Positions 1 through 64,000 of a stretch of DNA of 64,000 nt are shown one piece after another; positions within the stretch are counted from its first letter, which is position 1; the number at the start of each line of letters is the position of its first letter. A program made the position numbers and the translations under genes. The stretch is from assembly GCA_963676565.1 (NCBI GenBank), contig OY781089.1, positions 2,144,399-2,208,398 of the forward strand. The letters are read 5' to 3'. Below the pieces are notes generated by a model that saw nothing but the letters and a program-made list of their open reading frames with translations, ran no database searches and was not told the origin of the DNA. Source of the stretch: Halarcobacter sp. (GTDB taxonomy: Bacteria > Campylobacterota > Campylobacteria > Campylobacterales > Arcobacteraceae).

Positions 1-586
1 TTATACAGTATGTGGACTTGTTAGTCCAACAAATGGGAAAGTTTATTTTGATGAAGAGGATATCACTGAACTTCCTTTACATAAAAGAGCATTAAAAGGT
101 ATTGGTTACCTTCCTCAAGAGTCATCTATTTTTAAAGATTTATCAGTTGAAGACAATCTAATGTTAGCTGCACAAATTGTTACAAAAGATAAAAAAGAGC
201 AACATAAGCGGGTTGAAGATTTACTAGAGGTTTTTAATATTGAACCTATAAGACAAAGAAAAGGTATCTCTTTATCAGGTGGGGAAAGAAGAAGAACTGA
301 GATTGCTAGAGCTTTAGTATCTAAACCAAAATTTTTATTACTAGATGAACCATTTGCAGGTGTTGACCCTATTGCTGTTAAAGATATTCAAGAGATTATT
401 CATGAATTAACAAAAATTGGAATAGGGATATTAATCACTGACCATAATGTAAGGGAAACCCTAGAGATTTGTAACAGGGCTTATGTTATGAAAAGTGGTA
501 GCTTACTTGCTTCTGGAAATGCAGAAGAGATAAAAAGTGATGGAAGCGTTAGGGAACACTATTTAGGAGAAAGTTTTAACTTTTAA
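1..586 (+). CDS. lptB: LPS export ABC transporter ATP-binding protein (5'-partial, begins before the window)
   Basis: Frame open from base 2 ([12 protein letters not shown]...[12 protein letters not shown]). Has LSGGERRR signature, [12 protein letters not shown] Walker B and [10 protein letters not shown]. Confidence 0.93.
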
Positions 587-1875
587 GAACAATTAATATA
601 ATTGTTCCCTCTCTTTTTTGCTTCATCTAAAGATAGGCTTACTCTTTTTAATAAAGTTTCAAAATCATCATCTTTATTTAAAACTGTAATTCCAAAACTT
701 ATAAATAGTTCATTTTCAGTAAAAAATTCATTTTTAATAATATTCTTTTTGATTTTTTCAGAAACATATTGTGCCCCCTCAACTTTAGTTTGAGGTAAAA
801 TCATTAAAAAATTAAATTCATCCCATCTTCCTATACTATCAAACTCTCTAATATTGTTTAAAACTATTTCACTTGTTTCTATTAGAACTTCATCAGCTAA
901 TGGTTTATTATCTAAATTATTTATATCAAAAGCAATTATTGATAAATCATTTCCATACCTTTTATCCCGTCTAATCTCTTTTGATAAAATATCTTTAAAT
1001 TTGTTACAGTTATATAATCCTGTCAAAGGATCATGATTTGCTTGAAAATCAAATAGATTTAATTTTTCATTTATTTGAGTAATATCTAAAAGAGTTAAAA
1101 AGTATCTATTTCTTTCATTTTCTATTCTATCAACATTTATTAAAAATGAGATTTCATTGCCTTCATTATCTTTAACTTTTATAATTTTATTTAAGTCATT
1201 AAGATTTTTTAATTTTTCAATATCTTTTGTTTGGGATACACTTAAAAAAGGTTCAAAAAAATCTTCAGAGCTAAATAATTTATATAAAGTATCAAATTCT
1301 AAGAGAAACTTATCTTGATTTTTTATAGAGAAAAACTCTTGAAAACTTTTATTAACTTCAATGATTTTTTCATTTTCAATAAGAATTACCATATTTTTTT
1401 GAGCATCCAAAATATTTTTTATCTCTTTTTTCTCATCTTGAATTTTATTTTTCAGTTCTACATTTACAGATTCTAACTCTTTTTTTAAAAATATTGGCTC
1501 AGATGCTCTAATCATATTTTGTACTAACTGATATAAGTCCACAGGTTTTAATACATATGAACTTACATTTAAATCGATAGCTTTTTTTAAAAAGTAGTGG
1601 TCATTATGGGCACTTGTGATTAGTAAAGGGATAGAAGAGTCTTCTTCTCTAATCTTTTCACAAACTTCAAGACCACCAACTTTTGGTATATTAATATCCG
1701 TTAAAACTAAATTAATATCTTTATTTTTTTTATATATATCAAGTGCATCTGCCCCATTTGCACATACAAAAACTTTTTTAACAATAGAGGATAAGGTTTT
1801 AAATGTAAATTCTCTAATATCATCTTCATCTTCAATATATAAGATGACCAGGTTATTTAATATCTCTTTATTCAT
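583..1875 (-). CDS. REC-PAS-GGDEF protein with a degenerate diguanylate cyclase domain
   Basis: N-terminal receiver (YIEDE, LTDINIP, ITSA, LKP). C-terminal DPLTGLYN...AFDI...GRWDEFNF in place of GGEEF. Confidence 0.8.
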
Positions 1876-1928
1876 ATAAAACCTTTTTTTTAATTATCTA
1901 ATATTATAAAAAAATTATTTAAAAGTAA

Positions 1929-2651
1929 CTAATTGAAAATCTTAATTGCATTTTTTAGATCTTCTTCTGTGTCAATTCCAAAAGATTTTGATTCAACTTC
2001 AACCATTGCAATTTTATGACCATTATCAATAGCTCTTAATTGTTCTAACTTTTCAATTGTTTCTAATTTTGATTGATTAAGGGAACAAAATTCATTTAAT
2101 GATTTTTTAGTAAAACCATAAATTCCTAGATGTCCATAATAAGAAGATGTCTCATAGTGATCTCTATGATATGGGATTTTTGATCTTGAAAAATAGATTG
2201 CATTCGAGTTTTCATCTAAAATTACTTTTACATGATTTGGGTCATCTGCAAGTTCAGAACTTATTTTTTTAAAACAACTAGTTATCATTATTTTTTCATT
2301 ATTTTTTTTAACTTTTTTTACTCTATTTATTACTTTTTCTATAACCTCTGGTTCTATAAATGGTTCATCACCTTGAACATTTATAATGATTTCATCATCA
2401 TCTAGATTTAAAATATTTACTGCTTCGTTAATTCTATCTGTACCACTTTGATGTTCACTTGAGGTTAAAACAGCATCAAAACCGTATTCATTGGCTAAGT
2501 CAATAACTTCTTGTGAATCTGTTGCAATAACTACCTTGTCTAAAGAGCTTACTTGTTTTGCAGTTCTTATAACCATTGGTAAGCCTAGAATATCCACTAA
2601 AATTTTGTTTGCAAATCTACTTGAGTTTAATCTTGCAGGTATTATAATCAT
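1929..2651 (-). CDS. kdsB: 3-deoxy-manno-octulosonate cytidylyltransferase
   Basis: IIPARLNSSRFANKIL, SGTDRI, NVQGDEP, EKLEQLRA motifs. Confidence 0.95.
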   Translation of the reverse strand: MIIIPARLNSSRFANKILVDILGLPMVIRTAKQVSSLDKVVIATDSQEVIDLANEYGFDAVLTSSEHQSGTDRINEAVNILNLDDDEIIINVQGDEPFIEPEVIEKVINRVKKVKKNNEKIMITSCFKKISSELADDPNHVKVILDENSNAIYFSRSKIPYHRDHYETSSYYGHLGIYGFTKKSLNEFCSLNQSKLETIEKLEQLRAIDNGHKIAMVEVESKSFGIDTEEDLKNAIKIFN

Positions 2652-2678
2652 TTAATTAATCCTTTTAACTATAAATAT

Positions 2679-4175
2679 TTATTTTTCATATGGTAATGAG
2701 ATTTTTATTGTTGTACCATCTTCGTTGTTTTTTGCAGTAATTATTCCATTTAAATGGATGTTTACTATTATTTTACTCATGTAAAGTCCTAATCCTACAC
2801 CATGCTTTTGCTCTTTTGTTGAAAAATATGGTTCAAAAACTTGATGGATAATATCCTCATCAATACCTTTTGCATTGTCTGAAATTTCAATTATGAGTTT
2901 ATCATCAATTTGATTTTGATTTATTTTTATTCTTTTATTTGAAATCTTGTTTTTATTAAATGCCTCTATTGAATTTTTAATTATATTAATCAAAACATCA
3001 ATTAATTCATTTTTCAAAGATTTAAATACTAAATTTTTATTTATCTTTTTTTCAAAAATAATATCTTTTATATCATATTCTAAAGCAATCTTATCCCTTA
3101 CTTCATTAAGAACATCATCAAAAGTCATTTCCTCTTTTTTGTTTTTTAATTGAAGAAATTTTTGAAAGCTTTCAATTGTTTTAGAAAGTTTAACAGCTTC
3201 ATCATGGATTGTTTCCAATGTTGAAATAGTATCTTTTTTTGAAGGAGTTTCATCCATTGAGTAATTTATCTCAAGTTTTTGTGCTTGAATTGAGATAAAA
3301 TTTAAGGGTTGTCTCCATTCATGGGATAACATTTGCAAAGTCTCTGTCATAATTGCAAGTTTTGATTTTTGTAGTAGTAGTTTATCTTTTTGTTCAATCT
3401 CATCTTTTGCTTTTGAGATTTCAGATTTTAATAAAGATGAAGAATCATTTAAATTTATCTCTTTTGTAATATCAAACATTAAAAAAGTATATCCTGTTAC
3501 GTCACCATATTTATTGTAAATTGGCTTTGCTCGTAAATTTATCCAGAAGGTTGAACCATCTTTTTTTAGTTTTTTTAGTTTTCCATTCCATTCTTGAAAA
3601 TTTTCAAGATTTGATAGAATATTTTTATAAATAATTAAATCTGAATCTGTATGGGCTAAAGATGAGAAAGATTTTCCAACTAATTCTTTTTCGTCATATC
3701 CTGAAAGTTTACAAAATGCAGAACTTGCTTTTGTTATATGTCCATGTAAATCTGTATGCATCGATATTACATAATCATTTAAAATCTCATCATCTGAGAT
3801 TTGAGAGGTGATATCTTTTGTATTTATTACAAAAAGATTGTTGTTTAACATTGTAGAAATTGTGATTTTTAAATAAACTCTTTTTTTATCTTTTCTTTTA
3901 CAAGCTAAATCAATTTCTGCTTTGTATTTTTTACTTTTGTCAGTGTTTTTTAAAAGATTAAAAAAAGACTCTTTGAATTTATCTTCCATCAATGAAGAGA
4001 AACTTGTACTTAATAATTCTTCTTTTGAAAAACCAAGTATTGGCATAAATGCATTATTTATATAAATAAATTTGGTATTTTCATCAATGATTCCAATACC
4101 ATCCCAAGAATTATTTATTATCTCTTGTAATTCTAAATTATTTCTTTTAAGCTTTTCAATGTCTTGCTTAGTCAA
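2679..4175 (-). CDS. PAS-PAS sensor histidine kinase (orphan)
   Basis: Two PAS-like repeats, H-box SHEWRQPL, N-box KNSIEA, DNAKGI, FEPYFSTK, GVGLGL. Confidence 0.88.
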   Translation of the reverse strand: MTKQDIEKLKRNNLELQEIINNSWDGIGIIDENTKFIYINNAFMPILGFSKEELLSTSFSSLMEDKFKESFFNLLKNTDKSKKYKAEIDLACKRKDKKRVYLKITISTMLNNNLFVINTKDITSQISDDEILNDYVISMHTDLHGHITKASSAFCKLSGYDEKELVGKSFSSLAHTDSDLIIYKNILSNLENFQEWNGKLKKLKKDGSTFWINLRAKPIYNKYGDVTGYTFLMFDITKEINLNDSSSLLKSEISKAKDEIEQKDKLLLQKSKLAIMTETLQMLSHEWRQPLNFISIQAQKLEINYSMDETPSKKDTISTLETIHDEAVKLSKTIESFQKFLQLKNKKEEMTFDDVLNEVRDKIALEYDIKDIIFEKKINKNLVFKSLKNELIDVLINIIKNSIEAFNKNKISNKRIKINQNQIDDKLIIEISDNAKGIDEDIIHQVFEPYFSTKEQKHGVGLGLYMSKIIVNIHLNGIITAKNNEDGTTIKISLPYEK

Positions 4176-4246
4176 TATAAAACCTTATTTTTAGTGACAA
4201 TATTATAATATAAAATCTTTAAACAAGAGTATGAAAGAGTTATTAT

Positions 4247-6949
4247 ATGAAGAAAACTATTACAGTTATTGATACATTTGGATTTTTATTTAGAAGTTAT
4301 TATGCCTTACCTCCACTAAAATCAAAAAGTGGTTTTCCAACAGGTTTATTAACAGGTTTTATGAATTTTGTTTCAAATATAGGAAAAGATTTTCAAACAG
4401 ATTATTTAGTATTTGCCTTAGATTCAAAGGGTGACACCTTTAGAAAAGAGATATATAATGAATACAAATCTCATAGACCTGATGTTCCTGAGGATTTATT
4501 AAAACAACTTCCAATTGCAATTGATTGGATTGTTAAAATGGGATTTCAAGTTGCAATGGAAGATGGTTTTGAAGCAGATGATATTATTGCATCAATTGCA
4601 AATGATGCTAAATGCAACGATATAGAAGTAAGAATAGTTTCTCACGATAAAGACCTTTATCAATTAATTGATGATAAAAATGAGATTTATTTATTTGATC
4701 CAATTAAAAAAACAGTGATTGATGAGGGAAAATGTTTTGATAAATATGGTGTAAAACCAAAGCAATTTACAGACTATCAATCTTTATTAGGGGATAGTGC
4801 CGATAATGTTCCTGGGGTTAAAGGAGTTGGCGCAAAAACTGCAGAAGCTTTAATTAAACAATATGGTAGTTTAGATTCTATTTATGAAAATCTTGAAAAT
4901 ATTGAAAAACCAAGATGGCAAAAGCTTTTAACTGAAGGTAAAGAGATGGCATATATTTCAAGACAATTGGTTACTTTACATACTGATTGCCATTGCATAG
5001 AAGAGATTGAAAACTATACTTTACCCCAAGAGAATCCAATATTGAAAATTGCTGATACCTTAATTGAATACGATATGAATAGGATAATTGATAGGGTTAA
5101 TAAAGAGGGTTTAAATTACAAAACTAAAATGCCACAGGAACAAATAGCTGTTCCAGTAAAAAAAGATGAAAACATTGAATATATTCTTTTAAATGATGAA
5201 AATGAATTAATAAAAACAGTTGAAACAATAAAAGATGATACTCTAGTAGCCTTTGATACAGAAACAACTGATTTAGACACAAAAAATGCAAAGCTTGTAG
5301 GTTTTTCATTTGCATATGAGGATAATAAAGCATTTTATGTACCAATAAATCATAACTATTTAGGAGTACCAACTCAAATTTCAATGGATAGTGCAAAAAA
5401 GGCTATAAATGAACTAAACAAGAAAAAACTAATACTACAAAATTTTAAATATGATTATTCGATAGTTAAAAATCAATTAGATATTGAATTAAATTTATTT
5501 GCAGATACTATGATTTTAGCTTGGCTTTTAGATTCAAGTTCTAAAATTGGTCTTGACGCATTAGCGGATAAATATTTTGACCATAAAATGATTGCCTATA
5601 AAGATGTTGTTAAAAAAGGTGAAAATTTTTCTAATGTGGAGATTGAAGAAGCTTGTAAATATGCTGCAGAAGATGCACTATATACTTATAAAATTTATTA
5701 TAAATTATTAGAAGAGTTTAAAAATAAAGATTGTGAGAATTTAATAAAAGTTGCCCATGAATATGAATTTGATTTTATTTATGTCTTAGCTAGTATGGAA
5801 GAGTTGGGAATAAAAGTTGATGTTAATAAACTTGAAGAATTAAAATTAACCAATCAAGAAACAATACAAAGATTAACTTCAAATATCTATGAGCTTGCAA
5901 ATACAGAATTCAATATAAACTCGCCTAAACAATTAGGTACTATACTTTTTGAAACATTAAAACTTCCACCATCAAAGAAAACAAAAAGTGGTTATAGCAC
6001 AAATGAAGTGGTACTTCAAAAATTAAAAGATGAACATGAAATAGTTCCTTTACTTTTAAATTATAGAGAAGCTTTTAAACTTCAATCTACTTATATTGAA
6101 CCCCTACTTGAACTAGGTAATAAAAATGATGAAAATAGAATATTTACCTCGTTTTTACAAACAGGAACAGCAACGGGAAGATTAAGCTCTAAAAATCCTA
6201 ATTTACAAAATATCCCAGTACGAACTAAAGCAGGTTCACAAATTAGAAGTGCTTTTATTCCACAAGAAGGGTATAAATTACTAGGAATTGATTACTCACA
6301 AATTGAATTAAGACTATTGGCTCACTTTTCACAAGATAAAGCTTTGCTTGATGCTTTTAATGAAAATAAGGATATCCATAGACAAACAGCAGTGAAGATT
6401 TTTGGGGAAGAGGAAGCTGACTCAAAAAGGTCAATTGCTAAATCAATAAATTTTGGTTTATTGTATGGAATGGGAAGTAGAAAACTTGGAGATACATTAG
6501 GAATTCCAGCAAAAGAAGCAAAAAAATATATAGATGCTTATTTTGAAAACTTTACAAGTGTAAAAGATTATTTAAAATCGATTGAAGATAAAGCTTTAGA
6601 AGATGGTTATGTAGAAACTTTGATTGGTAGAAGAAGGTTATTTGATTTTGATTCAGCAAATGCAATGATGAGAGCAGCATTCTTAAGAGAATCAGTTAAT
6701 ACATTATTTCAAGGAAGTGCAGCTGATTTGATAAAACTTTCAATGATAAAAATTCATAATGAATATAAAAATAATGAAAATGTGAAAATGTTACTTCAAA
6801 TCCACGATGAACTTATTTTTGAAGTAAAAGATGAAGAAATAGATAAAATAACAAAAAATTTGGTAGATATTATGGAGAATATATATAAATTAAGAGTTCC
6901 TCTAAAGGTATCGAAAACTCTTGGTTTAAGTTGGCAAGAGTTGAAATAA
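4247..6949 (+). CDS. polA: DNA polymerase I
   Basis: 5'-3' exonuclease (EADDII, GDSADNVPGV), 3'-5' exonuclease (FDTETT, YAAED), polymerase motifs DYSQIELR, KSINFGLLYG, QIHDEL. Confidence 0.98.
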   Translation: MKKTITVIDTFGFLFRSYYALPPLKSKSGFPTGLLTGFMNFVSNIGKDFQTDYLVFALDSKGDTFRKEIYNEYKSHRPDVPEDLLKQLPIAIDWIVKMGFQVAMEDGFEADDIIASIANDAKCNDIEVRIVSHDKDLYQLIDDKNEIYLFDPIKKTVIDEGKCFDKYGVKPKQFTDYQSLLGDSADNVPGVKGVGAKTAEALIKQYGSLDSIYENLENIEKPRWQKLLTEGKEMAYISRQLVTLHTDCHCIEEIENYTLPQENPILKIADTLIEYDMNRIIDRVNKEGLNYKTKMPQEQIAVPVKKDENIEYILLNDENELIKTVETIKDDTLVAFDTETTDLDTKNAKLVGFSFAYEDNKAFYVPINHNYLGVPTQISMDSAKKAINELNKKKLILQNFKYDYSIVKNQLDIELNLFADTMILAWLLDSSSKIGLDALADKYFDHKMIAYKDVVKKGENFSNVEIEEACKYAAEDALYTYKIYYKLLEEFKNKDCENLIKVAHEYEFDFIYVLASMEELGIKVDVNKLEELKLTNQETIQRLTSNIYELANTEFNINSPKQLGTILFETLKLPPSKKTKSGYSTNEVVLQKLKDEHEIVPLLLNYREAFKLQSTYIEPLLELGNKNDENRIFTSFLQTGTATGRLSSKNPNLQNIPVRTKAGSQIRSAFIPQEGYKLLGIDYSQIELRLLAHFSQDKALLDAFNENKDIHRQTAVKIFGEEEADSKRSIAKSINFGLLYGMGSRKLGDTLGIPAKEAKKYIDAYFENFTSVKDYLKSIEDKALEDGYVETLIGRRRLFDFDSANAMMRAAFLRESVNTLFQGSAADLIKLSMIKIHNEYKNNENVKMLLQIHDELIFEVKDEEIDKITKNLVDIMENIYKLRVPLKVSKTLGLSWQELK

Positions 6950-6991
6950 CAACTAAGATATAAATTTTTTTTATTTTTTAATAATTTTATT

Positions 6992-7020
6992 TTGACATTT
7001 CTATTTTATTCTGATAGAAT
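6992..7020 (+). promoter_or_regulatory. sigma70-type promoter of the response regulator gene
   Basis: TTGACA (6992-6997), 17-bp spacer, TAGAAT (7015-7020) preceded by extended -10 TG. Confidence 0.65.
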
Positions 7021-7035
7021 TTAAAAAAAATTATT

Positions 7036-7746
7036 ATGAAAGAGGGCATTATGATTAAGACCTTAAAAAACATAAGAAAGCTTTACAACGCAAAATTACT
7101 ATTTGTAAGTAACGACGATAATGTAAAAAACACAATTGAAAATGAATTTGATGAATATTTTAAAGAGTTAACATTAGTTAAAAGTTATGATGAAGCAATT
7201 TCATTAATTAATGAAAATAGTTATGATATGGTTATTATTGATACTGATATAGCAGGAAAAGACTTTGAAGAAGTATGTTCTAATATAAGTGCTGCAGCAC
7301 CAAATTTACCTAAAATAGTTATTTCTGGTGATGATAACAACGAAAATATTGTTACAGCAATAAATAATAGTGCTTATACATTTTTAACTAAACCTTTAAG
7401 ACCTAAGGGTGTAAAACTAGCTGTAATTATGTGTTTAAATCAAACTAAAAGAGGTGACAAAATCGAATTCCAACATGGAATTTATTTTGATGAATATAGA
7501 GATCAGTTTTATAAAGCAGGAGGAACACTTATTGACTTCACTAGGCTTGAAAAAGGTTTCTTAAAACTACTAATTGCTAAAAAAGGTGAAGTTGTTGATT
7601 ATGATACAATTAAAAATGTAGTTTGGAAAGGTAAAAACATGTCTATTTACACTATGAGAAATATTGTAAATAAAGTTAGACAAAAAACCTATTATGAGAT
7701 TGTTAGAAATCACTCTAATAAAGGTTATGTAATTGATGAAGTTTAA
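7036..7746 (+). CDS. Response regulator with OmpR-type winged-helix output (start may be the ATG at 7051)
   Basis: Receiver (IIDTD, ISG, LTKP) plus a C-terminal wHTH (MRNIVNKVRQK...NKGY). Confidence 0.8.
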   Translation: MKEGIMIKTLKNIRKLYNAKLLFVSNDDNVKNTIENEFDEYFKELTLVKSYDEAISLINENSYDMVIIDTDIAGKDFEEVCSNISAAAPNLPKIVISGDDNNENIVTAINNSAYTFLTKPLRPKGVKLAVIMCLNQTKRGDKIEFQHGIYFDEYRDQFYKAGGTLIDFTRLEKGFLKLLIAKKGEVVDYDTIKNVVWKGKNMSIYTMRNIVNKVRQKTYYEIVRNHSNKGYVIDEV

Positions 7747-7788
7747 TTTTCACTTCATCTTTTTTTACTATAATATGTAAAGACTAGC

Positions 7789-7983
7789 ATGGAAGAGATA
7801 ATAGTATCGAAAGAAGAATTGATTGATAAGTTTGAAAATCAAGAGATTACTGATACAGGAAGAGGCTGGATGATGGGTGATGAAGAGATTGAAATAATTG
7901 CTCTTCATGATGTTGATCCAAAGTTTCTCCAAGATGTTACTAATGCTAAATTTTACAAATTAATACCAAAAAAGGGGAAATAA
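7789..7983 (+). CDS. Hypothetical 64-aa acidic protein
   Basis: ATG ORF after a TATAAT-like box. Host-like codon usage, 3-bp gap to the next gene. Confidence 0.65.
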   Translation: MEEIIVSKEELIDKFENQEITDTGRGWMMGDEEIEIIALHDVDPKFLQDVTNAKFYKLIPKKGK

Positions 7984-7986
7984 CTA

Positions 7987-8247
7987 ATGTCACATTGCCC
8001 ATACTGCGGAAAAAAAATCGCTATGAGTAAAGCCTTCTGTTCTAGAGGTTGCAAAGAAAACTATTTTCAATTAATTGCAATTCAAGTTCCGAAACCATTT
8101 TTAAAAAGAATTTTTGTTTTTAGTACACAAGAAGAGCGAGAAGCTGAAATTGAAAACTTTGCAAATAGACATGGTTGGAGAATTGATTTACTGCAAAAGA
8201 AAATTGATGAATTAGCAGTAGAATATGGCTACGTCGAATCAAACTAA
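7987..8247 (+). CDS. Small Zn-ribbon protein (DUF2116-like)
   Basis: N-terminal HCPYCGKKI...FCSRGC motif. Confidence 0.7.
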   Translation: MSHCPYCGKKIAMSKAFCSRGCKENYFQLIAIQVPKPFLKRIFVFSTQEEREAEIENFANRHGWRIDLLQKKIDELAVEYGYVESN

Positions 8248-9523
8248 CAGTAATTTTTCTGCTGAAGATTCTATTCTTAAACGATCCACACTTTTATATT
8301 TAGAAGATGATGAAACTATAGCTCAAGAAACTTTTTCTATTTTTGAAAAGGTATTTGGTAAAGTTTATTTTGGAAAAGATGGACAAGAGGGAATCAATCT
8401 ATATAATAATCATAAAAATGAAATTGATATAATTTTAACAGATATAAACATGCCAAATATTAATGGTTTGGAGTTTATGAGTGAAGTTAGAAAAGTAGAT
8501 TATGAAATACCAATTTTAATAATTACTGCCTTTAATGATGTAAATATATTAACAAAGGCAATTAAACTAAATGTAGCTGACTATATCGTAAAACCAATGC
8601 AGTTAAACTCAACTTTAAAAATTTTAAATAAGATTTTAACAAATAGATTTAATCAAAAACTTGTTTTAAAGCAACAAAATGAATTGCAGATTTATAAAGA
8701 GATTCTTGATAGAGAAAACTTAGTTAGTGAAACAGATTTAAAAGGTTATATTACATATGCAAATGATATTTTTTGTAAAGTGTCAGGTTATACTAAAGAA
8801 GAATTAATAGGTGCAAACCATAATATAGTAAGACATCCTGATGTTTCACCAAAAGTATATGAACAAATGTGGAAAACTATCCAAAGTGGTAATATTTGGA
8901 AAGGTAAAATCAAAAATATAGCAAAAGATGGTTCAGCTTATTATGTCAAAGCAACAGTATTTCCTGTTTTAGATGAAGATGGAAATATTGAAAAGTATAT
9001 GGCAAGTAGATTCGTTGTTACTGAAGACGAGGAAGAGAAACATAAACTTAAAAAGTTTATTATGAAACAGAAATCTGACCAAATTAAGCATGAAAAACAA
9101 TTAAAAGAAGAATTTGACGATGCAGTACATTTTGCAAAAATGCAAAATGATGAAAAGATGGCTAAATTTATTCATGAACTAAATGAACAAATAAAAAATT
9201 TAAGAGTAAAAAATGCAGATAATAAAGGTAGAATTATATCTTTAGAGAAAAAACTAAAAGATGCATTGGATAGAAATGATGACTTACAAAAAGGTTATCA
9301 AGGTAGAATAGAAAAACTTCATAAAACGTCTGTGCTAGCAGTCGAGAATTATCAAAAAATCAAAAAAAGAAGTGATATTATTAATGATAAATATGAAAAA
9401 GCTCAAGAAGGGATAAAAACTTTTCAAGGCTATATTGATGAATACAGAGTTAAAATAAATAACTTAGAAGATGTTATCAATGCCTATGAAGAAAAGTTTG
9501 GAAAACTAGGTCGTCTTAAATAG
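8225..9523 (+). CDS. REC-PAS protein with a long C-terminal coiled coil
   Basis: Receiver (YLEDD, LTDINMP, ITA, VKP), PAS GANHNIVRHPDV...MW, then about 150 aa of heptad-rich K/E/Q sequence with no kinase boxes. Confidence 0.8.
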   Translation: MATSNQTNSNFSAEDSILKRSTLLYLEDDETIAQETFSIFEKVFGKVYFGKDGQEGINLYNNHKNEIDIILTDINMPNINGLEFMSEVRKVDYEIPILIITAFNDVNILTKAIKLNVADYIVKPMQLNSTLKILNKILTNRFNQKLVLKQQNELQIYKEILDRENLVSETDLKGYITYANDIFCKVSGYTKEELIGANHNIVRHPDVSPKVYEQMWKTIQSGNIWKGKIKNIAKDGSAYYVKATVFPVLDEDGNIEKYMASRFVVTEDEEEKHKLKKFIMKQKSDQIKHEKQLKEEFDDAVHFAKMQNDEKMAKFIHELNEQIKNLRVKNADNKGRIISLEKKLKDALDRNDDLQKGYQGRIEKLHKTSVLAVENYQKIKKRSDIINDKYEKAQEGIKTFQGYIDEYRVKINNLEDVINAYEEKFGKLGRLK

Positions 9524-10334
9524 TTTTCTTCTTTTTATTCATTATAAAAAGAACTACGATACTTAAAATAGCAAAAATTCCAGATATTAACATCCCCATT
9601 GTTAGCCAACCACCATATAAAAATCCAAGTTGAATGTCAGGTTGTCTAAAAAATTCAGCAACTATTCTTGCTATTGAATATAAGACTCCATACATAATAG
9701 CTAATTGTCCATCAAAGTTTTTTCTTTTTCTATATATATAAAGTATGACAAATACCACAATACCTTCAAGAAAACCTTCATACAGTTGAGAAGGGTGCCT
9801 TAAAACACCATCAACATAAATTCCCCATGGAACATCAGTTACTCTACCTACAATCTCTTTATTGACAAAGTTTCCAATTCTTCCAAGAACATATCCAGCA
9901 CTGATACCTATAACAGCAATATCAGCTAAAAACCAAAAAGAAACTTTATGTTTTCTACAAAATAATAATGAAGCTATTAAAAAACCAATAAAAGCTCCAT
10001 GATAACTCATACCTGAGATTCCAACAAATTCACCATTTAAAAAAGGATTAAATATTTGCCAAGGGTGGCTTAAGTAGTACATAGCTTGGGGATCATAAAA
10101 TATTATGTAACCAAGTCTAGCGCCTAAAATAACACCAATTTCTGCCCACCAAATATATGAGTCAAAAAGTTCATTTGAGATTGGAAGTTTATCTTTTTTA
10201 ATTGTCCATTTAGCTACAAATATAGCAGAAAGTAGGGCAAGGGCATACATAATACCATACCAGTGTACTGCTATTGACCCTAGCTTAAAAGCTACAGGGT
10301 CAAAGTTAGAGTAAATATTCTGCCAAAATTCCAT
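9516..10334 (-). CDS. lgt: Prolipoprotein diacylglyceryl transferase
   Basis: HWYGIMY, LGARLGY, GMSYHG, GRIGNF, RHPSQLYE. Confidence 0.96.
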   Translation of the reverse strand: MEFWQNIYSNFDPVAFKLGSIAVHWYGIMYALALLSAIFVAKWTIKKDKLPISNELFDSYIWWAEIGVILGARLGYIIFYDPQAMYYLSHPWQIFNPFLNGEFVGISGMSYHGAFIGFLIASLLFCRKHKVSFWFLADIAVIGISAGYVLGRIGNFVNKEIVGRVTDVPWGIYVDGVLRHPSQLYEGFLEGIVVFVILYIYRKRKNFDGQLAIMYGVLYSIARIVAEFFRQPDIQLGFLYGGWLTMGMLISGIFAILSIVVLFIMNKKKKTI

Positions 10335-11636
10335 TTAGTCTTCTAAGGCGTCTGCTATTAGTTCAATTGGATTTTTAAATGTAACATCAACACCAGATAC
10401 ATGAAGTGAGTTAGATACCTGAATTCTACAGGCACTACATTCAGCACTTACAATCTCTGCTTTTGTTTCTTTAATCATAGCAGCTTTTGGAAGTCCAGCA
10501 GCCCTTGCTAATTCATACTTTTCTGATTGCATAGTAACCCCACCAAAACCACAACATCTATTAGGATCACTCATTTCAGTCATTACATAATTTTGGCTTA
10601 ATAAATTTCTTGGTTCTTGCCAAACACCTTGAACTTTTCTTGCATGACATGCATCATGGTAAGTTACAGTTGTATCAAATTTTTTACTTGAGTTAGCAAG
10701 TAATTGTTTTAAATTTGTATTGTCTTCAAGCCATTTCGTTGCCATAAATACTTTTTTAGAGATTTTAGAAGCTCTTTCTTTCCATTCTGGCTGGTCATGT
10801 AAAAAGTGCTCCCAATCTTGATTAATCATAGCACTACAAGTAGCTTCAGGAATAACAATAGCATCAACTTCATCAAGCCATTGTTCGAAATATTCAATAT
10901 TATGTTTTATTAAATAATCAACTGTATCAAAATCTCCAGTAAAATAAGCTGGTGCTCCACAACATAATTGTTTTTTAGGTATAAAAATATCAACCCCAAC
11001 TTTTTTAAGAATCTTAACTAAACCATCACCTGTTTTTGTATAAGCATAATTACTCATACATCCAATAAAAATAGCAACTCTTTGTTTTTTCTCTTCGTTA
11101 TTTGTATCTTTATTAACTTTAATATTTTCAGGGTATTTATTTAAAAAACTTTTTCTATCAGCATAAGTTAATGCTCTTTCTTTTTTAATTAAAGGAACTG
11201 AAAATCTTAAAAATGAAGTTTTCTTTTCTGTATCTTTTTTTATTGCACATGATTGAAATACCCAACCTAAAGTTGCAAGTAAATCCATGGTTTTTCTATG
11301 TCTTAATAACCAAAAGAATGCTCTTTTATACCAAGCAATTCCATATTTCTTTCCAATATCATATCTAACTTGCTCAATAATCATATCAGTAGGTAAATCA
11401 TTTGGACAAACATCAACGCAGTTTGTACATAAAAAACATGATTCAAAGATATCTTTAGCATTTCTATCAAGTTCTAATTCATCCCTTTTATATGCACCTA
11501 ATAAATCAATGAAACCCCTTGGACTGGTCGTTTCATCTTGATTAATATTAAAAATTGTACATACAGGTTTACATTTTCCACATTTTACACAATCATCACT
11601 AATTTGTGTATAATCAAATTTTTCCATTGCATTCAT
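10335..11636 (-). CDS. (Fe-S)-binding oxidoreductase subunit (GlcF/GlpC-like: two 4Fe-4S motifs plus two CCG domains)
   Basis: CVKCGKCKPVC and CFLCTNCVDVCP; CCGAP and CCGFGG; YHDACH. Confidence 0.85.
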   Translation of the reverse strand: MNAMEKFDYTQISDDCVKCGKCKPVCTIFNINQDETTSPRGFIDLLGAYKRDELELDRNAKDIFESCFLCTNCVDVCPNDLPTDMIIEQVRYDIGKKYGIAWYKRAFFWLLRHRKTMDLLATLGWVFQSCAIKKDTEKKTSFLRFSVPLIKKERALTYADRKSFLNKYPENIKVNKDTNNEEKKQRVAIFIGCMSNYAYTKTGDGLVKILKKVGVDIFIPKKQLCCGAPAYFTGDFDTVDYLIKHNIEYFEQWLDEVDAIVIPEATCSAMINQDWEHFLHDQPEWKERASKISKKVFMATKWLEDNTNLKQLLANSSKKFDTTVTYHDACHARKVQGVWQEPRNLLSQNYVMTEMSDPNRCCGFGGVTMQSEKYELARAAGLPKAAMIKETKAEIVSAECSACRIQVSNSLHVSGVDVTFKNPIELIADALED

Positions 11637-13003
11637 TATATTGTTTTACTAAACCTTCTTTTATTTTCAGGAACTCTTTTTAAGTATGCATCAAAAGGCA
11701 TACAAATATTTCTTATTAACATTGTTCCTGTAGGAGAAACTGTTATTTTTTCATCATTGATTGATACTAATTCAGCTTCTACAAACTCATCAAGTAATGG
11801 TAAATCATTTTTAAAATATTCTTTAAAATCTATATCAAATTTTTCTTCAACTCTTTTTATATTTAAAGAGAAATTACTCATTAACTCCATGATAACAAAT
11901 TGTCTTAATATATCATCTTCACTTAATCTATAACCTTTAAAAATAGGAAGCTCGTCATTATCAATTGCTGCTTCATACTGTTTTAAATCTTTATAGTTTT
12001 GTGCATAGTAATCAACTCCATTTCCTATGGAGGTAACACCAATACCTATTAAATCAGCTCCACCTTTAGTTGTATAACCCTGGAAGTTTCTATGAAGCTC
12101 ACCTTTTTCAATAGCTTTAAACAGCTCATCTTCAGGTTTTGCAAAGTGATCCATCCCAACCATTTTATATCCATTGGTTGTGAAAAAATCAATAGTATCT
12201 TTTAATATCTCAAGTTTTTCCGATGGCGGTGCAAAAGTAGTTTCATCAAATTTTCTCATAGTTTTCATAAGCCAAGGAACATGTGCATAATTAAATACTG
12301 CTAATCTATCTGGATTAAGTTTTATAATCTCTTTAACTGTTTCATTAAATGTTTTTCTATTTTGGTGTGGAAGACCATAAATTAAATCAATATTTATTGA
12401 CTTAATACCTGCTTCTCTAGCTATATTCATAACGTTTTGAGTTGTTTCATATGGTTGGATTCTATGAATTGTTTTTTGTACTTGTTCATTTAAATCTTGA
12501 ACACCAAATGAAAGTCTATTAAATCCACCTTCTTTTAGTACATCCATATGTTCTTTTGTAAAATATCTTGGGTCTACTTCACATGAAATTTCAGCGTCAT
12601 CACTAAAATTTGGAAAAGTTTCTTTAAGCATTTTAATAACTTCATTTAATTGCTCTGGAGAAAAATATGTTGGTGTACCACCACCAAAATGCATTTGAGT
12701 AACTTTTCTATTTGTATTTAAATGTTTTTTTAAAATATTTAGTTCTTTTTGTAAGTACTCTAAATATCTAACTTTTTTATCCTCTTTTGAGGTAAATATT
12801 ACATTACACCCACAAAAATAACAGGCGCTTCTACAAAATGGGAGATGGATATATAAAGATAAATCTCTATCATCACTTTGTTTACTATAATATTCTATTA
12901 AATCTTCTTTTGAAAACTCTTCACTAAACTCTGGTGCAGTTGGATATGATGTATATCTAGGCCCTGGTTTTGAATACTTTTCAAATTTTTTAAAATCTAT
13001 CAT
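11636..13003 (-). CDS. hemN: Oxygen-independent coproporphyrinogen III oxidase
   Basis: GPRYTSYPTA, HLPFCRSACYFCGC, HFGGGTPT, GMDHFA, HRNFQGYTT. Confidence 0.96.
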   Translation of the reverse strand: MIDFKKFEKYSKPGPRYTSYPTAPEFSEEFSKEDLIEYYSKQSDDRDLSLYIHLPFCRSACYFCGCNVIFTSKEDKKVRYLEYLQKELNILKKHLNTNRKVTQMHFGGGTPTYFSPEQLNEVIKMLKETFPNFSDDAEISCEVDPRYFTKEHMDVLKEGGFNRLSFGVQDLNEQVQKTIHRIQPYETTQNVMNIAREAGIKSINIDLIYGLPHQNRKTFNETVKEIIKLNPDRLAVFNYAHVPWLMKTMRKFDETTFAPPSEKLEILKDTIDFFTTNGYKMVGMDHFAKPEDELFKAIEKGELHRNFQGYTTKGGADLIGIGVTSIGNGVDYYAQNYKDLKQYEAAIDNDELPIFKGYRLSEDDILRQFVIMELMSNFSLNIKRVEEKFDIDFKEYFKNDLPLLDEFVEAELVSINDEKITVSPTGTMLIRNICMPFDAYLKRVPENKRRFSKTI

Positions 13004-13018
13004 ATTTTCTTCTTATAT

Positions 13019-13945
13019 CTATTTGTTTATTTGTCTACTTAACCAAACCATAACACCTTTTTGTGCATGTAATCTATTTTCAGCTTCTTCAAAAACTAAG
13101 CTTTCTTCACCCTCAATAACATCTTCAGATACTTCATAACCTCTATATGCAGGAAGACAATGTAAAAATATTGCATTTGATGCACCTAATTTCATCATCT
13201 CTTTATCTACAATATATCCATCAAAATCTTTTACTCTTTTCTCTTTTTCATCTTCTTGACCCATTGATACCCAAGTGTCTGTTGTAATAACTGTAGCACC
13301 TTTACAAGCCTCTTTAGGATCATTTCCAATAATAATTTTTGCACCAGATTCTTTTGCAAAGTTTAGTGCATCATCTAAAATATTTTGATTTACTTCATAA
13401 CCTTTTGGTGTAGCAATTCTAAGTTCAAAACCAAGTTTTGAAGCTAACATTAGCCAAGAATGTGCAAGATTGTTTCCATCACCAACATAAGAGACAACTA
13501 AGTCTTTATCTAACCCAGCTTCTTGAATTGTTAAATAATCAGCCATTAATTGTACAGGGTGATATTCATCTGTAAGTCCATTGATTACTGGAACTTTAGA
13601 ATATTTTGCAAACTCTTCAATTTTTGATTGTGCAAATGTTCTAATCATTACCATATCAACCATACTTGATACAACTCTTGAAGTATCACTCATAGGTTCA
13701 CCACGACCTAATTGAATATCATTTGAAGATAAAAATAGACCAACTCCACCTAATTGATAAATACCAACTTCAAAACTTACTCTAGTTCTAGTACTACTTT
13801 TTTCAAAAATCATTCCAAGAGTATTTTTTGGCATATAGTCATTGAAAACTTTATTTTTAGTCTCTTTTTTAATCTTTGCAGCTAGCTCTAAAATCTCTAA
13901 TATTTCTTCTTTAGTATAATCTCTAAGTGTTAAAAAATGTCTCAT
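13019..13945 (-). CDS. argF: Ornithine carbamoyltransferase
   Basis: [29 protein letters not shown]. Confidence 0.96.
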
Positions 13946-14014
13946 TTAAGTATCCTTCTTTTGTAAAAACGACTATTATATATTAAATCTGTTTACTTAT
14001 AACTTAACGGTTAT

Positions 14015-14545
14015 TTACTTTTTTTTCGGCATTTGGGCTAAATACTCTTTATATTTTAAAGAATCAAGTTTCTCAACTTTATTCATAACTTCATTGTTCA
14101 TTTGCTCTTTATATTTAGAGATTTTTTCTCTAATATTTGAATCACTAGAACCTATAATTTGTGATGCTAAAATCCCAGCATTTTTTGCTCCATTAATTGC
14201 AACAGTTGCAACAGGAACTCCTCCAGGCATTTGAACAATTGATAATAATGAATCCATACCTTCTAAGTTTGAACCTCGAACAGGAACTCCTATAACAGGA
14301 AGTGGTGTTAAGGCTGCAACCATACCTGGTAAATGAGCGGCACCTCCAGCTCCTGCAATAATAACTTTTAATCCTCTTTCAACAGCACTTGTAGAATATT
14401 CAACTAGTCTATCAGGAGTTCTGTGAGCTGATACAATACTTACTTCATATTCAATACCAAACTCTTCACACATTTGTACTGCTGCACTCATAACTGGTAG
14501 GTCAGAGTCACTTCCCATAATAATTCCAACTAACGGTTTAGACAT
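14015..14545 (-). CDS. purE: N5-CAIR mutase
   Basis: [36 protein letters not shown]. Confidence 0.96.
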
Positions 14546-15695
14546 ATTTCTTACTTCCTTTAATTTTTAAAATATCTTTTGCTTTCATAGCTTTTTCTAA
14601 TGCTTTGTTTATATCATCATCTAAAACTGTAACATGACCCATTTTTCTAAATGGTTTTGTATAAGATTTTCCATAAAAGTGAAATGATAATTCTGGAATC
14701 TCTAAAGCATCATGAATTCCATGGATAAAAGGTTCACCCTCATAGTGCTCTTCCCCTAAAAGATTTATCATAACTGCCGGAGAAATTAATTTTGTAGAAC
14801 CTAAAGGTAAATTTGTAACTGCTCTAATGATTTGCTCAAACTGTGATGTCGCACAAGCTTCAACAGTATAGTGTCCAGAGTTATGAGGTCTTGGTGCTAT
14901 TTCATTAACTAAAATCTTTCCATCTTTTGTTAAAAATAGTTCAACTCCAAAAATACCAATACCATTTAATGCTTCAATAGATTTTTTTGATATCTCAATG
15001 GCTTTTTGTTCAATTTCAAATGGGATTCTAGCAGGAGCTAATACACTATCGCAAATATTAACCCTTTCATCAAATAGCATTTCAACAACAGGATAGCATT
15101 TAATCTCACCTTCAAAATTTCTAGCAACAATAATTGCTAACTCTTTATCAATGTTAACTAGCTCTTCGATAAATGATTCATCTCTAATTGCTTTAGTGCT
15201 AACCTCTTCTTGTGATTTAAGCATTTGAACACCTTTCCCATCATATCCACCAAGCTTAGCTTTTTGAATAACAGGAAAACCAAATGAGCCTAAATCTTCA
15301 TCATTTCTAACATCTTTATACATAGGAACAGGAATGCCTTTTTCATCTAGAAGCTTCTTTTGTTCATATTTATTTTGTATCAATTCCATAACATATGGTG
15401 ATGGATGAATTTTATGTCCATGATTATATAACTCTTTTAAAATGCTCATATCAACATGCTCAAGCTCAAAGGTTGTAACATCATTTTCTTGAACTAGTTG
15501 TTCAAGTTTTTCTTTATCATAAAATCCACCAATAATATGTTTATCAGAAACTTGAGCGGCAGGACAGTTAAAAGTAGGGTCTAAAATAGTTACATGAAAG
15601 CCCATTTTTTTAGCTTTTTGAGACATTATTTTACCTAATTGTCCCCCACCAATAATACCAACTTTTAAATTTGAATAATTAAAATCTTTGTTCAT
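14538..15695 (-). CDS. purK: N5-CAIR synthetase (ATP-grasp)
   Basis: [33 protein letters not shown]. Confidence 0.95.
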
Positions 15696-15713
15696 ATATC
15701 TCTTCTTTATCTC

Positions 15714-16004
15714 TTAAATTAGTAACATCACGTCACTTACGATGCATTTACCACCATATTTTTTTATAAATTTACTAATAGAATCTTCAATATTTAGATA
15801 TTTAGATTCTTCACATACTGTAAAAACATAATTATTGCTAAATACATCAGTTACATCATCAGCAGTTTTAAGTCCATGACCACCTGCACCTTGAATATCT
15901 TTAATTATAGTATAACCATTGATATCATTACTTTTAAATAAATCAATTAATCTGTTTACATAAACTGACTCAATTATTATTTCAACCTTTTTCATCTCCC
16001 GCAT
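15714..16004 (-). CDS. sbtB: P-II-like regulator, SbtB-type
   Basis: MKKVEIII...GYTIIKDIQGAGGHG P-II pattern, 96 aa, 6 bp downstream of the SbtA-family gene. Confidence 0.75.
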   Translation of the reverse strand: MREMKKVEIIIESVYVNRLIDLFKSNDINGYTIIKDIQGAGGHGLKTADDVTDVFSNNYVFTVCEESKYLNIEDSISKFIKKYGGKCIVSDVMLLI

Positions 16005-16010
16005 AAATCC

Positions 16011-16991
16011 TTACCCCCAAATTAAGTTTATAAAATAATAATACAACGGAATACCAAGTGATATATTAAACGGGAAAGTTATAGCTAAACTTAATGGTAA
16101 ATATATACCTGGATTTGCTTGAGGTACTGATAATCTCATTGCCGCTGGAACAGCAATATAAGAAGCACTACCACTTAATAATGCTAGTAAAAATGCATCC
16201 CCTTTTGATAAAGAGAAATAATATCCAAGTGCTATAGCAACACTTGCATTTATAATTGGCATTAATAAAGCAAAAATGATTAAAAACATACCAACTTTTT
16301 TTAGTTCGTAAATTTTTCTTGCAGCAACTAATCCCATATCTAATAGGAAAAATGCTAGAAAACCTTTAAATAAAGTTCCAAATAAAGGCTCCATTGAATG
16401 CCAACCTTTTTCCCCTGTAGTAATCCCAATAATTAAAGCACCAATTAGTAAAAAAACTGAAGGGTTTAAAAAAGACTCTTTTAAGATCTCTTTCCAATTT
16501 GTTTTTTCATCTTTATCTTCATCAGAACCTTTTGCAAATAAAGCTGCAAATACAAGTCCAATTACAATAGCTGGTGACTCCATTAATGTCATAGCTGCAA
16601 CCATATGTCCACCGTAGTCTATACCAATAGTTTGTAAATATGTAATACCCGTAATAAATGTAACAGCACTAATTGAACCATAAGTTGCAGCAATTGCAAC
16701 GGAGTTATAGGTATCTAGTTTTGTTCTTAATATAAAATAACTATACACTGGAACAATAGATGCCATAAGCACTGCAAGCATCAAAGACTTAAAAACATAT
16801 ATGTCTAAACCACTTTTAGATAATTCATATCCTCCATGCAAACCTATTGCTATTAATAAATAAAGGGAAAATAGTTTTGGAAGAGGTTGAGGAATTGTTA
16901 ATTCTGATTTTAAAAAGACTGCAAGCATCCCTAAAAAAAAGAATAAAATTGGTGGATTTAGTATATTTTGTAATATTAAATCAATATTCAT
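16011..16991 (-). CDS. sbtA: Sodium-dependent bicarbonate transporter, SbtA family
   Basis: About 10 TM segments; LLIAIGLHGG, AATYGSISAVTF, MESPAIVIG, FLLDMG, SASYIAVPAAMR, ITFPFNI motifs. Confidence 0.88.
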   Translation of the reverse strand: MNIDLILQNILNPPILFFFLGMLAVFLKSELTIPQPLPKLFSLYLLIAIGLHGGYELSKSGLDIYVFKSLMLAVLMASIVPVYSYFILRTKLDTYNSVAIAATYGSISAVTFITGITYLQTIGIDYGGHMVAAMTLMESPAIVIGLVFAALFAKGSDEDKDEKTNWKEILKESFLNPSVFLLIGALIIGITTGEKGWHSMEPLFGTLFKGFLAFFLLDMGLVAARKIYELKKVGMFLIIFALLMPIINASVAIALGYYFSLSKGDAFLLALLSGSASYIAVPAAMRLSVPQANPGIYLPLSLAITFPFNISLGIPLYYYFINLIWG

Positions 16992-17110
16992 AAATTAAAT
17001 TCCTAATAAATTTTCTTTTGTAAAATTGATATTATATCTCAAAAAAGCTTTTTCTACTTTAAAGATAATCAAAAAAATTAGAAAAAATTATTTTTATTTC
17101 TTTAGTTTCG

Positions 17111-17131
17111 ATTTTGTGACATTTTCGTGAC
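17111..17131. promoter_or_regulatory. Candidate transcription-factor site: GTGAC direct repeat with 11-bp period upstream of nrdD
   Basis: ATTTTGTGAC ATTTTCGTGAC; GTGAC at 17116 and 17127. Confidence 0.35.
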
Positions 17132-17191
17132 TTTTTATATTATTATTTTTTAAGTAGAAAGGCTCTAAAATTTTGATTGTAAAGGATAGGA

Positions 17192-19303
17192 ATGATAGAA
17201 AATATTTTAAAAAGAGATGGCAATTATGAGCCATTTGAAGAGTATAAAATAAAAGATGCTATTAAAAAAGCATTTAAAAGTGTTCATACAACATATGATT
17301 CTATAATTTATTTAAATGTAATAGAACAATTAAGCAAAAAAAGAGTGATTGCCGTTGAAGATATTCAAGATTTAATTGAGTCAGAACTTTTTAAAGCTAG
17401 ATATTTTGAAGTATTAAAATCATTTATGCTTTATAGACATATGCACAAATTACAAAGAGAACAAGTTTTAGGATTAAACGAAGATACTACATATATCAAT
17501 TCAACACAAACAATTGAAGAGTATATTAATGGAACAGATTGGAGAATTAAAGCAAATTCAAATACAGGTTATTCCCATGCAGGACTTATAAACAATAGTG
17601 CAGGGAAGGTGATTGCTAATTATTGGCTAGATAAAATCTACTCAAAAGAAGAGGGCTATGCCCATAGAAATGCTGATTATCATATTCATGACCTGGATTG
17701 TTTAAGCGGATATTGTGCTGGATGGAGCTTAAGAGTTTTATTGGATGAAGGTTTTAATGGAGTTAGAGGTAGGGTTGAGTCATGTGCGCCAAACCATTTT
17801 AGAGAAGCTTTAGGTCAAATGGCAAATTTTCTAGGAATCTTACAAAGTGAATGGGCTGGAGCTCAAGCATTTTCATCATTTGATACTTACTTAGCACCTT
17901 ATGTATTTAAGGATAAATTATCTTTTAGTGAAGTAAAAAAGAATATTAGAAGTTTTGTATATAATTTAAATGTTCCTGCACGTTGGGGACAAAGCCCTTT
18001 TACTAATATTACAATTGACTGGACAGTTCCAAGGGATTTAAAAGATCAAATCCCAACAAGAAACCAAGAACATTTATTTAAAAATATAGATGATGAAGAG
18101 TTATTGAAAAAAGCTAAAGATAAAGGGCATGAGTTTTTAACTGAGCTTACATATAAAGATTTCCAAAAACAAATGGATATGATTAATAAAGCATATTATG
18201 AGGTTATGACAGAAGGGGATAAAACAGGACAACCATTTACTTTCCCAATCCCTACTGTAAATTTAACAGAGGATTTTGATTGGTATGGTGAAAATACTGA
18301 TTTATTATTTGAAAATACTGCAAAGATAGGAAGTTCATATTTTCAAAACTTTATAGGAAGTCAATATACTAAAGATGAAAATGGAAAATTAATACCAAAT
18401 GATAATGCTTATAAACCAGGTCATGTTAGATCTATGTGTTGTAGATTACAACTTGATTTAAGAGAACTTCTAAAAAGAGGTGGTGGTTTATTTGGTAGTG
18501 CTGAGATGACAGGAAGTATTGGTGTTGTAACAATCAACATGGCAAGACTTGGATATCTTTATAAAGGTGATAAAGATTCTTTGTTTACTAGACTTGAAGA
18601 ATTAATGGATTTAGCTAAATCAACTTTAGAGAAAAAAAGAGTTTTTGTTAACGATTTATATGAAAGGGGATTATTCCCTTATACAAAAAGATATTTACCT
18701 GGATTTAATAACCATTTTTCAACAATTGGTGTAAATGGTATCAATGAGATGATAATTAATTTTAGTGAAAAAGAGTTTGATATCTCAAAAAATGAGGGGA
18801 TTTTATTTGCCAATGAAATTTTAGATTTTATGAGAGATAAAATGGCAGATTATCAAGAAGAAACAGGAAACTTATACAATCTTGAGGCAACACCTGCTGA
18901 AGGAACAACTTATAGATTTGCAAAAGAGGATAAGAAAAGATACCAAGATATCTATCAAGCGGGATATGGTAAAAATATTTTCTATACAAATTCTTCACAA
19001 CTTCCTGTTGATTATACAGATGATGTTTTTCAAGCTTTAGATTTACAAGATGATTTACAGGGCAAATATACTGGTGGAACAGTTCTTCACTTATATATGA
19101 AAGAGAGAATCAGTTCAATTGAAGCTTGTAGAAAATTAGTAAGAAATGTTATCTCAAATTATACTTTACCATATATTACTATTACTCCAGTTTTCTCTAT
19201 TTGTCCTAAACATGGATATATAAATGGTGAATATGAGTATTGTCCAATTTGTGACCAAGAAATTTTAGATGAGGAGTTAAATAATGAAAAGCTTAGAGCC
19301 TGA
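17192..19303 (+). CDS. nrdD: Class III (anaerobic) ribonucleoside-triphosphate reductase, large part lacking the glycyl-radical loop
   Basis: ATP cone (ILKRDG...KIKDAI), YCAGWS, finger loop SMCCRL, NLEATPAE, YTGGTVLH, Zn site CPKHG...CPIC. Ends without an R-V-x-G-Y motif. Confidence 0.93.
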   Translation: MIENILKRDGNYEPFEEYKIKDAIKKAFKSVHTTYDSIIYLNVIEQLSKKRVIAVEDIQDLIESELFKARYFEVLKSFMLYRHMHKLQREQVLGLNEDTTYINSTQTIEEYINGTDWRIKANSNTGYSHAGLINNSAGKVIANYWLDKIYSKEEGYAHRNADYHIHDLDCLSGYCAGWSLRVLLDEGFNGVRGRVESCAPNHFREALGQMANFLGILQSEWAGAQAFSSFDTYLAPYVFKDKLSFSEVKKNIRSFVYNLNVPARWGQSPFTNITIDWTVPRDLKDQIPTRNQEHLFKNIDDEELLKKAKDKGHEFLTELTYKDFQKQMDMINKAYYEVMTEGDKTGQPFTFPIPTVNLTEDFDWYGENTDLLFENTAKIGSSYFQNFIGSQYTKDENGKLIPNDNAYKPGHVRSMCCRLQLDLRELLKRGGGLFGSAEMTGSIGVVTINMARLGYLYKGDKDSLFTRLEELMDLAKSTLEKKRVFVNDLYERGLFPYTKRYLPGFNNHFSTIGVNGINEMIINFSEKEFDISKNEGILFANEILDFMRDKMADYQEETGNLYNLEATPAEGTTYRFAKEDKKRYQDIYQAGYGKNIFYTNSSQLPVDYTDDVFQALDLQDDLQGKYTGGTVLHLYMKERISSIEACRKLVRNVISNYTLPYITITPVFSICPKHGYINGEYEYCPICDQEILDEELNNEKLRA

Positions 19304-19442
19304 GAAATTAAAAGAGAAAAGAACAAGATGTATTGTTTACACAAGAGTTATGGGGTATCACAGACCAGTTGAGAGTTTTAATATTGGTAAAAAAGGTGAA
19401 CATTCTCAAAGAGTAAAATTCATTGAAAAAGATAATTTATAA
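19284..19442 (+). CDS. 52-aa NrdD C-terminal glycyl-radical domain encoded as a separate ORF (absent from the ORF track)
   Basis: My translation: MKSLEPEKLKEKRTRCIVYTRVMGYHRPVESFNIGKKGEHSQRVKFIEKDNL*. SD GAGGAG at 19271-19276. Contains the RVMGY motif. Confidence 0.9.
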   Translation: MKSLEPEKLKEKRTRCIVYTRVMGYHRPVESFNIGKKGEHSQRVKFIEKDNL

Positions 19443-20094
19443 TATAACACCGTTTACAACGGTTGATTATAAAGATCATTTATCTTGTATTGTATGGTTT
19501 AATTCATGCAATATGAGATGTAAATATTGTTATAACCCTGATATTGTTAATTCAAAATCAGGGCTTTATACAATTGAGGATTTATGTATTTTTTTAACGA
19601 AAAGGGTAGGTTTATTAGATGGTGTTGTATTAAGTGGTGGTGAAGCTTCATTGCATGATTTAAAATATGTTTGTAAATGTATTGCAGATTTAGGTTTTAA
19701 AATTAAACTTGATACAAATGGCTCAAATCCTAATATGATAAAAACTCTTTTAGATCAAAAACTATTAGATTTTGTAGCAATTGATTTTAAATCAACAAAA
19801 GATAAATTTTATGAGATTACAAAATCTAATTATTACAATAAATTTTTAGAATCACTACATCTACTTAAAAACTCAGCTATTGAGTATGAAGTAAGAACAA
19901 CTTTACATGAAGATTTATTAGATGAGGATGATATAAATGAGATGCAAACAGTTTTGATTGAAAATGGATATCATCAAAACTATTACATCCAAAAATTTTT
20001 AGAGACTGAAAATTTAAGTAATTTAAAATCATCGGAAAAACTATTTGATAAAAGTAAACTTCTTACTAATCTAAATATAGTTTGGAGAAATTAA
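19423..20094 (+). CDS. nrdG: Anaerobic RNR activating radical SAM enzyme
   Basis: CNMRCKYC, LDGVVLSGGE, KLDTNG, YEVRTT; TTG start overlapping the small nrdD ORF. Confidence 0.92.
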   Translation: MKKIIYNITPFTTVDYKDHLSCIVWFNSCNMRCKYCYNPDIVNSKSGLYTIEDLCIFLTKRVGLLDGVVLSGGEASLHDLKYVCKCIADLGFKIKLDTNGSNPNMIKTLLDQKLLDFVAIDFKSTKDKFYEITKSNYYNKFLESLHLLKNSAIEYEVRTTLHEDLLDEDDINEMQTVLIENGYHQNYYIQKFLETENLSNLKSSEKLFDKSKLLTNLNIVWRN

Positions 20095-20095
20095 T

Positions 20096-20776
20096 CTACT
20101 TATTTATAATATAACCTTGTCCTGAAATATTTTTTATTAACTCTTTGTTTGTTTTAGCTCTAAGTCTTTTTACAAATGTTCTTAATCTTTCATCTGTAAC
20201 ACCATCTTCATCCCAAAGGGTAGATTTAATATTATTTGAAGAAGTGATGTTATTTCTATCACCAAGGAGTAAAGATATAAACTTCTTTTCCCTTTTTGTA
20301 ATATTGACTAGTTTTTCATTTTCAAAAAGATTATTTGTATTTGTATCAAATGAAAAATCTTTATTTAAACATACTATTCTGTTTTTATTTAACTTATTTG
20401 CAATAAAAATCAAATATTCTAAAACCTCTTCAGGGTCAAATGGTTTTATGAAATATTTTGTAATACCAATATCAATAGCTTTTAATAATTTATCTTTATC
20501 AGAAAAGGCACTAAGAACAATAATAGGAATATCCTCATTCATTGTTCTAATTTCTTTTGTCATCTCTAATCCATCAAGATTTGGCATCATTATATCAGTT
20601 ATTACAATATCCGGATTGATATTTTTAAACTTTTCAAGACCTTCAAGACCATCACTTGCAAGGGAAAAAGAATAAAAGTAATCTGATAGGGCATCCTTTA
20701 AAAGTTTTGAGATATTTACCTCATCTTCCACAAATAGTATTTTTAATTCTTTTAGTATTGATTCATCATTACTCAT
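20096..20776 (-). CDS. OmpR-family response regulator
   Basis: FVEDE, ITDIMMP, LSA, IKP; wHTH LRTFVKRLRAK...GQGY. Confidence 0.9.
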   Translation of the reverse strand: MSNDESILKELKILFVEDEVNISKLLKDALSDYFYSFSLASDGLEGLEKFKNINPDIVITDIMMPNLDGLEMTKEIRTMNEDIPIIVLSAFSDKDKLLKAIDIGITKYFIKPFDPEEVLEYLIFIANKLNKNRIVCLNKDFSFDTNTNNLFENEKLVNITKREKKFISLLLGDRNNITSSNNIKSTLWDEDGVTDERLRTFVKRLRAKTNKELIKNISGQGYIINK

Positions 20777-21980
20777 TATTTTCTCCTAATGGTATTTTAA
20801 TTGTAAATTTTAAACCATTATTTATATTCTCAACTCTTATTGTACCATCTAAACTCTTTTCAATAATCATTTTTGACATAAATAAACCAAGCCCTGTTCC
20901 ATTACTTTGATGTTTTGTAGTAAAATAAGGTTCAAAGATTTTATCAAGTGAATTTTCTTTTGCTCCACCAGCGTTATCACAAAATTGTAATACTGCATAG
21001 TTTTCCTCTTTTTTTACCAAAATAGTTACTTTTTTATCTTTTATCTCATTTACTTTAAAGGCTTCAATTGAGTTTTGTATTAAGTTAATTATCACTTGTG
21101 ATAGTTCGTTTAATACTCCAAAAACTTCTATCTCTTCAAAATCTGTTTGAATATTTAAACTCTCTTTTTGAACAAGTTTTCTTGTAATTAATAATGAATC
21201 ATTTATCGCATTTGTTAAGAAAAATTTCTCTTTTGGTTTATTTGGATTAAAAAAGTTAGAAAAATCATCAATTGTTTGTGACATGTTTTCAATAATTCCA
21301 AGTGAATCTTTATAATATAAATCAAGTTTTTCTAAATCACCTTTTTTGGCAGTTTTTTTAATATTGAACATAGTAAGACTAAGTTCTGTTAATGGTTGCC
21401 TCCACTGATGGGCTATATTTGCAAGCATTTGTCCTAAACTTGCCATTCTAGATTGCCAGAAAAGCATTTTTTGTTTCTCTTTATTTTTGGCAATTTCTTC
21501 ATTTACCCTATGTTCTAAGGTTTGGTTTAGCTCAATTAATTGTGCTGTTTGCTCTTTTACTCTTTGCTCTAGAGTTTTATTTAAAGTTAATAGTTCTTTA
21601 TCTTTTTTCTCTAATGTTTTTTTTAATTCTACTTCTTTTGTAACATCATATCTAATAGCAATAAACTCTTTTATCTCATCCTTTTCATCAAGGATTGGAG
21701 TTATTGTTGTATTTAAATAAACAGTTGACCCATCTTTGCATTTATTTTTAACTGTTGTCTTATATGACTTTTTATCTAAAATTGTTGTCCATAGTTTTTC
21801 AAAATCTTCTTCTGGAACTTCTGGATGTCTAACAATATTGTGATTAGCTCCTAGAAGTTCTTCCTTTGAAAAACCAGAGATTCTACAAAACTCATCATTT
21901 ACAAAGGTTATTACACCATTAATATCTGTTTTAGAAACTACATTGGAATTTTCAATAGCTTCTTGATATGTTTGACCCAT
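20769..21980 (-). CDS. Cytoplasmic PAS sensor histidine kinase
   Basis: PAS GANHNIVRHPEV, coiled coil, H-box AHQWRQPL, DNAGG, GTGLGL; no TM segment. Confidence 0.9.
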   Translation of the reverse strand: MGQTYQEAIENSNVVSKTDINGVITFVNDEFCRISGFSKEELLGANHNIVRHPEVPEEDFEKLWTTILDKKSYKTTVKNKCKDGSTVYLNTTITPILDEKDEIKEFIAIRYDVTKEVELKKTLEKKDKELLTLNKTLEQRVKEQTAQLIELNQTLEHRVNEEIAKNKEKQKMLFWQSRMASLGQMLANIAHQWRQPLTELSLTMFNIKKTAKKGDLEKLDLYYKDSLGIIENMSQTIDDFSNFFNPNKPKEKFFLTNAINDSLLITRKLVQKESLNIQTDFEEIEVFGVLNELSQVIINLIQNSIEAFKVNEIKDKKVTILVKKEENYAVLQFCDNAGGAKENSLDKIFEPYFTTKHQSNGTGLGLFMSKMIIEKSLDGTIRVENINNGLKFTIKIPLGENNE

Positions 21981-22002
21981 TATTTATTTTTATACCTTAA
22001 TA

Positions 22003-22974
22003 CTATTTACTTAATAACTCACAAGCTTCTTTTGCATGGTAAGTGATAATTAAATCAGCACCAGCTCTTTTAAATCCAACTAAAGTTTCTATCATAACTC
22101 TTTCATAATCAATAAGTCCAGCTGCTCCTGCATGTTTTAACATTGCATATTCACCACTTACATTATATGCACAAATTGGAAGATTAGAATTATTTCTAAT
22201 ATCTCTAATAACATCCATAAACGCTAATGCTGGTTTAACCATAAGTATATCTGCACCTTGTTTCTCATCTTCAATTGATTCTTCTAAAGCTTCAAGTCTA
22301 TTTGCTGGATTCATTTGATATGTTCTTCTATCACCAAAACTTGGAGTAGATTCTGCAACATCTCTAAAAGGACCATAATATGCACTTGCAAATTTAGTTG
22401 AATAAGCCATAATAGGTAAGTCTTTATAACCATTTGCATCTAATGCAGTTCTTAATGTTTCTATAATACCATCCATCATTCCACTTGGAGCAATCATATC
22501 AGCTCCAGCTTTTGCATGAACAATTGCTTGTTGAGCAGATATCTCTAAGGTTTTGTCATTATCAACTGTTTGTGTTTTTGGATCAAGTATTCCACAATGC
22601 CCATGGTCTGTATATTCACAAAAACATAAATCAGTCACAATAAACATATCTGGAAATTTTGCTTTTATTGCTTTAATTGTTCTTGCAATAATACTTTCTT
22701 CACATAAACATTCACTACCAACTGAATCTTTTACATCGGGAATACCAAATAAAATAATAGATTTTAATCCAATTGTTCTAATATATTCACACTCTTTTAA
22801 TATTTCATCAATACTCATTTGAAATACACCTGGCATAGATGATACTTCTATTTTAATATTTTCACCTTCTTTTACAAATAATGGATATATAAAGTCATTC
22901 TTTGTTAATGTAGTTTCTTGTACTAAATTTCTTAGAGTTTCATTAATTCTAAGTCTTCTAAATCTTTTAAACAT
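22003..22974 (-). CDS. hemB: Delta-aminolevulinic acid dehydratase (porphobilinogen synthase)
   Basis: DLCFCEYTDHGHCG, APSGMMDG, YSTKFASAYYGPFR, MVKPAL. Confidence 0.97.
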   Translation of the reverse strand: MFKRFRRLRINETLRNLVQETTLTKNDFIYPLFVKEGENIKIEVSSMPGVFQMSIDEILKECEYIRTIGLKSIILFGIPDVKDSVGSECLCEESIIARTIKAIKAKFPDMFIVTDLCFCEYTDHGHCGILDPKTQTVDNDKTLEISAQQAIVHAKAGADMIAPSGMMDGIIETLRTALDANGYKDLPIMAYSTKFASAYYGPFRDVAESTPSFGDRRTYQMNPANRLEALEESIEDEKQGADILMVKPALAFMDVIRDIRNNSNLPICAYNVSGEYAMLKHAGAAGLIDYERVMIETLVGFKRAGADLIITYHAKEACELLSK

Positions 22975-23034
22975 TTTATTTACCTTTGTTCGCTATAATC
23001 TCGGGTATTTTAACAATTTAAGGTTTAAAAAGAT

Positions 23035-23610
23035 ATGAATATAGAAAAGTCAAATATTGCTAATTTACCTACTAAATATGGAAAATTTAAAATAAGAGCT
23101 TATAAACAAAATAATCAAGAACACTTAGCAATAATGAGCGAAAACTTCAACGAAATAGAAACCCCTTATGTAAGAATTCATTCAGAATGTTTAACTGGTG
23201 ATACTTTAGGAAGTTTAAAATGTGATTGTCAAAATCAGTTAGATTTATCTTTAAAATTTATTGCCCAAGAGGGTGGTTTAGTAATTTATCACAGACAAGA
23301 AGGAAGAAATATAGGTTTATTAAATAAAGTAAATGCATATGCACTTCAAGATCAAGGAAGAAATACTATAGAAGCTAATTTAGAACTAGGTTTTGGAGAA
23401 GATGATAGAGATTATTCGGTTGTAGAAGAGATATTTAAAGATTTAAATTTGAAGAAAATTAAATTAATTACGAATAATCCTAAAAAAATTGAATATGTTG
23501 AATCTATTGGTGTGAAAATAGTTGATAGAATCCCTGCAATTACAAAATTAAATAAATTTAACGAACATTATGTAAACACAAAAAAAGAAAAAATGGGACA
23601 TCTTTTTTAA
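23035..23610 (+). CDS. ribA: GTP cyclohydrolase II
   Basis: RIHSECLTGD, SLKCDCQ, QEGRNIGL, ITNNPKK. Confidence 0.96.
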   Translation: MNIEKSNIANLPTKYGKFKIRAYKQNNQEHLAIMSENFNEIETPYVRIHSECLTGDTLGSLKCDCQNQLDLSLKFIAQEGGLVIYHRQEGRNIGLLNKVNAYALQDQGRNTIEANLELGFGEDDRDYSVVEEIFKDLNLKKIKLITNNPKKIEYVESIGVKIVDRIPAITKLNKFNEHYVNTKKEKMGHLF

Positions 23611-24188
23611 TGTTTGATAAAAATCAATTAATTGAGTTTAATCTTGACGATGAGTTTATAAAAAGGTGTGAAACCTTTACTTCACTTTTAAAACAGTGGG
23701 GAAAGGTTCACAATTTAAGTGGAAGTTTAGATGATAAAAGTATTAAAGAAAATATTATGGATTCTATTTATCCACTTTCATTTATTGATAGTTTTGACAG
23801 CTTTGCAGATATTGGAACTGGAGCAGGTTATCCAGGTTTAATTCTAGCTATGGCTAATTCAAAGGCTAAATGTTATTTAATCGAACCAAGATTAAAAAGA
23901 GTCGCTTTTTTAAATTTTGTGAAAAATACTTTAAAACTAAAAAATGTTGAAGTTATAGCAAAAAGAGTTGAAGAAGTAGAAGGTGTAGAGGTTGATTTAA
24001 TAACATCAAGGGCTGTAACAAATACTAAACTTTTAATGGATATAACAAAAACAATAAAAAAAGATAATAGTAGTTTTCTTTTTTATAAAGGTTCTTTGTT
24101 AAATGATGAGTTAGAAGAAGCAAAAATCAATAATCAAAAAATAGTAAAAAGAAATGATAGAAACTATTTATATATAAAAGGTAATTAA
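23610..24188 (+). CDS. rsmG: 16S rRNA m7G527 methyltransferase
   Basis: HNLSG, DIGTGAGYPG, ITSRAV. Confidence 0.92.
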   Translation: MFDKNQLIEFNLDDEFIKRCETFTSLLKQWGKVHNLSGSLDDKSIKENIMDSIYPLSFIDSFDSFADIGTGAGYPGLILAMANSKAKCYLIEPRLKRVAFLNFVKNTLKLKNVEVIAKRVEEVEGVEVDLITSRAVTNTKLLMDITKTIKKDNSSFLFYKGSLLNDELEEAKINNQKIVKRNDRNYLYIKGN

Positions 24189-24189
24189 C

Positions 24190-24408
24190 ATGATATTAAA
24201 AATTTTGGCTGTGGCGGTAGTTCTTTTTTTAATTTACATTGTTCTATTTAAAAAAGATAGAGAAAAAAGTGTAAAAAAAGAAGATGAGAAAATAGAAGAT
24301 ATTATGGTTGAGTGTCCAACATGCTCAACTTTTGTATCTAAAAAAGAAGCAATTTTAAGTAATGGACATTTTTATTGTTCAAAAGATTGTTTAATAAATA
24401 AAAAATAG
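24190..24408 (+). CDS. PP0621-family small membrane protein with a Zn-binding motif
   Basis: N-terminal TM segment, then MVECPTCSTFV...FYCSKDC. Confidence 0.75.
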   Translation: MILKILAVAVVLFLIYIVLFKKDREKSVKKEDEKIEDIMVECPTCSTFVSKKEAILSNGHFYCSKDCLINKK

Positions 24409-24416
24409 GTGGTTAT

Positions 24417-24791
24417 ATGATACTAATTGGAGATAGACTTATTCCATATGAAACAATTTCATTTATAGATTCAATAGCAGATATTGATCATACTTTACCT
24501 AACTCAACTTTGGTTTTTAACTATGATGAAAATTTAGTTTTATTTACAAGGAAAAATCATGTAAATTGTGCGGTTGTTGTTAAAAGTATAAAAGAAGCAA
24601 TATATTGTAATGCTTTAAATTCAAAATATATAATTTGTGATAAAAAATTAGCAAAAAGTGTTCAAAAGATTGCAGAGAATTATATGTTTGATTCTAAAGT
24701 TCTTGCAATAATTGAAGATGATGATGAGATTGAAAAAATTGCTTTATCAGAGATTGATGGCGTTATCTACTCATACTTACTAAATAAATAA
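24417..24791 (+). CDS. Conserved hypothetical protein
   Basis: Clean ORF with SD (AGGTGG) in the ribA-rsmG operon. Confidence 0.7.
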   Translation: MILIGDRLIPYETISFIDSIADIDHTLPNSTLVFNYDENLVLFTRKNHVNCAVVVKSIKEAIYCNALNSKYIICDKKLAKSVQKIAENYMFDSKVLAIIEDDDEIEKIALSEIDGVIYSYLLNK

Positions 24792-24816
24792 CTTCTTCTT
24801 ATATTAGAAGGAGTTA
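24789..24816 (+). terminator. Stem-loop after the ribA operon (possible terminator)
   Basis: TAACTTCTTCT-TATATT-AGAAGGAGTTA with one G-U pair; weak U-tract. Confidence 0.4.
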
Positions 24817-24927
24817 TCTCCTCCATAAAAACTTTTTCATAACTTTAATTTATATTAAATATTAATCTAACAAAAAATTAACATATTACACTTATAATTT
24901 AATCTAAATTTTAAATAAGGAGTTTCT

Positions 24928-26265
24928 ATGGATTTAATAGGACAATTCCCATTGTTTTATTTTCCTGATTATGGAAGTGCTTGGATGATGGGTGTTACAG
25001 GAACTATCCATATCTTAGCGTCACATACATCAGTTGGTGCTGCAATGCTATTTGCATTTTTGGCTTATAAAGCTTATAAAGAAAATCGTACTGATCTATA
25101 CCCATACATGAAAAAGTATGGTATGTTTTTACTGATTTTTTCTTATGTTATTGGTTCAATAACAGGGCCAGGTATTTGGTATACAGCAACAGCTGCAAGT
25201 CCCCGTGGTATTAGTGCCCTCATACACAACTTTGTTTGGGTTTGGGCTACTGAATGGGTATTTTTTGTATATGAGGTAATTGGTGTTTTTGTATTAGTTT
25301 ATTTTATAGATAAAATAGATAAAAAAACACATCTTAAACTAACTTTTACCTTTGCCTTAGCTTCAGTTGGTACTTTAGCTTTAATTATAGGAATCATAAG
25401 TTTTATGATGTGGCCTGGAACTACAGCTTATTATGCAACAGGAAGTGCAAGTGATGCCTTCTTTGGATTAAATACTTTCCCTCATATGTTCCTTAGAATT
25501 GGATTTATGATTATGCTCTCAGGTGTTATTGGTTTAGTTATTTCAAGTGCTATAAAAAAAGACAATGAAGCGTTATCAGCTGAACTTAGTAAAAAAATGG
25601 GTTATGTAAGCTTACTAGGTGGATTTCTTGTAATGTTCTTCTTTATGTGGTATATGGGTACTTTACCTGATAATGCACATGCTGTGTTTAATGTAACTAA
25701 AGATTCAGTTATTCAAAGTAGAATTATTTTGACAATCATTTTCTCTATTTATTTTTTAATTGCTATTGTTAAACCAAAATTTATTAATACGCCATTGGCA
25801 GGGATAATGATATTTGTAATCTTAATTGGAGGAATCTGGCCAGGTGAAAAATTAAGAGAATCTATGAGAAAACCTTATGTTGCTGGACAATATATCTATT
25901 CAAATCAAATTATTAGTAGAGATGTAGAAGGTAAAGGGATTAAAAGTGAACTTCCTATAATAGCCGAAAAAGGTCTTTTAAAAGTTAATCCATTTATACC
26001 AGATAACCTAAGAACAATTACTGCTGAAAATAAACTTCAAGTTGGAGAGTTGTTAACAAAAATGTCATGTTCAAACTGTCACTCTTTAGAAACTACAGGG
26101 GTATATAGACCATTAAAAGATAGATTAAAAGGGATGGATAAAGAGGGTGTTAAATCTATTCTTTATGCAATGGGTAGTGGAGCATTCCCTTATATGCCTA
26201 AACTACAATTACCAGATGATGAATATGATGCAATTGCTGAATATATTGCATCATTAAAATATTAA
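24928..26265 (+). CDS. CydA-like (cytochrome bd superfamily) membrane subunit with a fused C-terminal monoheme cytochrome c
   Basis: Multiple TM segments; TIHILASH, WATEWVFFVYE, FPHMF and GEKLRESMRKPY line up with CydA motifs. C-terminal CSNCH...MPKL class I cytochrome c. Confidence 0.72.
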   Translation: MDLIGQFPLFYFPDYGSAWMMGVTGTIHILASHTSVGAAMLFAFLAYKAYKENRTDLYPYMKKYGMFLLIFSYVIGSITGPGIWYTATAASPRGISALIHNFVWVWATEWVFFVYEVIGVFVLVYFIDKIDKKTHLKLTFTFALASVGTLALIIGIISFMMWPGTTAYYATGSASDAFFGLNTFPHMFLRIGFMIMLSGVIGLVISSAIKKDNEALSAELSKKMGYVSLLGGFLVMFFFMWYMGTLPDNAHAVFNVTKDSVIQSRIILTIIFSIYFLIAIVKPKFINTPLAGIMIFVILIGGIWPGEKLRESMRKPYVAGQYIYSNQIISRDVEGKGIKSELPIIAEKGLLKVNPFIPDNLRTITAENKLQVGELLTKMSCSNCHSLETTGVYRPLKDRLKGMDKEGVKSILYAMGSGAFPYMPKLQLPDDEYDAIAEYIASLKY

Positions 26266-26275
26266 AGGAGGATTT

Positions 26276-27472
26276 ATGGACGCATCTGCTTTATTAGCCC
26301 TTAGGGACCCAGCTGGGGTACCATTTTATCCTATTGTATTTCAAGGTCTTTATGTACTAACTTGGGCTTTACATGCTGCTTTTGTTTTATTGGCTTTAGG
26401 ATCAATGGGTTTATCGTTATATGGAACACTAAAACAAAAAAGTGATCCAAGTTGGAAAATCTTAACTCCCCATTTAATACAAACAGGGAAAATAAGTGTT
26501 TCAATATTGATTGTTCTTGGTGTAGCACCTTTATTGTTTACCCAAGTTATTTATGATCCAAACTGGTATGTGGCAAACACTTTGTCAGGTATGTGGGTAT
26601 TTATATTTATTTATACTTTAGTTATTGGTTATATCCTTTATTATTGGTATTACTATGCAAATAAAGCAAAAGAGGGTGGAGGAAGACTTATTGGTATTGT
26701 CTCTTTCTTTATTTTAGTTTTTGCTGGTTTTTTAATGCATAACTTTGCAGTTACATCAATTATGCCTAATGATTGGATGAATATGTATGCACCAAATGGT
26801 GTTGTTGATACTAGTGGTTGGACTTTAAATATTAAACTTGTTAGATTATTATTCTTTGTAAGTTTATCTATACCAGTTGTTGGTATATTTTTACAAAACT
26901 ATAGTAGATTCTTAAGTACAAGAGATGATTTTAAAGGGGATTTTATTCAGTATGCAAGCTCTTTAGGTACAAAATTAACAGTTGTTGGATTATTAATTAG
27001 TGCAGTATTTTTTGTTCTTTGGATGATCTCTATTGGTTACTTAATGCACCCTTTAAGTATATCAATCATTGTAGGTGTAGTTGCTTTATTAATTATCTCT
27101 TACTCTAATTCAAATAGTTATGTTACCACTGGTATTTTAGTTGTTGTTGCCTTATTGATTTCAGCAATGAGGGAGTTAATAAGATTTGATATTATGAGTA
27201 ATTTAGGATATAATATTTATGATTATCCTGTTAATTTAGAGATACCATCAATTGTAATGTTCTTATTAACATTTTTAATTATGGGTGGTATTGGTGTTGC
27301 TTATTTACTAACAATGGCTTGGAAAGTTGGAAAATCTCAAGAACCTGTGTTTGATGGTACAAAAGACAAGGCTGTTACAAGATTAGGTAATTATACTCTT
27401 GTGATAATGGTTGCTTGGATGGCTATTTATTTTGCTTGGGGTATGTTTATTTTATTTAAAAACATACTATAA
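26276..27472 (+). CDS. Polytopic membrane partner subunit, CydA'-like paralogue
   Basis: About 9-10 TM segments, WALHAAFV (His in TM1), FLMHNF, AMRELIR; 10 bp downstream of the CydA-like gene. Confidence 0.6.
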   Translation: MDASALLALRDPAGVPFYPIVFQGLYVLTWALHAAFVLLALGSMGLSLYGTLKQKSDPSWKILTPHLIQTGKISVSILIVLGVAPLLFTQVIYDPNWYVANTLSGMWVFIFIYTLVIGYILYYWYYYANKAKEGGGRLIGIVSFFILVFAGFLMHNFAVTSIMPNDWMNMYAPNGVVDTSGWTLNIKLVRLLFFVSLSIPVVGIFLQNYSRFLSTRDDFKGDFIQYASSLGTKLTVVGLLISAVFFVLWMISIGYLMHPLSISIIVGVVALLIISYSNSNSYVTTGILVVVALLISAMRELIRFDIMSNLGYNIYDYPVNLEIPSIVMFLLTFLIMGGIGVAYLLTMAWKVGKSQEPVFDGTKDKAVTRLGNYTLVIMVAWMAIYFAWGMFILFKNIL

Positions 27473-27491
27473 AATTATAAAAAATATATAT

Positions 27492-27524
27492 AAAGCTAAA
27501 AGGGGTAATTACTCCTTTTGCTTT
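27492..27524 (+). terminator. Intrinsic terminator after the cytochrome operon
   Basis: AAAGCTAAAAGGGGTAA/TTACTCCTTTTGCTTT inverted repeat. Confidence 0.6.
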
Positions 27525-27543
27525 ATCTCTAAAGATATGGAAA

Positions 27544-28209
27544 ATGGGAACAAAAATACTTTTTTTAGAGGATGATATCCTTTATCAAGATACAATAAAA
27601 GATTTTTTAGAAGATGACGGTTTTCTTGTTGATACTTGTTCAAATGGAGAACAATTTTTAAATAAAATTTTTGATGATATTTATGATTTATATATTATTG
27701 ATTTAAATGTACCAGAAATTAATGGTTTTGAAATTATGAAAATGCTTGCTGAATATAATGATTCAACAATGAAAATGGTTTTAACTTCTATGAAAGATAG
27801 TGTTAAAAAATCTTTTGAAATTGGATGCGATGATTATTTAAATAAAAATACCGACATAGATGAACTTCTCTTAAGGGTAAAAAGCTTAATAAAAAGAGCT
27901 TATAACGCTCATTCTGATTATATTGAAATCGCTCAAGATATTAAATATGACTTGTTTAACAAAGAGGTTTACAAGAATAATGAAAATATTGAACTAGATT
28001 TGAAATCACATTTTATTTTAGATTATTTAATTAAAAGAAGAGGTCAATTTGTTTCAAGTTTTGAATTAGAAACAAGTAGTTACCCTTGTAATAGTAAATC
28101 TAAATCAAATGTAATAAGATATCATATTTGGAATCTTAGAAATAGAATTGGAAAAGATATAATAGAATCAAAGAAAAGTTTTGGCTATAGATTAAAGCCA
28201 CTTTTTTAA
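27544..28209 (+). CDS. OmpR-family response regulator (orphan)
   Basis: FLEDD, IIDLNVP; wHTH IRYHIWNLRNRIG...GYRL. Confidence 0.87.
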   Translation: MGTKILFLEDDILYQDTIKDFLEDDGFLVDTCSNGEQFLNKIFDDIYDLYIIDLNVPEINGFEIMKMLAEYNDSTMKMVLTSMKDSVKKSFEIGCDDYLNKNTDIDELLLRVKSLIKRAYNAHSDYIEIAQDIKYDLFNKEVYKNNENIELDLKSHFILDYLIKRRGQFVSSFELETSSYPCNSKSKSNVIRYHIWNLRNRIGKDIIESKKSFGYRLKPLF

Positions 28210-28403
28210 GTGACTTTAATTAGATAGTAGGAGGTGTTCAAACAATGTCTTATTTGTTTGAATCAATAAAATTATATATTCAAAGTGTTAATTTTTTATT
28301 AGTTTTTTTAAAACTATATTCTTTTTTTCAAAATCTTTCTTACCAAAAAATAAGTAACTTTTAGATATCATATTTGCCTTTAATAAATACCATTAGGATT
28401 AAC

Positions 28404-28562
28404 TTGAAAGAGATTTTAGACGTAATTATACTTATATTATTTGCCTTTATGATTTTTATGTTTATTAAAGGTTTTAATAAACAACAAATAGAAAAGCATG
28501 CAAAAAAAATAGATGAAAATGAGAAAACTGATAGCAAGAAGAAGGAACCTGTAAATGAATAA
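28404..28562 (+). CDS. Small single-pass membrane protein (52 aa, TTG start)
   Basis: SD AGGA at 28395, TTG at 28404; MKEILDVIILILFAFMIFMFIKGFNKQQ...; overlaps the glyS start. Confidence 0.6.
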   Translation: MKEILDVIILILFAFMIFMFIKGFNKQQIEKHAKKIDENEKTDSKKKEPVNE

Positions 28563-30570
28563 ACCATTATTAATTGAGATTGGTGTTGAAGAATTACCAG
28601 CAATCCCATTCTTAAAAGAACTACCAAATATTGAAAAAAAATGGGCAAACATACTAGAAAACAATAGATTACTATGCGATTTTGATTTTTTTTATACACC
28701 AAGAAGATTAGTGTTATGGCATAGAGAATTTCAAGTAAAACAAGAAGATTCAGTTGAAGAGATGTTTGGAGCACCTGTTAAAATTGCTTTTAAAGATGGA
28801 GAACCTACAGGTGCAGCAATTGGTTTTGCAAAGAAATGTGGTGTAGATGTTTCAAAACTAGAAAAAATTGATCAAGGAAGAGGAGAAGTACTATATTTTA
28901 AAAAAGAAGTAGAAGGAACTGATTCTAAAGATTTATTAAATGATATGATTAATGAATTTATCTCTTCGTTAAATTTTGGTAAATCAATGAGATGGGCAAG
29001 TAGAACTGATAGTTTTATAAGACCTATAAGATCTTTATCTATTATGTTAGGTGAAGAGATTGTTGATGGTGAACTTTATGGTGTTAAATCTTCAAACTAT
29101 TCATTTGCACATAGAATGGTTTCTTATGAACCATTTACTTTTGATTTTGCAGGTGATTATTTCTGTAAATTAGATAAAAATGGTGTAGTTTTATATCCAG
29201 ATGAAAGAAGAAAAACTATACTTGATCAAATGAAAAAAATTGAAGAAGAAAATGGTATTAAAATTGAAATAGATACAGAATTACTTGAAGAAGTTGTTGC
29301 AATTACAGAATACCCAACTGCATTATTGGGAAAATTTGATGAAGAATTCTTATATCTACCAGAAGAAGTAATTGTAACTTCAATGAAAGAACACCAAAGA
29401 TATTTTGCTGTTTATAAAGATGGTAAATTAACAAATAATTTTATTGTTGTATCTAATTCAAAAACTGAAGATTTCTCACAAATTATTGCTGGAAATGAAA
29501 AAGTTTTAAGACCTAGACTTGCAGATGGGATGTTCTTCTGGAAAAATGATATAAAAAATGGTTTATCAAATGAAGGACTTAAAAAACTTGTTTTTGTTGA
29601 AGGTTTAGGTTCAATGTATGAAAAGGTTCAAAGGGAAGCTAAAATAGCTTCTTTTTTAGGTGATATTTTTAATGTACAAGAAAAAGAACTTTTAGAAAAA
29701 GCTGTATATCTTGCAAAAGCAGATTTAATGTCTGAAATGGTTTATGAGTTTACAGAACTTCAAGGACTTATGGGATATTACTATGCAAAAATTGCAGGAG
29801 AAGATGAAAAAGTTTATACTGCAATTAAAGAACAATATTTACCAGATGGTGAAGACTCAGAGTTTCCATCTACAAAGTTCTCATCAATAGTTGCTTTATC
29901 ATATAAGTTAGATAATCTATTAGGACTATTTTCAGTTGGAAAAATACCTAGTGGTTCAAAAGATCCATTTGGTTTAAGAAGGGCTGCTGCTGGTATTGTA
30001 AAAACTGCGATTGAACACAAGCTTCCAATTGATTTAGGACAAATAATTGATAAATTAAGTTCTGATTATAAAGGTTTAGACAAAGCTCAATTAGTTGAGT
30101 TCTTCAATGAAAGACTATTTAAAATTTTTGATATAAACCCTTCTGTTATTAAAGCAGTTCTTGGAAGTGGTGAAACAGATATTTATGAAATATCTCAAAA
30201 ACTTTGCGCCTTAAACCCTATTGTTTTAAGTGACAACTTTAAAGAATATACAGCAACATTTAAAAGGGTAGCAAACATCATAAAAGATTTAGATGTGTCA
30301 AATGAGTTAACTATTGATGAATCTTTACTTGAAGATGATGCAGAAAAAGAACTTGTATCAAAATTCAATGAAGTTATCTCAAAAGAGTACTCAAGCTATG
30401 AAGATGAATTAGATGCTTTATTTGCTCTAAAACCACAACTTGATAACTTCTTTGATAATGTATTTGTTAATCATGAAAATGAAGATATAAAAATAAATAG
30501 AAAAAATACTATTGGAAAAGTATACCAAGCATTCAAAAAAATTGCTGATATCAAAGAAATTACTATATAA
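28555..30570 (+). CDS. glyS: Glycine--tRNA ligase beta subunit
   Basis: LLIEIGVEELPA, YTPRRL, SMRW, FTELQGLMG, GSKDPFGLRR. Confidence 0.97.
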   Translation: MNKPLLIEIGVEELPAIPFLKELPNIEKKWANILENNRLLCDFDFFYTPRRLVLWHREFQVKQEDSVEEMFGAPVKIAFKDGEPTGAAIGFAKKCGVDVSKLEKIDQGRGEVLYFKKEVEGTDSKDLLNDMINEFISSLNFGKSMRWASRTDSFIRPIRSLSIMLGEEIVDGELYGVKSSNYSFAHRMVSYEPFTFDFAGDYFCKLDKNGVVLYPDERRKTILDQMKKIEEENGIKIEIDTELLEEVVAITEYPTALLGKFDEEFLYLPEEVIVTSMKEHQRYFAVYKDGKLTNNFIVVSNSKTEDFSQIIAGNEKVLRPRLADGMFFWKNDIKNGLSNEGLKKLVFVEGLGSMYEKVQREAKIASFLGDIFNVQEKELLEKAVYLAKADLMSEMVYEFTELQGLMGYYYAKIAGEDEKVYTAIKEQYLPDGEDSEFPSTKFSSIVALSYKLDNLLGLFSVGKIPSGSKDPFGLRRAAAGIVKTAIEHKLPIDLGQIIDKLSSDYKGLDKAQLVEFFNERLFKIFDINPSVIKAVLGSGETDIYEISQKLCALNPIVLSDNFKEYTATFKRVANIIKDLDVSNELTIDESLLEDDAEKELVSKFNEVISKEYSSYEDELDALFALKPQLDNFFDNVFVNHENEDIKINRKNTIGKVYQAFKKIADIKEITI

Positions 30571-30576
30571 ATCTAC

Positions 30577-30601
30577 TTTTAGAGCCTTTTGGGCTCTAAA
30601 A
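30577..30601 (+). terminator. Intrinsic terminator after glyS
   Basis: TTTTAGAGCC-TTTTG-GGCTCTAAAA perfect 10-bp stem. Confidence 0.7.
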
Positions 30602-30679
30602 TACTCAAATTAAACCTAAATCAACAATTCTTTAAACTTTTATTTTGTAAAATTTAAAAAATTTTTTAAAGGTATAAAA

Positions 30680-30895
30680 ATGTTTAAATCAATTACTACA
30701 ATTTTAATTACAATATTTGTTCTTAGTGGATGTGCAACATGGAAGGGTGTAAAAAAAGATTCTTCAACTGCATGGGATGCCACAAAGAAAACATCAAAAA
30801 AAGCATGGAGTGCAACAAAAGAGGGTGCTAGTGAAGCTTATGATTCAACAAAAGAAGCTATACATGAAGCTACTGCTGATAAAGAAAGTGAATAA
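30680..30895 (+). CDS. Small lipoprotein with 11-residue repeats (entericidin-like)
   Basis: Signal peptide with lipobox LSGC, then AWDATKK/AWSATKE/AYDSTKE repeats. Confidence 0.78.
   Translation: MFKSITTILITIFVLSGCATWKGVKKDSSTAWDATKKTSKKAWSATKEGASEAYDSTKEAIHEATADKESE
30770..30868 (+). repeat. Three imperfect 33-bp coding tandem repeats
   Basis: Units start at 30770, 30803 and 30836 (GCATGGGATGCCACAAAG / GCATGGAGTGCAACAAAA / GCTTATGATTCAACAAAA). Confidence 0.7.
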
Positions 30896-30908
30896 TTAAA
30901 ACTAAAAG

Positions 30909-30985
30909 TGGAGCTGGTGAAGGGAGTCGAACCCCCGACCTGCTGATTACAAATCAGCTGCTCTAGCCAACTGAGCTACACCAGC
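30909..30985 (-). tRNA. tRNA-Thr(UGU)
   Basis: Reverse complement GCTGGTGTAGCTCAGTTGGCTAGAGCAGCTGATTTGTAATCAGCAGGTCGGGGGTTCGACTCCCTTCACCAGCTCCA. Confidence 0.96.
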
Positions 30986-31161
30986 ACTTTAATGAATTGT
31001 TACAACCTATCTAATGTATTTAATAATAAAATTAAATTAATTACCTATTCAATAATTCTTTTCAGCATTGATATAAAAAAATGATTTCGATAGGTTGAAA
31101 CTAAATTTAGAAGAACAAAAAAGAAAAGTCTGTCCAAACTTGACGATTTCAAGTTTTTACA

Positions 31162-31238
31162 TGGTGTCAAGAGAGAGACTTGAACTCTCGACCTCCGGCT
31201 TATGAGACCAGCGCTCTAGCCAGCTGAGCTACCTTGAC
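31162..31238 (-). tRNA. tRNA-Met(CAU), probably elongator (Ile2 not fully excluded)
   Basis: Reverse complement GTCAAGGTAGCTCAGCTGGCTAGAGCGCTGGTCTCATAAGCCGGAGGTCGAGAGTTCAAGTCTCTCTCTTGACACCA. Confidence 0.92.
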
Positions 31239-31258
31239 CTAAGACTTCTTTTTTGAAT

Positions 31259-31335
<77 letters not shown>

Positions 31336-31355
31336 ACCTAAAAAATACTTAAAAG

Positions 31356-31430
31356 TGGATGGGGTAACAGGATTCGAACCTGTGAATGACGATACCAAAA
31401 ACCGTTGCCTTACCACTTGGCGATACCCCA
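31356..31430 (-). tRNA. tRNA-Gln(UUG)
   Basis: Reverse complement TGGGGTATCGCCAAGTGGTAAGGCAACGGTTTTTGGTATCGTCATTCACAGGTTCGAATCCTGTTACCCCATCCA. Confidence 0.96.
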
Positions 31431-31447
31431 ACTTTTTAAGTGCCGAA

Positions 31448-31476
31448 ATTATAGTGAAATTGTAAATATTTGTCAA
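31448..31476 (-). promoter_or_regulatory. Consensus sigma70 promoter of the tRNA operon
   Basis: On the minus strand: TTGACA (31476-31471), 17 bp, TATAAT (31453-31448), then a short GC-containing discriminator (TTCGGCAC). Confidence 0.8.
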
Positions 31477-31539
31477 GGGTTTTTAGTAGAAATTTTAAAA
31501 TTTTTGATATAATTTAAAAAAACAAATAAAAGAAGTAAA

Positions 31540-32571
31540 ATGGATGCAATACAAAGAGTAAAAGAAGCAATTGAAGAGATTCAAAAAGGTAACATGGTTA
31601 TCATGTTAGATGATGAAGATAGAGAAAATGAGGGAGATTTAGTTTATGCTGCACCTTTAAGTAGTCCTGAAAAAGTTAATTTTATGGCAACTTACGCAAA
31701 AGGTCTTATTTGTGTATCGGTAACTAAAGATACTGCTATTAGATTAGAGTTAAACCCAATGGTTAATTCAAATACTTCATCTTATGAAACAGCTTTTACT
31801 GTTTCAGTTGATGCTGCAGACGCTGCAACAGGAATTAGTGCAGGGGAGAGGGATGATACTATTAAAATTTTAGCTAATCCTATCTCAAAAGCAACAGAAT
31901 TAGTAAGACCAGGACATATCTTTCCTTTAATTGCAAAGGATGGTGGAGTTTTAGTAAGAACAGGACATACAGAGGGAAGTGTTGATTTATGTAAATTAGC
32001 AGGATTAAGTGGAGAAGCAGTTATTTGTGAAATCATGAAAGAAGATGGAACAATGGCTAGACGTGATGATTTGGATATCTTTGCTCAAAAACATAATTTA
32101 AAACAAATATATATTTCAGATTTAGTTGAGTATAGATTATCACATGAAACTTTAGTTGAAAATATTTCAAGTGAAGATATTCAATTTTTTAACACTGATG
32201 TAACAAAAAAAGAATTTAAAGACCATTTAGGACAAGTTCATACAGTAATTCAATTTGGTGAATTAACTGATATTACTCATGTAAAGTTTCATACAGTAAT
32301 TCCTGACATAAAACTCTTTTTAAACGATGAAAAGCTTCATTCAATGTTAAAAACAATAAACTTTTTACAAGCTAAAGGTGGTTTATTAATATTTCTAAAT
32401 GATGACATTGCAAATAAAGAATCACAAAAAGATTATGGAATTGGTGCACAGATTTTAAATAGTTTAAATGTGAAGAAAATTAAACTAATGACAAGTGGAG
32501 GAAAACACTCTTTTGTTGGATTAAATGGATTTGGTTTAGAGATTAAAGAAGAGATACAAATAGAGTGTTAA
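31540..32571 (+). CDS. ribB: DHBP synthase fused to a degenerate GTP cyclohydrolase II-like domain (RibBA/RibBX type)
   Basis: DDEDRENEGD, GLICV, RPGHIFPL, RTGHTEG. The C-terminal domain keeps DYGIGAQIL but lacks the Zn-binding cysteines. Confidence 0.9.
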   Translation: MDAIQRVKEAIEEIQKGNMVIMLDDEDRENEGDLVYAAPLSSPEKVNFMATYAKGLICVSVTKDTAIRLELNPMVNSNTSSYETAFTVSVDAADAATGISAGERDDTIKILANPISKATELVRPGHIFPLIAKDGGVLVRTGHTEGSVDLCKLAGLSGEAVICEIMKEDGTMARRDDLDIFAQKHNLKQIYISDLVEYRLSHETLVENISSEDIQFFNTDVTKKEFKDHLGQVHTVIQFGELTDITHVKFHTVIPDIKLFLNDEKLHSMLKTINFLQAKGGLLIFLNDDIANKESQKDYGIGAQILNSLNVKKIKLMTSGGKHSFVGLNGFGLEIKEEIQIEC

Positions 32572-32584
32572 TAAATTTATATAT

Positions 32585-32625
32585 AATAAAAAAGGGGTAG
32601 GATTTAATTCCTACCCCTTTTTTTT
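32585..32625. terminator. Bidirectional intrinsic terminator between convergent ribB and pckA
   Basis: AAAAAAGGGGTAGGA-TTTAAT-TCCTACCCCTTTTTTTT. Confidence 0.85.
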
Positions 32626-32638
32626 ATAATGTTTTCTT

Positions 32639-34225
32639 TTAAATATTAAGATTAGGTCCTGCAGCAGTAAAATCATAATCATTTTCTAAAGTCAAATACT
32701 TTTTAGAATAATTTTCAATATACATTCCTGCAAGTTTTAATGCAGTTTCATCATAAGAATCTTTATCTTCCCAAGTATTTCTAGGGTTTAATACTTTTGT
32801 TTCAACACCATCAAGTGTTTTTGGGATTTTAAGATTAAAAATAGGTAATGTTTCAAAGTCTGAATTTTCAATTGAACCATCTAAAATACCATTAATACAA
32901 GCTCTAGTATTTTTAATACTCATTCTAGAACCAATACCATATGGACCACCAGTCCATCCTGTATTAACTAAATATACATTTACTCCATGCTCATCAATTT
33001 TATCCCCTAGTAATTCTGCATAAACTGTAGGATTTAGTGGTAAGAACGCTTCACCAAAACAAGATGAGAATGTTGCAACAGGTTCAGTGATACCTCTTTC
33101 AGTACCTGCAACTTTTGCAGTATATCCACTTAAGAAATAGTACATTGCTTGTCTTTTATCAAGTTTTGCAACTGGAGGTAAAACACCGAATGCATCAGCG
33201 CATAAGAAAATGATATTTTTTGGATGATCACCTCTCATATCTTTTTTATGATTATCAATATGATCAATTGGATATGAAACTCTAGTATTTTCAGTTTTAC
33301 TTCCATCTGTGTAATCTACTACACCATTTTCATCAGCTACAACATTTTCTAAAATTGCACCTTTTTTAATTGCTCCAAAAATTTCAGGCTCTGATTTTTC
33401 ATCAAGATTGATAACTTTTGCATAACAACCACCTTCGAAGTTGAATACACCATTATCATCCCATCCATGCTCATCATCACCAATTAATGCTCTATTTGGG
33501 TCAGTTGATAAAGTTGTTTTACCAGTTCCAGAAAGTCCAAAGAATAGGGCAGTGTCCCCATCTTTACCAACATTAGCTGAACAGTGCATTGGAAGTTTAC
33601 CCTCTAAAGGTAACCAATAATTCATCATTGAGAATACACCCTTCTTCATCTCACCAGCATACCATGTACCACCAATGAGTGCTGTGTTTTCTTCAACATT
33701 GAATACAACAAAAACTTCTGAATTTAAACCATGTGAAGCATAAGCCATATCAACAGTTTTACAAGAGTTATAAACTGTAAAATCAGGTTCAAAGTTTTCT
33801 AACTCTTCTTTTGAAGGTACAATAAACATATTTTGAACAAAATGTGCTTGCCAAGCAACCTCTGTAATAAACCTTACAGATTTTCTACTATCTAAAGAAG
33901 AACCACAGTAAACATCAGTTACATATAAATCTTTATTACTTAATTGTTTTTTAGAAACTATTTCTAAATCTTCATATACTGCTTTTGTTACTTTAAAATT
34001 AATATCACCCCAAGCTATATATTTATTTGATGGATCTTGATTTACAAAAAATTTGTCTCTTGGACTTCTTCCTGTAAATATTCCCGTATCAATCATTAAA
34101 GCACCAGTTGAAGAGACTTTTGCCCCTTCATTTTCTACAGCATGTTGAATTAAAGTATCAACATCAAGATTTCTATACACTGTTCCAACGTTCTCTAGTC
34201 CAAGTGTATTTTTGATTTCAGACAT
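32639..34225 (-). CDS. pckA: Phosphoenolpyruvate carboxykinase (ATP)
   Basis: [44 protein letters not shown]. Confidence 0.97.
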
Positions 34226-34243
34226 TTTTTTCCCTATTCTTTT

Positions 34244-35581
34244 TTATTTAAATATTGATAAAAGTACACCAGCTGCAACAGCAGAACCAATTACACCGGC
34301 AACATTTGGCCCCATCGCATGCATTAATAATACATTTGATTTATCATACTCTTGACCAACTTTACTTACAACTCTTGCTGCCATTGGTACTGCAGAAACT
34401 CCAGCTGCACCAATTAGTGGGTTTACTTTACTCTCTTCAGAACTAAATTTGTTCATAATCTTAGCCATAATAACACCAGCTGCAGTACCTGCTGCAAATG
34501 CAATTAAACCAATAACCATAATTCCTAAAGTTTCTAAAACTAAGAATTTATCAGCTGCTAATTTAGAACCCACTCCTAGTCCTAAGAAGATTGTTACAAT
34601 ATTTATTAATGAATTTTGCATTGTATCACTTAATCTCTCAACAACTCCTGATTGTTTTAAGAAATTTCCGAAAGCAAATGCTCCAATTAGAGGAGTTGAC
34701 TCAGGTAAGAATAAAATTGCTAAGAATAAAATTAAAATTGGCAAAAATAAATTCTCTAATTTATGTACTTTTCTTAATTTTGGCATTTTAATTTTTCTTT
34801 CTGCCTCAGTTGTTAAAGCTTTCATAATTGGTGGTTGAATTACAGGTACGAGTGCCATATATGAATATGCAGCAACTGCAATAGCACCAAGCATTTCAGG
34901 AGCTAATCTATTTGCAATAAAAATAGATGTTGGTCCATCAGCTCCACCAATAATTGAGATGGCAGATGCAGATTGTAAGTCAAAACCTAGTGCAACAGCA
35001 CCAACTAAAGAACCAAAGATACCAAATTGAGCAGCACCACCAAGGATTGCAGATTTTGGGTTTGCAAGCAATGGACTAAAGTCAGTCATTGCCCCAACAC
35101 CCATAAAAATTAATAGTGGAAAGAATTCATTAGCTATACCCATATTATAGATGATTCCTAACATACCATGGGCTCCACCCATGTTTGCAAGTGGAATATT
35201 AGCTAGAAGTCCACCAAAGGCAATTGGTAATAGTAATAAAGGTTCAAATCCTTTAGCAATTGCAAGATAAAAAAGTACAATTACAATTGCAAACATTATA
35301 ATTCTACCCCAAGATTGTTCAAAATGAGTCATTGGTCTTGCATCTGCTGGATTAGGTTCAGATGTCATAACATCATCTTGAGGATCAATAATAGCTTTGA
35401 TACCTGTAGTCTCGTAAAAAGATGATGCTAGTTCTGAAATTGATTTTGGCTTATACTCATGCTTTACTTCTTCTGTTCCACTTTTAGCAACTACATCATG
35501 TGTAGCACCACTAGCAAATAGTGGTGAACTAAAAATAGAAATAAAGAATAAAAGCATTAATGCCATAAATTTTTTATTCAT
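34244..35581 (-). CDS. oadB: Na+-translocating decarboxylase beta subunit (start taken at the second Met, MNKKF)
   Basis: [60 protein letters not shown]. Confidence 0.92.
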
Positions 35582-35613
35582 ATAATTTACTCCGTTTTTT
35601 CTACACATTTTTA

Positions 35614-37425
35614 TTAGCTAATCGTTGCTATTGCTTCACCTTCTTCAACAGCATCACTTGGGTTTTTAAGAATAGCAGAAATAGTTCCACCACAAGGAGC
35701 TTCAACAGGAATTTCCATTTTCATAGCTTCTAAAATTGCAATCTCTTGCCCTTGTTCAACTTTGTCTCCAACTTTTACATGGATTTTCCAAACAGCTCCA
35801 GCTACAGTTGCAGGAACTTCTGCACCACCAGCAGGTACATTTGAAGGTGCTGCTGACTCAGTTACTGGTGTTACTTGAATATCAGCATTTCCCTCTGCTA
35901 CAGTTACATTAAATTTTTGTCCATCTACTACTACTGTATAGTTTCCAGTTGCATTACTCATACCTTTATTTTCTCCTATTACACAATCTTTATTATTTTC
36001 ACAAGTTTCTTCATTTGTCTCTACTTTTCTTACACTTAAAGGTCCATCACCTTTTAAGAATGCAATCCCTTTTTCATCACAAGCTGCAGCAATAAATATA
36101 TTTTCTTCGCTTGTTTCAATACCTTCTTCATTTAATCTATTTTTCCAATAAGACATTGTTTTCTTTTCATCTCTATCCGCAATATCTAATGGATTTTCAG
36201 AAGTTGGTTCAAGTTTTAGTTTTTCAGATGCTAATGCAACTACTTCAGAATCAGGTTGAACTGGAGTTTTACCAAAGTATCCAAGAACCATTTTCCCATA
36301 ACCTGGTGCTATTTGCTTCCATGGCCCAAACATAACATTTGCATATGCTTGTTGCCAATAAAATTGAGAAACAGGTGTTACAGAAGTACCATAACCACCT
36401 TTTTCAACAACTTCTCTCATAGCTTTAATAACTTCTGGAAATTTGTTTAAAGTTCCATTATCTCTCATCATTTGAGTATTTGCAGTTAATGCTCCTCCTG
36501 GCATTGGTGAGAAAGGAATTAAAGGTGAAACCTGAGTTGCTTCAGGTGGCATAAAGTAATCTTTTAATTGATCATTTAAAACTTCTTGATATTTTAATAT
36601 TTTTTCAATTTCTAATCCACCTAAATCATAATTCATACCCTTAACAGCATGCATCATAGTAAGAATATCAGGTTGTGATGTTCCTCCTGAAACAGGACTA
36701 GCAGCTAAGTCGATTCCATCGGCACCTGCATCTAATGCAGCAAGGTAACAAGCAACAGAAACTCCCGCAGTTTCATGTGTATGTAATCTTATATGTGTGT
36801 CTTCTCCTACTAAACTTCTTGCCATTTTAATTGTATCAAATACTTTTTGAGGTGAAGAAGTTCCCGAAGCATCTTTAAAACAAATAGAATCAAATGGAAC
36901 CCCACTGTCTAAAATATTTCTTAACGTTTTTTCATAAAAAGGAACATCATGAGCACCTTCACAACCTGGAGGTAAATCCATAAGTGTTACAACAACTTCA
37001 TGATTTAAACCATATTTTTTAATACATTCAGCAGAATATTCTAAATTTTGTACATCATTTAATGCATCAAAATTTCTAATTGTAGTTACTCCATGTTTAG
37101 CAAACATTTTTGCATGCATCTCAACTAATTCTCTTGAACCAGTATCAAGCATAACTGTATTAATACCTCTTGCTAATGTTTGTAAATTAGCATCAGGACC
37201 TACAATTTCTCTAAATCTGTCCATCATCTCAAAAGCATTTTCTTGTAAGTAGAAAAATAAAGATTGAAATCTTGCTCCTCCACCAAACTCAAAGTGTGTA
37301 ATTCCCGCATCTTTCGCAGCTTCTACAGCTGGAAAGAAATCATTCATTAAAACTCTACCCCCAAAGACAGATTGAAATCCATCTCTAAAAGTAGTATCCA
37401 TGACGTCGATATATTTTTTAGCCAT
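35614..37425 (-). CDS. oadA: Carboxyltransferase/biotin-carrier subunit (OadA / PycB-like)
   Basis: [33 protein letters not shown]; C-terminal biotin motif LEAMKME. Confidence 0.85.
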
Positions 37426-37431
37426 ATTAAG

Positions 37432-37671
37432 TTAACCTTTTAGATTTTTGTGATGTTGTACAGCAGCTACTATAGCAGCTATTTTTGCAGTGTTATTTGA
37501 AGTATTTACAGCTTGTGGTTTCTTTGGCGCTGCTTTTTTTTCAGGAAAATATTTAGCAATAATTTTTGCCTGAAATTTTAATGCATATACCATAACTATT
37601 AAGAATGAGAATACAATACCCATACCTAAAACCATAAACTTCAATGCTTCAGCAATTAAGTTAGTTTCCAT
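37432..37671 (-). CDS. oadG: Decarboxylase gamma subunit (start at METNL, SD GGGGAG)
   Basis: FMVLGMGIVFSFL TM segment; IAAIVAAVQHH C-terminus. Confidence 0.88.
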   Translation of the reverse strand: METNLIAEALKFMVLGMGIVFSFLIVMVYALKFQAKIIAKYFPEKKAAPKKPQAVNTSNNTAKIAAIVAAVQHHKNLKG

Positions 37672-37943
37672 ATTACTCCCCGTGGTTACCATCGTGTAAT
37701 TTAGTATTACTATTTTATATTAAATATGCTTTAGTAAAATTTATTTTCACCCCTAAATTAGAGAAATTTTGGAATTTTAGTCAATGAAAAAAATTATAAA
37801 ATTTTGTTACCACATTTAAGTAAAAAATTATCAAAAGTATGAAGTAATTTTATAACATTGCTAGTTGCTTTTTCAATTTTTTGTGACATTTTCTATCCTT
37901 AATTAAATAATATGTCAAATTTTATACTTTTTTTTCAAATCAC

Positions 37944-37978
37944 TTGAAAAATATTGCATTTTGTAATATAATACAAAA
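37944..37978 (+). promoter_or_regulatory. Promoter of the LexA-like gene with a palindrome overlapping -10
   Basis: TTGAAA (37944), 17 bp, TATAAT (37967); TTTTGTA-N6-TACAAAA at 37959-37978. Confidence 0.5.
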
Positions 37979-37989
37979 AAGGAGCAGAT

Positions 37990-38646
37990 ATGTTACAAGT
38001 TTTTGAGATAATTGAAAAGTTAAAAGATATCTTAAGTAAAGATGGAAAATGTGGAAAGGTTTTTGATAAAGATGTTGCTAGTGCACTTGATTTGAGTCAG
38101 GTTAATTTTGCAACTATGAAAAATCGTGGAAAAATTCCATTTTCGAATATTTTGGATTTTTGTGCAAAAAAGAAAATTTCAATAAATTGGTTACTTTACA
38201 ATCAAAATCCTGGTTCATTAGTTGATTCAACAGATAAGTACTGGATTAGATATTATCCTGAAGTAAATGTAAGTGCAGGTGGTGGTGCTTATGAAAGTGA
38301 TGACGCATATGAGAGTTTAGAAGTTCCTCCATATTTTATAAATATGTTAGGTGGAAAAGAAAATTTAAAAAATATAGATGCTATTAATGTAGTAGGTGAT
38401 TCAATGGAACCAACATTAAACAGTGACAATATTATATTTATAGATAAAACAAGAAATGATCTTTCAAGAGATGGAATTTATGCCTTTACTACAAATCATG
38501 GACTTTTTGTAAAAAGAATCCAAAGAAGAGTAGATGGGAAATTAGATGTAATATCAGACAACAAAGACTATCCAACACAAATATTAGATAAAAATGAAGT
38601 CTTTGTTGTGGGTAAAGTGGTTAGTAGTTTTGGTATGATTTATTAA
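37990..38646 (+). CDS. LexA/CI-like repressor with S24 autopeptidase domain
   Basis: N-terminal CI-type HTH (DVASALDLSQVNFATMKNRGKIP), cleavage site SAGGG, catalytic Ser VGDSMEP, Lys FVKRI. Confidence 0.85.
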   Translation: MLQVFEIIEKLKDILSKDGKCGKVFDKDVASALDLSQVNFATMKNRGKIPFSNILDFCAKKKISINWLLYNQNPGSLVDSTDKYWIRYYPEVNVSAGGGAYESDDAYESLEVPPYFINMLGGKENLKNIDAINVVGDSMEPTLNSDNIIFIDKTRNDLSRDGIYAFTTNHGLFVKRIQRRVDGKLDVISDNKDYPTQILDKNEVFVVGKVVSSFGMIY

Positions 38647-39638
38647 AGTAGTGATGGAATGTTAGCTTCTTTTGAAACTTGTTCATAAAGTTCATCGTAG
38701 CTAACACCAATAAAATAGACTGCGTTAAAACTATTTTTCTTTAAAAATTCTTTTAAATCAGATAAAGAATTTATAAAAGTGTAGTCTATATCTTTATTAT
38801 CATCAATTTCTTTAGTTGTTAAATAGATAACTTTTGCATAATTGTATTTTTTTTCTAAGTATTTAACTTCTTTTAAAATTAATTCATCATTATCTTGAGC
38901 AATTAAAAATTTATCACTTCTTCCATAATCTGTATGATTTATTAGTTTATCAACAAATATAGGTTTTAAATTATGAAATTTTCTTAGTTTATTTAAATCT
39001 GCATCAAATCCTAAGTAACTATAAACATCTAAAAACTCTGTAATATATAAACTTGAAATTTTTATTTTTGAAAAATATTTTTCTTGAAAAGAGAAACTTG
39101 TTTCAAAAATTGAATGTTCAATTAAGTTTTTAATTTCATAATCTTTTGTGTTGAAATTAAAATTAACAGGGTATATATTATCAAGTACATTTTTATCTGA
39201 AGATATTATTGTATCATTCTCTTCTATTTCATCAATCAGTTTAAAAAACTTTGTTAAATCTTTAGGAACTATTTTAATATTTGTATGAACTGTAGTTTTT
39301 AAAAGAATTTTAAATAAATCGTAACTAACATTATTACAATAAAAAGCATTTAATCTTTTATTTGATAATAAGTATCTTACAAGTTTTACAATTGCATCAT
39401 TTATTGCCTCAACAAAAATCCAGGCAATTTCATTGTCACTAATAGAAACCTCTTTATCAACTACAATTGCAAAGGCACCATTTTCAATTGCTGTAGGAAT
39501 ATCCTCATCATTTTTTACAATGAATAGGTCACCCTCTCTCACTTTTTTAGGATTGGTTTTAATTGAATATATAAATGAGATTGATGGATGATTTAATAAT
39601 CTTCCATCAACTATGTCTAAAATAGAGGTGATTTGCAC
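38643..39638 (-). CDS. Conserved hypothetical protein with a Mur-ligase-like N-terminal domain
   Basis: KVREGDLFI...AIENGAFAIVV resembles the MurE/F N-domain; no GxxGKT motif. Confidence 0.55.
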   Translation of the reverse strand: MQITSILDIVDGRLLNHPSISFIYSIKTNPKKVREGDLFIVKNDEDIPTAIENGAFAIVVDKEVSISDNEIAWIFVEAINDAIVKLVRYLLSNKRLNAFYCNNVSYDLFKILLKTTVHTNIKIVPKDLTKFFKLIDEIEENDTIISSDKNVLDNIYPVNFNFNTKDYEIKNLIEHSIFETSFSFQEKYFSKIKISSLYITEFLDVYSYLGFDADLNKLRKFHNLKPIFVDKLINHTDYGRSDKFLIAQDNDELILKEVKYLEKKYNYAKVIYLTTKEIDDNKDIDYTFINSLSDLKEFLKKNSFNAVYFIGVSYDELYEQVSKEANIPSLL

Positions 39639-41608
39639 TAGCTTATTTTAGTTCCAGATTTTTTTGGTGTTTCAGGTCTAATAAGAGATAAACCATTTTC
39701 ATCACGTGCAGCCATCAACATACCTTCACTTAGCATACCCATAAGTTTTGCAGGTTTTAAGTTTGCAACAACACATGCCTGAGTTCCAACTAGATCTTTT
39801 GCCTCATAAAATTCTTTTATTCCAGCTAAGATTTGTCTATTTTTCCCTTCACCTAAATCAACTTGTAATTTTAAAAGTTTTTTAGATTTTGGTACTTCTT
39901 CGGCTTCTACAATTGTTCCAATTTTTAAACTTGTTTCAAAAAATTGATCAATAGTAATTAAATTATCATTTTCTTCTTCATCATTATCGTTTTTTTGTTC
40001 TTTTTTAGCTTTTGATTTTTCTTCAGGTTCAGCTTTTGAAACTTCAGGATTACTAGCTTGTTCTAAAAGTACTTCTTCAATTCTTGGGAAAAGTTGCTCA
40101 ACTTTTGTAATTGTAGTTTCACCTAAAAGCTCTTTATTCTTTATTAGTTTATTATAGGTTTCTGTATTAATCTCAATACCTAAAGATTTTGCAATTTTAG
40201 AAATTTTTTCTGGCATTACTGAATCTAAAAGTAGGGCAACTTTAGCCATAATATTTGTAATTAATGCAACTAAAGCCATAGCTTCTTCAGTTTTACCTTC
40301 TTTCATTTTAGCCCATGGTTCATAATCACCAATAGCTTTATTTGCAATAGTTAATACTTTCCAAATATCTTCAAGATATCTATTTAACTGCATATTAAAG
40401 ATATAACTTTCAACATTCTCTAAAATCTCATTAACTTCATCAAGTTCTTTTTTGTGAAACTTTTCAACATCTACAGAATCTATTTTAAAATCAAAATATT
40501 TCCCACTCATACCAGAAATTCTATTTAATAAATTACCTAAATCATTTCCTAAATCTGAGTTAATTCTATCCATAAGTGCTTTTTGAGAAAAATCTCCATC
40601 TTGACCAAAAGGAACTTCTCTTAACATAAAATATCTAAATGCATCTAGCCCATATGCATCTGCTACTTCTTTAGGATTTACAACATTTCCTTTTGATTTA
40701 GACATTTTTTCGCCATCTCTTGTCCACCATCCATGGGCAGCAATGTGAGTTGGAAGAGGTAAATCTAATGACATTAAAAATGCTGGCCAATAAATAGCAT
40801 GGAATCTTAGAATATCTTTACCAACTAGTTGAACTTTTGCTGGCCAATAATTCATATTTTCTTGTTTATCACCATAACCTAAGGCTGTGATATAGTTTAA
40901 TAGTGCATCAAGCCATACATACATAACATGTTTTGGCTCATTTATAGATTCTGGTAACTTTACACCCCAATCAAAAGATGTTCTAGAAATAGAAAGGTCT
41001 CTTAATCCACCTTTTACAAAATTTACAATCTCATTTTTTTTAGATCTTGGTAAAATACAATCTTCATTTTCTTCATACCATTTAATCAATTTATCTTCAT
41101 ATTTAGATAATTTAAAAAAGAAGCTTTCTTCTTTTACTATATTTGTAGGTTTCCCACAATCTGGGCAGAATTGCTCATCTACAAGTTGTTTTTCTGTGAA
41201 GAAAGTCTCACATGATACACAATAAAAACCTTCATACTCACCTTTGTAGATATCACCTTTATTGTACATTGTCTCAAATGCTTTTTGAACACCAATTTTA
41301 TGTTCGGTATCAGTAGTTCTAATAAACTTATCATATGAAATATCAAAGTCATCCCAAAGTGTTCTAAATTTTCCTGAAATTTCATCTGCATACTCTTGAG
41401 GAGTTCTTCCTCTTTGCTTTGCACTTTGTTCAATTTTTTGACCATGTTCATCAGTACCTGTAAGAAAATAAGTATCTAATCCAGTTAATCTTGAATATCT
41501 TGCAAGCATATCTGCAATTATAGTAGTATAAGCGTGTCCGATGTGTGCAACATCATTTACATAATATATTGGAGTAGTAATATAAACATTTTTACAGCAT
41601 TTTTCCAT
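39638..41608 (-). CDS. metG: Methionine--tRNA ligase
   Basis: HIGH, KMSKS, C-terminal tRNA-binding OB domain. Confidence 0.98.
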   Translation of the reverse strand: MEKCCKNVYITTPIYYVNDVAHIGHAYTTIIADMLARYSRLTGLDTYFLTGTDEHGQKIEQSAKQRGRTPQEYADEISGKFRTLWDDFDISYDKFIRTTDTEHKIGVQKAFETMYNKGDIYKGEYEGFYCVSCETFFTEKQLVDEQFCPDCGKPTNIVKEESFFFKLSKYEDKLIKWYEENEDCILPRSKKNEIVNFVKGGLRDLSISRTSFDWGVKLPESINEPKHVMYVWLDALLNYITALGYGDKQENMNYWPAKVQLVGKDILRFHAIYWPAFLMSLDLPLPTHIAAHGWWTRDGEKMSKSKGNVVNPKEVADAYGLDAFRYFMLREVPFGQDGDFSQKALMDRINSDLGNDLGNLLNRISGMSGKYFDFKIDSVDVEKFHKKELDEVNEILENVESYIFNMQLNRYLEDIWKVLTIANKAIGDYEPWAKMKEGKTEEAMALVALITNIMAKVALLLDSVMPEKISKIAKSLGIEINTETYNKLIKNKELLGETTITKVEQLFPRIEEVLLEQASNPEVSKAEPEEKSKAKKEQKNDNDEEENDNLITIDQFFETSLKIGTIVEAEEVPKSKKLLKLQVDLGEGKNRQILAGIKEFYEAKDLVGTQACVVANLKPAKLMGMLSEGMLMAARDENGLSLIRPETPKKSGTKIS

Positions 41609-41636
41609 TAATTTACCTCTTTGTTATAATTATTAA

Positions 41637-41840
41637 TTAAAATTCAAATCCACCGCCAGAGCCTTTATTCATAGACTCATAAACAGCAATGACATATTTT
41701 TTTCTAAGCTCACATTCAAAAAATTTGTTACAGGGTATACATGAGTTTAGATTATTAGATTTTTGACATTGATTAAGTTCTTCAATCTTTAAATCAAGCT
41801 TTAAATCCCATTCATCTTTTTGTACATTCTCAGCTTGCAT
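41637..41840 (-). CDS. Conserved small Cys-rich protein
   Basis: CQ...SCIPC...C...[15 protein letters not shown]; overlaps the fbp stop. Confidence 0.7.
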
Positions 41841-42678
41841 ATTGTTTGTAAACTTCTTTTACTTTTTCAACTTCTGATTTAGAACCAAAAAAACATGGTG
41901 TAGTATCATGAATATGAGTTGTTTCAACTTCTAAAACTCTTTTAAAACCATCAGTAGCAGCTCCACCAGCTAACTCATAAACAAATGCAAAAGGGAATAC
42001 TTCAAATAATTGTCTTAATTTACCTTTTGGTCTATCAGTAGTTGCAGGATATGAAAATAATCCTCCACCTTTTAATAGTATTTGATGTAAATCTGGAACC
42101 ATACCACCTGAATATCTTAAATAATATCCTTCATCAAACATCTCTTTTAAAAGTTTTTTATGTTCTGTTGGCCAAAACATTTGTGTTGAACCAGTTGCAT
42201 TTAAATTACCTTTAAAATCAAGTTTTATATCTTGAACATAGTGGAAAATACCACCATTTAATCTATACATTTTTACAGAATCTTCTGCCGCAACTACCAT
42301 TTCTATTCTTGGTCCAAAAACAACATATATCGCAGCAATAATATTTTTTGATGTAAAGTCATTTTTATAAATACCATAAATTGAACCAACTGAAAGGTTA
42401 ACATCAACTAATGATGAACCATCCAATGGGTCATAGGCAATTAAATATTCACCATCTTCATGTAAAGGAACAATTGCTTCTTGCTCTTCACTAACAATCT
42501 CTTTAATAGAAGGAATTTCTTTAAAAATATTTTCTATAATAATATCACTTGCAATATCAAGTTTTAATTGTGTGTCACCAGTAGAGTTTTCATTTTCACT
42601 TTTTCCAGTATCACCTTTATCAATAACTTTTTTAATTTCAATACTTGCTTTTTTTATTGCTTCAATTATATCGTTCAT
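41830..42678 (-). CDS. fbp: Class 1 fructose-1,6-bisphosphatase
   Basis: [27 protein letters not shown]. Confidence 0.95.
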
Positions 42679-43199
42679 TATACCCTCTTTGCATTTTTTT
42701 CAATCCATGAGATAATCTCTTCTGGATTATTTAAGTCTAGTTTCTCAATATTGTCAGGAATATCATCAGCACTTATTGTTGAATCATGAGCAATGGCATC
42801 TGTAACTGGAAAATAAGTCTCATCAAGTTTATTTCTAAAGACTGAAATTCTTGGGAGAGGTAGAGTCTTTAGACCCTCAACCAATAAATAATCAAAATCA
42901 CCAAAAAGTTCAATCATCTCATCAATAGTTGATGTAGCTTGTTTAAATAAAGTTGTTCTTGTGGGACTCACAACTGCAACATTTGCACCTGTTTTTGTGA
43001 ACTTATCACTATCTTTCCCTTCTTTATCAAATATAGCTTTATCCTTTGGATCATGCTTTACAATACATACTTTATAACCATTTTGATTTAGTATGTTTGA
43101 GACATTAACTACTAATGTAGTTTTACCACTATTTGAAGGCCCGCTAAATGCAACAGCTAGTTTCTTATAATTCTTATCCATGAGGCTGATTTTACCCAA
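42678..43199 (-). CDS. mobB: Molybdopterin-guanine dinucleotide biosynthesis protein B (start may be at 43181)
   Basis: [25 protein letters not shown]. Confidence 0.92.
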
Positions 43200-43261
43200 A
43201 CCATGGTTAAAGTAACTTTAGTGTAAAATTCCAATTATTAAATATTTGGAGATATACTTTA

Positions 43262-43750
43262 ATGAGAAAAAATATATTAATTTTTACTTTAATAATTTCA
43301 TTTGTTTTTATTGGATGTTCAAAAAGAAATGATTCATTAAAAGGTTTTAAGAATAGTAATCAAAGTCCTATGGCAATACAATATACTAAAAAAAGAGATT
43401 TGTCTTATAATGATTCACTAAAAGTTATGGTTTTTGCTACATATTTAAATAAAGCTTCTAAAAAATATGAAACTAATAAATTAGATAGCTTTGTTGTTGG
43501 AATTCATATTACAAACCAACAAAACCATGATTTAATTAAAAATAGATTTGAAGTTACATTGAATGGTGACAAACCAAAAACTATGGTTAAACTTCCAAAT
43601 GATTCAGATATAATTGAAATTATTCCACTAAAGAATCAATGGGCAGAATATTATTTAATACATTTTGATAACAAAAAAGATATTAAAAAACTAAATTTAA
43701 AAATTACTCATCCTGTTTATGGTGTGGTTTCATTAGAGTTTCTAAAATAG
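43262..43750 (+). CDS. Lipoprotein
   Basis: Signal peptide with lipobox FIGC. Confidence 0.75.
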   Translation: MRKNILIFTLIISFVFIGCSKRNDSLKGFKNSNQSPMAIQYTKKRDLSYNDSLKVMVFATYLNKASKKYETNKLDSFVVGIHITNQQNHDLIKNRFEVTLNGDKPKTMVKLPNDSDIIEIIPLKNQWAEYYLIHFDNKKDIKKLNLKITHPVYGVVSLEFLK

Positions 43751-45143
43751 ATTGTAAAGATATTTTATCTTTACTTTTTTTTGTTAAAGAATTATAGTAT
43801 AAAACATAATACATTAAAAAGTTTTTCTTTTCTTCTAAATTATCTTTTAGTAATAGTTCTAAAGAGATAAATGGTTCTAAATCTTTTAATTCTATTTCTT
43901 TAAAATCTATATTTACTCCATCGAAAGCAATAGATAGTAATAGAGGATTTTTATATCTATTTTCAATATTTGAAATATATATATTTACAAATTTTAAATT
44001 TTCATCAAGATTAAAATAGTTTATTTCTTCATTTTCATCCTCTAAAGCTAGTAGATCAGAAATTGAATTGATTAAATCAACTTTTAATTGGAAAATACCA
44101 ACTTCAAAGTTCTTAGAAATCATGTTTGTATCAAAATTTGATTTAGTTTTAGCAAGTGAGTAAAGTAGGGCGATTCTATCTGTTTTGTACTTTTTTTTCA
44201 GTGAATCTATATTTTCAATTTTAGTTAATAATTTATCTATATCAACATTTTTTTTAGCAATTTCAATTGCATTATATGAATAAAAATTTAATTCATTGCT
44301 ATTTAAAAGATTGTTTAAATAAGTTTCATCTTTAGTGATTTTATATAGCCAAAAATAAATTTTGTCTATCTCATATTGTGAATTTGTTTTTAAAAGGGCA
44401 TTATTAAAATAAATATATGCTTTATTGAAATTATTTACTCTTGTATTGCTTAGTCCAAGGAAAAATGATGATGTAAAATTTAAGTCTTGATCATCAATTT
44501 CTAAAAGTGAATTATTTAAATTGTTTAATTTAGGATCTGTTAGGGAAACTTTTAAAAACTGATTGAATTTTTCCTTATCTTTAAAAATCTTTTCAAAACT
44601 TCTTTTTGGTAATTTATAATTAAAATATTTTTGTCTAAATTCTTTATTAACATTTAAAAATATATCATAAAAGTTGTCTTTTTTTTGAATAATTAGTTTT
44701 GTAAAAGGGATAGCAGCTGAGATAACTTTTAGTTTGTTTGAAAAGTTCGGGTATTTATCCTTGACTTTTTGTTTAATTAAATCAAACTCAATTGCAGATA
44801 GTCTTGAAAGTTTTTTTGTATTTAAACCTAAAACAATACAATCTGCATATGTATTTATTAAATCTTTTACATCCATATTCATACATTGTGCAACCGCAAA
44901 AGTTTCATCATGATTATATTTTTTAGCAAAGTTAAAAAATAATTCATTGTTCATATTATCAATTAAAGATAAACTTTTATAAGCTATATCAGAATTGATA
45001 TCTTTTTTTAATAATTCATTTATATAAAAATCTCTTTTTATACCTTTTTGAATCGATTTAATCTCTTCAAACTCTTTTATAAAGTCGTTACTATTTGCAT
45101 AGGAAAATATTGAAAAGAAACATAAAAAAAGAATGTATCTCAT
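43704..45143 (-). CDS. Soluble lytic transglycosylase homologue with a degenerate active site
   Basis: Signal peptide, helical repeats (FWLY..T, FYS), SLT-like domain LLYSLAKTKSNF...GIFQL; syntenic position between the lipoprotein and yggT. Confidence 0.65.
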   Translation of the reverse strand: MRYILFLCFFSIFSYANSNDFIKEFEEIKSIQKGIKRDFYINELLKKDINSDIAYKSLSLIDNMNNELFFNFAKKYNHDETFAVAQCMNMDVKDLINTYADCIVLGLNTKKLSRLSAIEFDLIKQKVKDKYPNFSNKLKVISAAIPFTKLIIQKKDNFYDIFLNVNKEFRQKYFNYKLPKRSFEKIFKDKEKFNQFLKVSLTDPKLNNLNNSLLEIDDQDLNFTSSFFLGLSNTRVNNFNKAYIYFNNALLKTNSQYEIDKIYFWLYKITKDETYLNNLLNSNELNFYSYNAIEIAKKNVDIDKLLTKIENIDSLKKKYKTDRIALLYSLAKTKSNFDTNMISKNFEVGIFQLKVDLINSISDLLALEDENEEINYFNLDENLKFVNIYISNIENRYKNPLLLSIAFDGVNIDFKEIELKDLEPFISLELLLKDNLEEKKNFLMYYVLYYNSLTKKSKDKISLQSILETLMKPHHKQDE

Positions 45144-45421
45144 TAGATTCCCATAAATAATCTACCAAGAAATGTTTCTAGAAAAATTAATACTAAAATC
45201 ACAATTAATGGAGCCAAGTCCATTCCACCAAATACAGTAGGAATAAATCTTCTAACAAACGCATAAGCAGGTTCTGTTAACCTATAAAGCATTTGGACAA
45301 TAGGGTTATATGGATCAGGTCTTACCCAAGATAATAAAGCTGAAATAATAATAACCCATTTATAAAGTGTAATAACAGATAGTATTACTGTAAAAACCGA
45401 TCCTAAAAATGCATCCATCAT
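45143..45421 (-). CDS. yggT: YggT family membrane protein
   Basis: IISALLSWV.PDPYNPIVQ.L..LTEP, GGMDLAP. Confidence 0.92.
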   Translation of the reverse strand: MMDAFLGSVFTVILSVITLYKWVIIISALLSWVRPDPYNPIVQMLYRLTEPAYAFVRRFIPTVFGGMDLAPLIVILVLIFLETFLGRLFMGI

Positions 45422-46692
45422 TTTATAATTTCTCCAATATAATTTTTAATTAATGGGTAAATATCATTCATATCTGGCCCATTTTCAGTTCCTAAAATTA
45501 GGTATGAGATTGTTTTTTTAATCTCAGTTTCTTTTAAATTAGTGTTGTTTTCAATATATTTTTTTAATTCTTCAAAATCATTGAAAAAAGGTGCACTTTT
45601 CATACAACTTTTTAACTCTAAAATTTCATCTTTTAAAGTACTATTTTCTTTTTTAGTTTGAAAAATTAAAGTTATTTTTTCTTCTAGTTTTTTTAGTGTA
45701 CTAACTTCATTTAAAAATAGCTTTGCAAGACTTCCTATATCAGCATCAGCATAAGATAAGATTTTTGATAATCTAAGGTTATCCATTAATTCAATATGTT
45801 TTTTATTTATCTTTTTTAATTCATCAATATCAAAAACAATATTATCACTAATAATGTTTTTTACATCAAAAGATTTAATAGTATCTTCTAAAGAAACAAT
45901 TTTATCATCAACCTTTAAACTTATAATCATTAAATAGTTCGCAATAGCACTTGGTAAATACCCTTCATCAATAAACCACTTTAGATTATTTAAAGATTCA
46001 TTGTTTGATATTTTGGGTAAATGTAAATAATCTATTTTAGTATCATATGATAATAAAGTTCTTGTGTAAGTTTCTCTTGCAGAGTTTGTTAACTCTTCTT
46101 CATTTGAAACAACAGTTGAGATATTATATAACATATCATCAATTGCACTTGCATAAACTTTTTTAGGCATTTTATCATGTGCTAAAGCAATATATGAATC
46201 TATTTCATAAGGTTCAAAAACAATCTCACCTTTTAATAAATCATTAATAGTTACTTTTTTATTTGGTTCTTTAATTCTAACTGTAAAAGGAGCATTGCAA
46301 TTTAAAACAGTTTCATCAGATAAAGTTGAGCAGAAACCATCATATCTAATAGGTTTATTTTCTTTTTCTGCTTCTTCTTTTAGTTCATTTAGTTTTTCAT
46401 CTGAACAAAAACATGCAAATGCATCTTTTTTAGCCATTAATTGCATGATGATTTTTTGATGATATTTTAAATTTTCACTTTGATAAACTACTCTTTCATG
46501 GTCAATTGAAAATAGATTTAAGAGTTCAAGTATCTCTTTTTCTATATTTTCAATATTGTTTTGTTTATCTGTATCATCAATACTAATTAATAAAGGTTTG
46601 ACTAATTTTTTTGATAAGATATAATTAAATATCCCAATTCTCAAAGTTTCAATATCTAAATGTTTAGTTGCGCTAACTCTAAATCTTACCAA
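45418..46692 (-). CDS. gltX2: Glutamyl-tRNA synthetase 2-like protein with degenerate HIGH/KMSKS motifs
   Basis: DDTD, YQSEN, AFACFCS...YDGFC, DDML, YLHLP and GYLPSAIANY match GluRS, but the catalytic motifs are altered. Confidence 0.75.
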   Translation of the reverse strand: MVRFRVSATKHLDIETLRIGIFNYILSKKLVKPLLISIDDTDKQNNIENIEKEILELLNLFSIDHERVVYQSENLKYHQKIIMQLMAKKDAFACFCSDEKLNELKEEAEKENKPIRYDGFCSTLSDETVLNCNAPFTVRIKEPNKKVTINDLLKGEIVFEPYEIDSYIALAHDKMPKKVYASAIDDMLYNISTVVSNEEELTNSARETYTRTLLSYDTKIDYLHLPKISNNESLNNLKWFIDEGYLPSAIANYLMIISLKVDDKIVSLEDTIKSFDVKNIISDNIVFDIDELKKINKKHIELMDNLRLSKILSYADADIGSLAKLFLNEVSTLKKLEEKITLIFQTKKENSTLKDEILELKSCMKSAPFFNDFEELKKYIENNTNLKETEIKKTISYLILGTENGPDMNDIYPLIKNYIGEIIK

Positions 46693-46693
46693 A

Positions 46694-47986
46694 CTATTTC
46701 CTTATAATAGAAAAAGATAATTTGTTGATCTCTTTGTGAGATTTAATATACTGATTTAAATCTTCAAGCTTTAAAGATTCAATTTTTTCAAGTTCTTTTT
46801 GAGAATGATCTTGTTCTAAACCTCTATAATAGTTTGTAAAAGCTCTATTTAATCTACTTGATAAAGTTTCAGTTCTTAAAGGCTCGCTACCTAATAAAAA
46901 CTTTTTAGCAGATTCTAGTTCATCTTCAGTAACACCATTTTTAGCAAAATCCTTAACTAACTCTTTCACAAGTTTAACAGCTTCATTTGCACTTTCATTT
47001 TTTGTTTGTAAGTAACCCGTAAAATAAGAGTGTGATTTATTTTGAGATACATACCCATATGCTGAGTAAGCAAGTCCTCTTTTTACTCTAATCTCTTCCA
47101 TAAGTCTAGAACCAAAACCACTTCCACCTAAAATAAAAGAAGCAACTTTAGCCATATATGAATTTTCATCTTTTACATCAACATAAAAAGGACTACCAAA
47201 ATAAATATAGGCTTGTTGTGTTTCTTTTTTTACAGTTTTAGTTTCTGCTTCTTCATTTACTTTTATTTTTGTTAATTTGTTTTTATTCTTATTGTTAAGA
47301 GTTTTAATAAGGCTTTTTATTTTAACTTCAATCTCATCAAAGGTAAAATCTCCACCAACAACAACAATAAGATTGTTTAAATCTAAAGCCTTATCTAAAA
47401 AGTTTTCTATATCATTTAATTTAATTTTTGAAATTGAATCAATTGTTCCTGATGAAGGATTAGCCAACGCTGTATCTTTAAAGATAATTTTTTTTAAGTT
47501 TTTACTAGCTTGGTAATCATAATCATTCTCTTTTCTTTTTAAAGAACCACTTGTAATTGTTTTAATCTTTTCTAAAACTTTTTCATCATAATTAGGATCT
47601 TCTAAAAGATTTTTTAAAAGTTTTAAAGCTTTTTCATGAACATCTTTAATAGAAGACAATTCAATTACAAAAGTTTCAAAACCAGTTGAAGCACTTAATG
47701 ATATAGCTGAGTTTTCTAACTTCTCTGCAAATTTTGTACTACCTAATTTTTTTGTACCTTCATTTAAAAGTTTAGCTGAAGTTGAAGCTAGGCCACTTAT
47801 ATTATCTTGAATATATCCAGAGTTTTTAAATACTAATTGTAAGTTTAATATTGGAAGATTTTTATTCTTTTCAAATACTACTGGAACACTTACTCCTTTT
47901 ATATTTATATGCTTTATAGTAGCAGCCATTAAAAATCCTTGTAAAAATAAAAATATTAATAAAATTTTTGAAAAATGTGTTTTCAT
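46694..47986 (-). CDS. M16 (pitrilysin) family protein, non-catalytic type
   Basis: LGGSGFGSRLMEEIRVKRGLAYSA; no HxxEH motif. Confidence 0.85.
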   Translation of the reverse strand: MKTHFSKILLIFLFLQGFLMAATIKHINIKGVSVPVVFEKNKNLPILNLQLVFKNSGYIQDNISGLASTSAKLLNEGTKKLGSTKFAEKLENSAISLSASTGFETFVIELSSIKDVHEKALKLLKNLLEDPNYDEKVLEKIKTITSGSLKRKENDYDYQASKNLKKIIFKDTALANPSSGTIDSISKIKLNDIENFLDKALDLNNLIVVVGGDFTFDEIEVKIKSLIKTLNNKNKNKLTKIKVNEEAETKTVKKETQQAYIYFGSPFYVDVKDENSYMAKVASFILGGSGFGSRLMEEIRVKRGLAYSAYGYVSQNKSHSYFTGYLQTKNESANEAVKLVKELVKDFAKNGVTEDELESAKKFLLGSEPLRTETLSSRLNRAFTNYYRGLEQDHSQKELEKIESLKLEDLNQYIKSHKEINKLSFSIIRK

Positions 47987-47992
47987 AAAAGG

Positions 47993-49063
47993 TTAAAACC
48001 TCTCTAATATCTCATATGCAGTGTTTCTCTTTGCTGGATTCTCTCCAACATCTCTAATAAGTTGTATCATCTCATCTTGATTCATACAATTAGTTGCACC
48101 TGCTGCTGCAACTACATTTTCTTCCATCATAGTTGAACCTAAGTCGTTTGCTCCAAATTTTAAAGCCATTTGACCTATATAACTTCCTTGTGTAACCCAT
48201 GAACTTTGAATGTTAGGGAAATTATCTAAATAAAGTCTTGCTACTGCAAGCAATCTTAAATATCTATTTGATGATTGTGGTTTTAAATCAGGAATCTCTT
48301 CTTTTAATTGTGTGTTATCACTTTGAAAAGACCACATAATAAAAGCTCTAAAACCGCCACTTTCATCTTGAAGTTTTCTTATCATTTCCCAGTGTTCAAT
48401 AATCTCTTCATCAGTTTCAACTGTGCCAAACATCATTGTTGCAGTTGTTTTCATACCAATTGAGTGAGCTAACCTATGTATTTCAATCCACTCAGCAGCA
48501 TCTATTTTTTTAGGAGCTATTATATCCCTAACTCTATCACTTAGAATCTCAGCCCCAGCACCCGGAATAGAACTTAATCCCTTAGCTTGTAATCTTTTTA
48601 AAACTTCTAATTTTGAAATTTTTGATACTTTTGCAATAAAAGAAATTTCAATAGCAGAAAAAGAGTGTAGGGTGATTTGTGGGAATTTAGTATGAATATG
48701 TTCTACTAAATCTTCATAATAATCAATTTTTAAATTTGGATGAACTCCACCTTGCATAAGAATCTGAGTTCCACCAATTGCTAGTAGCTCTTCAATTTTT
48801 TTATCTATTTCATCATATGATAAAACATATGAATCATCATCTTTTTTGTGTCTATAAAAGGCACAAAACTTACAATCAACCCAACATACGTTTGTATAGT
48901 TAATATTTCTATCAACAACAAATGTTGTAACTTTTTTTGGATGTAATTGCTCTTTTCTTTGTGTTGCTAATTTTCCTAATTCAACTAAAGAAGCATTTTT
49001 TATTAAGTCTAATGCTTCTTCATTACTTAATCTTTTATTTGCATAATCTATTTTTTTAACCAT
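47993..49063 (-). CDS. mqnC: Dehypoxanthine futalosine cyclase
   Basis: DRNINYTNVCWVDCKFCAF, GAEIL, TATMMFG, SSWVTQG, GSTMMEENVV. Confidence 0.93.
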   Translation of the reverse strand: MVKKIDYANKRLSNEEALDLIKNASLVELGKLATQRKEQLHPKKVTTFVVDRNINYTNVCWVDCKFCAFYRHKKDDDSYVLSYDEIDKKIEELLAIGGTQILMQGGVHPNLKIDYYEDLVEHIHTKFPQITLHSFSAIEISFIAKVSKISKLEVLKRLQAKGLSSIPGAGAEILSDRVRDIIAPKKIDAAEWIEIHRLAHSIGMKTTATMMFGTVETDEEIIEHWEMIRKLQDESGGFRAFIMWSFQSDNTQLKEEIPDLKPQSSNRYLRLLAVARLYLDNFPNIQSSWVTQGSYIGQMALKFGANDLGSTMMEENVVAAAGATNCMNQDEMIQLIRDVGENPAKRNTAYEILERF

Positions 49064-51309
49064 TAGAATGTTGACCCCAGTGAGAATTCGAAGTTTGATA
49101 TATCATCAGTATCTTCATTATCAATTGGTTGTGCAAATATTAAAGTAAGTGGTCCAAATGGAGATACCCACTCAAATAAAGCACCAGTAGAAGATCTTTG
49201 AATTTCATCAAAACTATCTTCTCCAATCATACCATAATCATAAAATATTCCCCATCTCATTTTCATATCATCAATTAACGGAAAACTAACTTCAAATGAG
49301 TTTGCTGCCATCATTTTATATGGATCCTCTCTATATCCATCTTCGTGAGCAGGGAATGAATAAGACTTATACCCCCTTAATGATTTAGTCCCACCTAAAT
49401 ATAAAGAATCCCCTTGATTGATTTGTCCATTATCAATTAAAAGTTTTGCTTGTATTTTGTATCTAAAGATCCAATCTAAATCAAATCTATCCTCTAATGA
49501 ATAAAATGTTTTTAAATAAGATGAAGATTTAATATATTTTGAATCACCACCAAGTCCTGCATATTCTAAAGACGAACCAGCTTTAAACCCACTAGTTGGA
49601 AAATAAAAGTCATTAGTATTATCAAAGCTAACATAAGGTGTTATTGAACTAGTAATATAATCTTCATCAGTAAATCTATTTGCAGTTGGAACTGTTGATG
49701 TAGACTCATATGTATAATCTTCTGTAATTGAGTCAAATCTATATGTTAACCCCGCTCTTAAGTTTCTAATAATCTCACGACCAACAGAAACAGAAAAACC
49801 ATTTGTTTGTTTATCTAAATCATAAACATCATTATCTATCTCAGTAGTTTGAGCATGAATATCAATCTTCCCACTATATTTACTATCTCTAATTGCTGGA
49901 TTAGTAAGTGACATTGAAAAATCTTGTGTTTTTTCAGAGATATCTCCAGAAAATGAAAAACCAATACCTGAACCAAAAAGGTTTTTTTCATTAAGTGAAC
50001 CACTAACCATTGCTCCATCATATGAACCATATCCTCCACCAATGATAATATTACCTGTTGGGGCTTCTTTCACTTTTACAATTATATCCATTGTATCTGC
50101 TGAAACTCTTTTTTGTTCAATTGATACATCATCAAAGAATCCACTTCTTCTTAACTTATTAATTGAGTCATTATAATCAGTTTGATTGTATAAATCTCCT
50201 GGAGCTAGATAAACATTTCTTCTAATAACTCTATCTAATGTTCTACTATTTCCAGAAATTTTAACATCTCTAATTGTAACAATTTCTCCTGGGACTACAT
50301 TAAAAATGATATCTGCTGTACCATTTTTTTCATCTTTTTTTATATCATAGTTAACTTGTGTAAAAGCATACCCTAAATCTGCAACCATATTTTTAATATA
50401 ATTTGCATCACGTCTTAACATCTTTACATTAAAAACTCTGTCTTTTTTAAGTTTTAATTCTGGATAAATATCTTTTGGATCTAAAATCTCTTGGTTTAAA
50501 TAGATTGTAATTGAGTTAGTTTTATATTGAATACCTTCATCTATATAAAAGTCTAAATCAGCTTGATTTGAAGCAAAATCAACTTCTAAGAATGGATTTT
50601 GAACTTTCGCATCAAGATAACCGTTTTCATAATAAAGTTCTTGAATTCTTCTACTATCATATTTTAATTCTTCAGCTTTTAATTCACCATCATTAAATAT
50701 TGGTAACCAAGAAAGCATCTCTTGTTCTTTATTTGCAGTAACTTTTTCAAATTGACTTGATTCAAGGTTTTTAGAACCAAAATAATTAACTTTTTTAATA
50801 ACTATCTCATCACCTTTATTTACATTAAAAGTAACAGAAATAGCATCTTCACTCAAATTTTCTATATCAACTTCAACAACTGAATTAATATACCCTTCTT
50901 TTTCAAGCTCTTTTAAAAGAGCCTCTTTAGCATCTTTTATTAGTTTTGTAGAATACATTCTACCTTTTTTAATACCAATTTGATTTTTTAGTACTTCAAT
51001 ATCATCTTCTCTTTGTTTGTAGCCTGTTATATCTACATTAGCAATGGAAGGTTTTTCTTTGAAAAGAATTTTAAGTTTTCCATTATTAATTGATGCAGTA
51101 ATATCATCAAAATAGTTGTATTTATAAAACTCTTTTATTGCTTTATTAACCTTATTTGGGTCAAGTTCTTCACCAATTCTAATTCCCAAAGTGTCATTTG
51201 CAATACTTGTAGAGATCTTTGTTAGGTTTACATATTCAATTGAAGTAATTTGCTCAGCTTGAAGTAATGTAGCTAAAGCCATTGAAAATAAGATACTTTT
51301 TCTTTTCAC
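49063..51309 (-). CDS. bamA: Outer membrane protein assembly factor (probable GTG start at 51309)
   Basis: POTRA repeats, GNSRTLDRVIRR, LGGTKSLRGY, WVSPFGPL, C-terminal Phe. Confidence 0.95.
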   Translation of the reverse strand: MKRKSILFSMALATLLQAEQITSIEYVNLTKISTSIANDTLGIRIGEELDPNKVNKAIKEFYKYNYFDDITASINNGKLKILFKEKPSIANVDITGYKQREDDIEVLKNQIGIKKGRMYSTKLIKDAKEALLKELEKEGYINSVVEVDIENLSEDAISVTFNVNKGDEIVIKKVNYFGSKNLESSQFEKVTANKEQEMLSWLPIFNDGELKAEELKYDSRRIQELYYENGYLDAKVQNPFLEVDFASNQADLDFYIDEGIQYKTNSITIYLNQEILDPKDIYPELKLKKDRVFNVKMLRRDANYIKNMVADLGYAFTQVNYDIKKDEKNGTADIIFNVVPGEIVTIRDVKISGNSRTLDRVIRRNVYLAPGDLYNQTDYNDSINKLRRSGFFDDVSIEQKRVSADTMDIIVKVKEAPTGNIIIGGGYGSYDGAMVSGSLNEKNLFGSGIGFSFSGDISEKTQDFSMSLTNPAIRDSKYSGKIDIHAQTTEIDNDVYDLDKQTNGFSVSVGREIIRNLRAGLTYRFDSITEDYTYESTSTVPTANRFTDEDYITSSITPYVSFDNTNDFYFPTSGFKAGSSLEYAGLGGDSKYIKSSSYLKTFYSLEDRFDLDWIFRYKIQAKLLIDNGQINQGDSLYLGGTKSLRGYKSYSFPAHEDGYREDPYKMMAANSFEVSFPLIDDMKMRWGIFYDYGMIGEDSFDEIQRSSTGALFEWVSPFGPLTLIFAQPIDNEDTDDISNFEFSLGSTF

Positions 51310-51420
51310 AGTTATCCTTATTATGCTAAATATTTTAAGCATAAATGTATCTAAATAAACTTTATAGGATGGTTAAGATATAATCTCATCTTTAAAAAAA
51401 TTATTTATAAGGTATTAAAT

Positions 51421-52251
51421 TTGAATATTGGTATTATTGGATTAGGTCTAATGGGAGGTTCATTAGCCAAAGCATTGAAAAAATATTTTATTGCAAAAAA
51501 AATCTTTGGCTATGCAAGAAGTGAAAAATCAAAAAAAGAGATTGAAGAGTTAAATTTAGTTGATGAATTAGTTGATATTGAAACTTTAAAAAAAGAGTGT
51601 GATTTGATCATATTGGCAATCCCTGTTGATAATATTATCTCTTTTCTTCCTGAGTTAGAAGATATTAATAAAAATACTACAATAATGGACTTAGGTTCAA
51701 CTAAAGAGTTTATTATTGAAAATATTCCGTCATCTATAAGAAAAAATTTTATTGCTGCACACCCTATGACAGGAACTGAAAAATCAGGACCCAAAGCAGC
51801 TATTGATGACTTATATGAGGGGAAAACTGTTGTCCTTTGTAATCTAGAAGACAATGATAATCTTCACGTAAATAGGGCATTTAGACTTTTTCAAGAAATA
51901 GGAATGAGAATTGTTGTTATGGATGCAAATGAACATGATGTCCATGCCTGTTATATGTCTCATCTTCCCCATGCAATATCTTTTTCATTGGCTAATACAG
52001 TAATGGACTGTGAAGATCCAAAATCTATTATTGCATTAGCTGCTGGTGGATTTAAAGACATGAGTAGAGTAGCAAAATCAAGTCCTGATATGTGGACAGA
52101 TATTTTTAAACAAAATAAAAAAAATCTTTTAGACTCAATGGAAAAATTTGAAAATCATATGAAAGAAGTGAGAATTATGGTTGAAAATGAAAGATATGAA
52201 GATTTAAAAAAATGGATGGAAAAAGCTAATTCTTTACATGAGATACTTTAA
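51421..52251 (+). CDS. tyrA: Prephenate dehydrogenase
   Basis: GLGLMGGS, DLGSTK, HPMTGTE, SHLPH, AGGFKDMSRVA. Confidence 0.93.
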   Translation: MNIGIIGLGLMGGSLAKALKKYFIAKKIFGYARSEKSKKEIEELNLVDELVDIETLKKECDLIILAIPVDNIISFLPELEDINKNTTIMDLGSTKEFIIENIPSSIRKNFIAAHPMTGTEKSGPKAAIDDLYEGKTVVLCNLEDNDNLHVNRAFRLFQEIGMRIVVMDANEHDVHACYMSHLPHAISFSLANTVMDCEDPKSIIALAAGGFKDMSRVAKSSPDMWTDIFKQNKKNLLDSMEKFENHMKEVRIMVENERYEDLKKWMEKANSLHEIL

Positions 52252-52252
52252 T

Positions 52253-53062
52253 TTAAAGTATCTCAGCACTATTTATTGCTTCAAAAACCTTTATAGCTTG
52301 ATAATGCTCTTTTACATCATGACATCTAATAATAGAAGCTTCATTTTTAATAGATTCAAGGTGAATTGCTAAAGTACCAGGTAATCTTTCCTCTGTTATA
52401 GCAGGGCAAATCATATTTATCATAGATTTTCTACTTGCTCCCACTAATAATTCATAACCAAAATGTTTAAAATGTTTTAGATTTTTTATTAGTTGTAGAT
52501 TATGATCAAGTGTTTTACCAAAACCTATTCCCACATCAAGAACGATATCTTTTACACCAAAGTGTTTTGCTTTTTCAATTCTTTGTTTAAAAAAATTATC
52601 TATATCTAAAACTACATTTTCATATTTAGGATTATTTTGCATATTTAAAGGGTCTTTTTGCATATGCATTATTACAGCAGTAGCATTATATTTTGCACTT
52701 ATCTTACAAACTTCATTATTTTGAAGTCCAGTAATATCATTTACAATTTTAAAACCTCTATCTAAGGCATATTCTAAAACTTTTGGTTCATAAGAATCTA
52801 GGGAAAATAAAGCTTTTTCATAAAGTTTTTGTTCATAAATTAAATCAATTATAGGTTTTACCCTTAATAATTCTTCATCTGCAGATACAGGTATTGAGCC
52901 AGGTTTACTAGAAACTCCACCTAAATCTATTATATTTGCCTTATCTTCAATCATCTGTTCTATTTTGATAATGGCATTTTTACCTTCAAATCTACTATTT
53001 TGGAAAAATGAGTCTTCATTTGCATTGACAACACCCATTATTTTTGTTTTTGTATAATTCAT
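52253..53062 (-). CDS. folP: Dihydropteroate synthase (short form)
   Basis: MGVVNANEDSF, DLGGVSSKPG, DVGIGFGK, GASRKS, IRCHDV. Confidence 0.94.
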   Translation of the reverse strand: MNYTKTKIMGVVNANEDSFFQNSRFEGKNAIIKIEQMIEDKANIIDLGGVSSKPGSIPVSADEELLRVKPIIDLIYEQKLYEKALFSLDSYEPKVLEYALDRGFKIVNDITGLQNNEVCKISAKYNATAVIMHMQKDPLNMQNNPKYENVVLDIDNFFKQRIEKAKHFGVKDIVLDVGIGFGKTLDHNLQLIKNLKHFKHFGYELLVGASRKSMINMICPAITEERLPGTLAIHLESIKNEASIIRCHDVKEHYQAIKVFEAINSAEIL

Positions 53063-53694
53063 CTAAAATCTTTTTCTCTATTTAAAAGCATTAAAAGTAA
53101 AGTTGTTAAAACATTAATAGGTCTTGAATTTAAATCTAATAGTTTAATAGATTTAGAAAATAGTTCAAGTTCTTTTTGACTTAATTTAATTTTTTGGGAA
53201 TTAACTTTAAATAAAATTGTTTCAACTATTTTTTTTGCGTCATTTTTATTTATTCTTTGATTCTCTTTTAAAAATACATATAATTCTTTTAAATCTAATC
53301 TGGAAATATCCATATCAATTTCATTTCTTGAGATACTTCTTTTTAAAAACTTATGGGGAATTCTTGAAAAGATAGTTGGTAAAATTGAAGATTTGGAATT
53401 TGTAATAATTATAAATACAATATTTGTAGGTGGTTCTTCAAGAACTTTTAGCAAAGAGTTTTGAGCTTCACTTCTAAAAGTTTTACCACATAGAATTATA
53501 TACTTCTTTTCATTTGATGAGATATATGCTTCTTTAACAGCTAAGTTTGCTTGAGCCAATAGAAACTCATCTTTTTCTTCATTTCTAATAACTCTAATTT
53601 GATGTTTAGGATAATGAGTAACTAAAGAGTTTAAAGTCTCATCAATATCATTAACTATTAAAATATGTGGAGTTTCAATTTTATTTTCTATCAT
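53059..53694 (-). CDS. holB: DNA polymerase III subunit delta'
   Basis: AQNSLLKVLEEPP, ILPTIFSR. Confidence 0.9.
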   Translation of the reverse strand: MIENKIETPHILIVNDIDETLNSLVTHYPKHQIRVIRNEEKDEFLLAQANLAVKEAYISSNEKKYIILCGKTFRSEAQNSLLKVLEEPPTNIVFIIITNSKSSILPTIFSRIPHKFLKRSISRNEIDMDISRLDLKELYVFLKENQRINKNDAKKIVETILFKVNSQKIKLSQKELELFSKSIKLLDLNSRPINVLTTLLLMLLNREKDFR

Positions 53695-54245
53695 TAATGC
53701 TCTACGTTAATCTCTGCAAAAAGTGCAGCATTTAAAGTTTTGTCATATAATCTAAACATCTGTAATAGTTTCATATCTAAAGCCTCATCACTTGTTTTTA
53801 AATTAAAAGCATCTTGTATCTCTTCATCAAAAATCCAAAGAAATGAATTTTTTGAAAATTTAGGTAAATTGGCTCTTATATCATTACTTTTCCCAATATA
53901 CCAAAAACAATAGCCATTTGGGAAAGAGATATTTAACATATCTTTTATAAAGCTAATATCATCTTCAGTTTTCAAATCATCTAAATCTTTATAAAATGAT
54001 TTAAAATTATAAAAGGGTAGAAATGGTCTATTTTTTCTATTTGAATTTAGATTAGTTAAAATATATTTCAAAAACCAGTCTCTCTCACTATCTGTGATAA
54101 TAAGTACAGAACATCCTTTTTCGAATATATTTACTATTGATTTAGAAACTAAAGGAACCCATTCATATTTTTTTTCCTCTAGCCAAGGGGAGATAAGTCT
54201 ATCTTCCCTTATGGTATCCACTGTCCAATTTAAAAATTCTTGCAC
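53694..54245 (-). CDS. hobA: DnaA-binding initiation regulator
   Basis: WTVDTIRED, WLEEKKYEW, TDSERDWF, RPFLP, LQMFRL pattern; position between lysC and holB. Confidence 0.88.
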   Translation of the reverse strand: MQEFLNWTVDTIREDRLISPWLEEKKYEWVPLVSKSIVNIFEKGCSVLIITDSERDWFLKYILTNLNSNRKNRPFLPFYNFKSFYKDLDDLKTEDDISFIKDMLNISFPNGYCFWYIGKSNDIRANLPKFSKNSFLWIFDEEIQDAFNLKTSDEALDMKLLQMFRLYDKTLNAALFAEINVEH

Positions 54246-54255
54246 TATTTATTAC

Positions 54256-55467
54256 CTATTTATCCAAGTTATATGCATCATGTAAAACTCTTACAGCCAA
54301 TTCAGCATATTTTTCCTCAATGATTACAGAAATTTTAATTTCAGAAGTAGAAATTATTCTAATATTAATATTTTCATTTGCAAGTGCAGTAAAAGCTTTT
54401 GATGCAACACCTGTATGTGATTTCATACCAACACCAACAATTGAAACCTTACAGATTTTATCATTGTAATCAATATTTCCAACTTCATCTTTAAAAGTTT
54501 CCATAACATCTTTACAAATTTCCCAATCAGTAGTAGGAATAGTGAAGTCTAAATCAGTTTTACCGTCAACACCAACTGTTTGTACAATCATATCAACGTT
54601 GATTTTTGCATCTGCAAGAGCAGTAAAGATTGTTGAAGCGATACCTGGTCTATCTGTTACTCCATACATACCAACTCTTACTTGGTTTCTATCTAATGCA
54701 ATACCACTCACTACTGGTTTTTCCATAATATTTTCTTCCTTAGTTATTAATGTTCCTTCAACCTCAGGCGTGAAGCTACTCCTTGAAACTAAATTTACAT
54801 TTAGTTTTTTTGCCATTTCAACAGATCTGTTTTGTAAAACTTTTGCACCAGCACTTGCTAACTCTAACATCTCATCATAAGAGATTTCTTCAAGTTTTTT
54901 TGCCTTTGGTTCTATTCTTGGATCTGTTGTATAAATTCCATCAACATCTGTATAAATTTCACAAACATCCGCTTCTATTGCTCCAGCTATTGCAACAGCA
55001 GTTAAATCACTTCCACCTCGACCTAGTGTTGATACTCTACTTGTATCCATTGTAACACCTTGAAAACCTGCAACAATGATGATTTTCCCATCACTAATTG
55101 CTTTTTTCATACTTGTCGTATCAATTGATTCAATTCTAGCTTTCATATGAGCATTATCTGTAACAATACCAGCTTCTCTTCCACTCATAGAGGTAGCTTT
55201 GTAACCTTGTTCATTTAATGCAATTGAAAGTAGTGCAGAAGTAACTCTTTCTCCTGAACTTAAAAGCATATCCACTTCATCTGCTTTAGGAGTTTTTGAA
55301 TAATACTCAGCATATTCAATTAATTTATTTGTTTCACCACTCATTGCAGATACTACTGCAATAACATCATGACCTTCATCTCTGATTTTTTTAATAATCT
55401 CAGCAACATTTTGAATTCTTTCTAATGTTCCTACACTTGTTCCACCAAATTTTAAAACTTTTAACAT
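54256..55467 (-). CDS. lysC: Aspartate kinase
   Basis: KFGGTSVG, VVSAMSG, TLGRGGSD, YTDVDG; two ACT domains. Confidence 0.96.
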   Translation of the reverse strand: MLKVLKFGGTSVGTLERIQNVAEIIKKIRDEGHDVIAVVSAMSGETNKLIEYAEYYSKTPKADEVDMLLSSGERVTSALLSIALNEQGYKATSMSGREAGIVTDNAHMKARIESIDTTSMKKAISDGKIIIVAGFQGVTMDTSRVSTLGRGGSDLTAVAIAGAIEADVCEIYTDVDGIYTTDPRIEPKAKKLEEISYDEMLELASAGAKVLQNRSVEMAKKLNVNLVSRSSFTPEVEGTLITKEENIMEKPVVSGIALDRNQVRVGMYGVTDRPGIASTIFTALADAKINVDMIVQTVGVDGKTDLDFTIPTTDWEICKDVMETFKDEVGNIDYNDKICKVSIVGVGMKSHTGVASKAFTALANENINIRIISTSEIKISVIIEEKYAELAVRVLHDAYNLDK

Positions 55468-55483
55468 CTAATTTTACTAACCT

Positions 55484-55981
55484 TTAAATATAACCTTCTT
55501 TTTTAAAGTACTTTAAAACTTGTTTGTATACAGTTCTTTTAAAAAAAGTTATGTAATTATATATATTTTTTGTAGCTACAAATTTATATTCACTAAACTC
55601 AGGGACGTGAGTATTAATGTTTATTTTTGCGCCTTTTTTTAATTTAACTAAATAATACTTCTGAATTTGTCCATCAAATGGGTACATTTTCTTCGCGATT
55701 GAAGGAGGGAAGTCATAACTAACCCATTGGGGGTACTCTGCAATTATTTCAATCTCTCTTGTTCCAATCTCTTCTTCAAGCTCTCTAAATAAAGCCTGCC
55801 TTGGTGATTCTCCATCATCAATCCCACCTTGGGGGAATTGCCATGCATTATCTACATCAGTTCTTGAAGCAATAAAAACTTCACATTTTTCAGGGTATTT
55901 TGCTGATAGTACTATTGCCGCTACATTTGGTCTATACTTTTTCTTTTCTTTACTTAATTCGTCATTTTTTTTATCAGTCAT
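55484..55981 (-). CDS. rppH: RNA pyrophosphohydrolase (start taken at MTDKK)
   Basis: YRPNVAA, WQFPQGGID, Nudix box RELEEEIG. Confidence 0.94.
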   Translation of the reverse strand: MTDKKNDELSKEKKKYRPNVAAIVLSAKYPEKCEVFIASRTDVDNAWQFPQGGIDDGESPRQALFRELEEEIGTREIEIIAEYPQWVSYDFPPSIAKKMYPFDGQIQKYYLVKLKKGAKININTHVPEFSEYKFVATKNIYNYITFFKRTVYKQVLKYFKKEGYI

Positions 55982-56036
55982 AAATAATATTTCCCTTATA
56001 ATTAGCCGCATATTATAATAAAACTAGGATTAAAAA

Positions 56037-57101
56037 TTGCTTTTATACTTACACATTCCATTTTGCGATTCTAAATGCCACTATTGCGCATTTAACTCAT
56101 ATACAGATAGATTTCATCTAAAAAAAGAGTATATGAAAGCATTAGAAAAACAACTAAAATATGAACTTGAAAAAAATATGGGTAAAAATCAATTTTTACA
56201 AACAGTTTTTTTTGGAGGAGGTACTCCAAGCACTGTAAAAATTGAAGATTATGAAAATATTTTTAAATTAATAAATAAATATAAAACAGAAAATACAGAG
56301 ATTACAACAGAGTGTAATCCAAATTCAGCTTCTTTAAAATGGCTTCAAGGAATGAAAGATTATGGAGTCAATAGAATAAGTTTTGGAGTACAAAGTTTTG
56401 ACGATAACAAGTTAAAAAAGTTAAATCGTGCGCATAATGCAAAAGGAGCAATAACTGCTATACAAAATGCTTCTTGTATAGGTTTTAATAGAATTAACTG
56501 TGATATAATTTATGGAGTTCAAGGTGATAGTTTTGATTCATTAAAAAATGATTTTGATACTATTTTTTCTTTACCAATTGATCATATAAGTGCTTATTCT
56601 TTAACCTTAGAAGAGGGAACAAAATTTTTTAATAAATCTGAAATAAAAATTGATGATGAAGAGTTATCATATAAGATATTTAAATATTTAAAAAATAATG
56701 GTTTCAATCAATATGAAATCTCTAATTTTTCAAAAACAAAAGAAAGTGAATCAAGACATAATTTTGGCTATTGGGAACATAAAAACTATATTGGTGTTGG
56801 TGCTGGAGCTGTTGGTTGTGTAAATAAAGTTAGGTATTATCCTAATAAGCTAATAGAAGAGTACATTTCAAACCCTTGTGAATATGAAATTGAACATTTA
56901 AGTGATGAGGATGTTATTGTTGAAAAAGTATTATTAGGTCTTAGGTGCTCAAATGGGTTTAACATTAATATATTAGATGAAAATCAAAAAATAAAAGTAA
57001 AAGAATTAATAGATAATAAAAAACTTACATTAATAGATGATAATATTTATAATAAAAACTTTCTTTTAGCAGATGAATTGGCACTTTATATCCTAGAGTA
57101 A
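56037..57101 (+). CDS. hemW: Radical SAM heme chaperone
   Basis: HIPFCDSKCHYCAF, GGGTPS, YEISNF, HNFGYW. Confidence 0.9.
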   Translation: MLLYLHIPFCDSKCHYCAFNSYTDRFHLKKEYMKALEKQLKYELEKNMGKNQFLQTVFFGGGTPSTVKIEDYENIFKLINKYKTENTEITTECNPNSASLKWLQGMKDYGVNRISFGVQSFDDNKLKKLNRAHNAKGAITAIQNASCIGFNRINCDIIYGVQGDSFDSLKNDFDTIFSLPIDHISAYSLTLEEGTKFFNKSEIKIDDEELSYKIFKYLKNNGFNQYEISNFSKTKESESRHNFGYWEHKNYIGVGAGAVGCVNKVRYYPNKLIEEYISNPCEYEIEHLSDEDVIVEKVLLGLRCSNGFNINILDENQKIKVKELIDNKKLTLIDDNIYNKNFLLADELALYILE

Positions 57102-57146
57102 TCTATTTTTGACTATAATTGCATCTTTTATAAAAGGTAAATATAA

Positions 57147-57971
57147 ATGACTATAAAAGAGTGTGTTAGAAAATATTCACAGGAATTAAAATTTGTAACT
57201 CATATTCCAGCAAAAGAGGTTGAGATATTAATTGGATATCTACTTGATAAAAATCCAATTTGGCTACATCTTAACTATAATAATGAGTTTGAAAAAGAAA
57301 AAGAGTTAAAAAAACTAGTATCTAAAAGAGCAACAAACTATCCTTTGGAGTATTTAATAAAAAAAGCTTCATTTTATGGAGAGAATTTTGTTGTTAGAGA
57401 AAATGTATTAATCCCTAGACCAGAAACTGAACTTTTAGTAGATAATGCTATTGAGATATTAAAAAATCAAAAATCAAAAATCAAAGTATTAGAAATAGGA
57501 ACTGGTTCTGGAATAATTTCTGTTATGTTAGCAAAACTAATAGAAAATATTGAAATTATAGCAGTTGATATAAATGAAGATGCATTATCCCTTGCAAAGG
57601 AGAATGCAAAAAAACATAATGTTGAAGAAAAAATAGATTTTAGATTGAGTGATCTATATGAAAATGTAGCTGAAAATGATATTTTTATGACGATTTCAAA
57701 TCCTCCTTACATAGCAGATGATTATAAACTTCCTGAAAATGTAAAGTATGAACCAAAAAATGCACTTTTTGGAGGAAAAGTAGGGGATGAACTTTTAAAA
57801 AAGATTATAGATGAAACTTATAATAAAGATATTCTTTATCTTTTATGCGAAATGGGTTATGATCAAAAAGAACCTTTAACAAAATATTTTAAATCGTTAA
57901 AGTTAAATGACTTTAATTTCTACAAAGATTATGAAGAGTTTGATAGAGGTTTCACTTTAAAATTAAAATAA
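57147..57971 (+). CDS. prmC: Release factor glutamine methyltransferase
   Basis: LIPRPETE, EIGTGSG, SNPPY. Confidence 0.95.
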   Translation: MTIKECVRKYSQELKFVTHIPAKEVEILIGYLLDKNPIWLHLNYNNEFEKEKELKKLVSKRATNYPLEYLIKKASFYGENFVVRENVLIPRPETELLVDNAIEILKNQKSKIKVLEIGTGSGIISVMLAKLIENIEIIAVDINEDALSLAKENAKKHNVEEKIDFRLSDLYENVAENDIFMTISNPPYIADDYKLPENVKYEPKNALFGGKVGDELLKKIIDETYNKDILYLLCEMGYDQKEPLTKYFKSLKLNDFNFYKDYEEFDRGFTLKLK

Positions 57972-57992
57972 ATTAAAAAATAGGAGTAATAA

Positions 57993-59960
57993 ATGTTTAA
58001 TGAATTTAATATAAGTAATTTAGAAAATGCAAAAAGTAATTTAGAAGTATTGTTAACAACAAGTAAAAATGAAATTGATGAACTTTTAAAAATTGAAAAT
58101 AAAACATATGATAATTTTGTAAAACCATATGAAGAAATAGGGGAGAGGGTAAATGAATTTTTAACACCAATTTTTCATATTGATTCTGTTAAAAATTCAG
58201 AAATAACGACAAAAGTGTATGAAGAGTGCCTTCCTTTAATCTCAGATTATGAAACTGTGATATCTCAAAATGATAATATTTATAGGTCTTTAAAAGATAT
58301 ACAAGATAACTATAGTACCTCTTTAAATGATATACAAAAAAAAGTACTTGAAAATGAAATTAGAGATTTTAAATTAAGTGGATGTCATTTAAATAATGAA
58401 AAAAAAGATAGACTTAAAGAGTTAAATTTAAAACTTAGTGAACTATCTCATAAGTTTTCGCACAACCTTTTAAATGCAACAAATAGTTATGAAATGATTA
58501 TTGATAATTATGAAGATGTTAAAGAGTTACCACAGTCAGATTTAGCTTTAGCTAAGTTTGAAGAGGATGGAATAACTAAATATAAATTCACACTTCAAAT
58601 GCCATCTTATTTAGCATATATTACATACGGTTCAAATAGAGAAAAAAGAGAAGAAATTTATAAAGCTTATTGCACAAGAGCACCTGAAAATGGAAAAATT
58701 ATTGAAGAGATATTAAAACTAAAATATGAAAAAGTAAATATTTTAGGTTTTGATAATTATGCACAATATTCACTTTCTACAAAAATGGCTAAAACAGAAG
58801 AAGAAGTTGTTGAATTTTTAGAAGAATTAGCTTTAAAAGGGAAAGGCAAAGCAAAAGAAGAATTAAAAGAATTAGAAGAGTATGCAAAAGAAGATGGTAT
58901 TTTTGAGCTTAAAAGTTATGATTTAGCATACTATAGCGAAAAACTAAAAGAAGCTAAATATGAAATTGACCAAGAATACTATAGACCATTTTTTGAGCAA
59001 AACTCTGTATTAAATGGATTTTTTAATTTCTTAAATGAAGTATTTAATATAAAATTCACACTTACAAATGCAAATGCATGGGATAGTACAGTTAATGTAT
59101 ACGATATAAGTGAAGATGGAAAAGTTATTGCTAGAATTTATGTGGATTTACAAGCAAGAAAAGACAAAAGAGGGGGTGCATGGATGAATAATTGGCACTC
59201 TTACTATATAAACTCGGATGGGAAAGAGCAACTGCCAACTGCTTATATTGTTGGTAATTTCCCACCTGCTAAAGATGATACTCCATCATTGTTAAGACAT
59301 GATGATGTTGTTACACTATTTCATGAGATGGGACATGCCCTACACCATCTTTTAAGTAAAGTTCCTGAAGCACTTGTTAGTGGTATTTCTGGTGTTGCAT
59401 GGGATGTTGTAGAGTTCCCGTCACAATTTTTAGAATATTTTGCTTATGATAAAGAGGTTTTAAAACTATTTGCAAAACATTATGAAACAGGAGAAGTTTT
59501 AAGTGATGAAGCTATTAATAGAATTATCAATGCAAAGAATTTTCAATCATCTCTTGGAATGTTAAGACAAGTTGAATTTGCATTATTCGATTTTAAATTG
59601 CATCAAAAACTATATGAAACAGAAGATGAAGTTCAAGAAGTGTTAGATAATGTAAGAAAAAAAGTATCAGTTATAACTCCCCCAGAATATAACAAATTTC
59701 AAAATGGTTTTAGCCATATATTTGCAGGAGGTTATGCAGCAGGATATTATTCATATAAATGGGCTGAAGTGTTAAGTGCTGACGCTTTTTACATGTTTAT
59801 TGATTCAGGAAAAGTATTAAATAAAGACTTAGCTGTTAAGTATAAAAATACAATTTTAAAAAATGGAGGGTCAAAAGATATGGACAAACTATTCTTTGAA
59901 CTTACAAATAGAGAACCAAGTGTTGATTCTTTATTAAAAATTGATGGAATTATTAGTTAA
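57993..59960 (+). CDS. prlC: M3 family oligopeptidase A
   Basis: HEMGHALH, VEFPSQF, FSHIFAGGYAAGYYSYKWAE. Confidence 0.92.
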   Translation: MFNEFNISNLENAKSNLEVLLTTSKNEIDELLKIENKTYDNFVKPYEEIGERVNEFLTPIFHIDSVKNSEITTKVYEECLPLISDYETVISQNDNIYRSLKDIQDNYSTSLNDIQKKVLENEIRDFKLSGCHLNNEKKDRLKELNLKLSELSHKFSHNLLNATNSYEMIIDNYEDVKELPQSDLALAKFEEDGITKYKFTLQMPSYLAYITYGSNREKREEIYKAYCTRAPENGKIIEEILKLKYEKVNILGFDNYAQYSLSTKMAKTEEEVVEFLEELALKGKGKAKEELKELEEYAKEDGIFELKSYDLAYYSEKLKEAKYEIDQEYYRPFFEQNSVLNGFFNFLNEVFNIKFTLTNANAWDSTVNVYDISEDGKVIARIYVDLQARKDKRGGAWMNNWHSYYINSDGKEQLPTAYIVGNFPPAKDDTPSLLRHDDVVTLFHEMGHALHHLLSKVPEALVSGISGVAWDVVEFPSQFLEYFAYDKEVLKLFAKHYETGEVLSDEAINRIINAKNFQSSLGMLRQVEFALFDFKLHQKLYETEDEVQEVLDNVRKKVSVITPPEYNKFQNGFSHIFAGGYAAGYYSYKWAEVLSADAFYMFIDSGKVLNKDLAVKYKNTILKNGGSKDMDKLFFELTNREPSVDSLLKIDGIIS

Positions 59961-60014
59961 TTTTTGTAATAATATGGCTTTTAAATCATATGAAAAATTA
60001 TAAGGAATATGTAA

Positions 60015-60518
60015 ATGACAAATGCTGAAACTATCGCTAAATTAAATGATGCCTTAGAGAAACTAATTAAAGGGTATGAGGAGTTACAAAACTCTTACGA
60101 ACAATTACAAGATGAGAACAATAAATTAAATAGTGAAGTTAGCAATTTGAAAGATAAAATAGCAGATCTTGAAGAAAATAAAAGAATATTAGAAGATAAT
60201 GTAAATGAACTTCAAGATAATACAGAAAAAGATTCATCAAATATTAGCTCTATGTTAGACAAAATTGAAGGTTTATTAAACAAAAAAAATCATCCTGCTG
60301 CACCAAATTATTCTAAGAAAGAAGAGGGTAGTAATTACCCTTCTTCTTTAGAAAAAGAACACTCTGATAATATTTTAGATATTGATTCTTCTGAATCTTC
60401 TAATAAAGATTTTAAAGATTCTTTTGGAGGAATAGTAGAAGAAAAAAAACAAGATGAGTCATCTGATAAAATAGATTTAAATAGAATGGCATCACTTCTT
60501 AATGGGTTTAATAAGTAG
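60015..60518 (+). CDS. Coiled-coil protein with an acidic disordered tail
   Basis: About 88-aa heptad region followed by an S/E/D/K-rich linker. Confidence 0.7.
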   Translation: MTNAETIAKLNDALEKLIKGYEELQNSYEQLQDENNKLNSEVSNLKDKIADLEENKRILEDNVNELQDNTEKDSSNISSMLDKIEGLLNKKNHPAAPNYSKKEEGSNYPSSLEKEHSDNILDIDSSESSNKDFKDSFGGIVEEKKQDESSDKIDLNRMASLLNGFNK

Positions 60519-60521
60519 TAT

Positions 60522-60800
60522 ATGATTTTACTTTTAAATAAAATTTCTTTATTTTCAACTTTTGGTGTTGATTCTTTTGATTCATTAGATGCTAGTATTA
60601 ATACAATGGCGCCTTCTATGGTTGAATACTATTTATCTGATCTTTCTTCTGGAAATGATGATACCTATTTAAATAAAAGAAATATACAAAATAGTATAAA
60701 TATAGGTGAATATTCTATTTATTTAGATTATGATGATGAAATATATTTAGAAATAGAAGACAATCAAGAAGATGACTATGAAACAGCTTCTCTATGGTAG
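60522..60800 (+). CDS. Small acidic hypothetical protein
   Basis: ORF 3 bp after the previous gene, host-like codon usage. Confidence 0.65.
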   Translation: MILLLNKISLFSTFGVDSFDSLDASINTMAPSMVEYYLSDLSSGNDDTYLNKRNIQNSINIGEYSIYLDYDDEIYLEIEDNQEDDYETASLW

Positions 60801-60809
60801 AGAAAGCTG

Positions 60810-61862
60810 TTAAAATATATCTGTAGTTTTTTTCAACTTATCTTTATCAAAGTGTGTATAAATTCTAGATGTATTTATATCTGCATGACCTAATGATTCT
60901 TGCACTAGTATCAGATCTTTACTTTTTTGATAAAGCATAGTTGCAAATGTATGCCTTAACATATGTGCACCATTTTTTTCTTTTCTAATTCCTACACTTA
61001 AAAGTATTTTTTCAACTATACTACTAATGTATGCTTGACTTAAAGGCTTGCCTTTTTGATTACAAAAGAGTAAGTTATTTTCACAACATTTAATCTGTAC
61101 CCATGCGCTAAGATCATTTTTTATAATGGATTCTTTTATCATTACAACTCTAGGTTTATTACCCTTTCCTCGAACTTGAATAATATAAGCATCTTCATCT
61201 TTATTAAAATCTTTTAAATCGATATTTATTGCCTCACTAACTCTTATACCTGTATAGAGTATTATTTTTATTATAAGTCTATTTCTAGCAGCTATCTTGG
61301 CACTAAAAGGGTATAAATCAATACCTTCAATAAATCTTTGGACTTCTTCTTTTTGCATGAAAGAGGGCAGTTTTGTACCACTTTTCCCAGATAAACCACC
61401 CCAGTTTTTTAATTCAATACCATATCTATATACAAATCCATTAGATTCTTCATTTTGTTTATCAATATAACCAAAAAATGTTGTTAAAGCAATTCTGTAG
61501 TTTTTTTTAGTAGCATCTGATAAAGTACTTGTTTCTGTTGCAAGAAAATCACTTAAAAGTTCTTCATCTATTTCTTTCATAGAAGAAGCTCCATAATTGT
61601 CTAAGAAATTATAGAGCTTTGAAAGAGGGATAAAATAAACATGGATACTATTAATTCCAATATTTCTAACTTCTTTTACAATATCTTTTAATAATTCAAT
61701 TGAGTCAAAACCTTTTACTAATTGTTGTAGAATTTTTGCTAAACGCTCTTTATCTTTTACTTGTCGGTTTGACAATGAAGTGATTTTATTTCTAATAAAT
61801 CTTGATAACCAGAATAAATAGGTTTTGTTAAAAGATGATTCAAAGTCTAGTGGATATTTCAA
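60810..61862 (-). CDS. xerH: Tyrosine recombinase XerH (chromosome dimer resolution)
   Basis: N-terminus MKYPL...LFWLSRFIRNKITSLSNRQVKD as in Campylobacterota XerH; catalytic R (GIRVSE), K, HxxR (HMLRH), LGH, Y. Confidence 0.85.
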   Translation of the reverse strand: MKYPLDFESSFNKTYLFWLSRFIRNKITSLSNRQVKDKERLAKILQQLVKGFDSIELLKDIVKEVRNIGINSIHVYFIPLSKLYNFLDNYGASSMKEIDEELLSDFLATETSTLSDATKKNYRIALTTFFGYIDKQNEESNGFVYRYGIELKNWGGLSGKSGTKLPSFMQKEEVQRFIEGIDLYPFSAKIAARNRLIIKIILYTGIRVSEAINIDLKDFNKDEDAYIIQVRGKGNKPRVVMIKESIIKNDLSAWVQIKCCENNLLFCNQKGKPLSQAYISSIVEKILLSVGIRKEKNGAHMLRHTFATMLYQKSKDLILVQESLGHADINTSRIYTHFDKDKLKKTTDIF

Positions 61863-61937
61863 TATAAGCCCTTATAAATATATTTTACTTTTGGAAACTA
61901 TAATTTCCAAATTATATTATATATTAACTTAATACTC

Positions 61938-63026
61938 CTATCTCTTCTTTTTACCTGAACTAAAATCAATTATATATTGTGCAATCTCATCTAAATGTAT
62001 AATATCTTTTACTGCACCTTTTTGTATAGCTTTTGCAGGCATACCAAATACAACACAACTCTCTTCATTTTGTGCAACAGTATATGCACCATTGTCATGT
62101 AAGTCTTTCATCGCAATTGAACCATCGTCACCCATACCTGTCATCATAATAGCCATAGTTGATCCTCCACCTATAACATTATTAATTGATCTAAACATTA
62201 CATCCACACTAGGTCTGTGATGACTTACTTTTACAGTATCAAGTAATTTGGTTTTGTAAACAGTCCCAACTTTTTCAATTGTTAAGTGCATATTACCAGG
62301 AGATAAGTATGCATGACCCTCTTCTAGTATCATTCCATCAGTAGCTTCATGAACTGTTAGTTTAGAATTGTCATTTAATCTATCTGCAAATGATTTTGAA
62401 AACCCATAAGGGATATGTTGTGTTATTAAGATTGGGGGTAAGTTATTTGTTAAAGACTTAAAGACCTTTAATAGTGATTCAACTCCACCTGTTGATGAAC
62501 CAATTGCAATAATCTTTTTAGCACCAAAAGTGCTTTTTGCAGGAATTGATCTAATAACTTCATCGGGATGAATTTTTCTTTCTACATCAATATGTTTTTT
62601 TGATAAAACTTTGTTTTTAGGAGTTGGTTTTTTTAAGGTATATCTTTTAAGAAGAAAAGTTAAATTTAATAAGCTTTCTTTTATTCTTTTAGCAAATGCT
62701 GCCATAGATTCTCCAGAATCAGGTTTTGGTATGAAACCAACGGCACCATCATCAAAAATATCATTTCCCCTAACTGATTCACCTGAAATAACAACAGCTG
62801 GCATTGGGTGTAAACGCATAAGGTTTCTTAAGAATGTAACACCATTCATTTTAGGCATGTTTATATCAATAGTTACTAAATCAGGTTCATACTCTTTTAT
62901 TTTTTCTCTAGCATCATATGCATCATATGCATCAGCAATTACTTCAAACTCATCAATACTATTAATCATGTCTTTTATAATTCTTCTCATAGATGGAGAA
63001 TCATCAATAACCAAAACTGTATACAT
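61938..63026 (-). CDS. cheB: Chemotaxis methylesterase response regulator
   Basis: IDDS, TIDINMP, GSSTGG, TQHIP, HRPSVD, MTGMGDDG, CVVFGMP. Confidence 0.96.
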   Translation of the reverse strand: MYTVLVIDDSPSMRRIIKDMINSIDEFEVIADAYDAYDAREKIKEYEPDLVTIDINMPKMNGVTFLRNLMRLHPMPAVVISGESVRGNDIFDDGAVGFIPKPDSGESMAAFAKRIKESLLNLTFLLKRYTLKKPTPKNKVLSKKHIDVERKIHPDEVIRSIPAKSTFGAKKIIAIGSSTGGVESLLKVFKSLTNNLPPILITQHIPYGFSKSFADRLNDNSKLTVHEATDGMILEEGHAYLSPGNMHLTIEKVGTVYKTKLLDTVKVSHHRPSVDVMFRSINNVIGGGSTMAIMMTGMGDDGSIAMKDLHDNGAYTVAQNEESCVVFGMPAKAIQKGAVKDIIHLDEIAQYIIDFSSGKKKR

Positions 63027-63048
63027 ATTTACTTACCCTATCCTCTTA

Positions 63049-63729
63049 TTAGAATAACTCTATTTCCATCTCAGGTTCAGCTTTTATAGTAGTATCATTG
63101 CCAAATAAGTCAACTCCTCCAACATACTCTTTAATAACAGGTGCTTTTGTAATTTCCGTTTGAAGTGCTTTTTCTTCATTAAGGATTTTATTATCTGTTT
63201 CACTTTTTTGAGTAACTTTAATAAATGTTTGAAAGGTATCAGTTAAAAGTATTAATCTACCATGTTCACCTCTTGTATGTTCACTTATTAGTTTAAAACC
63301 TTCTGATTTACAGAAATCTTTCGCAAATTCAACATTTCTGTGCCCTATTGAGACGCTACTAACATTTATTTGCATAATATCAGCTCCCCCTGATATTTTT
63401 GCAGTCATATTTTGTTTATTACATCCAAGTTTATACATCTCATTAAGCATTGCCTCAACAGAATAAAGTCCATATTTCATATCGTCATTTGTACTATTTG
63501 TTGTTGGCAATAAAAAATGATTCATACCTTTTATTTGCTGTACAGTATCATAAAACATAATTGCGACACAAGAACCAAGAAGTGTTTTAAATGCAATGTT
63601 ATCTGCATCTCTACCCACTGCAAACTCACCACCAATAATTGTGTGAGTTAAAAAACCTTTTGTTCTTTGAGTAAATCTTGTATTAGAAGCTTTTTCAATG
63701 CTTCCGTCTTTATGTCCAATTATAATCAA
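63049..63729 (-). CDS. cheD: Chemoreceptor glutamine deamidase
   Basis: TLLGSCVA, GMNHFLLP, KISGGA, IGHRN. Confidence 0.92.
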   Translation of the reverse strand: MIIIGHKDGSIEKASNTRFTQRTKGFLTHTIIGGEFAVGRDADNIAFKTLLGSCVAIMFYDTVQQIKGMNHFLLPTTNSTNDDMKYGLYSVEAMLNEMYKLGCNKQNMTAKISGGADIMQINVSSVSIGHRNVEFAKDFCKSEGFKLISEHTRGEHGRLILLTDTFQTFIKVTQKSETDNKILNEEKALQTEITKAPVIKEYVGGVDLFGNDTTIKAEPEMEIELF

Positions 63730-64000
63730 GTTAATTCCTTTGTCTTAATGAAAATATTTTGCCCTATTCTTTGAACAAAATTAATTAAATCATGGGGATT
63801 TTCTGAATGACCTAAGTATAAAGTCCCCCCTACTTTTAAATGATTAAACAATTTTCTTAATATCTTATTTTGATCAACTGTAGAAAAATATATTAAAACA
63901 TTTCTGCAGAATATTACATCAAATTGATTTTTTTCATAGGGATAAGAGGGATCACTTAAATTCATAACTTGAAAGGTACACATTTTTTGTAGTTCTGGCT
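63726..64000 (-). CDS. cheR: Chemotaxis methyltransferase (3' part; begins beyond the window)
   Basis: FQVMNL, FDVIFCRNVLIYF, GGTLYLGHSE. Confidence 0.92.
   Translation of the reverse strand, partial: PELQKMCTFQVMNLSDPSYPYEKNQFDVIFCRNVLIYFSTVDQNKILRKLFNHLKVGGTLYLGHSENPHDLINFVQRIGQNIFIKTKELT

Follow-up and report, generated by a model that had tools for sequence, protein, structure and literature searches.

Described bicarbonate uptake systems and the Halarcobacter locus

The cyanobacterial sbtA-sbtB pair (Synechocystis slr1512-slr1513; structures 7cye and 7egk) consists of a permease built as a two-fold inverted repeat, and of a protein with a T-loop-bearing PII fold that is encoded immediately downstream. 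A second described PII-like protein, CPII of Thiomonas intermedia (5d4l-5ds7), is also encoded in DIC-acquisition loci, in this case the alpha-carboxysome loci of a CBB autotroph. Adenine nucleotides are bound by both SbtB and CPII (CPII/SbtB structure titles; 10.1101/762807), and bicarbonate binds CPII and alters its affinity for nucleotides. DIC transporters and carbonic anhydrases have been found co-located with carboxylases in rTCA autotrophs, including Campylobacterales (PMC13147460, 2026). DIC uptake of the MpsAB/DAB type is described in the heterotrophs S. aureus and B. subtilis, where it feeds HCO3--dependent anabolic enzymes of a non-autotroph at atmospheric CO2; PurK is listed explicitly among these enzymes (PMC6689103), a genetic linkage to purK is not reported, and the transporters are of an unrelated family that works by vectorial CO2 hydration. 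A functional analogy exists in mammalian cells, where the mTORC1-SLC4A7 axis up-regulates bicarbonate import for de novo nucleotide synthesis; as cited in PMC10912719, this eukaryotic axis involves unrelated proteins, translational control and no gene clustering.

We analyzed a 64-kb stretch of Halarcobacter sp. DNA (64,000 nucleotides, hereafter the window), in which the ORF listing and the sequence place four co-directional minus-strand ORFs at exactly the positions given by an earlier, sequence-only reading of this DNA. These four genes, their downstream neighbour and the putative promoter are as follows:

17031..17040, minus strand: putative promoter with an extended -10 box, GAGATATAAT (TATAAT at 17036-17031), 39 nt upstream of the sbtA start codon, read from the sequence
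16011..16991, minus strand: sbtA-like gene, 326 aa, PF05982; SbtA-family permease of a short clade, predicted Na+/HCO3- symporter
15714..16004, minus strand: PII-like gene, 96 aa, PF00543; SbtB by position, SbtB/CPII-like
14538..15695, minus strand: purK, 385 aa; N5-carboxyaminoimidazole ribonucleotide synthetase (ATP + HCO3- + AIR)
14015..14545, minus strand: purE, 176 aa; class I N5-CAIR mutase
13019..13945, minus strand: argF, ornithine carbamoyltransferase (NF001986 and TIGR00658 above cut-off); downstream neighbour

The sbtA-like and PII-like genes are separated by 6 bp (16005-16010) and the PII-like gene and purK by 18 bp (15696-15713), and the purK stop and purE start overlap by 8 bp (14538-14545, ATGTCTAA), which confirms the order, co-direction and spacings given in the sequence-only reading; argF starts after a 69-bp spacer 3′ of purE. 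Our searches of the 64-kb window found no second sbtA, purK or purE, and none of DabA, DabB, an AraC/GyrI regulator, biotin carboxylase, isocitrate dehydrogenase (ICDH) or SulP.

The block in the window differs from the cyanobacterial sbtA-sbtB operon, which as described does not run on into purK-purE. It also differs from ordinary purE-purK pairs. For example, E. coli purEK and the purK-purE of H. bivalviorum encode the same two enzymes from adjacent, translationally coupled genes, and H. bivalviorum and three relatives have the promoter region and the downstream argF-hemN in common with the window, but the window has two extra genes, predicted to act in bicarbonate import, between the putative promoter and purK. 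The pattern in PMC13147460 is alike in principle and partly in organisms, i.e., an SbtA-type transporter beside CO2/HCO3--consuming enzymes, but that study covers rTCA enzymes in autotrophs and does not mention purK or purE, and heterotrophic Arcobacteraceae, where the transporter stands with purKE alone, lie outside it. No description of the sbtAB-purKE linkage was found in the searchable literature, as the sequence-only reading had supposed; as far as could be found, the linkage is apparently new, and DIC transporters that lie beside carboxylases are already published for Campylobacterota. We think it probable, with a good measure of doubt, that this is a four-gene Campylobacterales transcription unit, in which an SbtA-family Na+/HCO3- importer and a PII-like (SbtB/CPII-type) regulator lie between the promoter and purK-purE and tie bicarbonate import to purine synthesis.

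Conservation and transcription of the gene block

The sequence-only reading staked its claim on the adjacency not being unique to one strain, and we find the order sbtA-sbtB-purK-purE in five Arcobacteraceae (A. arenosus, A. cloacae, P. lekithochrous, A. roscoffensis and H. mediterraneus) and, identically, in three Sulfurimonadaceae (Sulfurimonas sp. MAG313, S. aquatica and a Sulfuricurvum MAG), i.e., in eight different flanking contexts across at least eight named genomes and two families. Our genome-collection scan gave no Arcobacteraceae among the matches listed, and this family was covered by exact-protein look-ups and a metagenome scan. Of about 20 informative metagenome contigs, 9 have the four-gene order and two more keep the adjacency in rearranged form (purK-purE-sbtA in L111, convergent in L113), giving a total of 11 of about 20; nine informative contigs have no purKE beside the SbtA gene. 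Given this recurrence in at least eight genomes and 11 of about 20 contigs, the sbtAB-purKE adjacency is more than chance. A MAG of the Pseudomonadales has the order purK-purE-sbtA-sbtB with only 40-62% identity, from which it follows that there was no recent transfer of the complete cassette from one of these lineages to the other. Among the matches listed, 79 of 80 distant SbtA loci have no purKE next to them, and the SbtA of Sulfurovaceae is 80-82% identical, yet there too purKE is not adjacent. The proposal that this is a cassette of a heterotroph did not hold, since it is also present in chemolithoautotrophic Sulfurimonadaceae and is thus no heterotroph speciality; in Sulfurimonas aquatica it stands beside DabAB and carboxylases (the locus carries DabAB, biotin carboxylase and OFOR).

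In four close Halarcobacter-type relatives (H. bivalviorum CP031217, Halarcobacter sp. CP182355, Arcobacter sp. CECT 8983 and a MAG), the order is nrdD / purK-purE-argF-hemN without sbtAB, in synteny that is otherwise exactly that of the window. PurK (86% identical between the window and these relatives) and PurE (76-78%) are as similar as the flanking NrdD, ArgF and HemN (85-91%), which indicates that purKE is orthologous in situ and has not been replaced. The same relatives decide the place of argF, which had been drawn into the bicarbonate logic of the block: argF-hemN synteny exists in all four without sbtAB, this synteny is absent wherever the cassette sits elsewhere, and the adjacency of argF to purE is kept only in A. 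arenosus and the sbtAB-less relatives. The argF adjacency is local synteny, outside the module. Recent horizontal transfer of the cassette was also considered and not taken up, as the GC and identity comparison gave no clear signal either way: cassette GC tracks that of the host (about 30% in Arcobacteraceae, 35-38% in Sulfurimonadaceae), and cross-family identities (SbtA 79-84%, PurK 71-85%) are about equal to those within families.

In A. cloacae, A. roscoffensis, H. mediterraneus and L091, a TATAAT is likewise present 5′ of sbtA at equal distance. The stretch before sbtA in the window can be aligned with that before purK in the sbtAB-less relatives, and all four retain an AAAAAGC..AGATATAATAT block in their orthologous nrdD-purK spacer; with this putative promoter common to purK in the relatives and to sbtA in the window, transcription from it must cross sbtAB to reach purKE. 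Neither the gaps between the genes nor the sequence after purE yielded an intrinsic terminator, the few terminator-like matches all being inside coding sequence, and the operon-like architecture claimed from the sequence stands, with tight spacing and no terminator-like site inside or directly after the block. The 69-bp purE-argF spacer, where likewise no terminator-like site was found, carries its own TATAAT (13980-13975), and argF is possibly reached by read-through from the cassette. The -10 boxes of sbtA and argF are each followed downstream by the 13-nt motif TTTTACAAAAGAA, which is not conserved in other genera. Rfam searches at permissive thresholds identified no riboswitch or known RNA element in window positions 9000-21000, and nothing but one tRNA in seven related loci. 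The RNA runs with related sequence were all low-depth metatranscriptomes; their contigs, from a relative, cover each gene and span the purK-purE and purE-argF junctions (one spans 13704-14127, purE-argF), with DNA carry-over possible, and none of these low-depth contigs crosses the sbtA-sbtB or sbtB-purK junction. The spacing, the lack of terminator-like sites and the orthologous putative promoter favour a predicted single transcript from sbtA to purE in the window. The spacer before purK is 18-25 bp in Arcobacteraceae, and in Sulfurimonadaceae-type loci it is 84-265 bp and contains a conserved motif, which suggests a separate purK promoter there.

The alternative that survives best would explain these data by history, with sbtAB and purKE happening to be adjacent in an ancestor shared by Arcobacteraceae and Sulfurimonadaceae and co-inherited since then without functional coupling, the transporter serving general or autotrophic DIC supply and purKE being incidental. 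The many SbtA loci where purKE lies elsewhere, i.e., the 79 of 80 distant loci among the matches listed, the Sulfurovaceae and the nine metagenome contigs, are in its favour, as is the promoter- or operator-like motif before purK in Sulfurimonadaceae-type loci, with its suggestion of independent transcription, and the fact that sbtAB can be missing while purKE is otherwise unchanged. We nevertheless judge this explanation unlikely, since the block persists while both flanks change in eight contexts, since the rearranged L111 and L113 still hold the genes together, and since the distant Pseudomonadales MAG has the four genes in another order; in addition, no more than 18-25 bp are left of the spacer in Arcobacteraceae, where a common putative promoter lies upstream, and the neighbours of the SbtA clade elsewhere are repeatedly carboxylases or carbonic anhydrases. 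Some of these observations also count against the coupling of import to purine synthesis that we prefer, namely that four close relatives evidently live without sbtAB, that purKE lies away from SbtA in the Sulfurovaceae and distant loci, and that the Sulfurimonadaceae-type spacer motif suggests a purK promoter of its own.

The permease, the PII-like protein and the purine enzymes

The identities that the sequence-only reading gave to the genes are borne out by Pfam and NCBIfam profiles and by PDB comparisons, with qualifications for the first two. The permease matches PF05982 (Sbt_1) over its full length (E 1.8e-121, 405.7 bits with a cut-off of 27; residues 13-321 align to profile positions 1-307 of 308), and Synechocystis SbtA (7cye) at E 4.2e-29 in two segments (query residues 10-153 and 158-318) that cover both inverted repeats. 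The family assignment to SbtA therefore stands, but the permease belongs to a shorter clade that is about 25-30% identical to Synechocystis SbtA; it has 326 rather than 374 aa, and lacks about 45 residues of the 7cye central loop. The HCO3- ligand set of Synechocystis SbtA (Ser114, Tyr140, Ser324 and Ser327) comes from a docking model backed by mutagenesis, and two of these four are kept in the window permease (Ser114 as S108, Ser324 as S277), with Y140 replaced by M and S327 by A (Synechocystis numbering). The kept residues are crossover serines and are invariant in 63 diverse homologues; the two replacements count against our main reading. On this sequence evidence, the permease is predicted to be an Na+/HCO3- importer.

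The genes around other members of this SbtA clade strengthen the bicarbonate logic. For example, a beta-carbonic anhydrase gene is downstream of the clade's SbtA gene in 15 loci, RuBisCO, ChpXY and carboxysome shell genes also adjoin SbtA-clade genes, and the Sulfurovaceae loci carry ICDH and biotin carboxylase, as well as DabAB being present in S. aquatica. Sbt-family transporters of a proteobacterium restore the growth of carbonic-anhydrase-free E. coli at 0.04% CO2, and DIC accumulates (PMC12628692). It is very unlikely, in our judgement, that the permease moves some other small anion or solute, e.g., one related to the purine pathway, and that the Sbt_1 name misleads for this short clade: low identity to Synechocystis SbtA, the missing central cytoplasmic loop, the replaced ligands, the lack of any matching NCBIfam model and the fact that no assayed member was identified at 45% identity or above would fit such a permease, but clade members occur in carboxysome, beta-carbonic anhydrase, RuBisCO, ChpXY and DabAB neighbourhoods, the two crossover serines are invariant, non-cyanobacterial Sbt-family proteins take up DIC, and the partner protein resembles the bicarbonate-binding CPII.

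This partner protein matches PF00543 (P-II) at E 3.6e-13, and its AlphaFold model (pLDDT 81) has a beta-alpha-beta / T-loop / beta-alpha-beta layout (E4-12, H13-25, E32-37, disorder 40-52, E57-65, H66-83, E86-91), with T-loop and core strongly conserved. The top Foldseek matches to the model are 7egk_B (SbtB in the SbtA-SbtB complex) and 5d4o (bicarbonate-bound CPII), at TM 0.70-0.77, with CPII reaching up to 0.77. What had been called SbtB is correct in that a PII-like gene lies directly 3′ of sbtA, but the sequence is nearer to carboxysome-associated CPII, the best PDB sequence match (E 1e-4, identity only 23%), than to cyanobacterial SbtB (E 0.15). The window protein follows an SbtA-type permease, with no carboxysome genes in the window, unlike CPII. 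The CGPxGC redox hairpin of cyanobacterial SbtB is absent from its C-terminus (which ends ...GGKCIVSDVMLLI), but this does not exclude SbtB/CPII membership, since the motif is kept only in some SbtB homologues (PMC8352866). Among the matches listed, 61 of 80 distant loci have a PII-like homologue 3′ of the permease. By analogy with its homologues, the protein may inhibit the permease and bind adenine nucleotides, cAMP or bicarbonate. Coupling by regulation through adenine nucleotides rather than bicarbonate supply, with a PII-like sensor of ATP, ADP and AMP (purine end products) made together with purine enzymes, would suit the nucleotide binding of SbtB and CPII (10.1101/762807) and the conserved T-loop and core, but is scarcely probable, as the linkage is confined to the bicarbonate-dependent step (purK and its partner purE) and includes no other pur gene, the PII-like gene travels with the permease and not with pur genes, and relatives retain purKE without it.

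PurK exceeds the cut-offs of the NCBIfam equivalogs NF004679 (428 bits, cut-off 326) and TIGR01161 (417.9 bits, cut-off 318.4), and has the pre-ATP-grasp, ATP-grasp and PurK_C domains (PF22660, PF02222 and PF17769). PurE matches TIGR01162 (222.6 bits, cut-off 149.6), contains the AGGAAHLPG loop, and is closer to class I PurEs in the PDB (E 1e-71 to 1e-40) than to the class II PurE of T. denticola (3rg8, E 3.8e-14). The presence of PurK has been interpreted as a marker of low-CO2 adaptation (PMC10880623), and it is sensible to read the block in this way, with a low-CO2 phenotype that we infer.

A proposed link between bicarbonate import and purine synthesis in Campylobacterales

Under our preferred reading, in which import is tied to purine synthesis, transcription would start at the TATAAT about 39 nt upstream of sbtA and proceed through sbtA, the PII-like gene, purK and purE, with purK and purE translationally coupled by their overlap. 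SbtA would raise cytoplasmic bicarbonate, PurK would use this and ATP to make N5-CAIR, and class I PurE would convert N5-CAIR to CAIR. The PII-like trimer would probably plug the transporter by its T-loop, as set by its occupancy with adenine nucleotides and possibly bicarbonate. Co-expression would in this way couple bicarbonate import to a purine step that is limiting when CO2/HCO3- is scarce, and carbamoyl-phosphate synthetase, acetyl-CoA carboxylase and pyruvate carboxylase would draw on the imported bicarbonate as well.

Heterotrophs require bicarbonate for a handful of anabolic carboxylations. To our knowledge, the growth-limiting step in air and the supply of bicarbonate are known for few species only, via carbonic anhydrase or MpsAB. 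A predicted importer that is linked to PurK, a single specific consumer, suggests that AIR carboxylation is a sensitive step in these bacteria, and would extend the pattern of DIC transporters beside carboxylases from autotrophic carbon fixation to a biosynthetic enzyme common to heterotrophs. A. arenosus, with sbtAB, and H. bivalviorum, without, have an identical locus otherwise and are a ready comparison for CO2/pH dependence, in a group to which food-borne and animal-associated species of Arcobacter belong. A bolder proposal, which we put forward as a rather long shot, is that sbtAB is a facultative two-gene plug-in whose gain or loss takes place exactly between purK and its promoter, that sbtAB and purK are a main determinant of the need for elevated CO2 in Campylobacterales, and that the PII-like protein integrates adenine-nucleotide and bicarbonate levels, matching import to purine demand. 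If true, this would explain in genetic terms why Arcobacter-type bacteria, in contrast to Campylobacter, grow in air and are not capnophilic.

The four-gene block and its products

In the window (G+C ~28%), the ORF listing and the sequence itself confirmed all four open reading frames at the exact coordinates given by the sequence-only reading:

Genes of the sbtA-purE block
16991..16011, minus strand, sbtA-like permease, ORF of 326 aa
16004..15714, minus strand, PII-like gene, ORF of 96 aa
15695..14538, minus strand, purK, ORF of 385 aa
14545..14015, minus strand, purE, ORF of 176 aa

The gap between sbtA and the PII-like gene is 6 bp, that between the PII-like gene and purK is 18 bp, and purK and purE overlap by 8 bp (ATGTCTAA). 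The argF gene lies 69 bp 3′ of purE, followed by hemN and a CCG/Fe-S oxidoreductase gene, and nrdD is located upstream in divergent orientation. Proteins of Arcobacter (Halarcobacter) arenosus are 92-98% identical to their window counterparts.

Along its full length the permease matches Pfam Sbt_1 (E 1.8e-121), and in both halves it matches the solved Synechocystis SbtA (7cye, E 4e-29); it is shorter than the latter, however, as its central cytoplasmic loop lacks ~45 residues. Docking and mutagenesis led to Ser114, Tyr140, Ser324 and Ser327 being proposed as bicarbonate ligands in Synechocystis SbtA (PMC8352866); Ser114 and Ser324 are retained in the window permease as S108 and S277, which are invariant in 63 homologues down to 34% identity, whereas Tyr140 is replaced by Met and Ser327 by Ala. 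A scan of the permease clade, taking one genome per species, returned at least 80 diverse loci (45-82% identity), and the 80 listed include Sulfurovaceae, Aquificota, many cyanobacteria, Bacteroidota, Planctomycetota and others, with a PII-like gene 3′ of the permease in 61. Pfam comparison of the two closest neighbors on either side of each of these 80 loci identified downstream genes encoding beta-carbonic anhydrase (n = 15), RuBisCO large subunit (n = 2) and ChpXY (n = 1), and upstream genes encoding carboxysome shell (BMC) proteins (n = 7) and LysR regulators (n = 4); in a Sulfurovaceae MAG, the permease/PII-like pair is flanked by isocitrate dehydrogenase and biotin carboxylase. Sbt proteins of Thiomicrospira pelophila raise internal inorganic carbon (DIC) and enable E. 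coli devoid of carbonic anhydrase to grow at 0.04% CO2, and one of them is induced 280-fold under DIC limitation (PMC12628692). Based on these DIC-type neighborhoods and on the activity of non-cyanobacterial members of the Sbt family, we infer that bicarbonate is the most likely substrate of the permease.

Pfam assigns the second product to the PII proteins (PF00543), and the AlphaFold model of this product (34 homologues, pLDDT 81) shows a beta-alpha-beta / T-loop / beta-alpha-beta layout. The best structural matches of this model are SbtB in the SbtA-SbtB complex and the bicarbonate-bound carboxysome-associated PII (CPII) of Thiomonas, with GlnK ranking lower; by sequence, CPII (E 1e-4) is nearer than cyanobacterial SbtB (E 0.15), and the protein lacks the CGPxGC tail. 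PurK and PurE each score above the NCBIfam equivalog cut-offs. PurE belongs to class I, as shown by its matches to structures of that class (E 1e-71 to 1e-40) versus the Treponema enzyme of class II (4e-14), and it therefore depends on N5-CAIR from PurK.

Many cyanobacteria also encode members of this short SbtA clade (50-61% identity to the window permease) with a CPII-like partner, for example Nostoc, Calothrix, Microcoleus, Tychonema and others (loci L009-L040) and Synechococcus/Cyanobium (L049-L070), and this pair often adjoins beta-carbonic anhydrase or carboxysome shell genes. The partner that we checked, in Cyanobium sp. (L058), is CPII-like and not SbtB7001-like, and we found no discussion of this second pair in the cited literature. 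One metagenome contig (L107) carries two sbtA/PII-like pairs (103-1333 and 5049-6287), ~3.7 kb apart and without purKE, whose SbtA copies are 78-79% identical to the window SbtA.

Conservation of the sbtAB-purKE linkage

The linkage of sbtA and the PII-like gene (sbtAB) with purK and purE (purKE) is conserved in Campylobacterales and rare outside that order. It recurs across eight named genomes, located by exact-protein look-ups, and in metagenome contigs, and is thus not unique to this strain, the outcome that the sequence-only reading had named as refuting its interpretation.

Named genomes with the order sbtA, PII-like gene, purK, purE
A. arenosus: flanks identical in kind to those of the window
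A. cloacae: moaA upstream, rpsO downstream
A. roscoffensis: EAL protein upstream, rpsO downstream
Halarcobacter mediterraneus: sulfide dehydrogenase upstream, yaaD downstream
Poseidonibacter lekithochrous: two-component genes on either side
Sulfurimonas aquatica: within a DIC island
'Sulfurimonas sp. MAG313': biotin carboxylase and a 213-aa gene upstream
Sulfuricurvum MAG: ICDH and a SulP transporter upstream, at a distance of a few genes

Among the contigs of close relatives from a metagenome scan, ~20 had flanks long enough to judge: purK is immediately 3′ of the PII-like gene in 9, one has the order purK-purE-sbtA (L111), one has sbtA-sbtB and purK-purE convergent (L113), and 9 have no nearby purKE. 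Among the 80 listed distant loci, purKE adjacency was present only in a Pseudomonadales MAG (L059), where purK-purE-sbtA-sbtB are tightly packed. As read from gene order, variant arrangements that all keep the adjacency argue for selection on proximity.

The G+C content of the cassette tracks the host (~30% in Arcobacteraceae versus 35-38% in Sulfurimonadaceae), and protein identities across families are about as high as within them, so that neither comparison between these families gives a sign of recent transfer. Nor did the entire cassette pass recently between the L059 and window lineages, since the L059 proteins are only 40-62% identical to those of the window. The cassette proteins are simply highly conserved, and an ancient transfer is possible.

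Relatives without sbtAB and transcription of the block

Look-ups starting from PurK homologues identified four genomes with exact window synteny and without sbtAB: H. bivalviorum CP031217, Halarcobacter sp. CP182355, Arcobacter sp. CECT 8983 and a MAG. All four share with the window a two-component system, nrdG, a 52-aa ORF, nrdD and divergent purK-purE-argF-hemN-CCG. Their PurK (86-87% identity) and PurE (76-78%) resemble the window proteins to a degree comparable to the flanking NrdD (87-88%), ArgF (88-91%) and HemN (85-87%), demonstrating that purKE are orthologous in place and that sbtAB was cleanly inserted or deleted. By parsimony, loss in the H. bivalviorum group would have a slight edge over gain in A. 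arenosus, since the four-gene order also occurs in other genera and in Sulfurimonadaceae. The argF gene, which had been drawn into the bicarbonate logic as a user of bicarbonate-derived carbamoyl phosphate, does not belong there: its adjacency is present in the sbtAB-less relatives, is older than, or independent of, sbtAB, and is ordinary local synteny.

The nrdD-purK spacer of the sbtAB-less genomes aligns with the nrdD-sbtA spacer of the window, including a -10-box block (AAAAAGC...AGATATAATAT), so that one promoter region stands before purK in those genomes and before sbtA in the window. This comparison, together with the spacing of only 18 bp between the PII-like gene and purK, speaks more strongly than any other evidence available for the probable transcription of purKE through sbtAB. 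Terminator-like sites were absent from the cassette spacers, and no Rfam family matched the cassette region or the corresponding regions of relatives. A TATAAT box is located 35-45 nt 5′ of the sbtA start in five Arcobacteraceae, the remaining leader not being conserved. Metatranscriptome contigs of a 95-99% identical relative, at low depth and with possible DNA carry-over, cover all four genes and cross the purK-purE and purE-argF junctions, and none of them spans the sbtB-purK junction.

The sbtB-purK spacer is 18-25 bp in Arcobacteraceae versus 84-265 bp in Sulfurimonadaceae-type loci. In five of the latter, an element TATAGTTAACAA-N5-TTAGGTTAAAAT, containing the inverted repeat TTAAC-N11-GTTAA, is conserved 35-45 nt 5′ of purK (L100 6416-6444, L110 6480-6508, L112 1207-1235, L125 6382-6410 and L126 6323-6351); it has no other occurrence in the 1.4 Mb of fetched sequence and is absent from the window. 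This element is a candidate purK promoter and operator, and purK probably has its own regulated promoter in these loci; judged by spacer length, the fusion of sbtAB to purKE is tightest in Arcobacteraceae.

The leaders of sbtA (17016-17040, minus strand) and argF (13956-13980, minus strand) both contain TATAAT, 5-6 nt and then TTTTACAAAAGAA. The 25-nt pattern TATAAT-N6-TTTTACAAAAGAA, allowing up to 3 mismatches, has 5 matches in the window versus ~1 expected by chance, and the motif is not conserved 5′ of sbtA in other genera. A further block at 17116-17131 (ACTTAAAAAATAATAAT...GTCAC-N6-GTCAC) is kept in the nrdD-sbtA and nrdD-purK spacers (aligned in L082, L128 and L129); its plus strand scores promoter-like (GTGACA-16 nt-TATTAT), and it probably serves nrdD as its divergent promoter rather than being a pur or sbt operator.

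The nrdD gene itself (17192-19442 region, plus strand) encodes a 703-aa product that terminates right after the zinc-ribbon. A separate 52-aa ORF (19284-19442, plus strand), which has a 20-nt overlap with the nrdD stop in the +1 frame and lies just 5′ of the nrdG-like activase, carries the glycyl-radical motif (YTRVMGYHRPV). This split recurs in the gene calls of A. arenosus, H. bivalviorum, Halarcobacter sp., Arcobacter sp. CECT 8983 and a MAG (L081-L083, L128-L131); it is therefore conserved and does not reflect a sequencing error. A programmed frameshift could account for it, as could an anaerobic ribonucleotide reductase truly made of two pieces.

DIC neighborhoods and the proposed role of the cassette

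In S. aquatica CP046072 (L125, locus coordinates 1-12345), the cassette lies within a "DIC island", with DabA, a 246-aa gene, DabB and an AraC/GyrI-type regulator divergent from it, and biotin carboxylase, a 216-aa protein, ferredoxin and 2-oxoacid:ferredoxin oxidoreductase subunits 3′ of it. The 216-aa protein has no Pfam match and is 64% identical to a 213-aa protein of locus L088; biotin carboxylase precedes each. AraC-type regulators with a GyrI-like effector-binding domain are recurrent sbtA neighbors in Sulfurovaceae and Sulfurimonadaceae loci (L001 614-1528, L002 8416-8958, L088 2791-3666 and L125 3990-4865) and are candidates for DIC-responsive regulators; a homologue was not found in the 64-kb window.

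The presence of PurK has been taken to mark adaptation to low CO2, and cyanobacterial purK mutants require high CO2 (PMC10880623). PurK has also been named among the bicarbonate consumers that tie heterotrophs to carbonic anhydrase or MpsAB, and the mTORC1-SLC4A7 axis provides a mammalian analogy. As the sequence-only reading had said, the sbtAB-purKE linkage appears undescribed, full-text literature searches having found no account of it. That reading had proposed a low-CO2 cassette in a heterotroph: a predicted bicarbonate uptake module joined to the bicarbonate-dependent purine step is well supported by comparative genomics, and the heterotroph framing is too narrow, since autotrophs also carry the cassette. 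That it enables growth in air is speculative, and the natural sbtAB-plus and sbtAB-minus relatives are usable as a comparison. In Campylobacterota, Aquificota and Nitrospirota, according to a 2026 survey, DIC transporters and carbonic anhydrases commonly share their loci with carboxylases (PMC13147460), and the cassette is a new operon variant of known parts, consistent with the published principle that DIC transporters are co-located with carboxylases.

What the first reader, a model, noticed from the sequence alone, without database searches (positions are those of the whole stretch)
17192..20094. Split class III ribonucleotide reductase: the glycyl radical is carried on a separate 52-aa protein
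Seen: the 703-aa NrdD stops just after its Zn ribbon and has no glycyl-radical loop. An unlisted ORF at 19284-19442 (+1 frame, own SD GAGGAG, 20-bp overlaps with both nrdD and nrdG) encodes ...YTRVMGYHRPV..., with Gly24 at 19353-19355. Known: glycyl-radical enzymes carry this R-V-x-G-Y loop in cis, O2 cleaves the chain at the radical Gly, and pyruvate formate-lyase is repaired by the small spare-part protein YfiD/GrcA. Inference: here the O2-labile part is a dedicated, cheaply replaceable subunit acting in trans, which suits an aerotolerant microaerophile. Alternative: +1 frameshifting within 19281-19300 (…AAG CTT AGA GCC TGA) fuses the two ORFs. Relatives may share the layout, but I know of no biochemical characterisation.
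Basis: partly seen in the sequence, partly recalled or inferred. Interest (0 to 1): 0.8.

Follow-up and report, generated by a model that had tools for sequence, protein, structure and literature searches.

The report
Split anaerobic ribonucleotide reductase, separate radical peptide
The oxygen-sensitive enzyme that makes DNA building blocks without air is here encoded in two pieces, with the radical-carrying glycine on its own 52-residue protein, and this layout is conserved in many bacteria and copied alone onto phages and plasmids, yet I found no description of it in the literature.

Summary
nrdD (17192-19303, 703 aa) ends 16 residues after its zinc ribbon and has no glycyl-radical loop. 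A 52-aa ORF (19284-19442) with its own GAGGAG/ATG carries ...YTRVMGYHRPV... (Gly24). nrdG (19423-20094) overlaps its end. It is not an error or a frameshift: four independent assemblies agree. In 87 loci the small ORF lies in all three frames relative to nrdD (44/27/16). It overlaps nrdD or is separated by 3-142 nt, or by 204-852 nt (seven loci; extra genes shown in one). It is under purifying selection and in nearly all loci checked sits directly upstream of nrdG. The split also occurs in Alpha-, Beta- and Gammaproteobacteria, including Cupriavidus necator H16, Ralstonia solanacearum and Paracoccus denitrificans. Fused members of the same subfamily exist, e.g. in Actinomycetota and Geobacteraceae. 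Intact orphan copies lie on two Allochromatium plasmids. In 63 of the 80 best viral loci the peptide gene has no reductase or activase gene within 4 kb. Best reading: a two-subunit class III reductase whose radical subunit acts in trans, like GrcA/YfiD for pyruvate formate-lyase. The "cheap replacement after O2 damage" rationale is plausible but untested. RefSeq annotates both genes; no searched paper describes the split.

The parts
17192..19303 (+). nrdD large subunit (703 aa): class III ribonucleotide reductase catalytic barrel without a glycyl-radical loop
   Evidence: Pfam NRDD E 1.1e-159 covering profile 2-529/562; NCBIfam PRK08270 1089 bits covering 2-656/684. Closest solved structures are P. 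copri and T. maritima NrdD.
17201..17449 (+). N-terminal ATP-cone (aa 4-86), the allosteric activity domain
   Evidence: Pfam PF03477, E 2.6e-18.
17555..17563 (+). N-S-N (aa 122-124), candidate 'NxN flap' that bridges the ATP-cone and the glycyl radical domain in P. copri NrdD
   Evidence: Motif position; N122 and N124 are invariant in alignment A4. The flap is described in PMC11226230. The assignment rests on sequence pattern only.
18434..18445 (+). Finger-loop motif MCCR (aa 415-418), the double-cysteine type (thiyl radical site)
   Evidence: invariant in alignment A4. The double-cysteine class is defined in PMC9669993.
19202..19252 (+). Zinc ribbon CPKH-x9-CPIC (aa 671-687), kept on the large subunit
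   Evidence: It aligns with the ribbon region of T. maritima and P. copri NrdD. C671, H674, C684 and C687 are invariant in A4.
19253..19300 (+). Acidic C-terminal tail of the large subunit (DQEILDEELNNEKLRA), the remnant of the ribbon-to-loop linker
   Evidence: Across 85 loci the tail has a median length of 16 aa and a median net charge of -4. Long-linker fused homologues contain the same CDxEIL... segment in frame.
19271..19276 (+). Shine-Dalgarno GAGGAG for the small ORF, 7 nt before its ATG, inside the end of nrdD
   Evidence: An AGGAG-like site (at least 4 of 5) precedes the small ORF in 86 of 87 loci.
19284..19442 (+). Glycyl-radical subunit (52 aa): basic N-segment, beta-hairpin carrying Gly24, C-terminal helix
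   Evidence: Matches the last ~30 positions of the NrdD profiles. Stand-alone in every one of the 87 loci that extend far enough. Under purifying selection, pS 0.63 against pN 0.11. In the AF2 model it forms a hairpin with Gly at the tip, pLDDT 82-93.
19329..19331 (+). Cys16 of the peptide; invariant in the 46-sequence alignment, role unknown
   Evidence: It is replaced by A or T in some fused homologues and in a few stand-alone ones.
19344..19358 (+). Glycyl radical motif R-V-M-G-Y; Gly24 codon at 19353-19355
   Evidence: Invariant in alignment A3. A synonymous GGG>GGT variant is present in an independent assembly.
19423..20094 (+). nrdG activase (223 aa, TTG start), overlapping the last 20 nt of the small ORF
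   Evidence: TIGR02495 NrdG2, E 9.5e-57. In nearly all loci checked the radical-SAM motif starts 55-83 nt after the peptide stop, and a GTG/TTG start overlaps the peptide ORF.
19507..19530 (+). Radical-SAM cluster motif CNMRCKYC of NrdG
   Evidence: Pfam Radical_SAM E 1.7e-16.

Best explanation
The window (an Arcobacteraceae genome; nearest locus is a Halarcobacter MAG with a 97% identical NrdD) carries a three-gene operon for a naturally split class III (anaerobic) ribonucleotide reductase. The 703-aa large subunit has the ATP-cone, the catalytic barrel with a double-cysteine MCCR finger loop, and the zinc ribbon. The 52-aa small subunit supplies what every other described class III enzyme has at its own C-terminus: the beta-hairpin with the radical glycine (Gly24) and the short helix after it. 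The gene break lies in the linker between ribbon and hairpin. Shown: the two parts are separate genes, translated separately, conserved and under selection. The small gene travels with nrdG rather than with nrdD. Fused and split forms coexist in one subfamily. Inferred: NrdG, whose start codon overlaps the end of the small ORF, puts the radical on the peptide, either free or docked. This is how PFL activase treats free GrcA/YfiD. The peptide hairpin then inserts into the barrel next to the MCCR loop. Docking may be helped by the basic peptide N-segment pairing with the acidic tail of the large subunit. Consequence (inferred): oxygen, which cuts glycyl radical enzymes at the radical glycine, would destroy only a 6-kDa peptide, and the 80-kDa subunit could be reloaded. 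The same modularity would let phages and plasmids carry the peptide gene alone and use the host's large subunit and activase.
For: Split confirmed and not an artefact. Separate translation: in 87 loci the small ORF is in frame +1 (44), +2 (27) or 0 (16) relative to nrdD. It overlaps nrdD in 52, is 3-142 nt away in 28, and 204-852 nt away in 7 (intervening genes shown in L028). It starts with ATG in 86 of 87 and has an AGGAG-like site in 86 of 87. Selection in that frame: third-position changes 1414 against 482 and 389; pS 0.63 against pN 0.11; both control frames are reversed. Fourteen residues are invariant, including RVMGY. Linkage to the activase: nrdG follows and overlaps the peptide ORF in nearly all loci checked, also where nrdD is up to 852 nt away. 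Breadth: 1028 cluster representatives, the best 150 all 50-103 aa; Chromatiaceae; Ralstonia, Cupriavidus, Paracoccus, Bradyrhizobium, Thiothrix, Azospira. Function in vivo: nrdDG of C. necator H16, which has this layout with a 142-nt gap, is reported essential for denitrifying growth (PMC2864759). Homology to the cis arrangement: 103 of 120 C-terminal fragments of the same subfamily are fused. Their ribbon-to-loop linkers are 8-52 aa, and the long ones contain the split-type tail and peptide N-segment in frame. Structure: in the AF2 model of the concatenation the C-terminal half and the peptide core are confident (pLDDT 82-98), with a hairpin at 720-731 and Gly at the tip. The best PDB matches are NrdD structures. 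Action in trans: intact orphan peptide genes lie on two Allochromatium plasmids. In 63 of the 80 best viral loci no large subunit or nrdG lies within 4 kb, and phage neighbours were confirmed in three of them. Charge complementarity of the two cut ends: -4 against +3.
Against: There is no protein-level evidence: no proteomics, EPR or activity data for any split enzyme, and the RNA runs were uninformative. The structural model is a covalent concatenation built on a partial alignment. Its N-terminal half and the finger loop are poorly modelled, and no coordinates or interface scores were available. Docking geometry is therefore inferred from homology, not shown. The spare-part advantage is not demonstrated. 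Fused enzymes of the same subfamily occur in lineages that also meet oxygen, so the split may be neutral. Only 4 kb on each side of the viral peptide genes was examined. In the integrase-adjacent group an attachment-site-related gene copy cannot be excluded. Charge complementarity is weaker in at least one proteobacterial example.
Confidence: 0.85

Rival explanations
1. Neutral gene fission. The linker between zinc ribbon and glycyl loop tolerated a stop and a restart. The two parts form a permanent non-covalent complex that behaves exactly like the fused enzyme, with no exchange, repair or regulatory benefit. This rivals the rationale, not the two-subunit reading.
For: Fused and split forms coexist in one subfamily, and linkers vary widely (8-52 aa), so the site is permissive. 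Phage-encoded enzymes of this subfamily are also found fused (48) or split (18). Fused forms occur in lineages that also meet oxygen.
Against: The split is maintained across four bacterial classes or phyla with strong conservation of SD, ATG and coupling to nrdG. Orphan intact peptide genes on plasmids and in phage genomes make sense only if the peptide can join a large subunit made elsewhere, that is, if it is exchangeable.
Confidence: 0.3
2. Programmed +1 ribosomal frameshifting, or another recoding event, within 19281-19300 fuses the two ORFs into one canonical NrdD.
For: In the window the ORFs overlap by 20 nt in the +1 relation, and a fusion would restore the canonical architecture.
Against: The relative frame is +1, +2 or 0 in different species. 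28 loci have 3-142-nt gaps (with stops in all three frames in C. necator) and 7 have gaps of 204-852 nt (two intervening genes read in L028). Every small ORF has its own start codon, and 86 of 87 have an SD. No conserved slippery sequence exists. A TAA at 19278-19280 limits any shift to a 20-nt window that is not conserved.
Confidence: 0.02
3. Sequencing or assembly indel, or a decaying pseudogene.
For: A single-base indel in an AT-rich run could create such a break.
Against: Four independent assemblies from four studies, at depths 23-126, show no indel. The same architecture is seen in every one of the 78 species-level relatives that extend far enough, and in complete genomes and plasmids. 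Purifying selection acts on the peptide frame.
Confidence: 0.01
4. The peptide is mainly a regulatory or dosage device. Because the radical carrier is made separately and coupled to NrdG translation, the cell sets the number of active reductase sites through peptide supply, allowing fast on/off control independent of the long-lived large subunit.
For: Tight translational coupling of the peptide and nrdG with weak GTG/TTG starts. In P. copri NrdD the glycyl radical domain is the element whose mobility is controlled by the ATP-cone (PMC11226230). The window enzyme keeps an ATP-cone and an NxN-like motif.
Against: There are no data on stoichiometry or turnover. The idea is compatible with, and not distinguishable from, the spare-part idea using sequence alone.
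Confidence: 0.15

Closest known systems
Canonical single-chain class III ribonucleotide reductases of the double-cysteine type (Thermotoga maritima NrdD, PDB 4COI/4U3E; from memory, Neisseria bacilliformis NrdD), with activase NrdG
   Same: Same family (NCBIfam PRK08270, Pfam NRDD). Same MCCR finger loop, C-x2-H...C-x2-C ribbon, RVxGY loop and following helix, and adjacent NrdG. Fused members share 60-66% identity with the window protein over the part they cover and have the same ...CEVWTRVMGYHRPV... sequence.
   Different: In those enzymes the glycyl loop is covalently attached 8-16 residues after the ribbon. Here a stop codon, SD and ATG lie in that linker, and the loop is a separate 52-aa protein.
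GrcA/YfiD of E. coli and Y06I of phage T4: autonomous glycyl radical cofactors ('spare part' proteins) for pyruvate formate-lyase (PMC8683613)
   Same: A small stand-alone protein carrying a glycyl radical loop. It is presumably activated by the partner enzyme's activase and acts in trans on a large barrel subunit. Phage-encoded copies exist (T4 Y06I there; orphan peptide genes in viral contigs here).
   Different: It is not homologous at family level: the peptide hits NRDD profiles only, not Pfam Gly_radical. GrcA (~14 kDa) replaces a domain that PFL has in cis and loses to oxygen. Here the large subunit never has the domain, so the peptide is an obligatory subunit. The 2021 paper states that only the two PFL spare parts have been validated and that others may exist.
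Split class II ribonucleotide reductase NrdJa/NrdJb of Pseudomonas aeruginosa (Crona et al. 2015, cited in PMC9669993)
   Same: A ribonucleotide reductase catalytic chain divided into two genes, with the smaller C-terminal piece carrying an element needed for turnover.
   Different: A different class (B12-dependent). In my recollection the second piece is a much larger polypeptide carrying the C-terminal redox cysteines (not checked here), not the radical site. No activase is involved.

Membership tests
Class III (anaerobic) ribonucleotide reductase NrdD/NrdG | NrdD catalytic alpha/beta barrel domain | tested here: met
   Pfam NRDD E 1.1e-159; NCBIfam PRK08270 1089 bits against a cut-off of 548. 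Fold matches to NrdD structures.
Class III (anaerobic) ribonucleotide reductase NrdD/NrdG | Finger-loop cysteine that becomes the thiyl radical | tested here: met
   MCCR at aa 415-418, invariant in 8 diverse large subunits. This is the double-cysteine subclass of PMC9669993.
Class III (anaerobic) ribonucleotide reductase NrdD/NrdG | C-terminal zinc ribbon preceding the radical loop | tested here: met
   CPKH-x9-CPIC at aa 671-687, aligned with the ribbon region of T. maritima and P. copri NrdD. Metal binding itself is not testable here.
Class III (anaerobic) ribonucleotide reductase NrdD/NrdG | Glycyl radical loop RVxGY at the C-terminus of the same polypeptide | tested here: not met
   The large subunit ends 16 residues after the ribbon. 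The loop (RVMGY, Gly24) is on the separate 52-aa ORF. The feature is present in the system but in trans.
Class III (anaerobic) ribonucleotide reductase NrdD/NrdG | Dedicated radical-SAM activase encoded alongside | tested here: met
   NrdG2 TIGR02495 E 9.5e-57; CNMRCKYC motif.
Class III (anaerobic) ribonucleotide reductase NrdD/NrdG | EPR-detectable glycyl radical and NTP reduction | not testable with these tools
   Only indirect support: nrdDG of C. necator H16, with the same layout, is reported essential for denitrifying growth (PMC2864759).
GrcA/YfiD autonomous glycyl radical cofactors | Small stand-alone protein consisting of a glycyl radical loop region | tested here: met
   52 aa; homologues are 44-103 aa and stand-alone.
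GrcA/YfiD autonomous glycyl radical cofactors | Homology to the PFL C-terminal glycyl radical domain (Pfam Gly_radical PF01228 / InterPro IPR011140) | tested here: not met
   The Pfam scan at E<=1 returns only NRDD for the peptide.
GrcA/YfiD autonomous glycyl radical cofactors | Partner enzyme has its own radical domain in cis; the small protein substitutes after oxygen cleavage | tested here: not met
   The large subunit lacks the domain altogether, in the window and in all 87 loci.
GrcA/YfiD autonomous glycyl radical cofactors | Radical installed on the free small protein by the partner's activase, then complex formation | not testable with these tools
   Suggested only by conserved adjacency and overlap with nrdG and by orphan copies on mobile elements.
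Programmed ribosomal frameshift genes | Fixed frame relation and a conserved shift site between the two ORFs in relatives | tested here: not met
   Frames +1, +2 and 0 in 44, 27 and 16 loci; gaps up to 852 nt; own SD and ATG.

The most novel reading that the evidence does not exclude
The small protein is a diffusible, exchangeable radical cofactor for ribonucleotide reduction, the first 'autonomous glycyl radical cofactor' outside pyruvate formate-lyase. NrdG charges it while free. It is swapped in and out of the large subunit, so an oxygen pulse costs only a 6-kDa peptide. Phages and plasmids carry their own copy to reload or take over the host's anaerobic dNTP supply during infection.
Probability: 0.4. 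Interest if true: 0.9.

Novelty: new variant of a known kind. Interest (0 to 1): 0.8.

Why it matters
Glycyl radical enzymes are described, in every source I read, as carrying their radical glycine on the catalytic chain. The one known exception is the GrcA/YfiD spare part for pyruvate formate-lyase. Specialists have asked whether other such enzymes have spare parts (PMC8683613). This locus, and thousands like it, show a class III ribonucleotide reductase whose radical site is always on a separate ~6-kDa protein. That gives a natural two-piece system for studying three things: how an activase recognises its substrate, how the radical loop enters the barrel, and how cells at oxic-anoxic interfaces cope with oxygen damage. 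It also affects annotation and surveys. The large subunit alone looks 'truncated', and the small gene is labelled nrdD or 'hypothetical'. Published gene lists skip it, e.g. Rmet_5137 and Rmet_5139 are listed without the locus tag between them (5138). Orphan copies in phage genomes would be a new kind of auxiliary metabolic gene. The organisms include tractable models (Cupriavidus necator H16, Paracoccus denitrificans, Ralstonia solanacearum), so the idea can be tested directly.

Tried and rejected
1. Sequencing error: rejected from four independent assemblies and from conservation.
2. Frameshift fusion: rejected from variable frames and gaps.
3. Split intein or trans-splicing: considered and rejected without a dedicated search. 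The peptide is 44-103 aa, starts with a variable basic segment, and aligns colinearly with the fused linker, so there is no room for intein halves.
4. phmmer of the 52-aa peptide against PDB sequences found nothing, even at E<=10.
5. AlphaFold2 of the concatenated chains without an alignment was useless, pLDDT 34.
The accepted alignment of C-terminal fragments and peptides gave a good C-terminal half only, with no coordinates or interface scores. The Gly-to-Cys distance could therefore not be measured.
7. RNA evidence: the RNA runs on offer were mostly poly-A libraries of what appears to be a eukaryotic host. Three runs laid no reads, and one metatranscriptome gave only four short contigs from a relative.
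8. GenBank phage records (INPHARED) contain no close homologue of the peptide. The orphan copies are known only from uncultivated viral contigs.
9. Siedow et al. 1999 (PMC93980) and Wei et al. 2014 (PMC4246965) are not held. I could not check whether the first paper noticed the small ORF, or whether the N. bacilliformis enzyme is fused. The 76.2 kDa I compute for the C. necator large ORF matches my memory of the published NrdD mass, but that is memory only.
10. Promoter and terminator scans gave nothing above chance within the operon.
11. Eight literature searches and targeted reading of reviews from 2015 to 2026 found no description of a split class III enzyme.
Full report
OBSERVATION. nrdD (17192-19303, 703 aa) matches the ATP-cone and the NrdD barrel, but only up to position 529 of 562 of the Pfam profile and 656 of 684 of NCBIfam PRK08270. 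It ends 16 residues after a C-x2-H...C-x2-C ribbon (aa 671-687). The 52-aa ORF (19284-19442) matches only the last ~30 positions of the same profiles and holds RVMGY, with Gly24 at 19353-19355. A TAA at 19278-19280 closes its frame just upstream. GAGGAG lies 7 nt before its ATG. nrdG (TTG 19423 to 20094; NrdG2, E 9.5e-57) overlaps its last 20 nt. No promoter-like or terminator-like signal above chance separates the three genes. Four independent public assemblies reproduce the junction with no indel, and one has a synonymous change in the Gly24 codon.

IS THE SPLIT REAL? The peptide has 3792 database homologues. The best 120 are all 51-83 aa and come from Arcobacter, Halarcobacter, Malaciobacter, Aliarcobacter, Poseidonibacter and Sulfurospirillaceae. 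I fetched 80 species-level genome loci with a 78-97% identical large subunit. Two contigs end too early to judge. In all the others, and in further proteobacterial loci (87 in all, including the window), the glycyl loop is on its own ORF.
- The frame relative to nrdD is +1 in 44, +2 in 27 and 0 in 16.
- The ORFs overlap by 4-80 nt in 52 loci, are 3-142 nt apart in 28, and are 204-852 nt apart in 7.
- 86 of 87 start with ATG, and 86 of 87 have an AGGAG-like site.
- In one of the seven wide-gap loci (L028) I read the intervening ORFs: a NifU_N-like and a PAC_bac-like gene lie between nrdD and the small gene.

Substitutions in the small ORF are mostly at third codon positions (1414 against 482 and 389). 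Median pS is 0.63 against pN 0.11, and the two other frames show the reverse. These facts exclude frameshifting, error and decay.

THE SMALL GENE GOES WITH THE ACTIVASE. In nearly all loci checked the radical-SAM motif of nrdG begins 55-83 nt after the peptide's stop, and a GTG or TTG start overlaps the peptide ORF. This holds also where nrdD is up to 852 nt away.

BREADTH. A search of 1.84 billion cluster representatives gave 1028 hits. The best 150 are all 50-103 aa, and nearly all start with Met, a variable N-segment and then the core ER(T/Q)(R/K)C-E-V-W-T-RVMGYHRPV..FN.GK..E...R. Many are from high-GC organisms.
- Named sources include Chromatiaceae.
- In replicons of the plasmid collection, named sources include Ralstonia solanacearum (133 records), Cupriavidus necator H16 pHG1, Paracoccus, Bradyrhizobium, Thiothrix, Azospira, Sulfuricystis and Sulfuricurvum.
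- On pHG1 the large ORF (676 aa, 76.2 kDa by my calculation) is followed by a 142-nt gap with stops in all frames, a 66-aa ORF that RefSeq labels nrdD, and nrdG.
- R. solanacearum and Sulfuricurvum use an ATGA overlap.
- Paracoccus has a gap of about 90 nt.

A genome paper states that NrdDG of strain H16 is essential for complete denitrification. For C. metallidurans it lists the genes as Rmet_5137 and Rmet_5139, skipping the gene between them (PMC2864759). The split system is therefore functional in vivo, and that paper passes over the small gene.

RELATION TO FUSED ENZYMES. One metagenomic fragment (P0271) is fused. Used as a query, it returned 120 C-terminal fragments. Of these, 103 are fused (Actinomycetota, Geobacteraceae, Legionellales, a Burkholderiales MAG, Edaphobacter) and 17 stop after CPxCDxEIL.... 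Fused linkers from the last ribbon cysteine to RVMGY are mostly 8, 13 or 16 residues. A few are 26-52 residues and contain, in frame, both the split-type tail and the peptide-type N-segment. The break is therefore a fission, or the long forms are re-fusions, in a permissive linker of one subfamily. This subfamily has the MCCR double-cysteine finger loop that PMC9669993 links to formate-independent reduction.

STRUCTURE. The concatenated chains were modelled with an alignment of permitted rows. The result is a confident C-terminal half (pLDDT mostly 85-98) and a confident peptide core (82-93). Strands 720-725 and 728-731 flank Gly727 (Gly24) at the hairpin tip, and a helix follows at 737-745. 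The best structural matches are T. maritima, P. copri, S. thermophilus and T4 NrdD. The N-terminal half and the finger loop are poorly modelled, and no coordinates were available, so docking is inferred from homology. Across 85 loci the tail of the large subunit has a median length of 16 aa and net charge -4, and the peptide N-segment has a median of 16 aa and net charge +3. This suggests the cut ends attract each other.

ORPHAN COPIES. Two Allochromatium plasmids carry an intact peptide gene (69 and 61 aa). pALVIN01 has no large subunit or nrdG within 3 kb by tblastn. On pAt1 none is annotated nearby. A scan of IMG/VR found 402 viral contigs with a relative of the peptide.
- Of the best 80 loci, 63 have it as a 44-100-aa ORF with no large subunit or nrdG within 4 kb. 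Thirteen are at contig edges, and three have a large subunit on the same contig.
- There are 57 distinct sequences. Nearly all keep the invariant residues, and most have an SD and ATG.
- Phage neighbours were confirmed in three loci. L093 has tail fibre, spanins and holin, then the peptide, then an internal virion protein. L153 has holin and endolysin, then the peptide, then an integrase. L127 has a tape measure protein.

Caveats: only 4 kb each side was read; IMG/VR includes predicted prophages; next to an integrase, an attachment-site-related copy is possible. No close homologue exists in GenBank phage records. Viral contigs that do encode a large subunit of this subfamily are fused (48), split (18) or lack a peptide within 1.5 kb (11).

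MECHANISM. Shown: there are two genes and two translation units, both conserved and under selection. The peptide is linked to the activase. The peptide is homologous to the cis loop, and the locus type is functional in one model organism. Inferred: NrdG installs the radical on the peptide, and the hairpin inserts beside the MCCR loop. Oxygen cleavage would then hit only the small protein, and the large subunit can be reloaded. GrcA/YfiD and T4 Y06I do this for pyruvate formate-lyase. The authors of PMC8683613 state that only those two spare parts are validated and that others may exist. In P. copri NrdD the radical domain is the mobile element controlled by the ATP-cone (PMC11226230), so detaching it is mechanically plausible. 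The main open point is whether the split brings an advantage (repair, dosage control, use by mobile elements) or is neutral.

NOVELTY. RefSeq and IMG annotate both genes, so the layout is on record. I found no paper describing it in eight literature searches, in reviews of ribonucleotide reductase evolution, or in a 2026 review of glycyl radical enzymes. Two key older papers are not held. I rate it a new variant of a known kind. It is not specific to this window, but it is of high interest to the field.

Noticed in passing
L091-L170 (IMG/VR viral contigs), e.g. L093:3953-4138, L153:4004-4171, L127:3977-4153: Intact orphan genes for the glycyl-radical peptide sit in phage genomes, next to lysis, tail and integrase genes. 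In 63 of the 80 best loci no NrdD large subunit or NrdG lies within 4 kb. 402 viral contigs were hit in all. This may be a new kind of auxiliary metabolic gene.
   Followed up: partly
L086:2989-3198 (Allochromatium vinosum pALVIN01) and L090:2460-2645 (A. tepidum pAt1): Orphan intact peptide genes (69 and 61 aa) lie on plasmids, beside CHAP-domain, zinc-finger and DUF4942 genes. No reductase or activase gene is nearby.
   Followed up: partly
L028:5097-5874 (gaps of 390-852 nt at the same position in L016, L027, L048, L062, L071): In L028 a PAC_bac-like ORF (109 aa) and a NifU_N-like Fe-S scaffold ORF (151 aa) are inserted between nrdD and the peptide gene. On C. necator pHG1 a metal-sulfur cluster assembly factor follows nrdG. 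These may be Fe-S supply for the activase. The ORFs in the other five wide-gap loci were not identified.
   Followed up: partly
window 19329-19331 (Cys16 of the peptide): A cysteine 8 residues before the radical glycine is invariant in 46 diverse stand-alone peptides. It is replaced by Ala or Thr in some fused enzymes and in a few stand-alone ones. Its role (extra metal ligand, redox relay, tether) is unknown.
   Followed up: no
window 20096-21980, minus strand: An OmpR-type response regulator (20096-20776) and a PAS-domain histidine kinase (20769-21980) converge on nrdG, with 1 nt between the stop codons. A similar regulator follows nrdG in L028 and L035. They are candidate regulators of the operon.
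   Followed up: no
window 15714-16991, minus strand: An SbtA-type Na+-dependent bicarbonate transporter (326 aa) is followed by a P-II-like protein (96 aa). This resembles an SbtA/SbtB carbon-uptake pair and lies divergent from nrdD.
   Followed up: no
L192, L195, L197-L201, L203, L205-L208, L244 (viral contigs): In some phage-encoded split enzymes the frame carrying the peptide is open for a conserved stretch of about 40 aa upstream of the glycyl loop (...VLKNN.I.E.DVE.V....V.MKDG..HQL...). Its nature is unknown.
   Followed up: no
L087 (Bradyrhizobium japonicum plasmid pS11L-3): The large-subunit gene is interrupted by an IS3-family element (ISRj2), while the peptide gene and nrdG remain annotated as intact.
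   Followed up: partly
L017 (JBGSBO010000032.1): A contig labelled Candidatus Paceibacteria carries an Arcobacteraceae-type nrdD that is 80% identical to the window's. This is probably a binning error in that MAG.
   Followed up: no
window 19423 and the equivalent positions in L001-L080: nrdG consistently has only GTG or TTG candidate starts, lying inside the last 8-50 nt of the peptide ORF. This suggests translational coupling and a low, peptide-dependent activase yield.
   Followed up: partly

What the first reader, a model, noticed from the sequence alone, without database searches (positions are those of the whole stretch)
45418..46692. Full-length GluRS2 pseudo-enzyme: catalytic motifs erased while the scaffold is kept
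Seen, against the class I GluRS consensus: RFAPSPTG-x-HIG becomes RFRVSATKHLDIE, PTYN becomes PKKV, VIRGEDH becomes VVSNEEE, and the KMSKR loop is deleted (HLPKISNNESL). The Zn knuckle (CFC...YDGFC), YQSEN, DDML and the anticodon-binding domain persist in an uninterrupted 424-aa ORF. Known: in Helicobacter and relatives GluRS2 misacylates tRNA-Gln for the GatCAB route, and inactive synthetase paralogues (e.g. HisZ) can gain new roles. Inference: this lineage charges tRNA-Gln another way (GlnRS or a non-discriminating GluRS1). The selective loss of ATP/Glu-binding residues suggests retention as a tRNA-binding or regulatory protein.
Basis: partly seen in the sequence, partly recalled or inferred. 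Interest (0 to 1): 0.65.

Follow-up and report, generated by a model that had tools for sequence, protein, structure and literature searches.

The report
Dead GluRS2 kept after GlnRS arrival
This gene is the local copy of a tRNA-charging enzyme (GluRS2) that has lost every residue needed for catalysis yet is still kept by selection. The same holds in most environmental relatives, apparently because a horizontally acquired GlnRS took over its job.

Summary
It scores as a GluRS (Pfam PF00749, E=3.7e-37) but falls below NCBI's gltX cutoff (243.8 vs 289.95 bits). HIGH, the KMSKS loop and the glutamate-binding Tyr, Asn and Arg are all gone. The full GluRS fold is still predicted (pLDDT 91.3; TM 0.80-0.86 to solved bacterial GluRS).

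It sits in the same locus (mqnC-M16-gltX2-yggT-slt) as the intact GluRS2 of Arcobacter sp. L, so it is the positional ortholog of GluRS2.

It is not decaying. Five orthologs are all uninterrupted, with dN/dS 0.14-0.19 (95% CI 0.12-0.27).

It is not lineage-specific. Of 187 family members, 163 lack KMSKS and only 24 are fully intact. Loop lengths differ between clades, and both states occur inside one family and even one genus.

A highly conserved YqeY-fused GlnRS exists across the phylum. It lies directly upstream of a dead copy in one contig. A glnS contig in the window's own sequencing run has the same depth as the window.

The retained role is unknown. Lost basic residues and a more acidic protein argue against simple tRNA binding. 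I found no description of this family in the literature searched.

The parts
45418..46692 (-). Full-length catalytically dead GluRS2 ortholog (424 aa; stop codon at 45418-45420)
   Evidence: AF2 model pLDDT 91.3. Foldseek TM 0.80-0.86 to bacterial GluRS. dN/dS 0.14-0.19.
46699..46703 (-). Shine-Dalgarno AAGGA, 8 nt upstream of the TTG start at 46690-46692; lies inside the end of the upstream M16 gene
   Evidence: Identical in L001, L002, L003 and L005; the same AAGGA and TTG are found in Arcobacter sp. L (L127), which has an intact enzyme.
46645..46686 (-). Residues 3-16, RFRVSATKHLDIET: the degenerate PSPTG...HIGN (HIGH) region
   Evidence: Almost invariant within the window clade: only 3 variable columns in residues 1-89.
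46330..46413 (-). Residues 94-121, CFC...YDGFC: the retained Zn-knuckle insertion
   Evidence: C94, C96 and C121 are 96-97% conserved among dead members.
46156..46167 (-). Residues 176-179, PKKV (was PTYN). The Tyr that binds the glutamate side chain (T. thermophilus Tyr187) is now Lys
   Evidence: The mapping to T. thermophilus residues rests on my own knowledge of the 1J09/1N78 structures.
46093..46113 (-). Residues 194-200, VVSNEEE (was VIRGEDH). The Arg205 equivalent is lost; this is the most variable stretch within the clade
45994..46023 (-). Residues 224-233, HLPKISNNES: the site of the 10-residue deletion that removed [10 protein letters not shown] (the KMSKS loop)
   Evidence: Loop length ranges from 11 to 25 residues among dead members.
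45421..45792 (-). Residues 301-424: the all-helical anticodon-binding domain, retained
   Evidence: Highest relative conservation, dead versus intact: ratio 0.76.
45143..45421 (-). yggT (PF02325). Its start overlaps the stop of the dead gltX2 by 4 nt (ATGA). This gene pair is conserved across the phylum
46694..47986 (-). M16-family peptidase, the upstream operon neighbour (1-nt spacer)
31356..31430 (-). tRNA-Gln(UUG), the former substrate of GluRS2. It has U1-A72, G2-C71, G3-C70, G10, U32, G37 and U38, with CCA encoded
   Evidence: The U32/U38/G37 pattern matches the epsilon tRNA-Gln listed for GlnRS-containing genomes in PMC3927822, Additional file 8.

Best explanation
The ORF is the positional ortholog of Campylobacterota GluRS2 (gltX2). 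In Helicobacter this enzyme makes Glu-tRNA-Gln for the GatCAB amidotransferase.

In this lineage, and in most environmental Campylobacterota, a horizontally acquired YqeY-fused GlnRS now charges tRNA-Gln directly. That freed GluRS2 from catalysis.

The catalytic parts then decayed in a recognisable order: first the KMSKS loop, then HIGH, then the glutamate-binding Tyr/Asn/Arg. The window clade is at the far end of this series.

The protein itself did not decay. It is still translated from a conserved SD/TTG start, is predicted to fold as a complete GluRS, and evolves under purifying selection.

Many lineages lost catalysis separately, and all of them kept the gene. The kept role therefore most likely predates the loss: a second, non-catalytic function of GluRS2, such as binding a partner like GatCAB, GlnRS, YggT or a tRNA.

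Shown: orthology, motif loss, fold, selection, breadth of the family, and presence of GlnRS in the phylum and very probably in this genome.
Inferred: the causal link to GlnRS, and the nature of the retained function.
For: Motif loss.

Below the GluRS equivalog cutoff.

Orthology by synteny: mqnC-M16-gltX2-yggT-slt-...-mobB-fbp-metG in Arcobacter sp. L (intact enzyme) is the same order as in the window.

Fold: pLDDT 91.3, pTM 0.87; TM 0.80-0.86 to solved bacterial GluRS.

Selection: omega is 0.14-0.19 for pairs with dS of 0.25-0.42. The bootstrap 95% CI is 0.12-0.27. Neighbouring genes give 0.03-0.10. All five orthologs are uninterrupted.

Family breadth: 163 of 187 members lack KMSKS. 100 positions are at least 80% conserved among 138 dead members.

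Repeated loss:
- The Arcobacteraceae clade holds 18 KMSKS-bearing (intact) and 104 KMSKS-less members.
- The window protein is 53% identical on average to both states within the family, and 34-36% to either state outside it.
- Loop lengths range from 11 to 25 residues.
- Malaciobacter mytili is intact while M. halophilus is dead.

Order of decay: 15 members have HIGH without KMSKS; only 1 has KMSKS without HIGH.

GlnRS:
- A 752-aa GlnRS-YqeY lies immediately upstream of a dead copy in L128.
- Its homologs are 76-83% identical across Sulfurovum, Sulfurospirillum, Halarcobacter, Arcobacter, Poseidonibacter and others, with HIGH and VMSKR intact.
- In run X1, which holds the window at 100%, a 53-kb AT-rich contig at depth 123.8 carries a glnS about 82% identical to a Campylobacterota glnS. 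The window's own contigs there have depths 125.7 and 134.7.
- 6 of 10 epsilon genomes carry GlnRS plus 'GluRS2' plus gatCAB (PMC3927822).
Against: - No whole-genome check was possible. The glnS contig is linked to the window's genome only by matching depth and AT-rich flanks.
- The presence of gltX1, gatCAB and asnS in this genome is untested.
- I could not build a species-level table of GlnRS presence against GluRS2 state. The named species in my GlnRS and GluRS2 lists do not overlap.
- PMC3927822 states that epsilon GluRS2 carry H-phi-G-N, including in GlnRS-positive genomes. So some GlnRS-positive species may keep at least HIGH.
- No transcription data: four RNA runs gave no reads.
- The number of independent losses (up to 24) comes from a neighbour-joining tree and is an upper bound.
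- The retained function is not identified.
Confidence: 0.7

Rival explanations
1. Neofunctionalised enzyme or ligand binder. The remodelled former active-site half has acquired a new ligand or a new chemistry, so this is more than a passive scaffold.
For: - Within the window clade the former catalytic half is the more constrained part (omega 0.10-0.16 vs 0.15-0.35 for the C-terminal half).
- Residues 1-89, including the mutated HIGH region, have only 3 variable columns among 5 orthologs.
- Arg3 (the Arg5 equivalent), the DDTD motif, DDM and the Zn cysteines stay conserved.
Against: - Across independent dead lineages the former pocket positions take many different residues: H13 becomes N, D or S; G15 becomes E, N or S; G197 becomes E, D, S or N. 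That looks like relaxation rather than convergence on a new site.
- No new domain or motif has been gained.
Confidence: 0.15
2. Non-catalytic tRNA-Gln binder. It would hold, chaperone or shield tRNA-Gln, for example from mischarging by GluRS1, or hand it to GlnRS or GatCAB.
For: - The full tRNA-binding architecture is kept: acceptor-binding insertion with Zn knuckle, stem-contact fold and anticodon-binding domain.
- The anticodon-binding domain shows the best relative conservation in dead versus intact members (0.76).
- Motifs such as GxLPxAIxNYL and FDxxxLxxIN are more than 90% conserved.
Against: - Dead members are more acidic (median net charge -14 vs -5).
- Basic residues invariant in intact GluRS2 are lost: R45, R116 and R171. 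K398 in the anticodon-binding domain is mostly Glu or Asp.
Confidence: 0.25
3. Relic in slow decay. The gene has no function, and the ORF stays open only by chance or because its translation is needed for the overlapping downstream yggT.
For: - Selection is 2-3 times more relaxed than on neighbouring genes.
- The stop overlaps the yggT start in every locus examined.
- The neighbouring SLT gene also looks catalytically dead in this clade, which suggests general relaxation.
Against: - The 95% CI of omega, 0.12-0.27, excludes 1.
- All five orthologs are intact, and 138 divergent dead homologs are full length with 100 positions at least 80% conserved.
- Translational coupling would constrain only the reading frame, not the amino-acid sequence.
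Confidence: 0.05
4. Still an active synthetase that uses non-canonical motifs.
For: - Arg3 (the Arg5 equivalent), the DDTD motif and the overall fold persist.
Against: - HIGH, the whole KMSKS loop and the Tyr187, Asn191 and Arg205 equivalents are all replaced or deleted.
- The score is below the equivalog cutoff.
- By established class I synthetase enzymology, HIGH and KMSKS stabilise the transition state of adenylate formation.
Confidence: 0.03

Closest known systems
Helicobacter pylori GluRS2 (tRNA-Gln-specific glutamyl-tRNA synthetase; Skouloubris 2003 and Salazar 2003 cited from memory; PMC2777447)
   Same: - Same protein family and length class (about 420-440 aa).
- Same genomic slot in Arcobacteraceae (gltX2-yggT-slt).
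- Same fold.
- The intact family members carry the GluRS2-type HIGN motif.
   Different: - All catalytic motifs are lost.
- It co-occurs with GlnRS rather than replacing it.
- It cannot be assumed to charge tRNA-Gln.
HisZ (HisRS paralog, regulatory subunit of ATP-phosphoribosyltransferase) and other non-catalytic synthetase paralogs (review PMC9437257)
   Same: - A synthetase-derived protein that has lost aminoacylation but is kept under selection for a non-catalytic role.
   Different: - HisZ has a known partner (HisG) and lacks the anticodon-binding domain.
- Here the full-length architecture is kept, no partner is known, and the loss has happened repeatedly in situ rather than once after a duplication.
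GluQRS / YadB (GluRS paralog that glutamylates queuosine of tRNA-Asp)
   Same: - Derived from the GluRS catalytic domain. NCBIfam hits TIGR03838 at 87 bits; Foldseek TM 0.54-0.55.
   Different: - YadB keeps HIGH and KMSKS and lacks the anticodon-binding domain.
- This protein is the opposite on both counts.
Thermotoga maritima second GluRS, reported as inactive on tRNA-Glu and tRNA-Gln (as cited in PMC3927822)
   Same: - A second GluRS copy in a genome that may not aminoacylate.
   Different: - That copy keeps the canonical motifs (HφGG per PMC3927822).
- It belongs to a different GluRS2 lineage.
- Its inactivity is an in vitro observation, not motif erasure.
Co-occurrence of GlnRS and GluRS2 in epsilon-proteobacteria (Dasgupta and Basu 2014, PMC3927822)
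   Same: - The same phenomenon seen at genome level: 6 of 10 epsilon genomes carry YqeY-GlnRS, 'GluRS2' and gatCAB.
   Different: - Those authors examined only HIGH and suggested that GlnRS is the non-functional partner.
- The data here point the other way. GlnRS is 76-83% conserved with intact motifs, while GluRS2 has lost its motifs.

Membership tests
Bacterial glutamate--tRNA ligase (class Ib; TIGR00464 gltX_bact) | Score at or above the curated equivalog cutoff | tested here: not met
   243.8 bits against a cutoff of 289.95.
Bacterial glutamate--tRNA ligase (class Ib; TIGR00464 gltX_bact) | HIGH signature (H-phi-G-x) in the Rossmann fold | tested here: not met
   The aligned residues are D-I-E-T.
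Bacterial glutamate--tRNA ligase (class Ib; TIGR00464 gltX_bact) | KMSKS loop (K-[MLI]-S-K-[RS]) | tested here: not met
   A 10-residue deletion removes [10 protein letters not shown].
Bacterial glutamate--tRNA ligase (class Ib; TIGR00464 gltX_bact) | Glutamate-binding Tyr187, Asn191 and Arg205 (T. thermophilus numbering, from memory of 1J09) | tested here: not met
   PTYNYAC becomes PKKVYAS, and VIRGEDH becomes VVSNEEE.
Bacterial glutamate--tRNA ligase (class Ib; TIGR00464 gltX_bact) | Overall five-domain GluRS fold, including the helical anticodon-binding domain | tested here: met
   AF2 pLDDT 91.3. Foldseek TM 0.80-0.86 to 1gln, 1j09, 2cfo and 3afh over the full length.
Bacterial glutamate--tRNA ligase (class Ib; TIGR00464 gltX_bact) | Glu-AMP formation and tRNA glutamylation | not testable with these tools
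   Needs ATP-PPi exchange and aminoacylation assays.
Campylobacterota GluRS2 (gltX2) orthologous group | Same genomic position as a bona fide GluRS2 in a related genome | tested here: met
   mqnC-M16-gltX2-yggT-slt...mobB-fbp-metG is shared with Arcobacter sp. L AP012048, which has intact motifs.
Campylobacterota GluRS2 (gltX2) orthologous group | Closest sequence relatives are GluRS2-type proteins (HIGN, about 430 aa) rather than GluRS1 | tested here: met
   52-58% identity to Arcobacteraceae members, including intact ones. It falls inside a clade holding both states. It is about 30% identical to H. pylori GluRS1 (6b1p).
Campylobacterota GluRS2 (gltX2) orthologous group | tRNA-Gln-specific glutamylation feeding GatCAB | not testable with these tools
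   Predicted to be lost, given the erased motifs.
GluQRS / YadB | Truncated protein: catalytic domain only, no anticodon-binding domain, motifs intact | tested here: not met
   The anticodon-binding domain is present (residues 301-424) and the motifs are lost. TIGR03838 gives 87.4 bits against a cutoff of 276.7.
Non-catalytic synthetase paralogs (pseudo-synthetases, HisZ-like in logic) | Catalytic residues lost while the protein stays under purifying selection | tested here: met
   Omega 0.14-0.19, CI 0.12-0.27. 138 full-length dead homologs.
Non-catalytic synthetase paralogs (pseudo-synthetases, HisZ-like in logic) | A defined partner or regulatory target | not tested
   No partner has been identified. 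The only invariant neighbour is yggT.

The most novel reading that the evidence does not exclude
GluRS2 of Campylobacterota has always had a second, non-catalytic job. One possibility is acting as a subunit or assembly factor of a GatCAB or GlnRS-YqeY complex. Another is working with the translationally coupled membrane protein YggT. If so, the dead copies are a natural, many-times-repeated separation-of-function experiment. They would define a new phylum-wide class of full-length pseudo-synthetase with a specific partner.
Probability: 0.25. Interest if true: 0.8.

Novelty: new variant of a known kind. Interest (0 to 1): 0.62.

Why it matters
- It reverses a published inference. Where GlnRS and 'GluRS2' coexist in epsilon-proteobacteria, the displaced, inactive partner appears to be GluRS2, not GlnRS.

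- It is a clean natural example of an essential translation enzyme being replaced by a horizontally acquired one. The replaced gene is not lost. It is converted again and again into a conserved pseudo-enzyme.

- That repetition gives a handle on a hidden second function of GluRS2, which could also matter in Helicobacter and Campylobacter.

- Public annotation calls these proteins 'glutamate--tRNA ligase'. [quoted passage not shown]

Tried and rejected
- **Genome-contig scan for GlnRS.** I used the E. coli-type motif FPPEPNGYLHIGHAK in AT-rich codons. It returned 120 loci, none from Campylobacterota.

- **Metagenome-contig scan with a Campylobacterota GlnRS alignment.** Only one locus (L129, 73% identity) was of the right kind, so I could make no adjacency statistics.

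- **Restricted loci.** A negative control, meaning a run of a species with intact GluRS2 tested for absence of glnS, was therefore not possible.

- **Species-level cross-match of GlnRS presence and GluRS2 state.** I tried this through source names. The named species in the two lists do not overlap, and most sequences are unnamed metagenome proteins.

- **RNA evidence.** Four RNA-seq runs carrying the same organism label as DNA runs X2-X5 gave zero reads on 41800-49100. Transcription is untested.

- **Exact-protein look-up of the window's product.** It is not on record.

- **GlnRS in the window itself.** I checked all large ORFs. They are PolA, NrdD, GlyS, MetG, BamA, an M3 peptidase, PckA and OadAB. 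None is GlnRS, GluRS1 or GatCAB.

- **Similarity of the upstream M16 peptidase to the EF-P-modification proteins YfmF/YfmH.** It scores 93.8 bits against a cutoff of 285. I judged this to be generic M16 similarity and not a lead.
Full report
**1. The observation**

window:45418-46692 (minus strand) is an uninterrupted 424-aa ORF with a TTG start. An AAGGA Shine-Dalgarno site lies 8 nt upstream, inside the end of the preceding M16-peptidase gene. The ORF's stop overlaps the start of the downstream yggT by 4 nt.

Pfam finds the class I Glu/Gln synthetase catalytic domain (PF00749, E=3.7e-37). NCBI's bacterial GluRS equivalog model scores 243.8 bits, below its 289.95 cutoff.

- PSPTGDMHIGN becomes VSATKHLDIET.
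- PTYN becomes PKKV.
- VIRGEDH becomes VVSNEEE.
- A 10-residue deletion removes [10 protein letters not shown].

Mapped onto the T. thermophilus enzyme (from my own knowledge of 1J09/1N78), the lost residues are HIGH, KMSKS, and the glutamate-binding Tyr187, Asn191 and Arg205. The Zn-knuckle cysteines, YQSEN, DDML and the C-terminal helical domain persist.

**2. What the gene is**

An AlphaFold2 model built on 74 homologs is confident throughout (mean pLDDT 91.3, pTM 0.87, no segment below 50). It superposes on solved bacterial GluRS over the full length (TM 0.80-0.86 for 1gln, 1j09, 2cfo, 3afh). The scaffold is therefore a complete GluRS.

The neighbourhood is mqnC - M16 peptidase - this gene - yggT - slt-like - ... 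- mobB - fbp - metG. This is the same as in Arcobacter sp. L (AP012048). There the gene in this slot is a 433-aa GluRS2-type enzyme with HIGN, PTYN, RGEDH and KKMSKR intact, and even the same AAGGA and TTG start. The window gene is thus the positional ortholog of GluRS2, not a stray paralog.

**3. Decay or retention?**

Four orthologous proteins (86-96% identical), on six contigs from other samples, carry the same motif losses and no frameshift.

Nei-Gojobori dN/dS results:

| Comparison | dN/dS |
|---|---|
| This gene, pairs with dS 0.25-0.42 | 0.14-0.19 |
| This gene, bootstrap 95% CI | 0.12-0.27 |
| mqnC, M16, yggT, bamA, mobB, fbp, metG | 0.03-0.10 |
| Former catalytic half, within the clade | 0.10-0.16 |
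| C-terminal half, within the clade | 0.15-0.35 |

Selection is somewhat relaxed but clearly purifying. Residues 1-89, including the mutated HIGH region, show only 3 variable columns. The ex-RGEDH stretch (residues 195-204) is the most variable.

**4. Scope**

The phenomenon is far wider than the window.
- Among the 120 best database hits, all Arcobacteraceae-type, only a minority keep all motifs.
- An exhaustive search of 50%-identity representatives adds dozens of full-length clusters (375-437 aa) with no KMSKS and no HIGH. Some also have a shortened Zn insertion.
- In a combined set of 187 members, 24 are fully intact and 163 lack KMSKS. 15 keep HIGH but not KMSKS, and only 1 shows the reverse. 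53 have lost HIGH, KMSKS, the Tyr and the Arg, as the window protein has.

This suggests an order of decay: KMSKS, then HIGH, then the glutamate pocket.

The dead state is not one paralog lineage.
- The Arcobacteraceae clade holds 18 KMSKS-bearing (intact) and 104 KMSKS-less members.
- The window protein is equally similar to both states within the family (mean 53%). It is much less similar to either state outside it (34-36%).
- The remnant loop ranges from 11 to 25 residues.
- Within one genus, Malaciobacter mytili is intact and M. halophilus is dead.

A neighbour-joining tree gives up to 24 all-lost clades. I treat that as an upper bound.

Among 138 dead members, 100 positions remain at least 80% conserved.

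**5. How tRNA-Gln is charged instead**

Dasgupta and Basu (PMC3927822) reported that 6 of 10 epsilon-proteobacterial genomes carry a YqeY-appended GlnRS of Deinococcus-Thermus type together with 'GluRS2' and gatCAB. They looked only at HIGH and proposed that GlnRS is the non-functional one.

My results point the other way.
- In contig L128, a 752-aa GlnRS-YqeY gene lies immediately upstream of a dead GluRS2, followed by yggT and slt.
- Its homologs are 76-83% identical across Sulfurovum, Sulfurospirillum, Halarcobacter, Arcobacter acticola, Poseidonibacter, Candidatus Marinarcus and unnamed Arcobacteraceae. Their HIGH and VMSKR motifs are invariant. That is much stronger conservation than for the GluRS2-like protein across the same range (35-55%).
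- For the window's own genome: run X1 holds the window at 100%. Its window contigs have depths 125.7 and 134.7. A 53-kb contig at depth 123.8 carries colinear pieces about 82% identical to a Campylobacterota glnS over roughly codons 27-547. Its flanks are AT-rich and read ...KENKYQEVIT before the RFPPEPNG motif. Other glnS-bearing contigs in that run have depths 6.8-36.7 and GC-richer flanks, so they belong to other organisms.

I conclude that the window's organism very probably has GlnRS. Binning by depth is not proof.

The window contains tRNA-Gln(UUG) with U1-A72, G2-C71, G3-C70, G10, U32, G37 and U38. This is the pattern listed for the epsilon genomes with GlnRS. The window has no glnS, gltX1 or gatCAB.

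**6. What the retained protein does**

This is not resolved.

Points in favour of a tRNA-related role:
- The whole tRNA-binding architecture is kept.
- The anticodon-binding domain retains the most conservation in dead relative to intact members (ratio 0.76, against 0.59 for the Rossmann C-terminal half).

Points against simple tRNA binding:
- Dead members are more acidic (median net charge -14 vs -5, pI 5.2 vs 5.9).
- Residues invariant in intact GluRS2 but relaxed in dead ones include the catalytic motifs and also R45, R116, R171 and K398. K398, in the anticodon-binding domain, is mostly Glu or Asp.

Many lineages lost catalysis separately and all kept the gene. The most economical reading is that the retained role already existed in active GluRS2 as a second, non-catalytic function. 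The only invariant genomic partner is yggT, whose start overlaps the stop of this gene in every locus examined, active or dead. Translational coupling alone cannot explain selection on the amino-acid sequence.

**7. Comparison with what is known**

In logic it resembles HisZ and other non-catalytic synthetase paralogs. It differs in keeping the full-length architecture, in having no known partner, and in arising repeatedly in situ.

It fails the defining tests for a GluRS (cutoff, HIGH, KMSKS, glutamate pocket). It is the reverse of YadB/GluQRS, which keeps the motifs and lacks the anticodon-binding domain.

I found no paper describing motif-less GluRS2. A 2022 review of synthetase duplicates lists only YadB for GluRS (PMC9437257). 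Public annotation names these proteins glutamate--tRNA ligase.

**8. Verdict**

It needs widening to a phylum-wide family and tempering on tRNA binding.

The main gaps are a genome-wide GlnRS-by-state table, any expression or biochemical data, and the identity of the retained function.

Noticed in passing
window:43704-45143 (-): This 479-aa protein is the positional ortholog of the SLT lytic transglycosylase that follows yggT in Arcobacter sp. L (L127:9581-11242, PF01464) and in L128 and L211. In the window clade the catalytic Glu of the ES motif is Lys (AKTKSNF vs ARQESHF). GVMQIMP has become GIFQLKV and AYNGG has become AFDGV. About 70 residues are deleted and no Pfam or NCBIfam model hits. 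It is still an intact ORF with dN/dS about 0.18. This looks like a second dead-but-kept enzyme next door.
   Followed up: partly
window:45418-45421, and L001, L002, L127, L128, L209, L210, L211: The stop codon of gltX2, active or dead, overlaps the start of yggT (ATGA or similar) in every Campylobacterota locus examined. Upstream genes vary. The gltX2-yggT pair is the conserved unit.
   Followed up: partly
L128:5615-9233: A YqeY-fused glnS (752 aa) sits directly upstream of a dead gltX2 (410 aa, with a shortened Zn insertion) in a JGI metagenome contig. This adjacency was not seen in the window, L127, L129 or L209-L211.
   Followed up: partly
runs X2-X5 and X25: DNA runs labelled with one organism ('organism B') hold 83-91% of the window's sampled words. 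That organism's other runs are poly-A or oligo-dT RNA-seq, so it is probably a eukaryote. The bacterium may be host-associated or a frequent contaminant of that host's samples. Close relatives also turn up in salt-marsh and wastewater metagenomes.
   Followed up: no
L002:5352-7630: In the closest relative's contig, bamA is called as two ORFs (368 aa with POTRA, 342 aa with Omp85). It is one 748-759-aa gene in the window and in L001. This is either a frameshift or an assembly error.
   Followed up: no
window:24928-26265 (+) and window:26276-27472 (+): Two adjacent ORFs of 445 and 398 aa have no Pfam or NCBIfam match.
   Followed up: no
window:30909-31430 (-): A tRNA cluster, Gln(UUG)-Met-Met-Thr(UGU). 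By my count the tRNA-Gln has U at the discriminator position (G73 in E. coli, from memory) and encodes CCA. I did not compare it with relatives.
   Followed up: partly
family-wide: Within the genus Malaciobacter, M. mytili has a fully intact GluRS2 and M. halophilus has a dead one. This pair would suit a direct test of the link with GlnRS.
   Followed up: no
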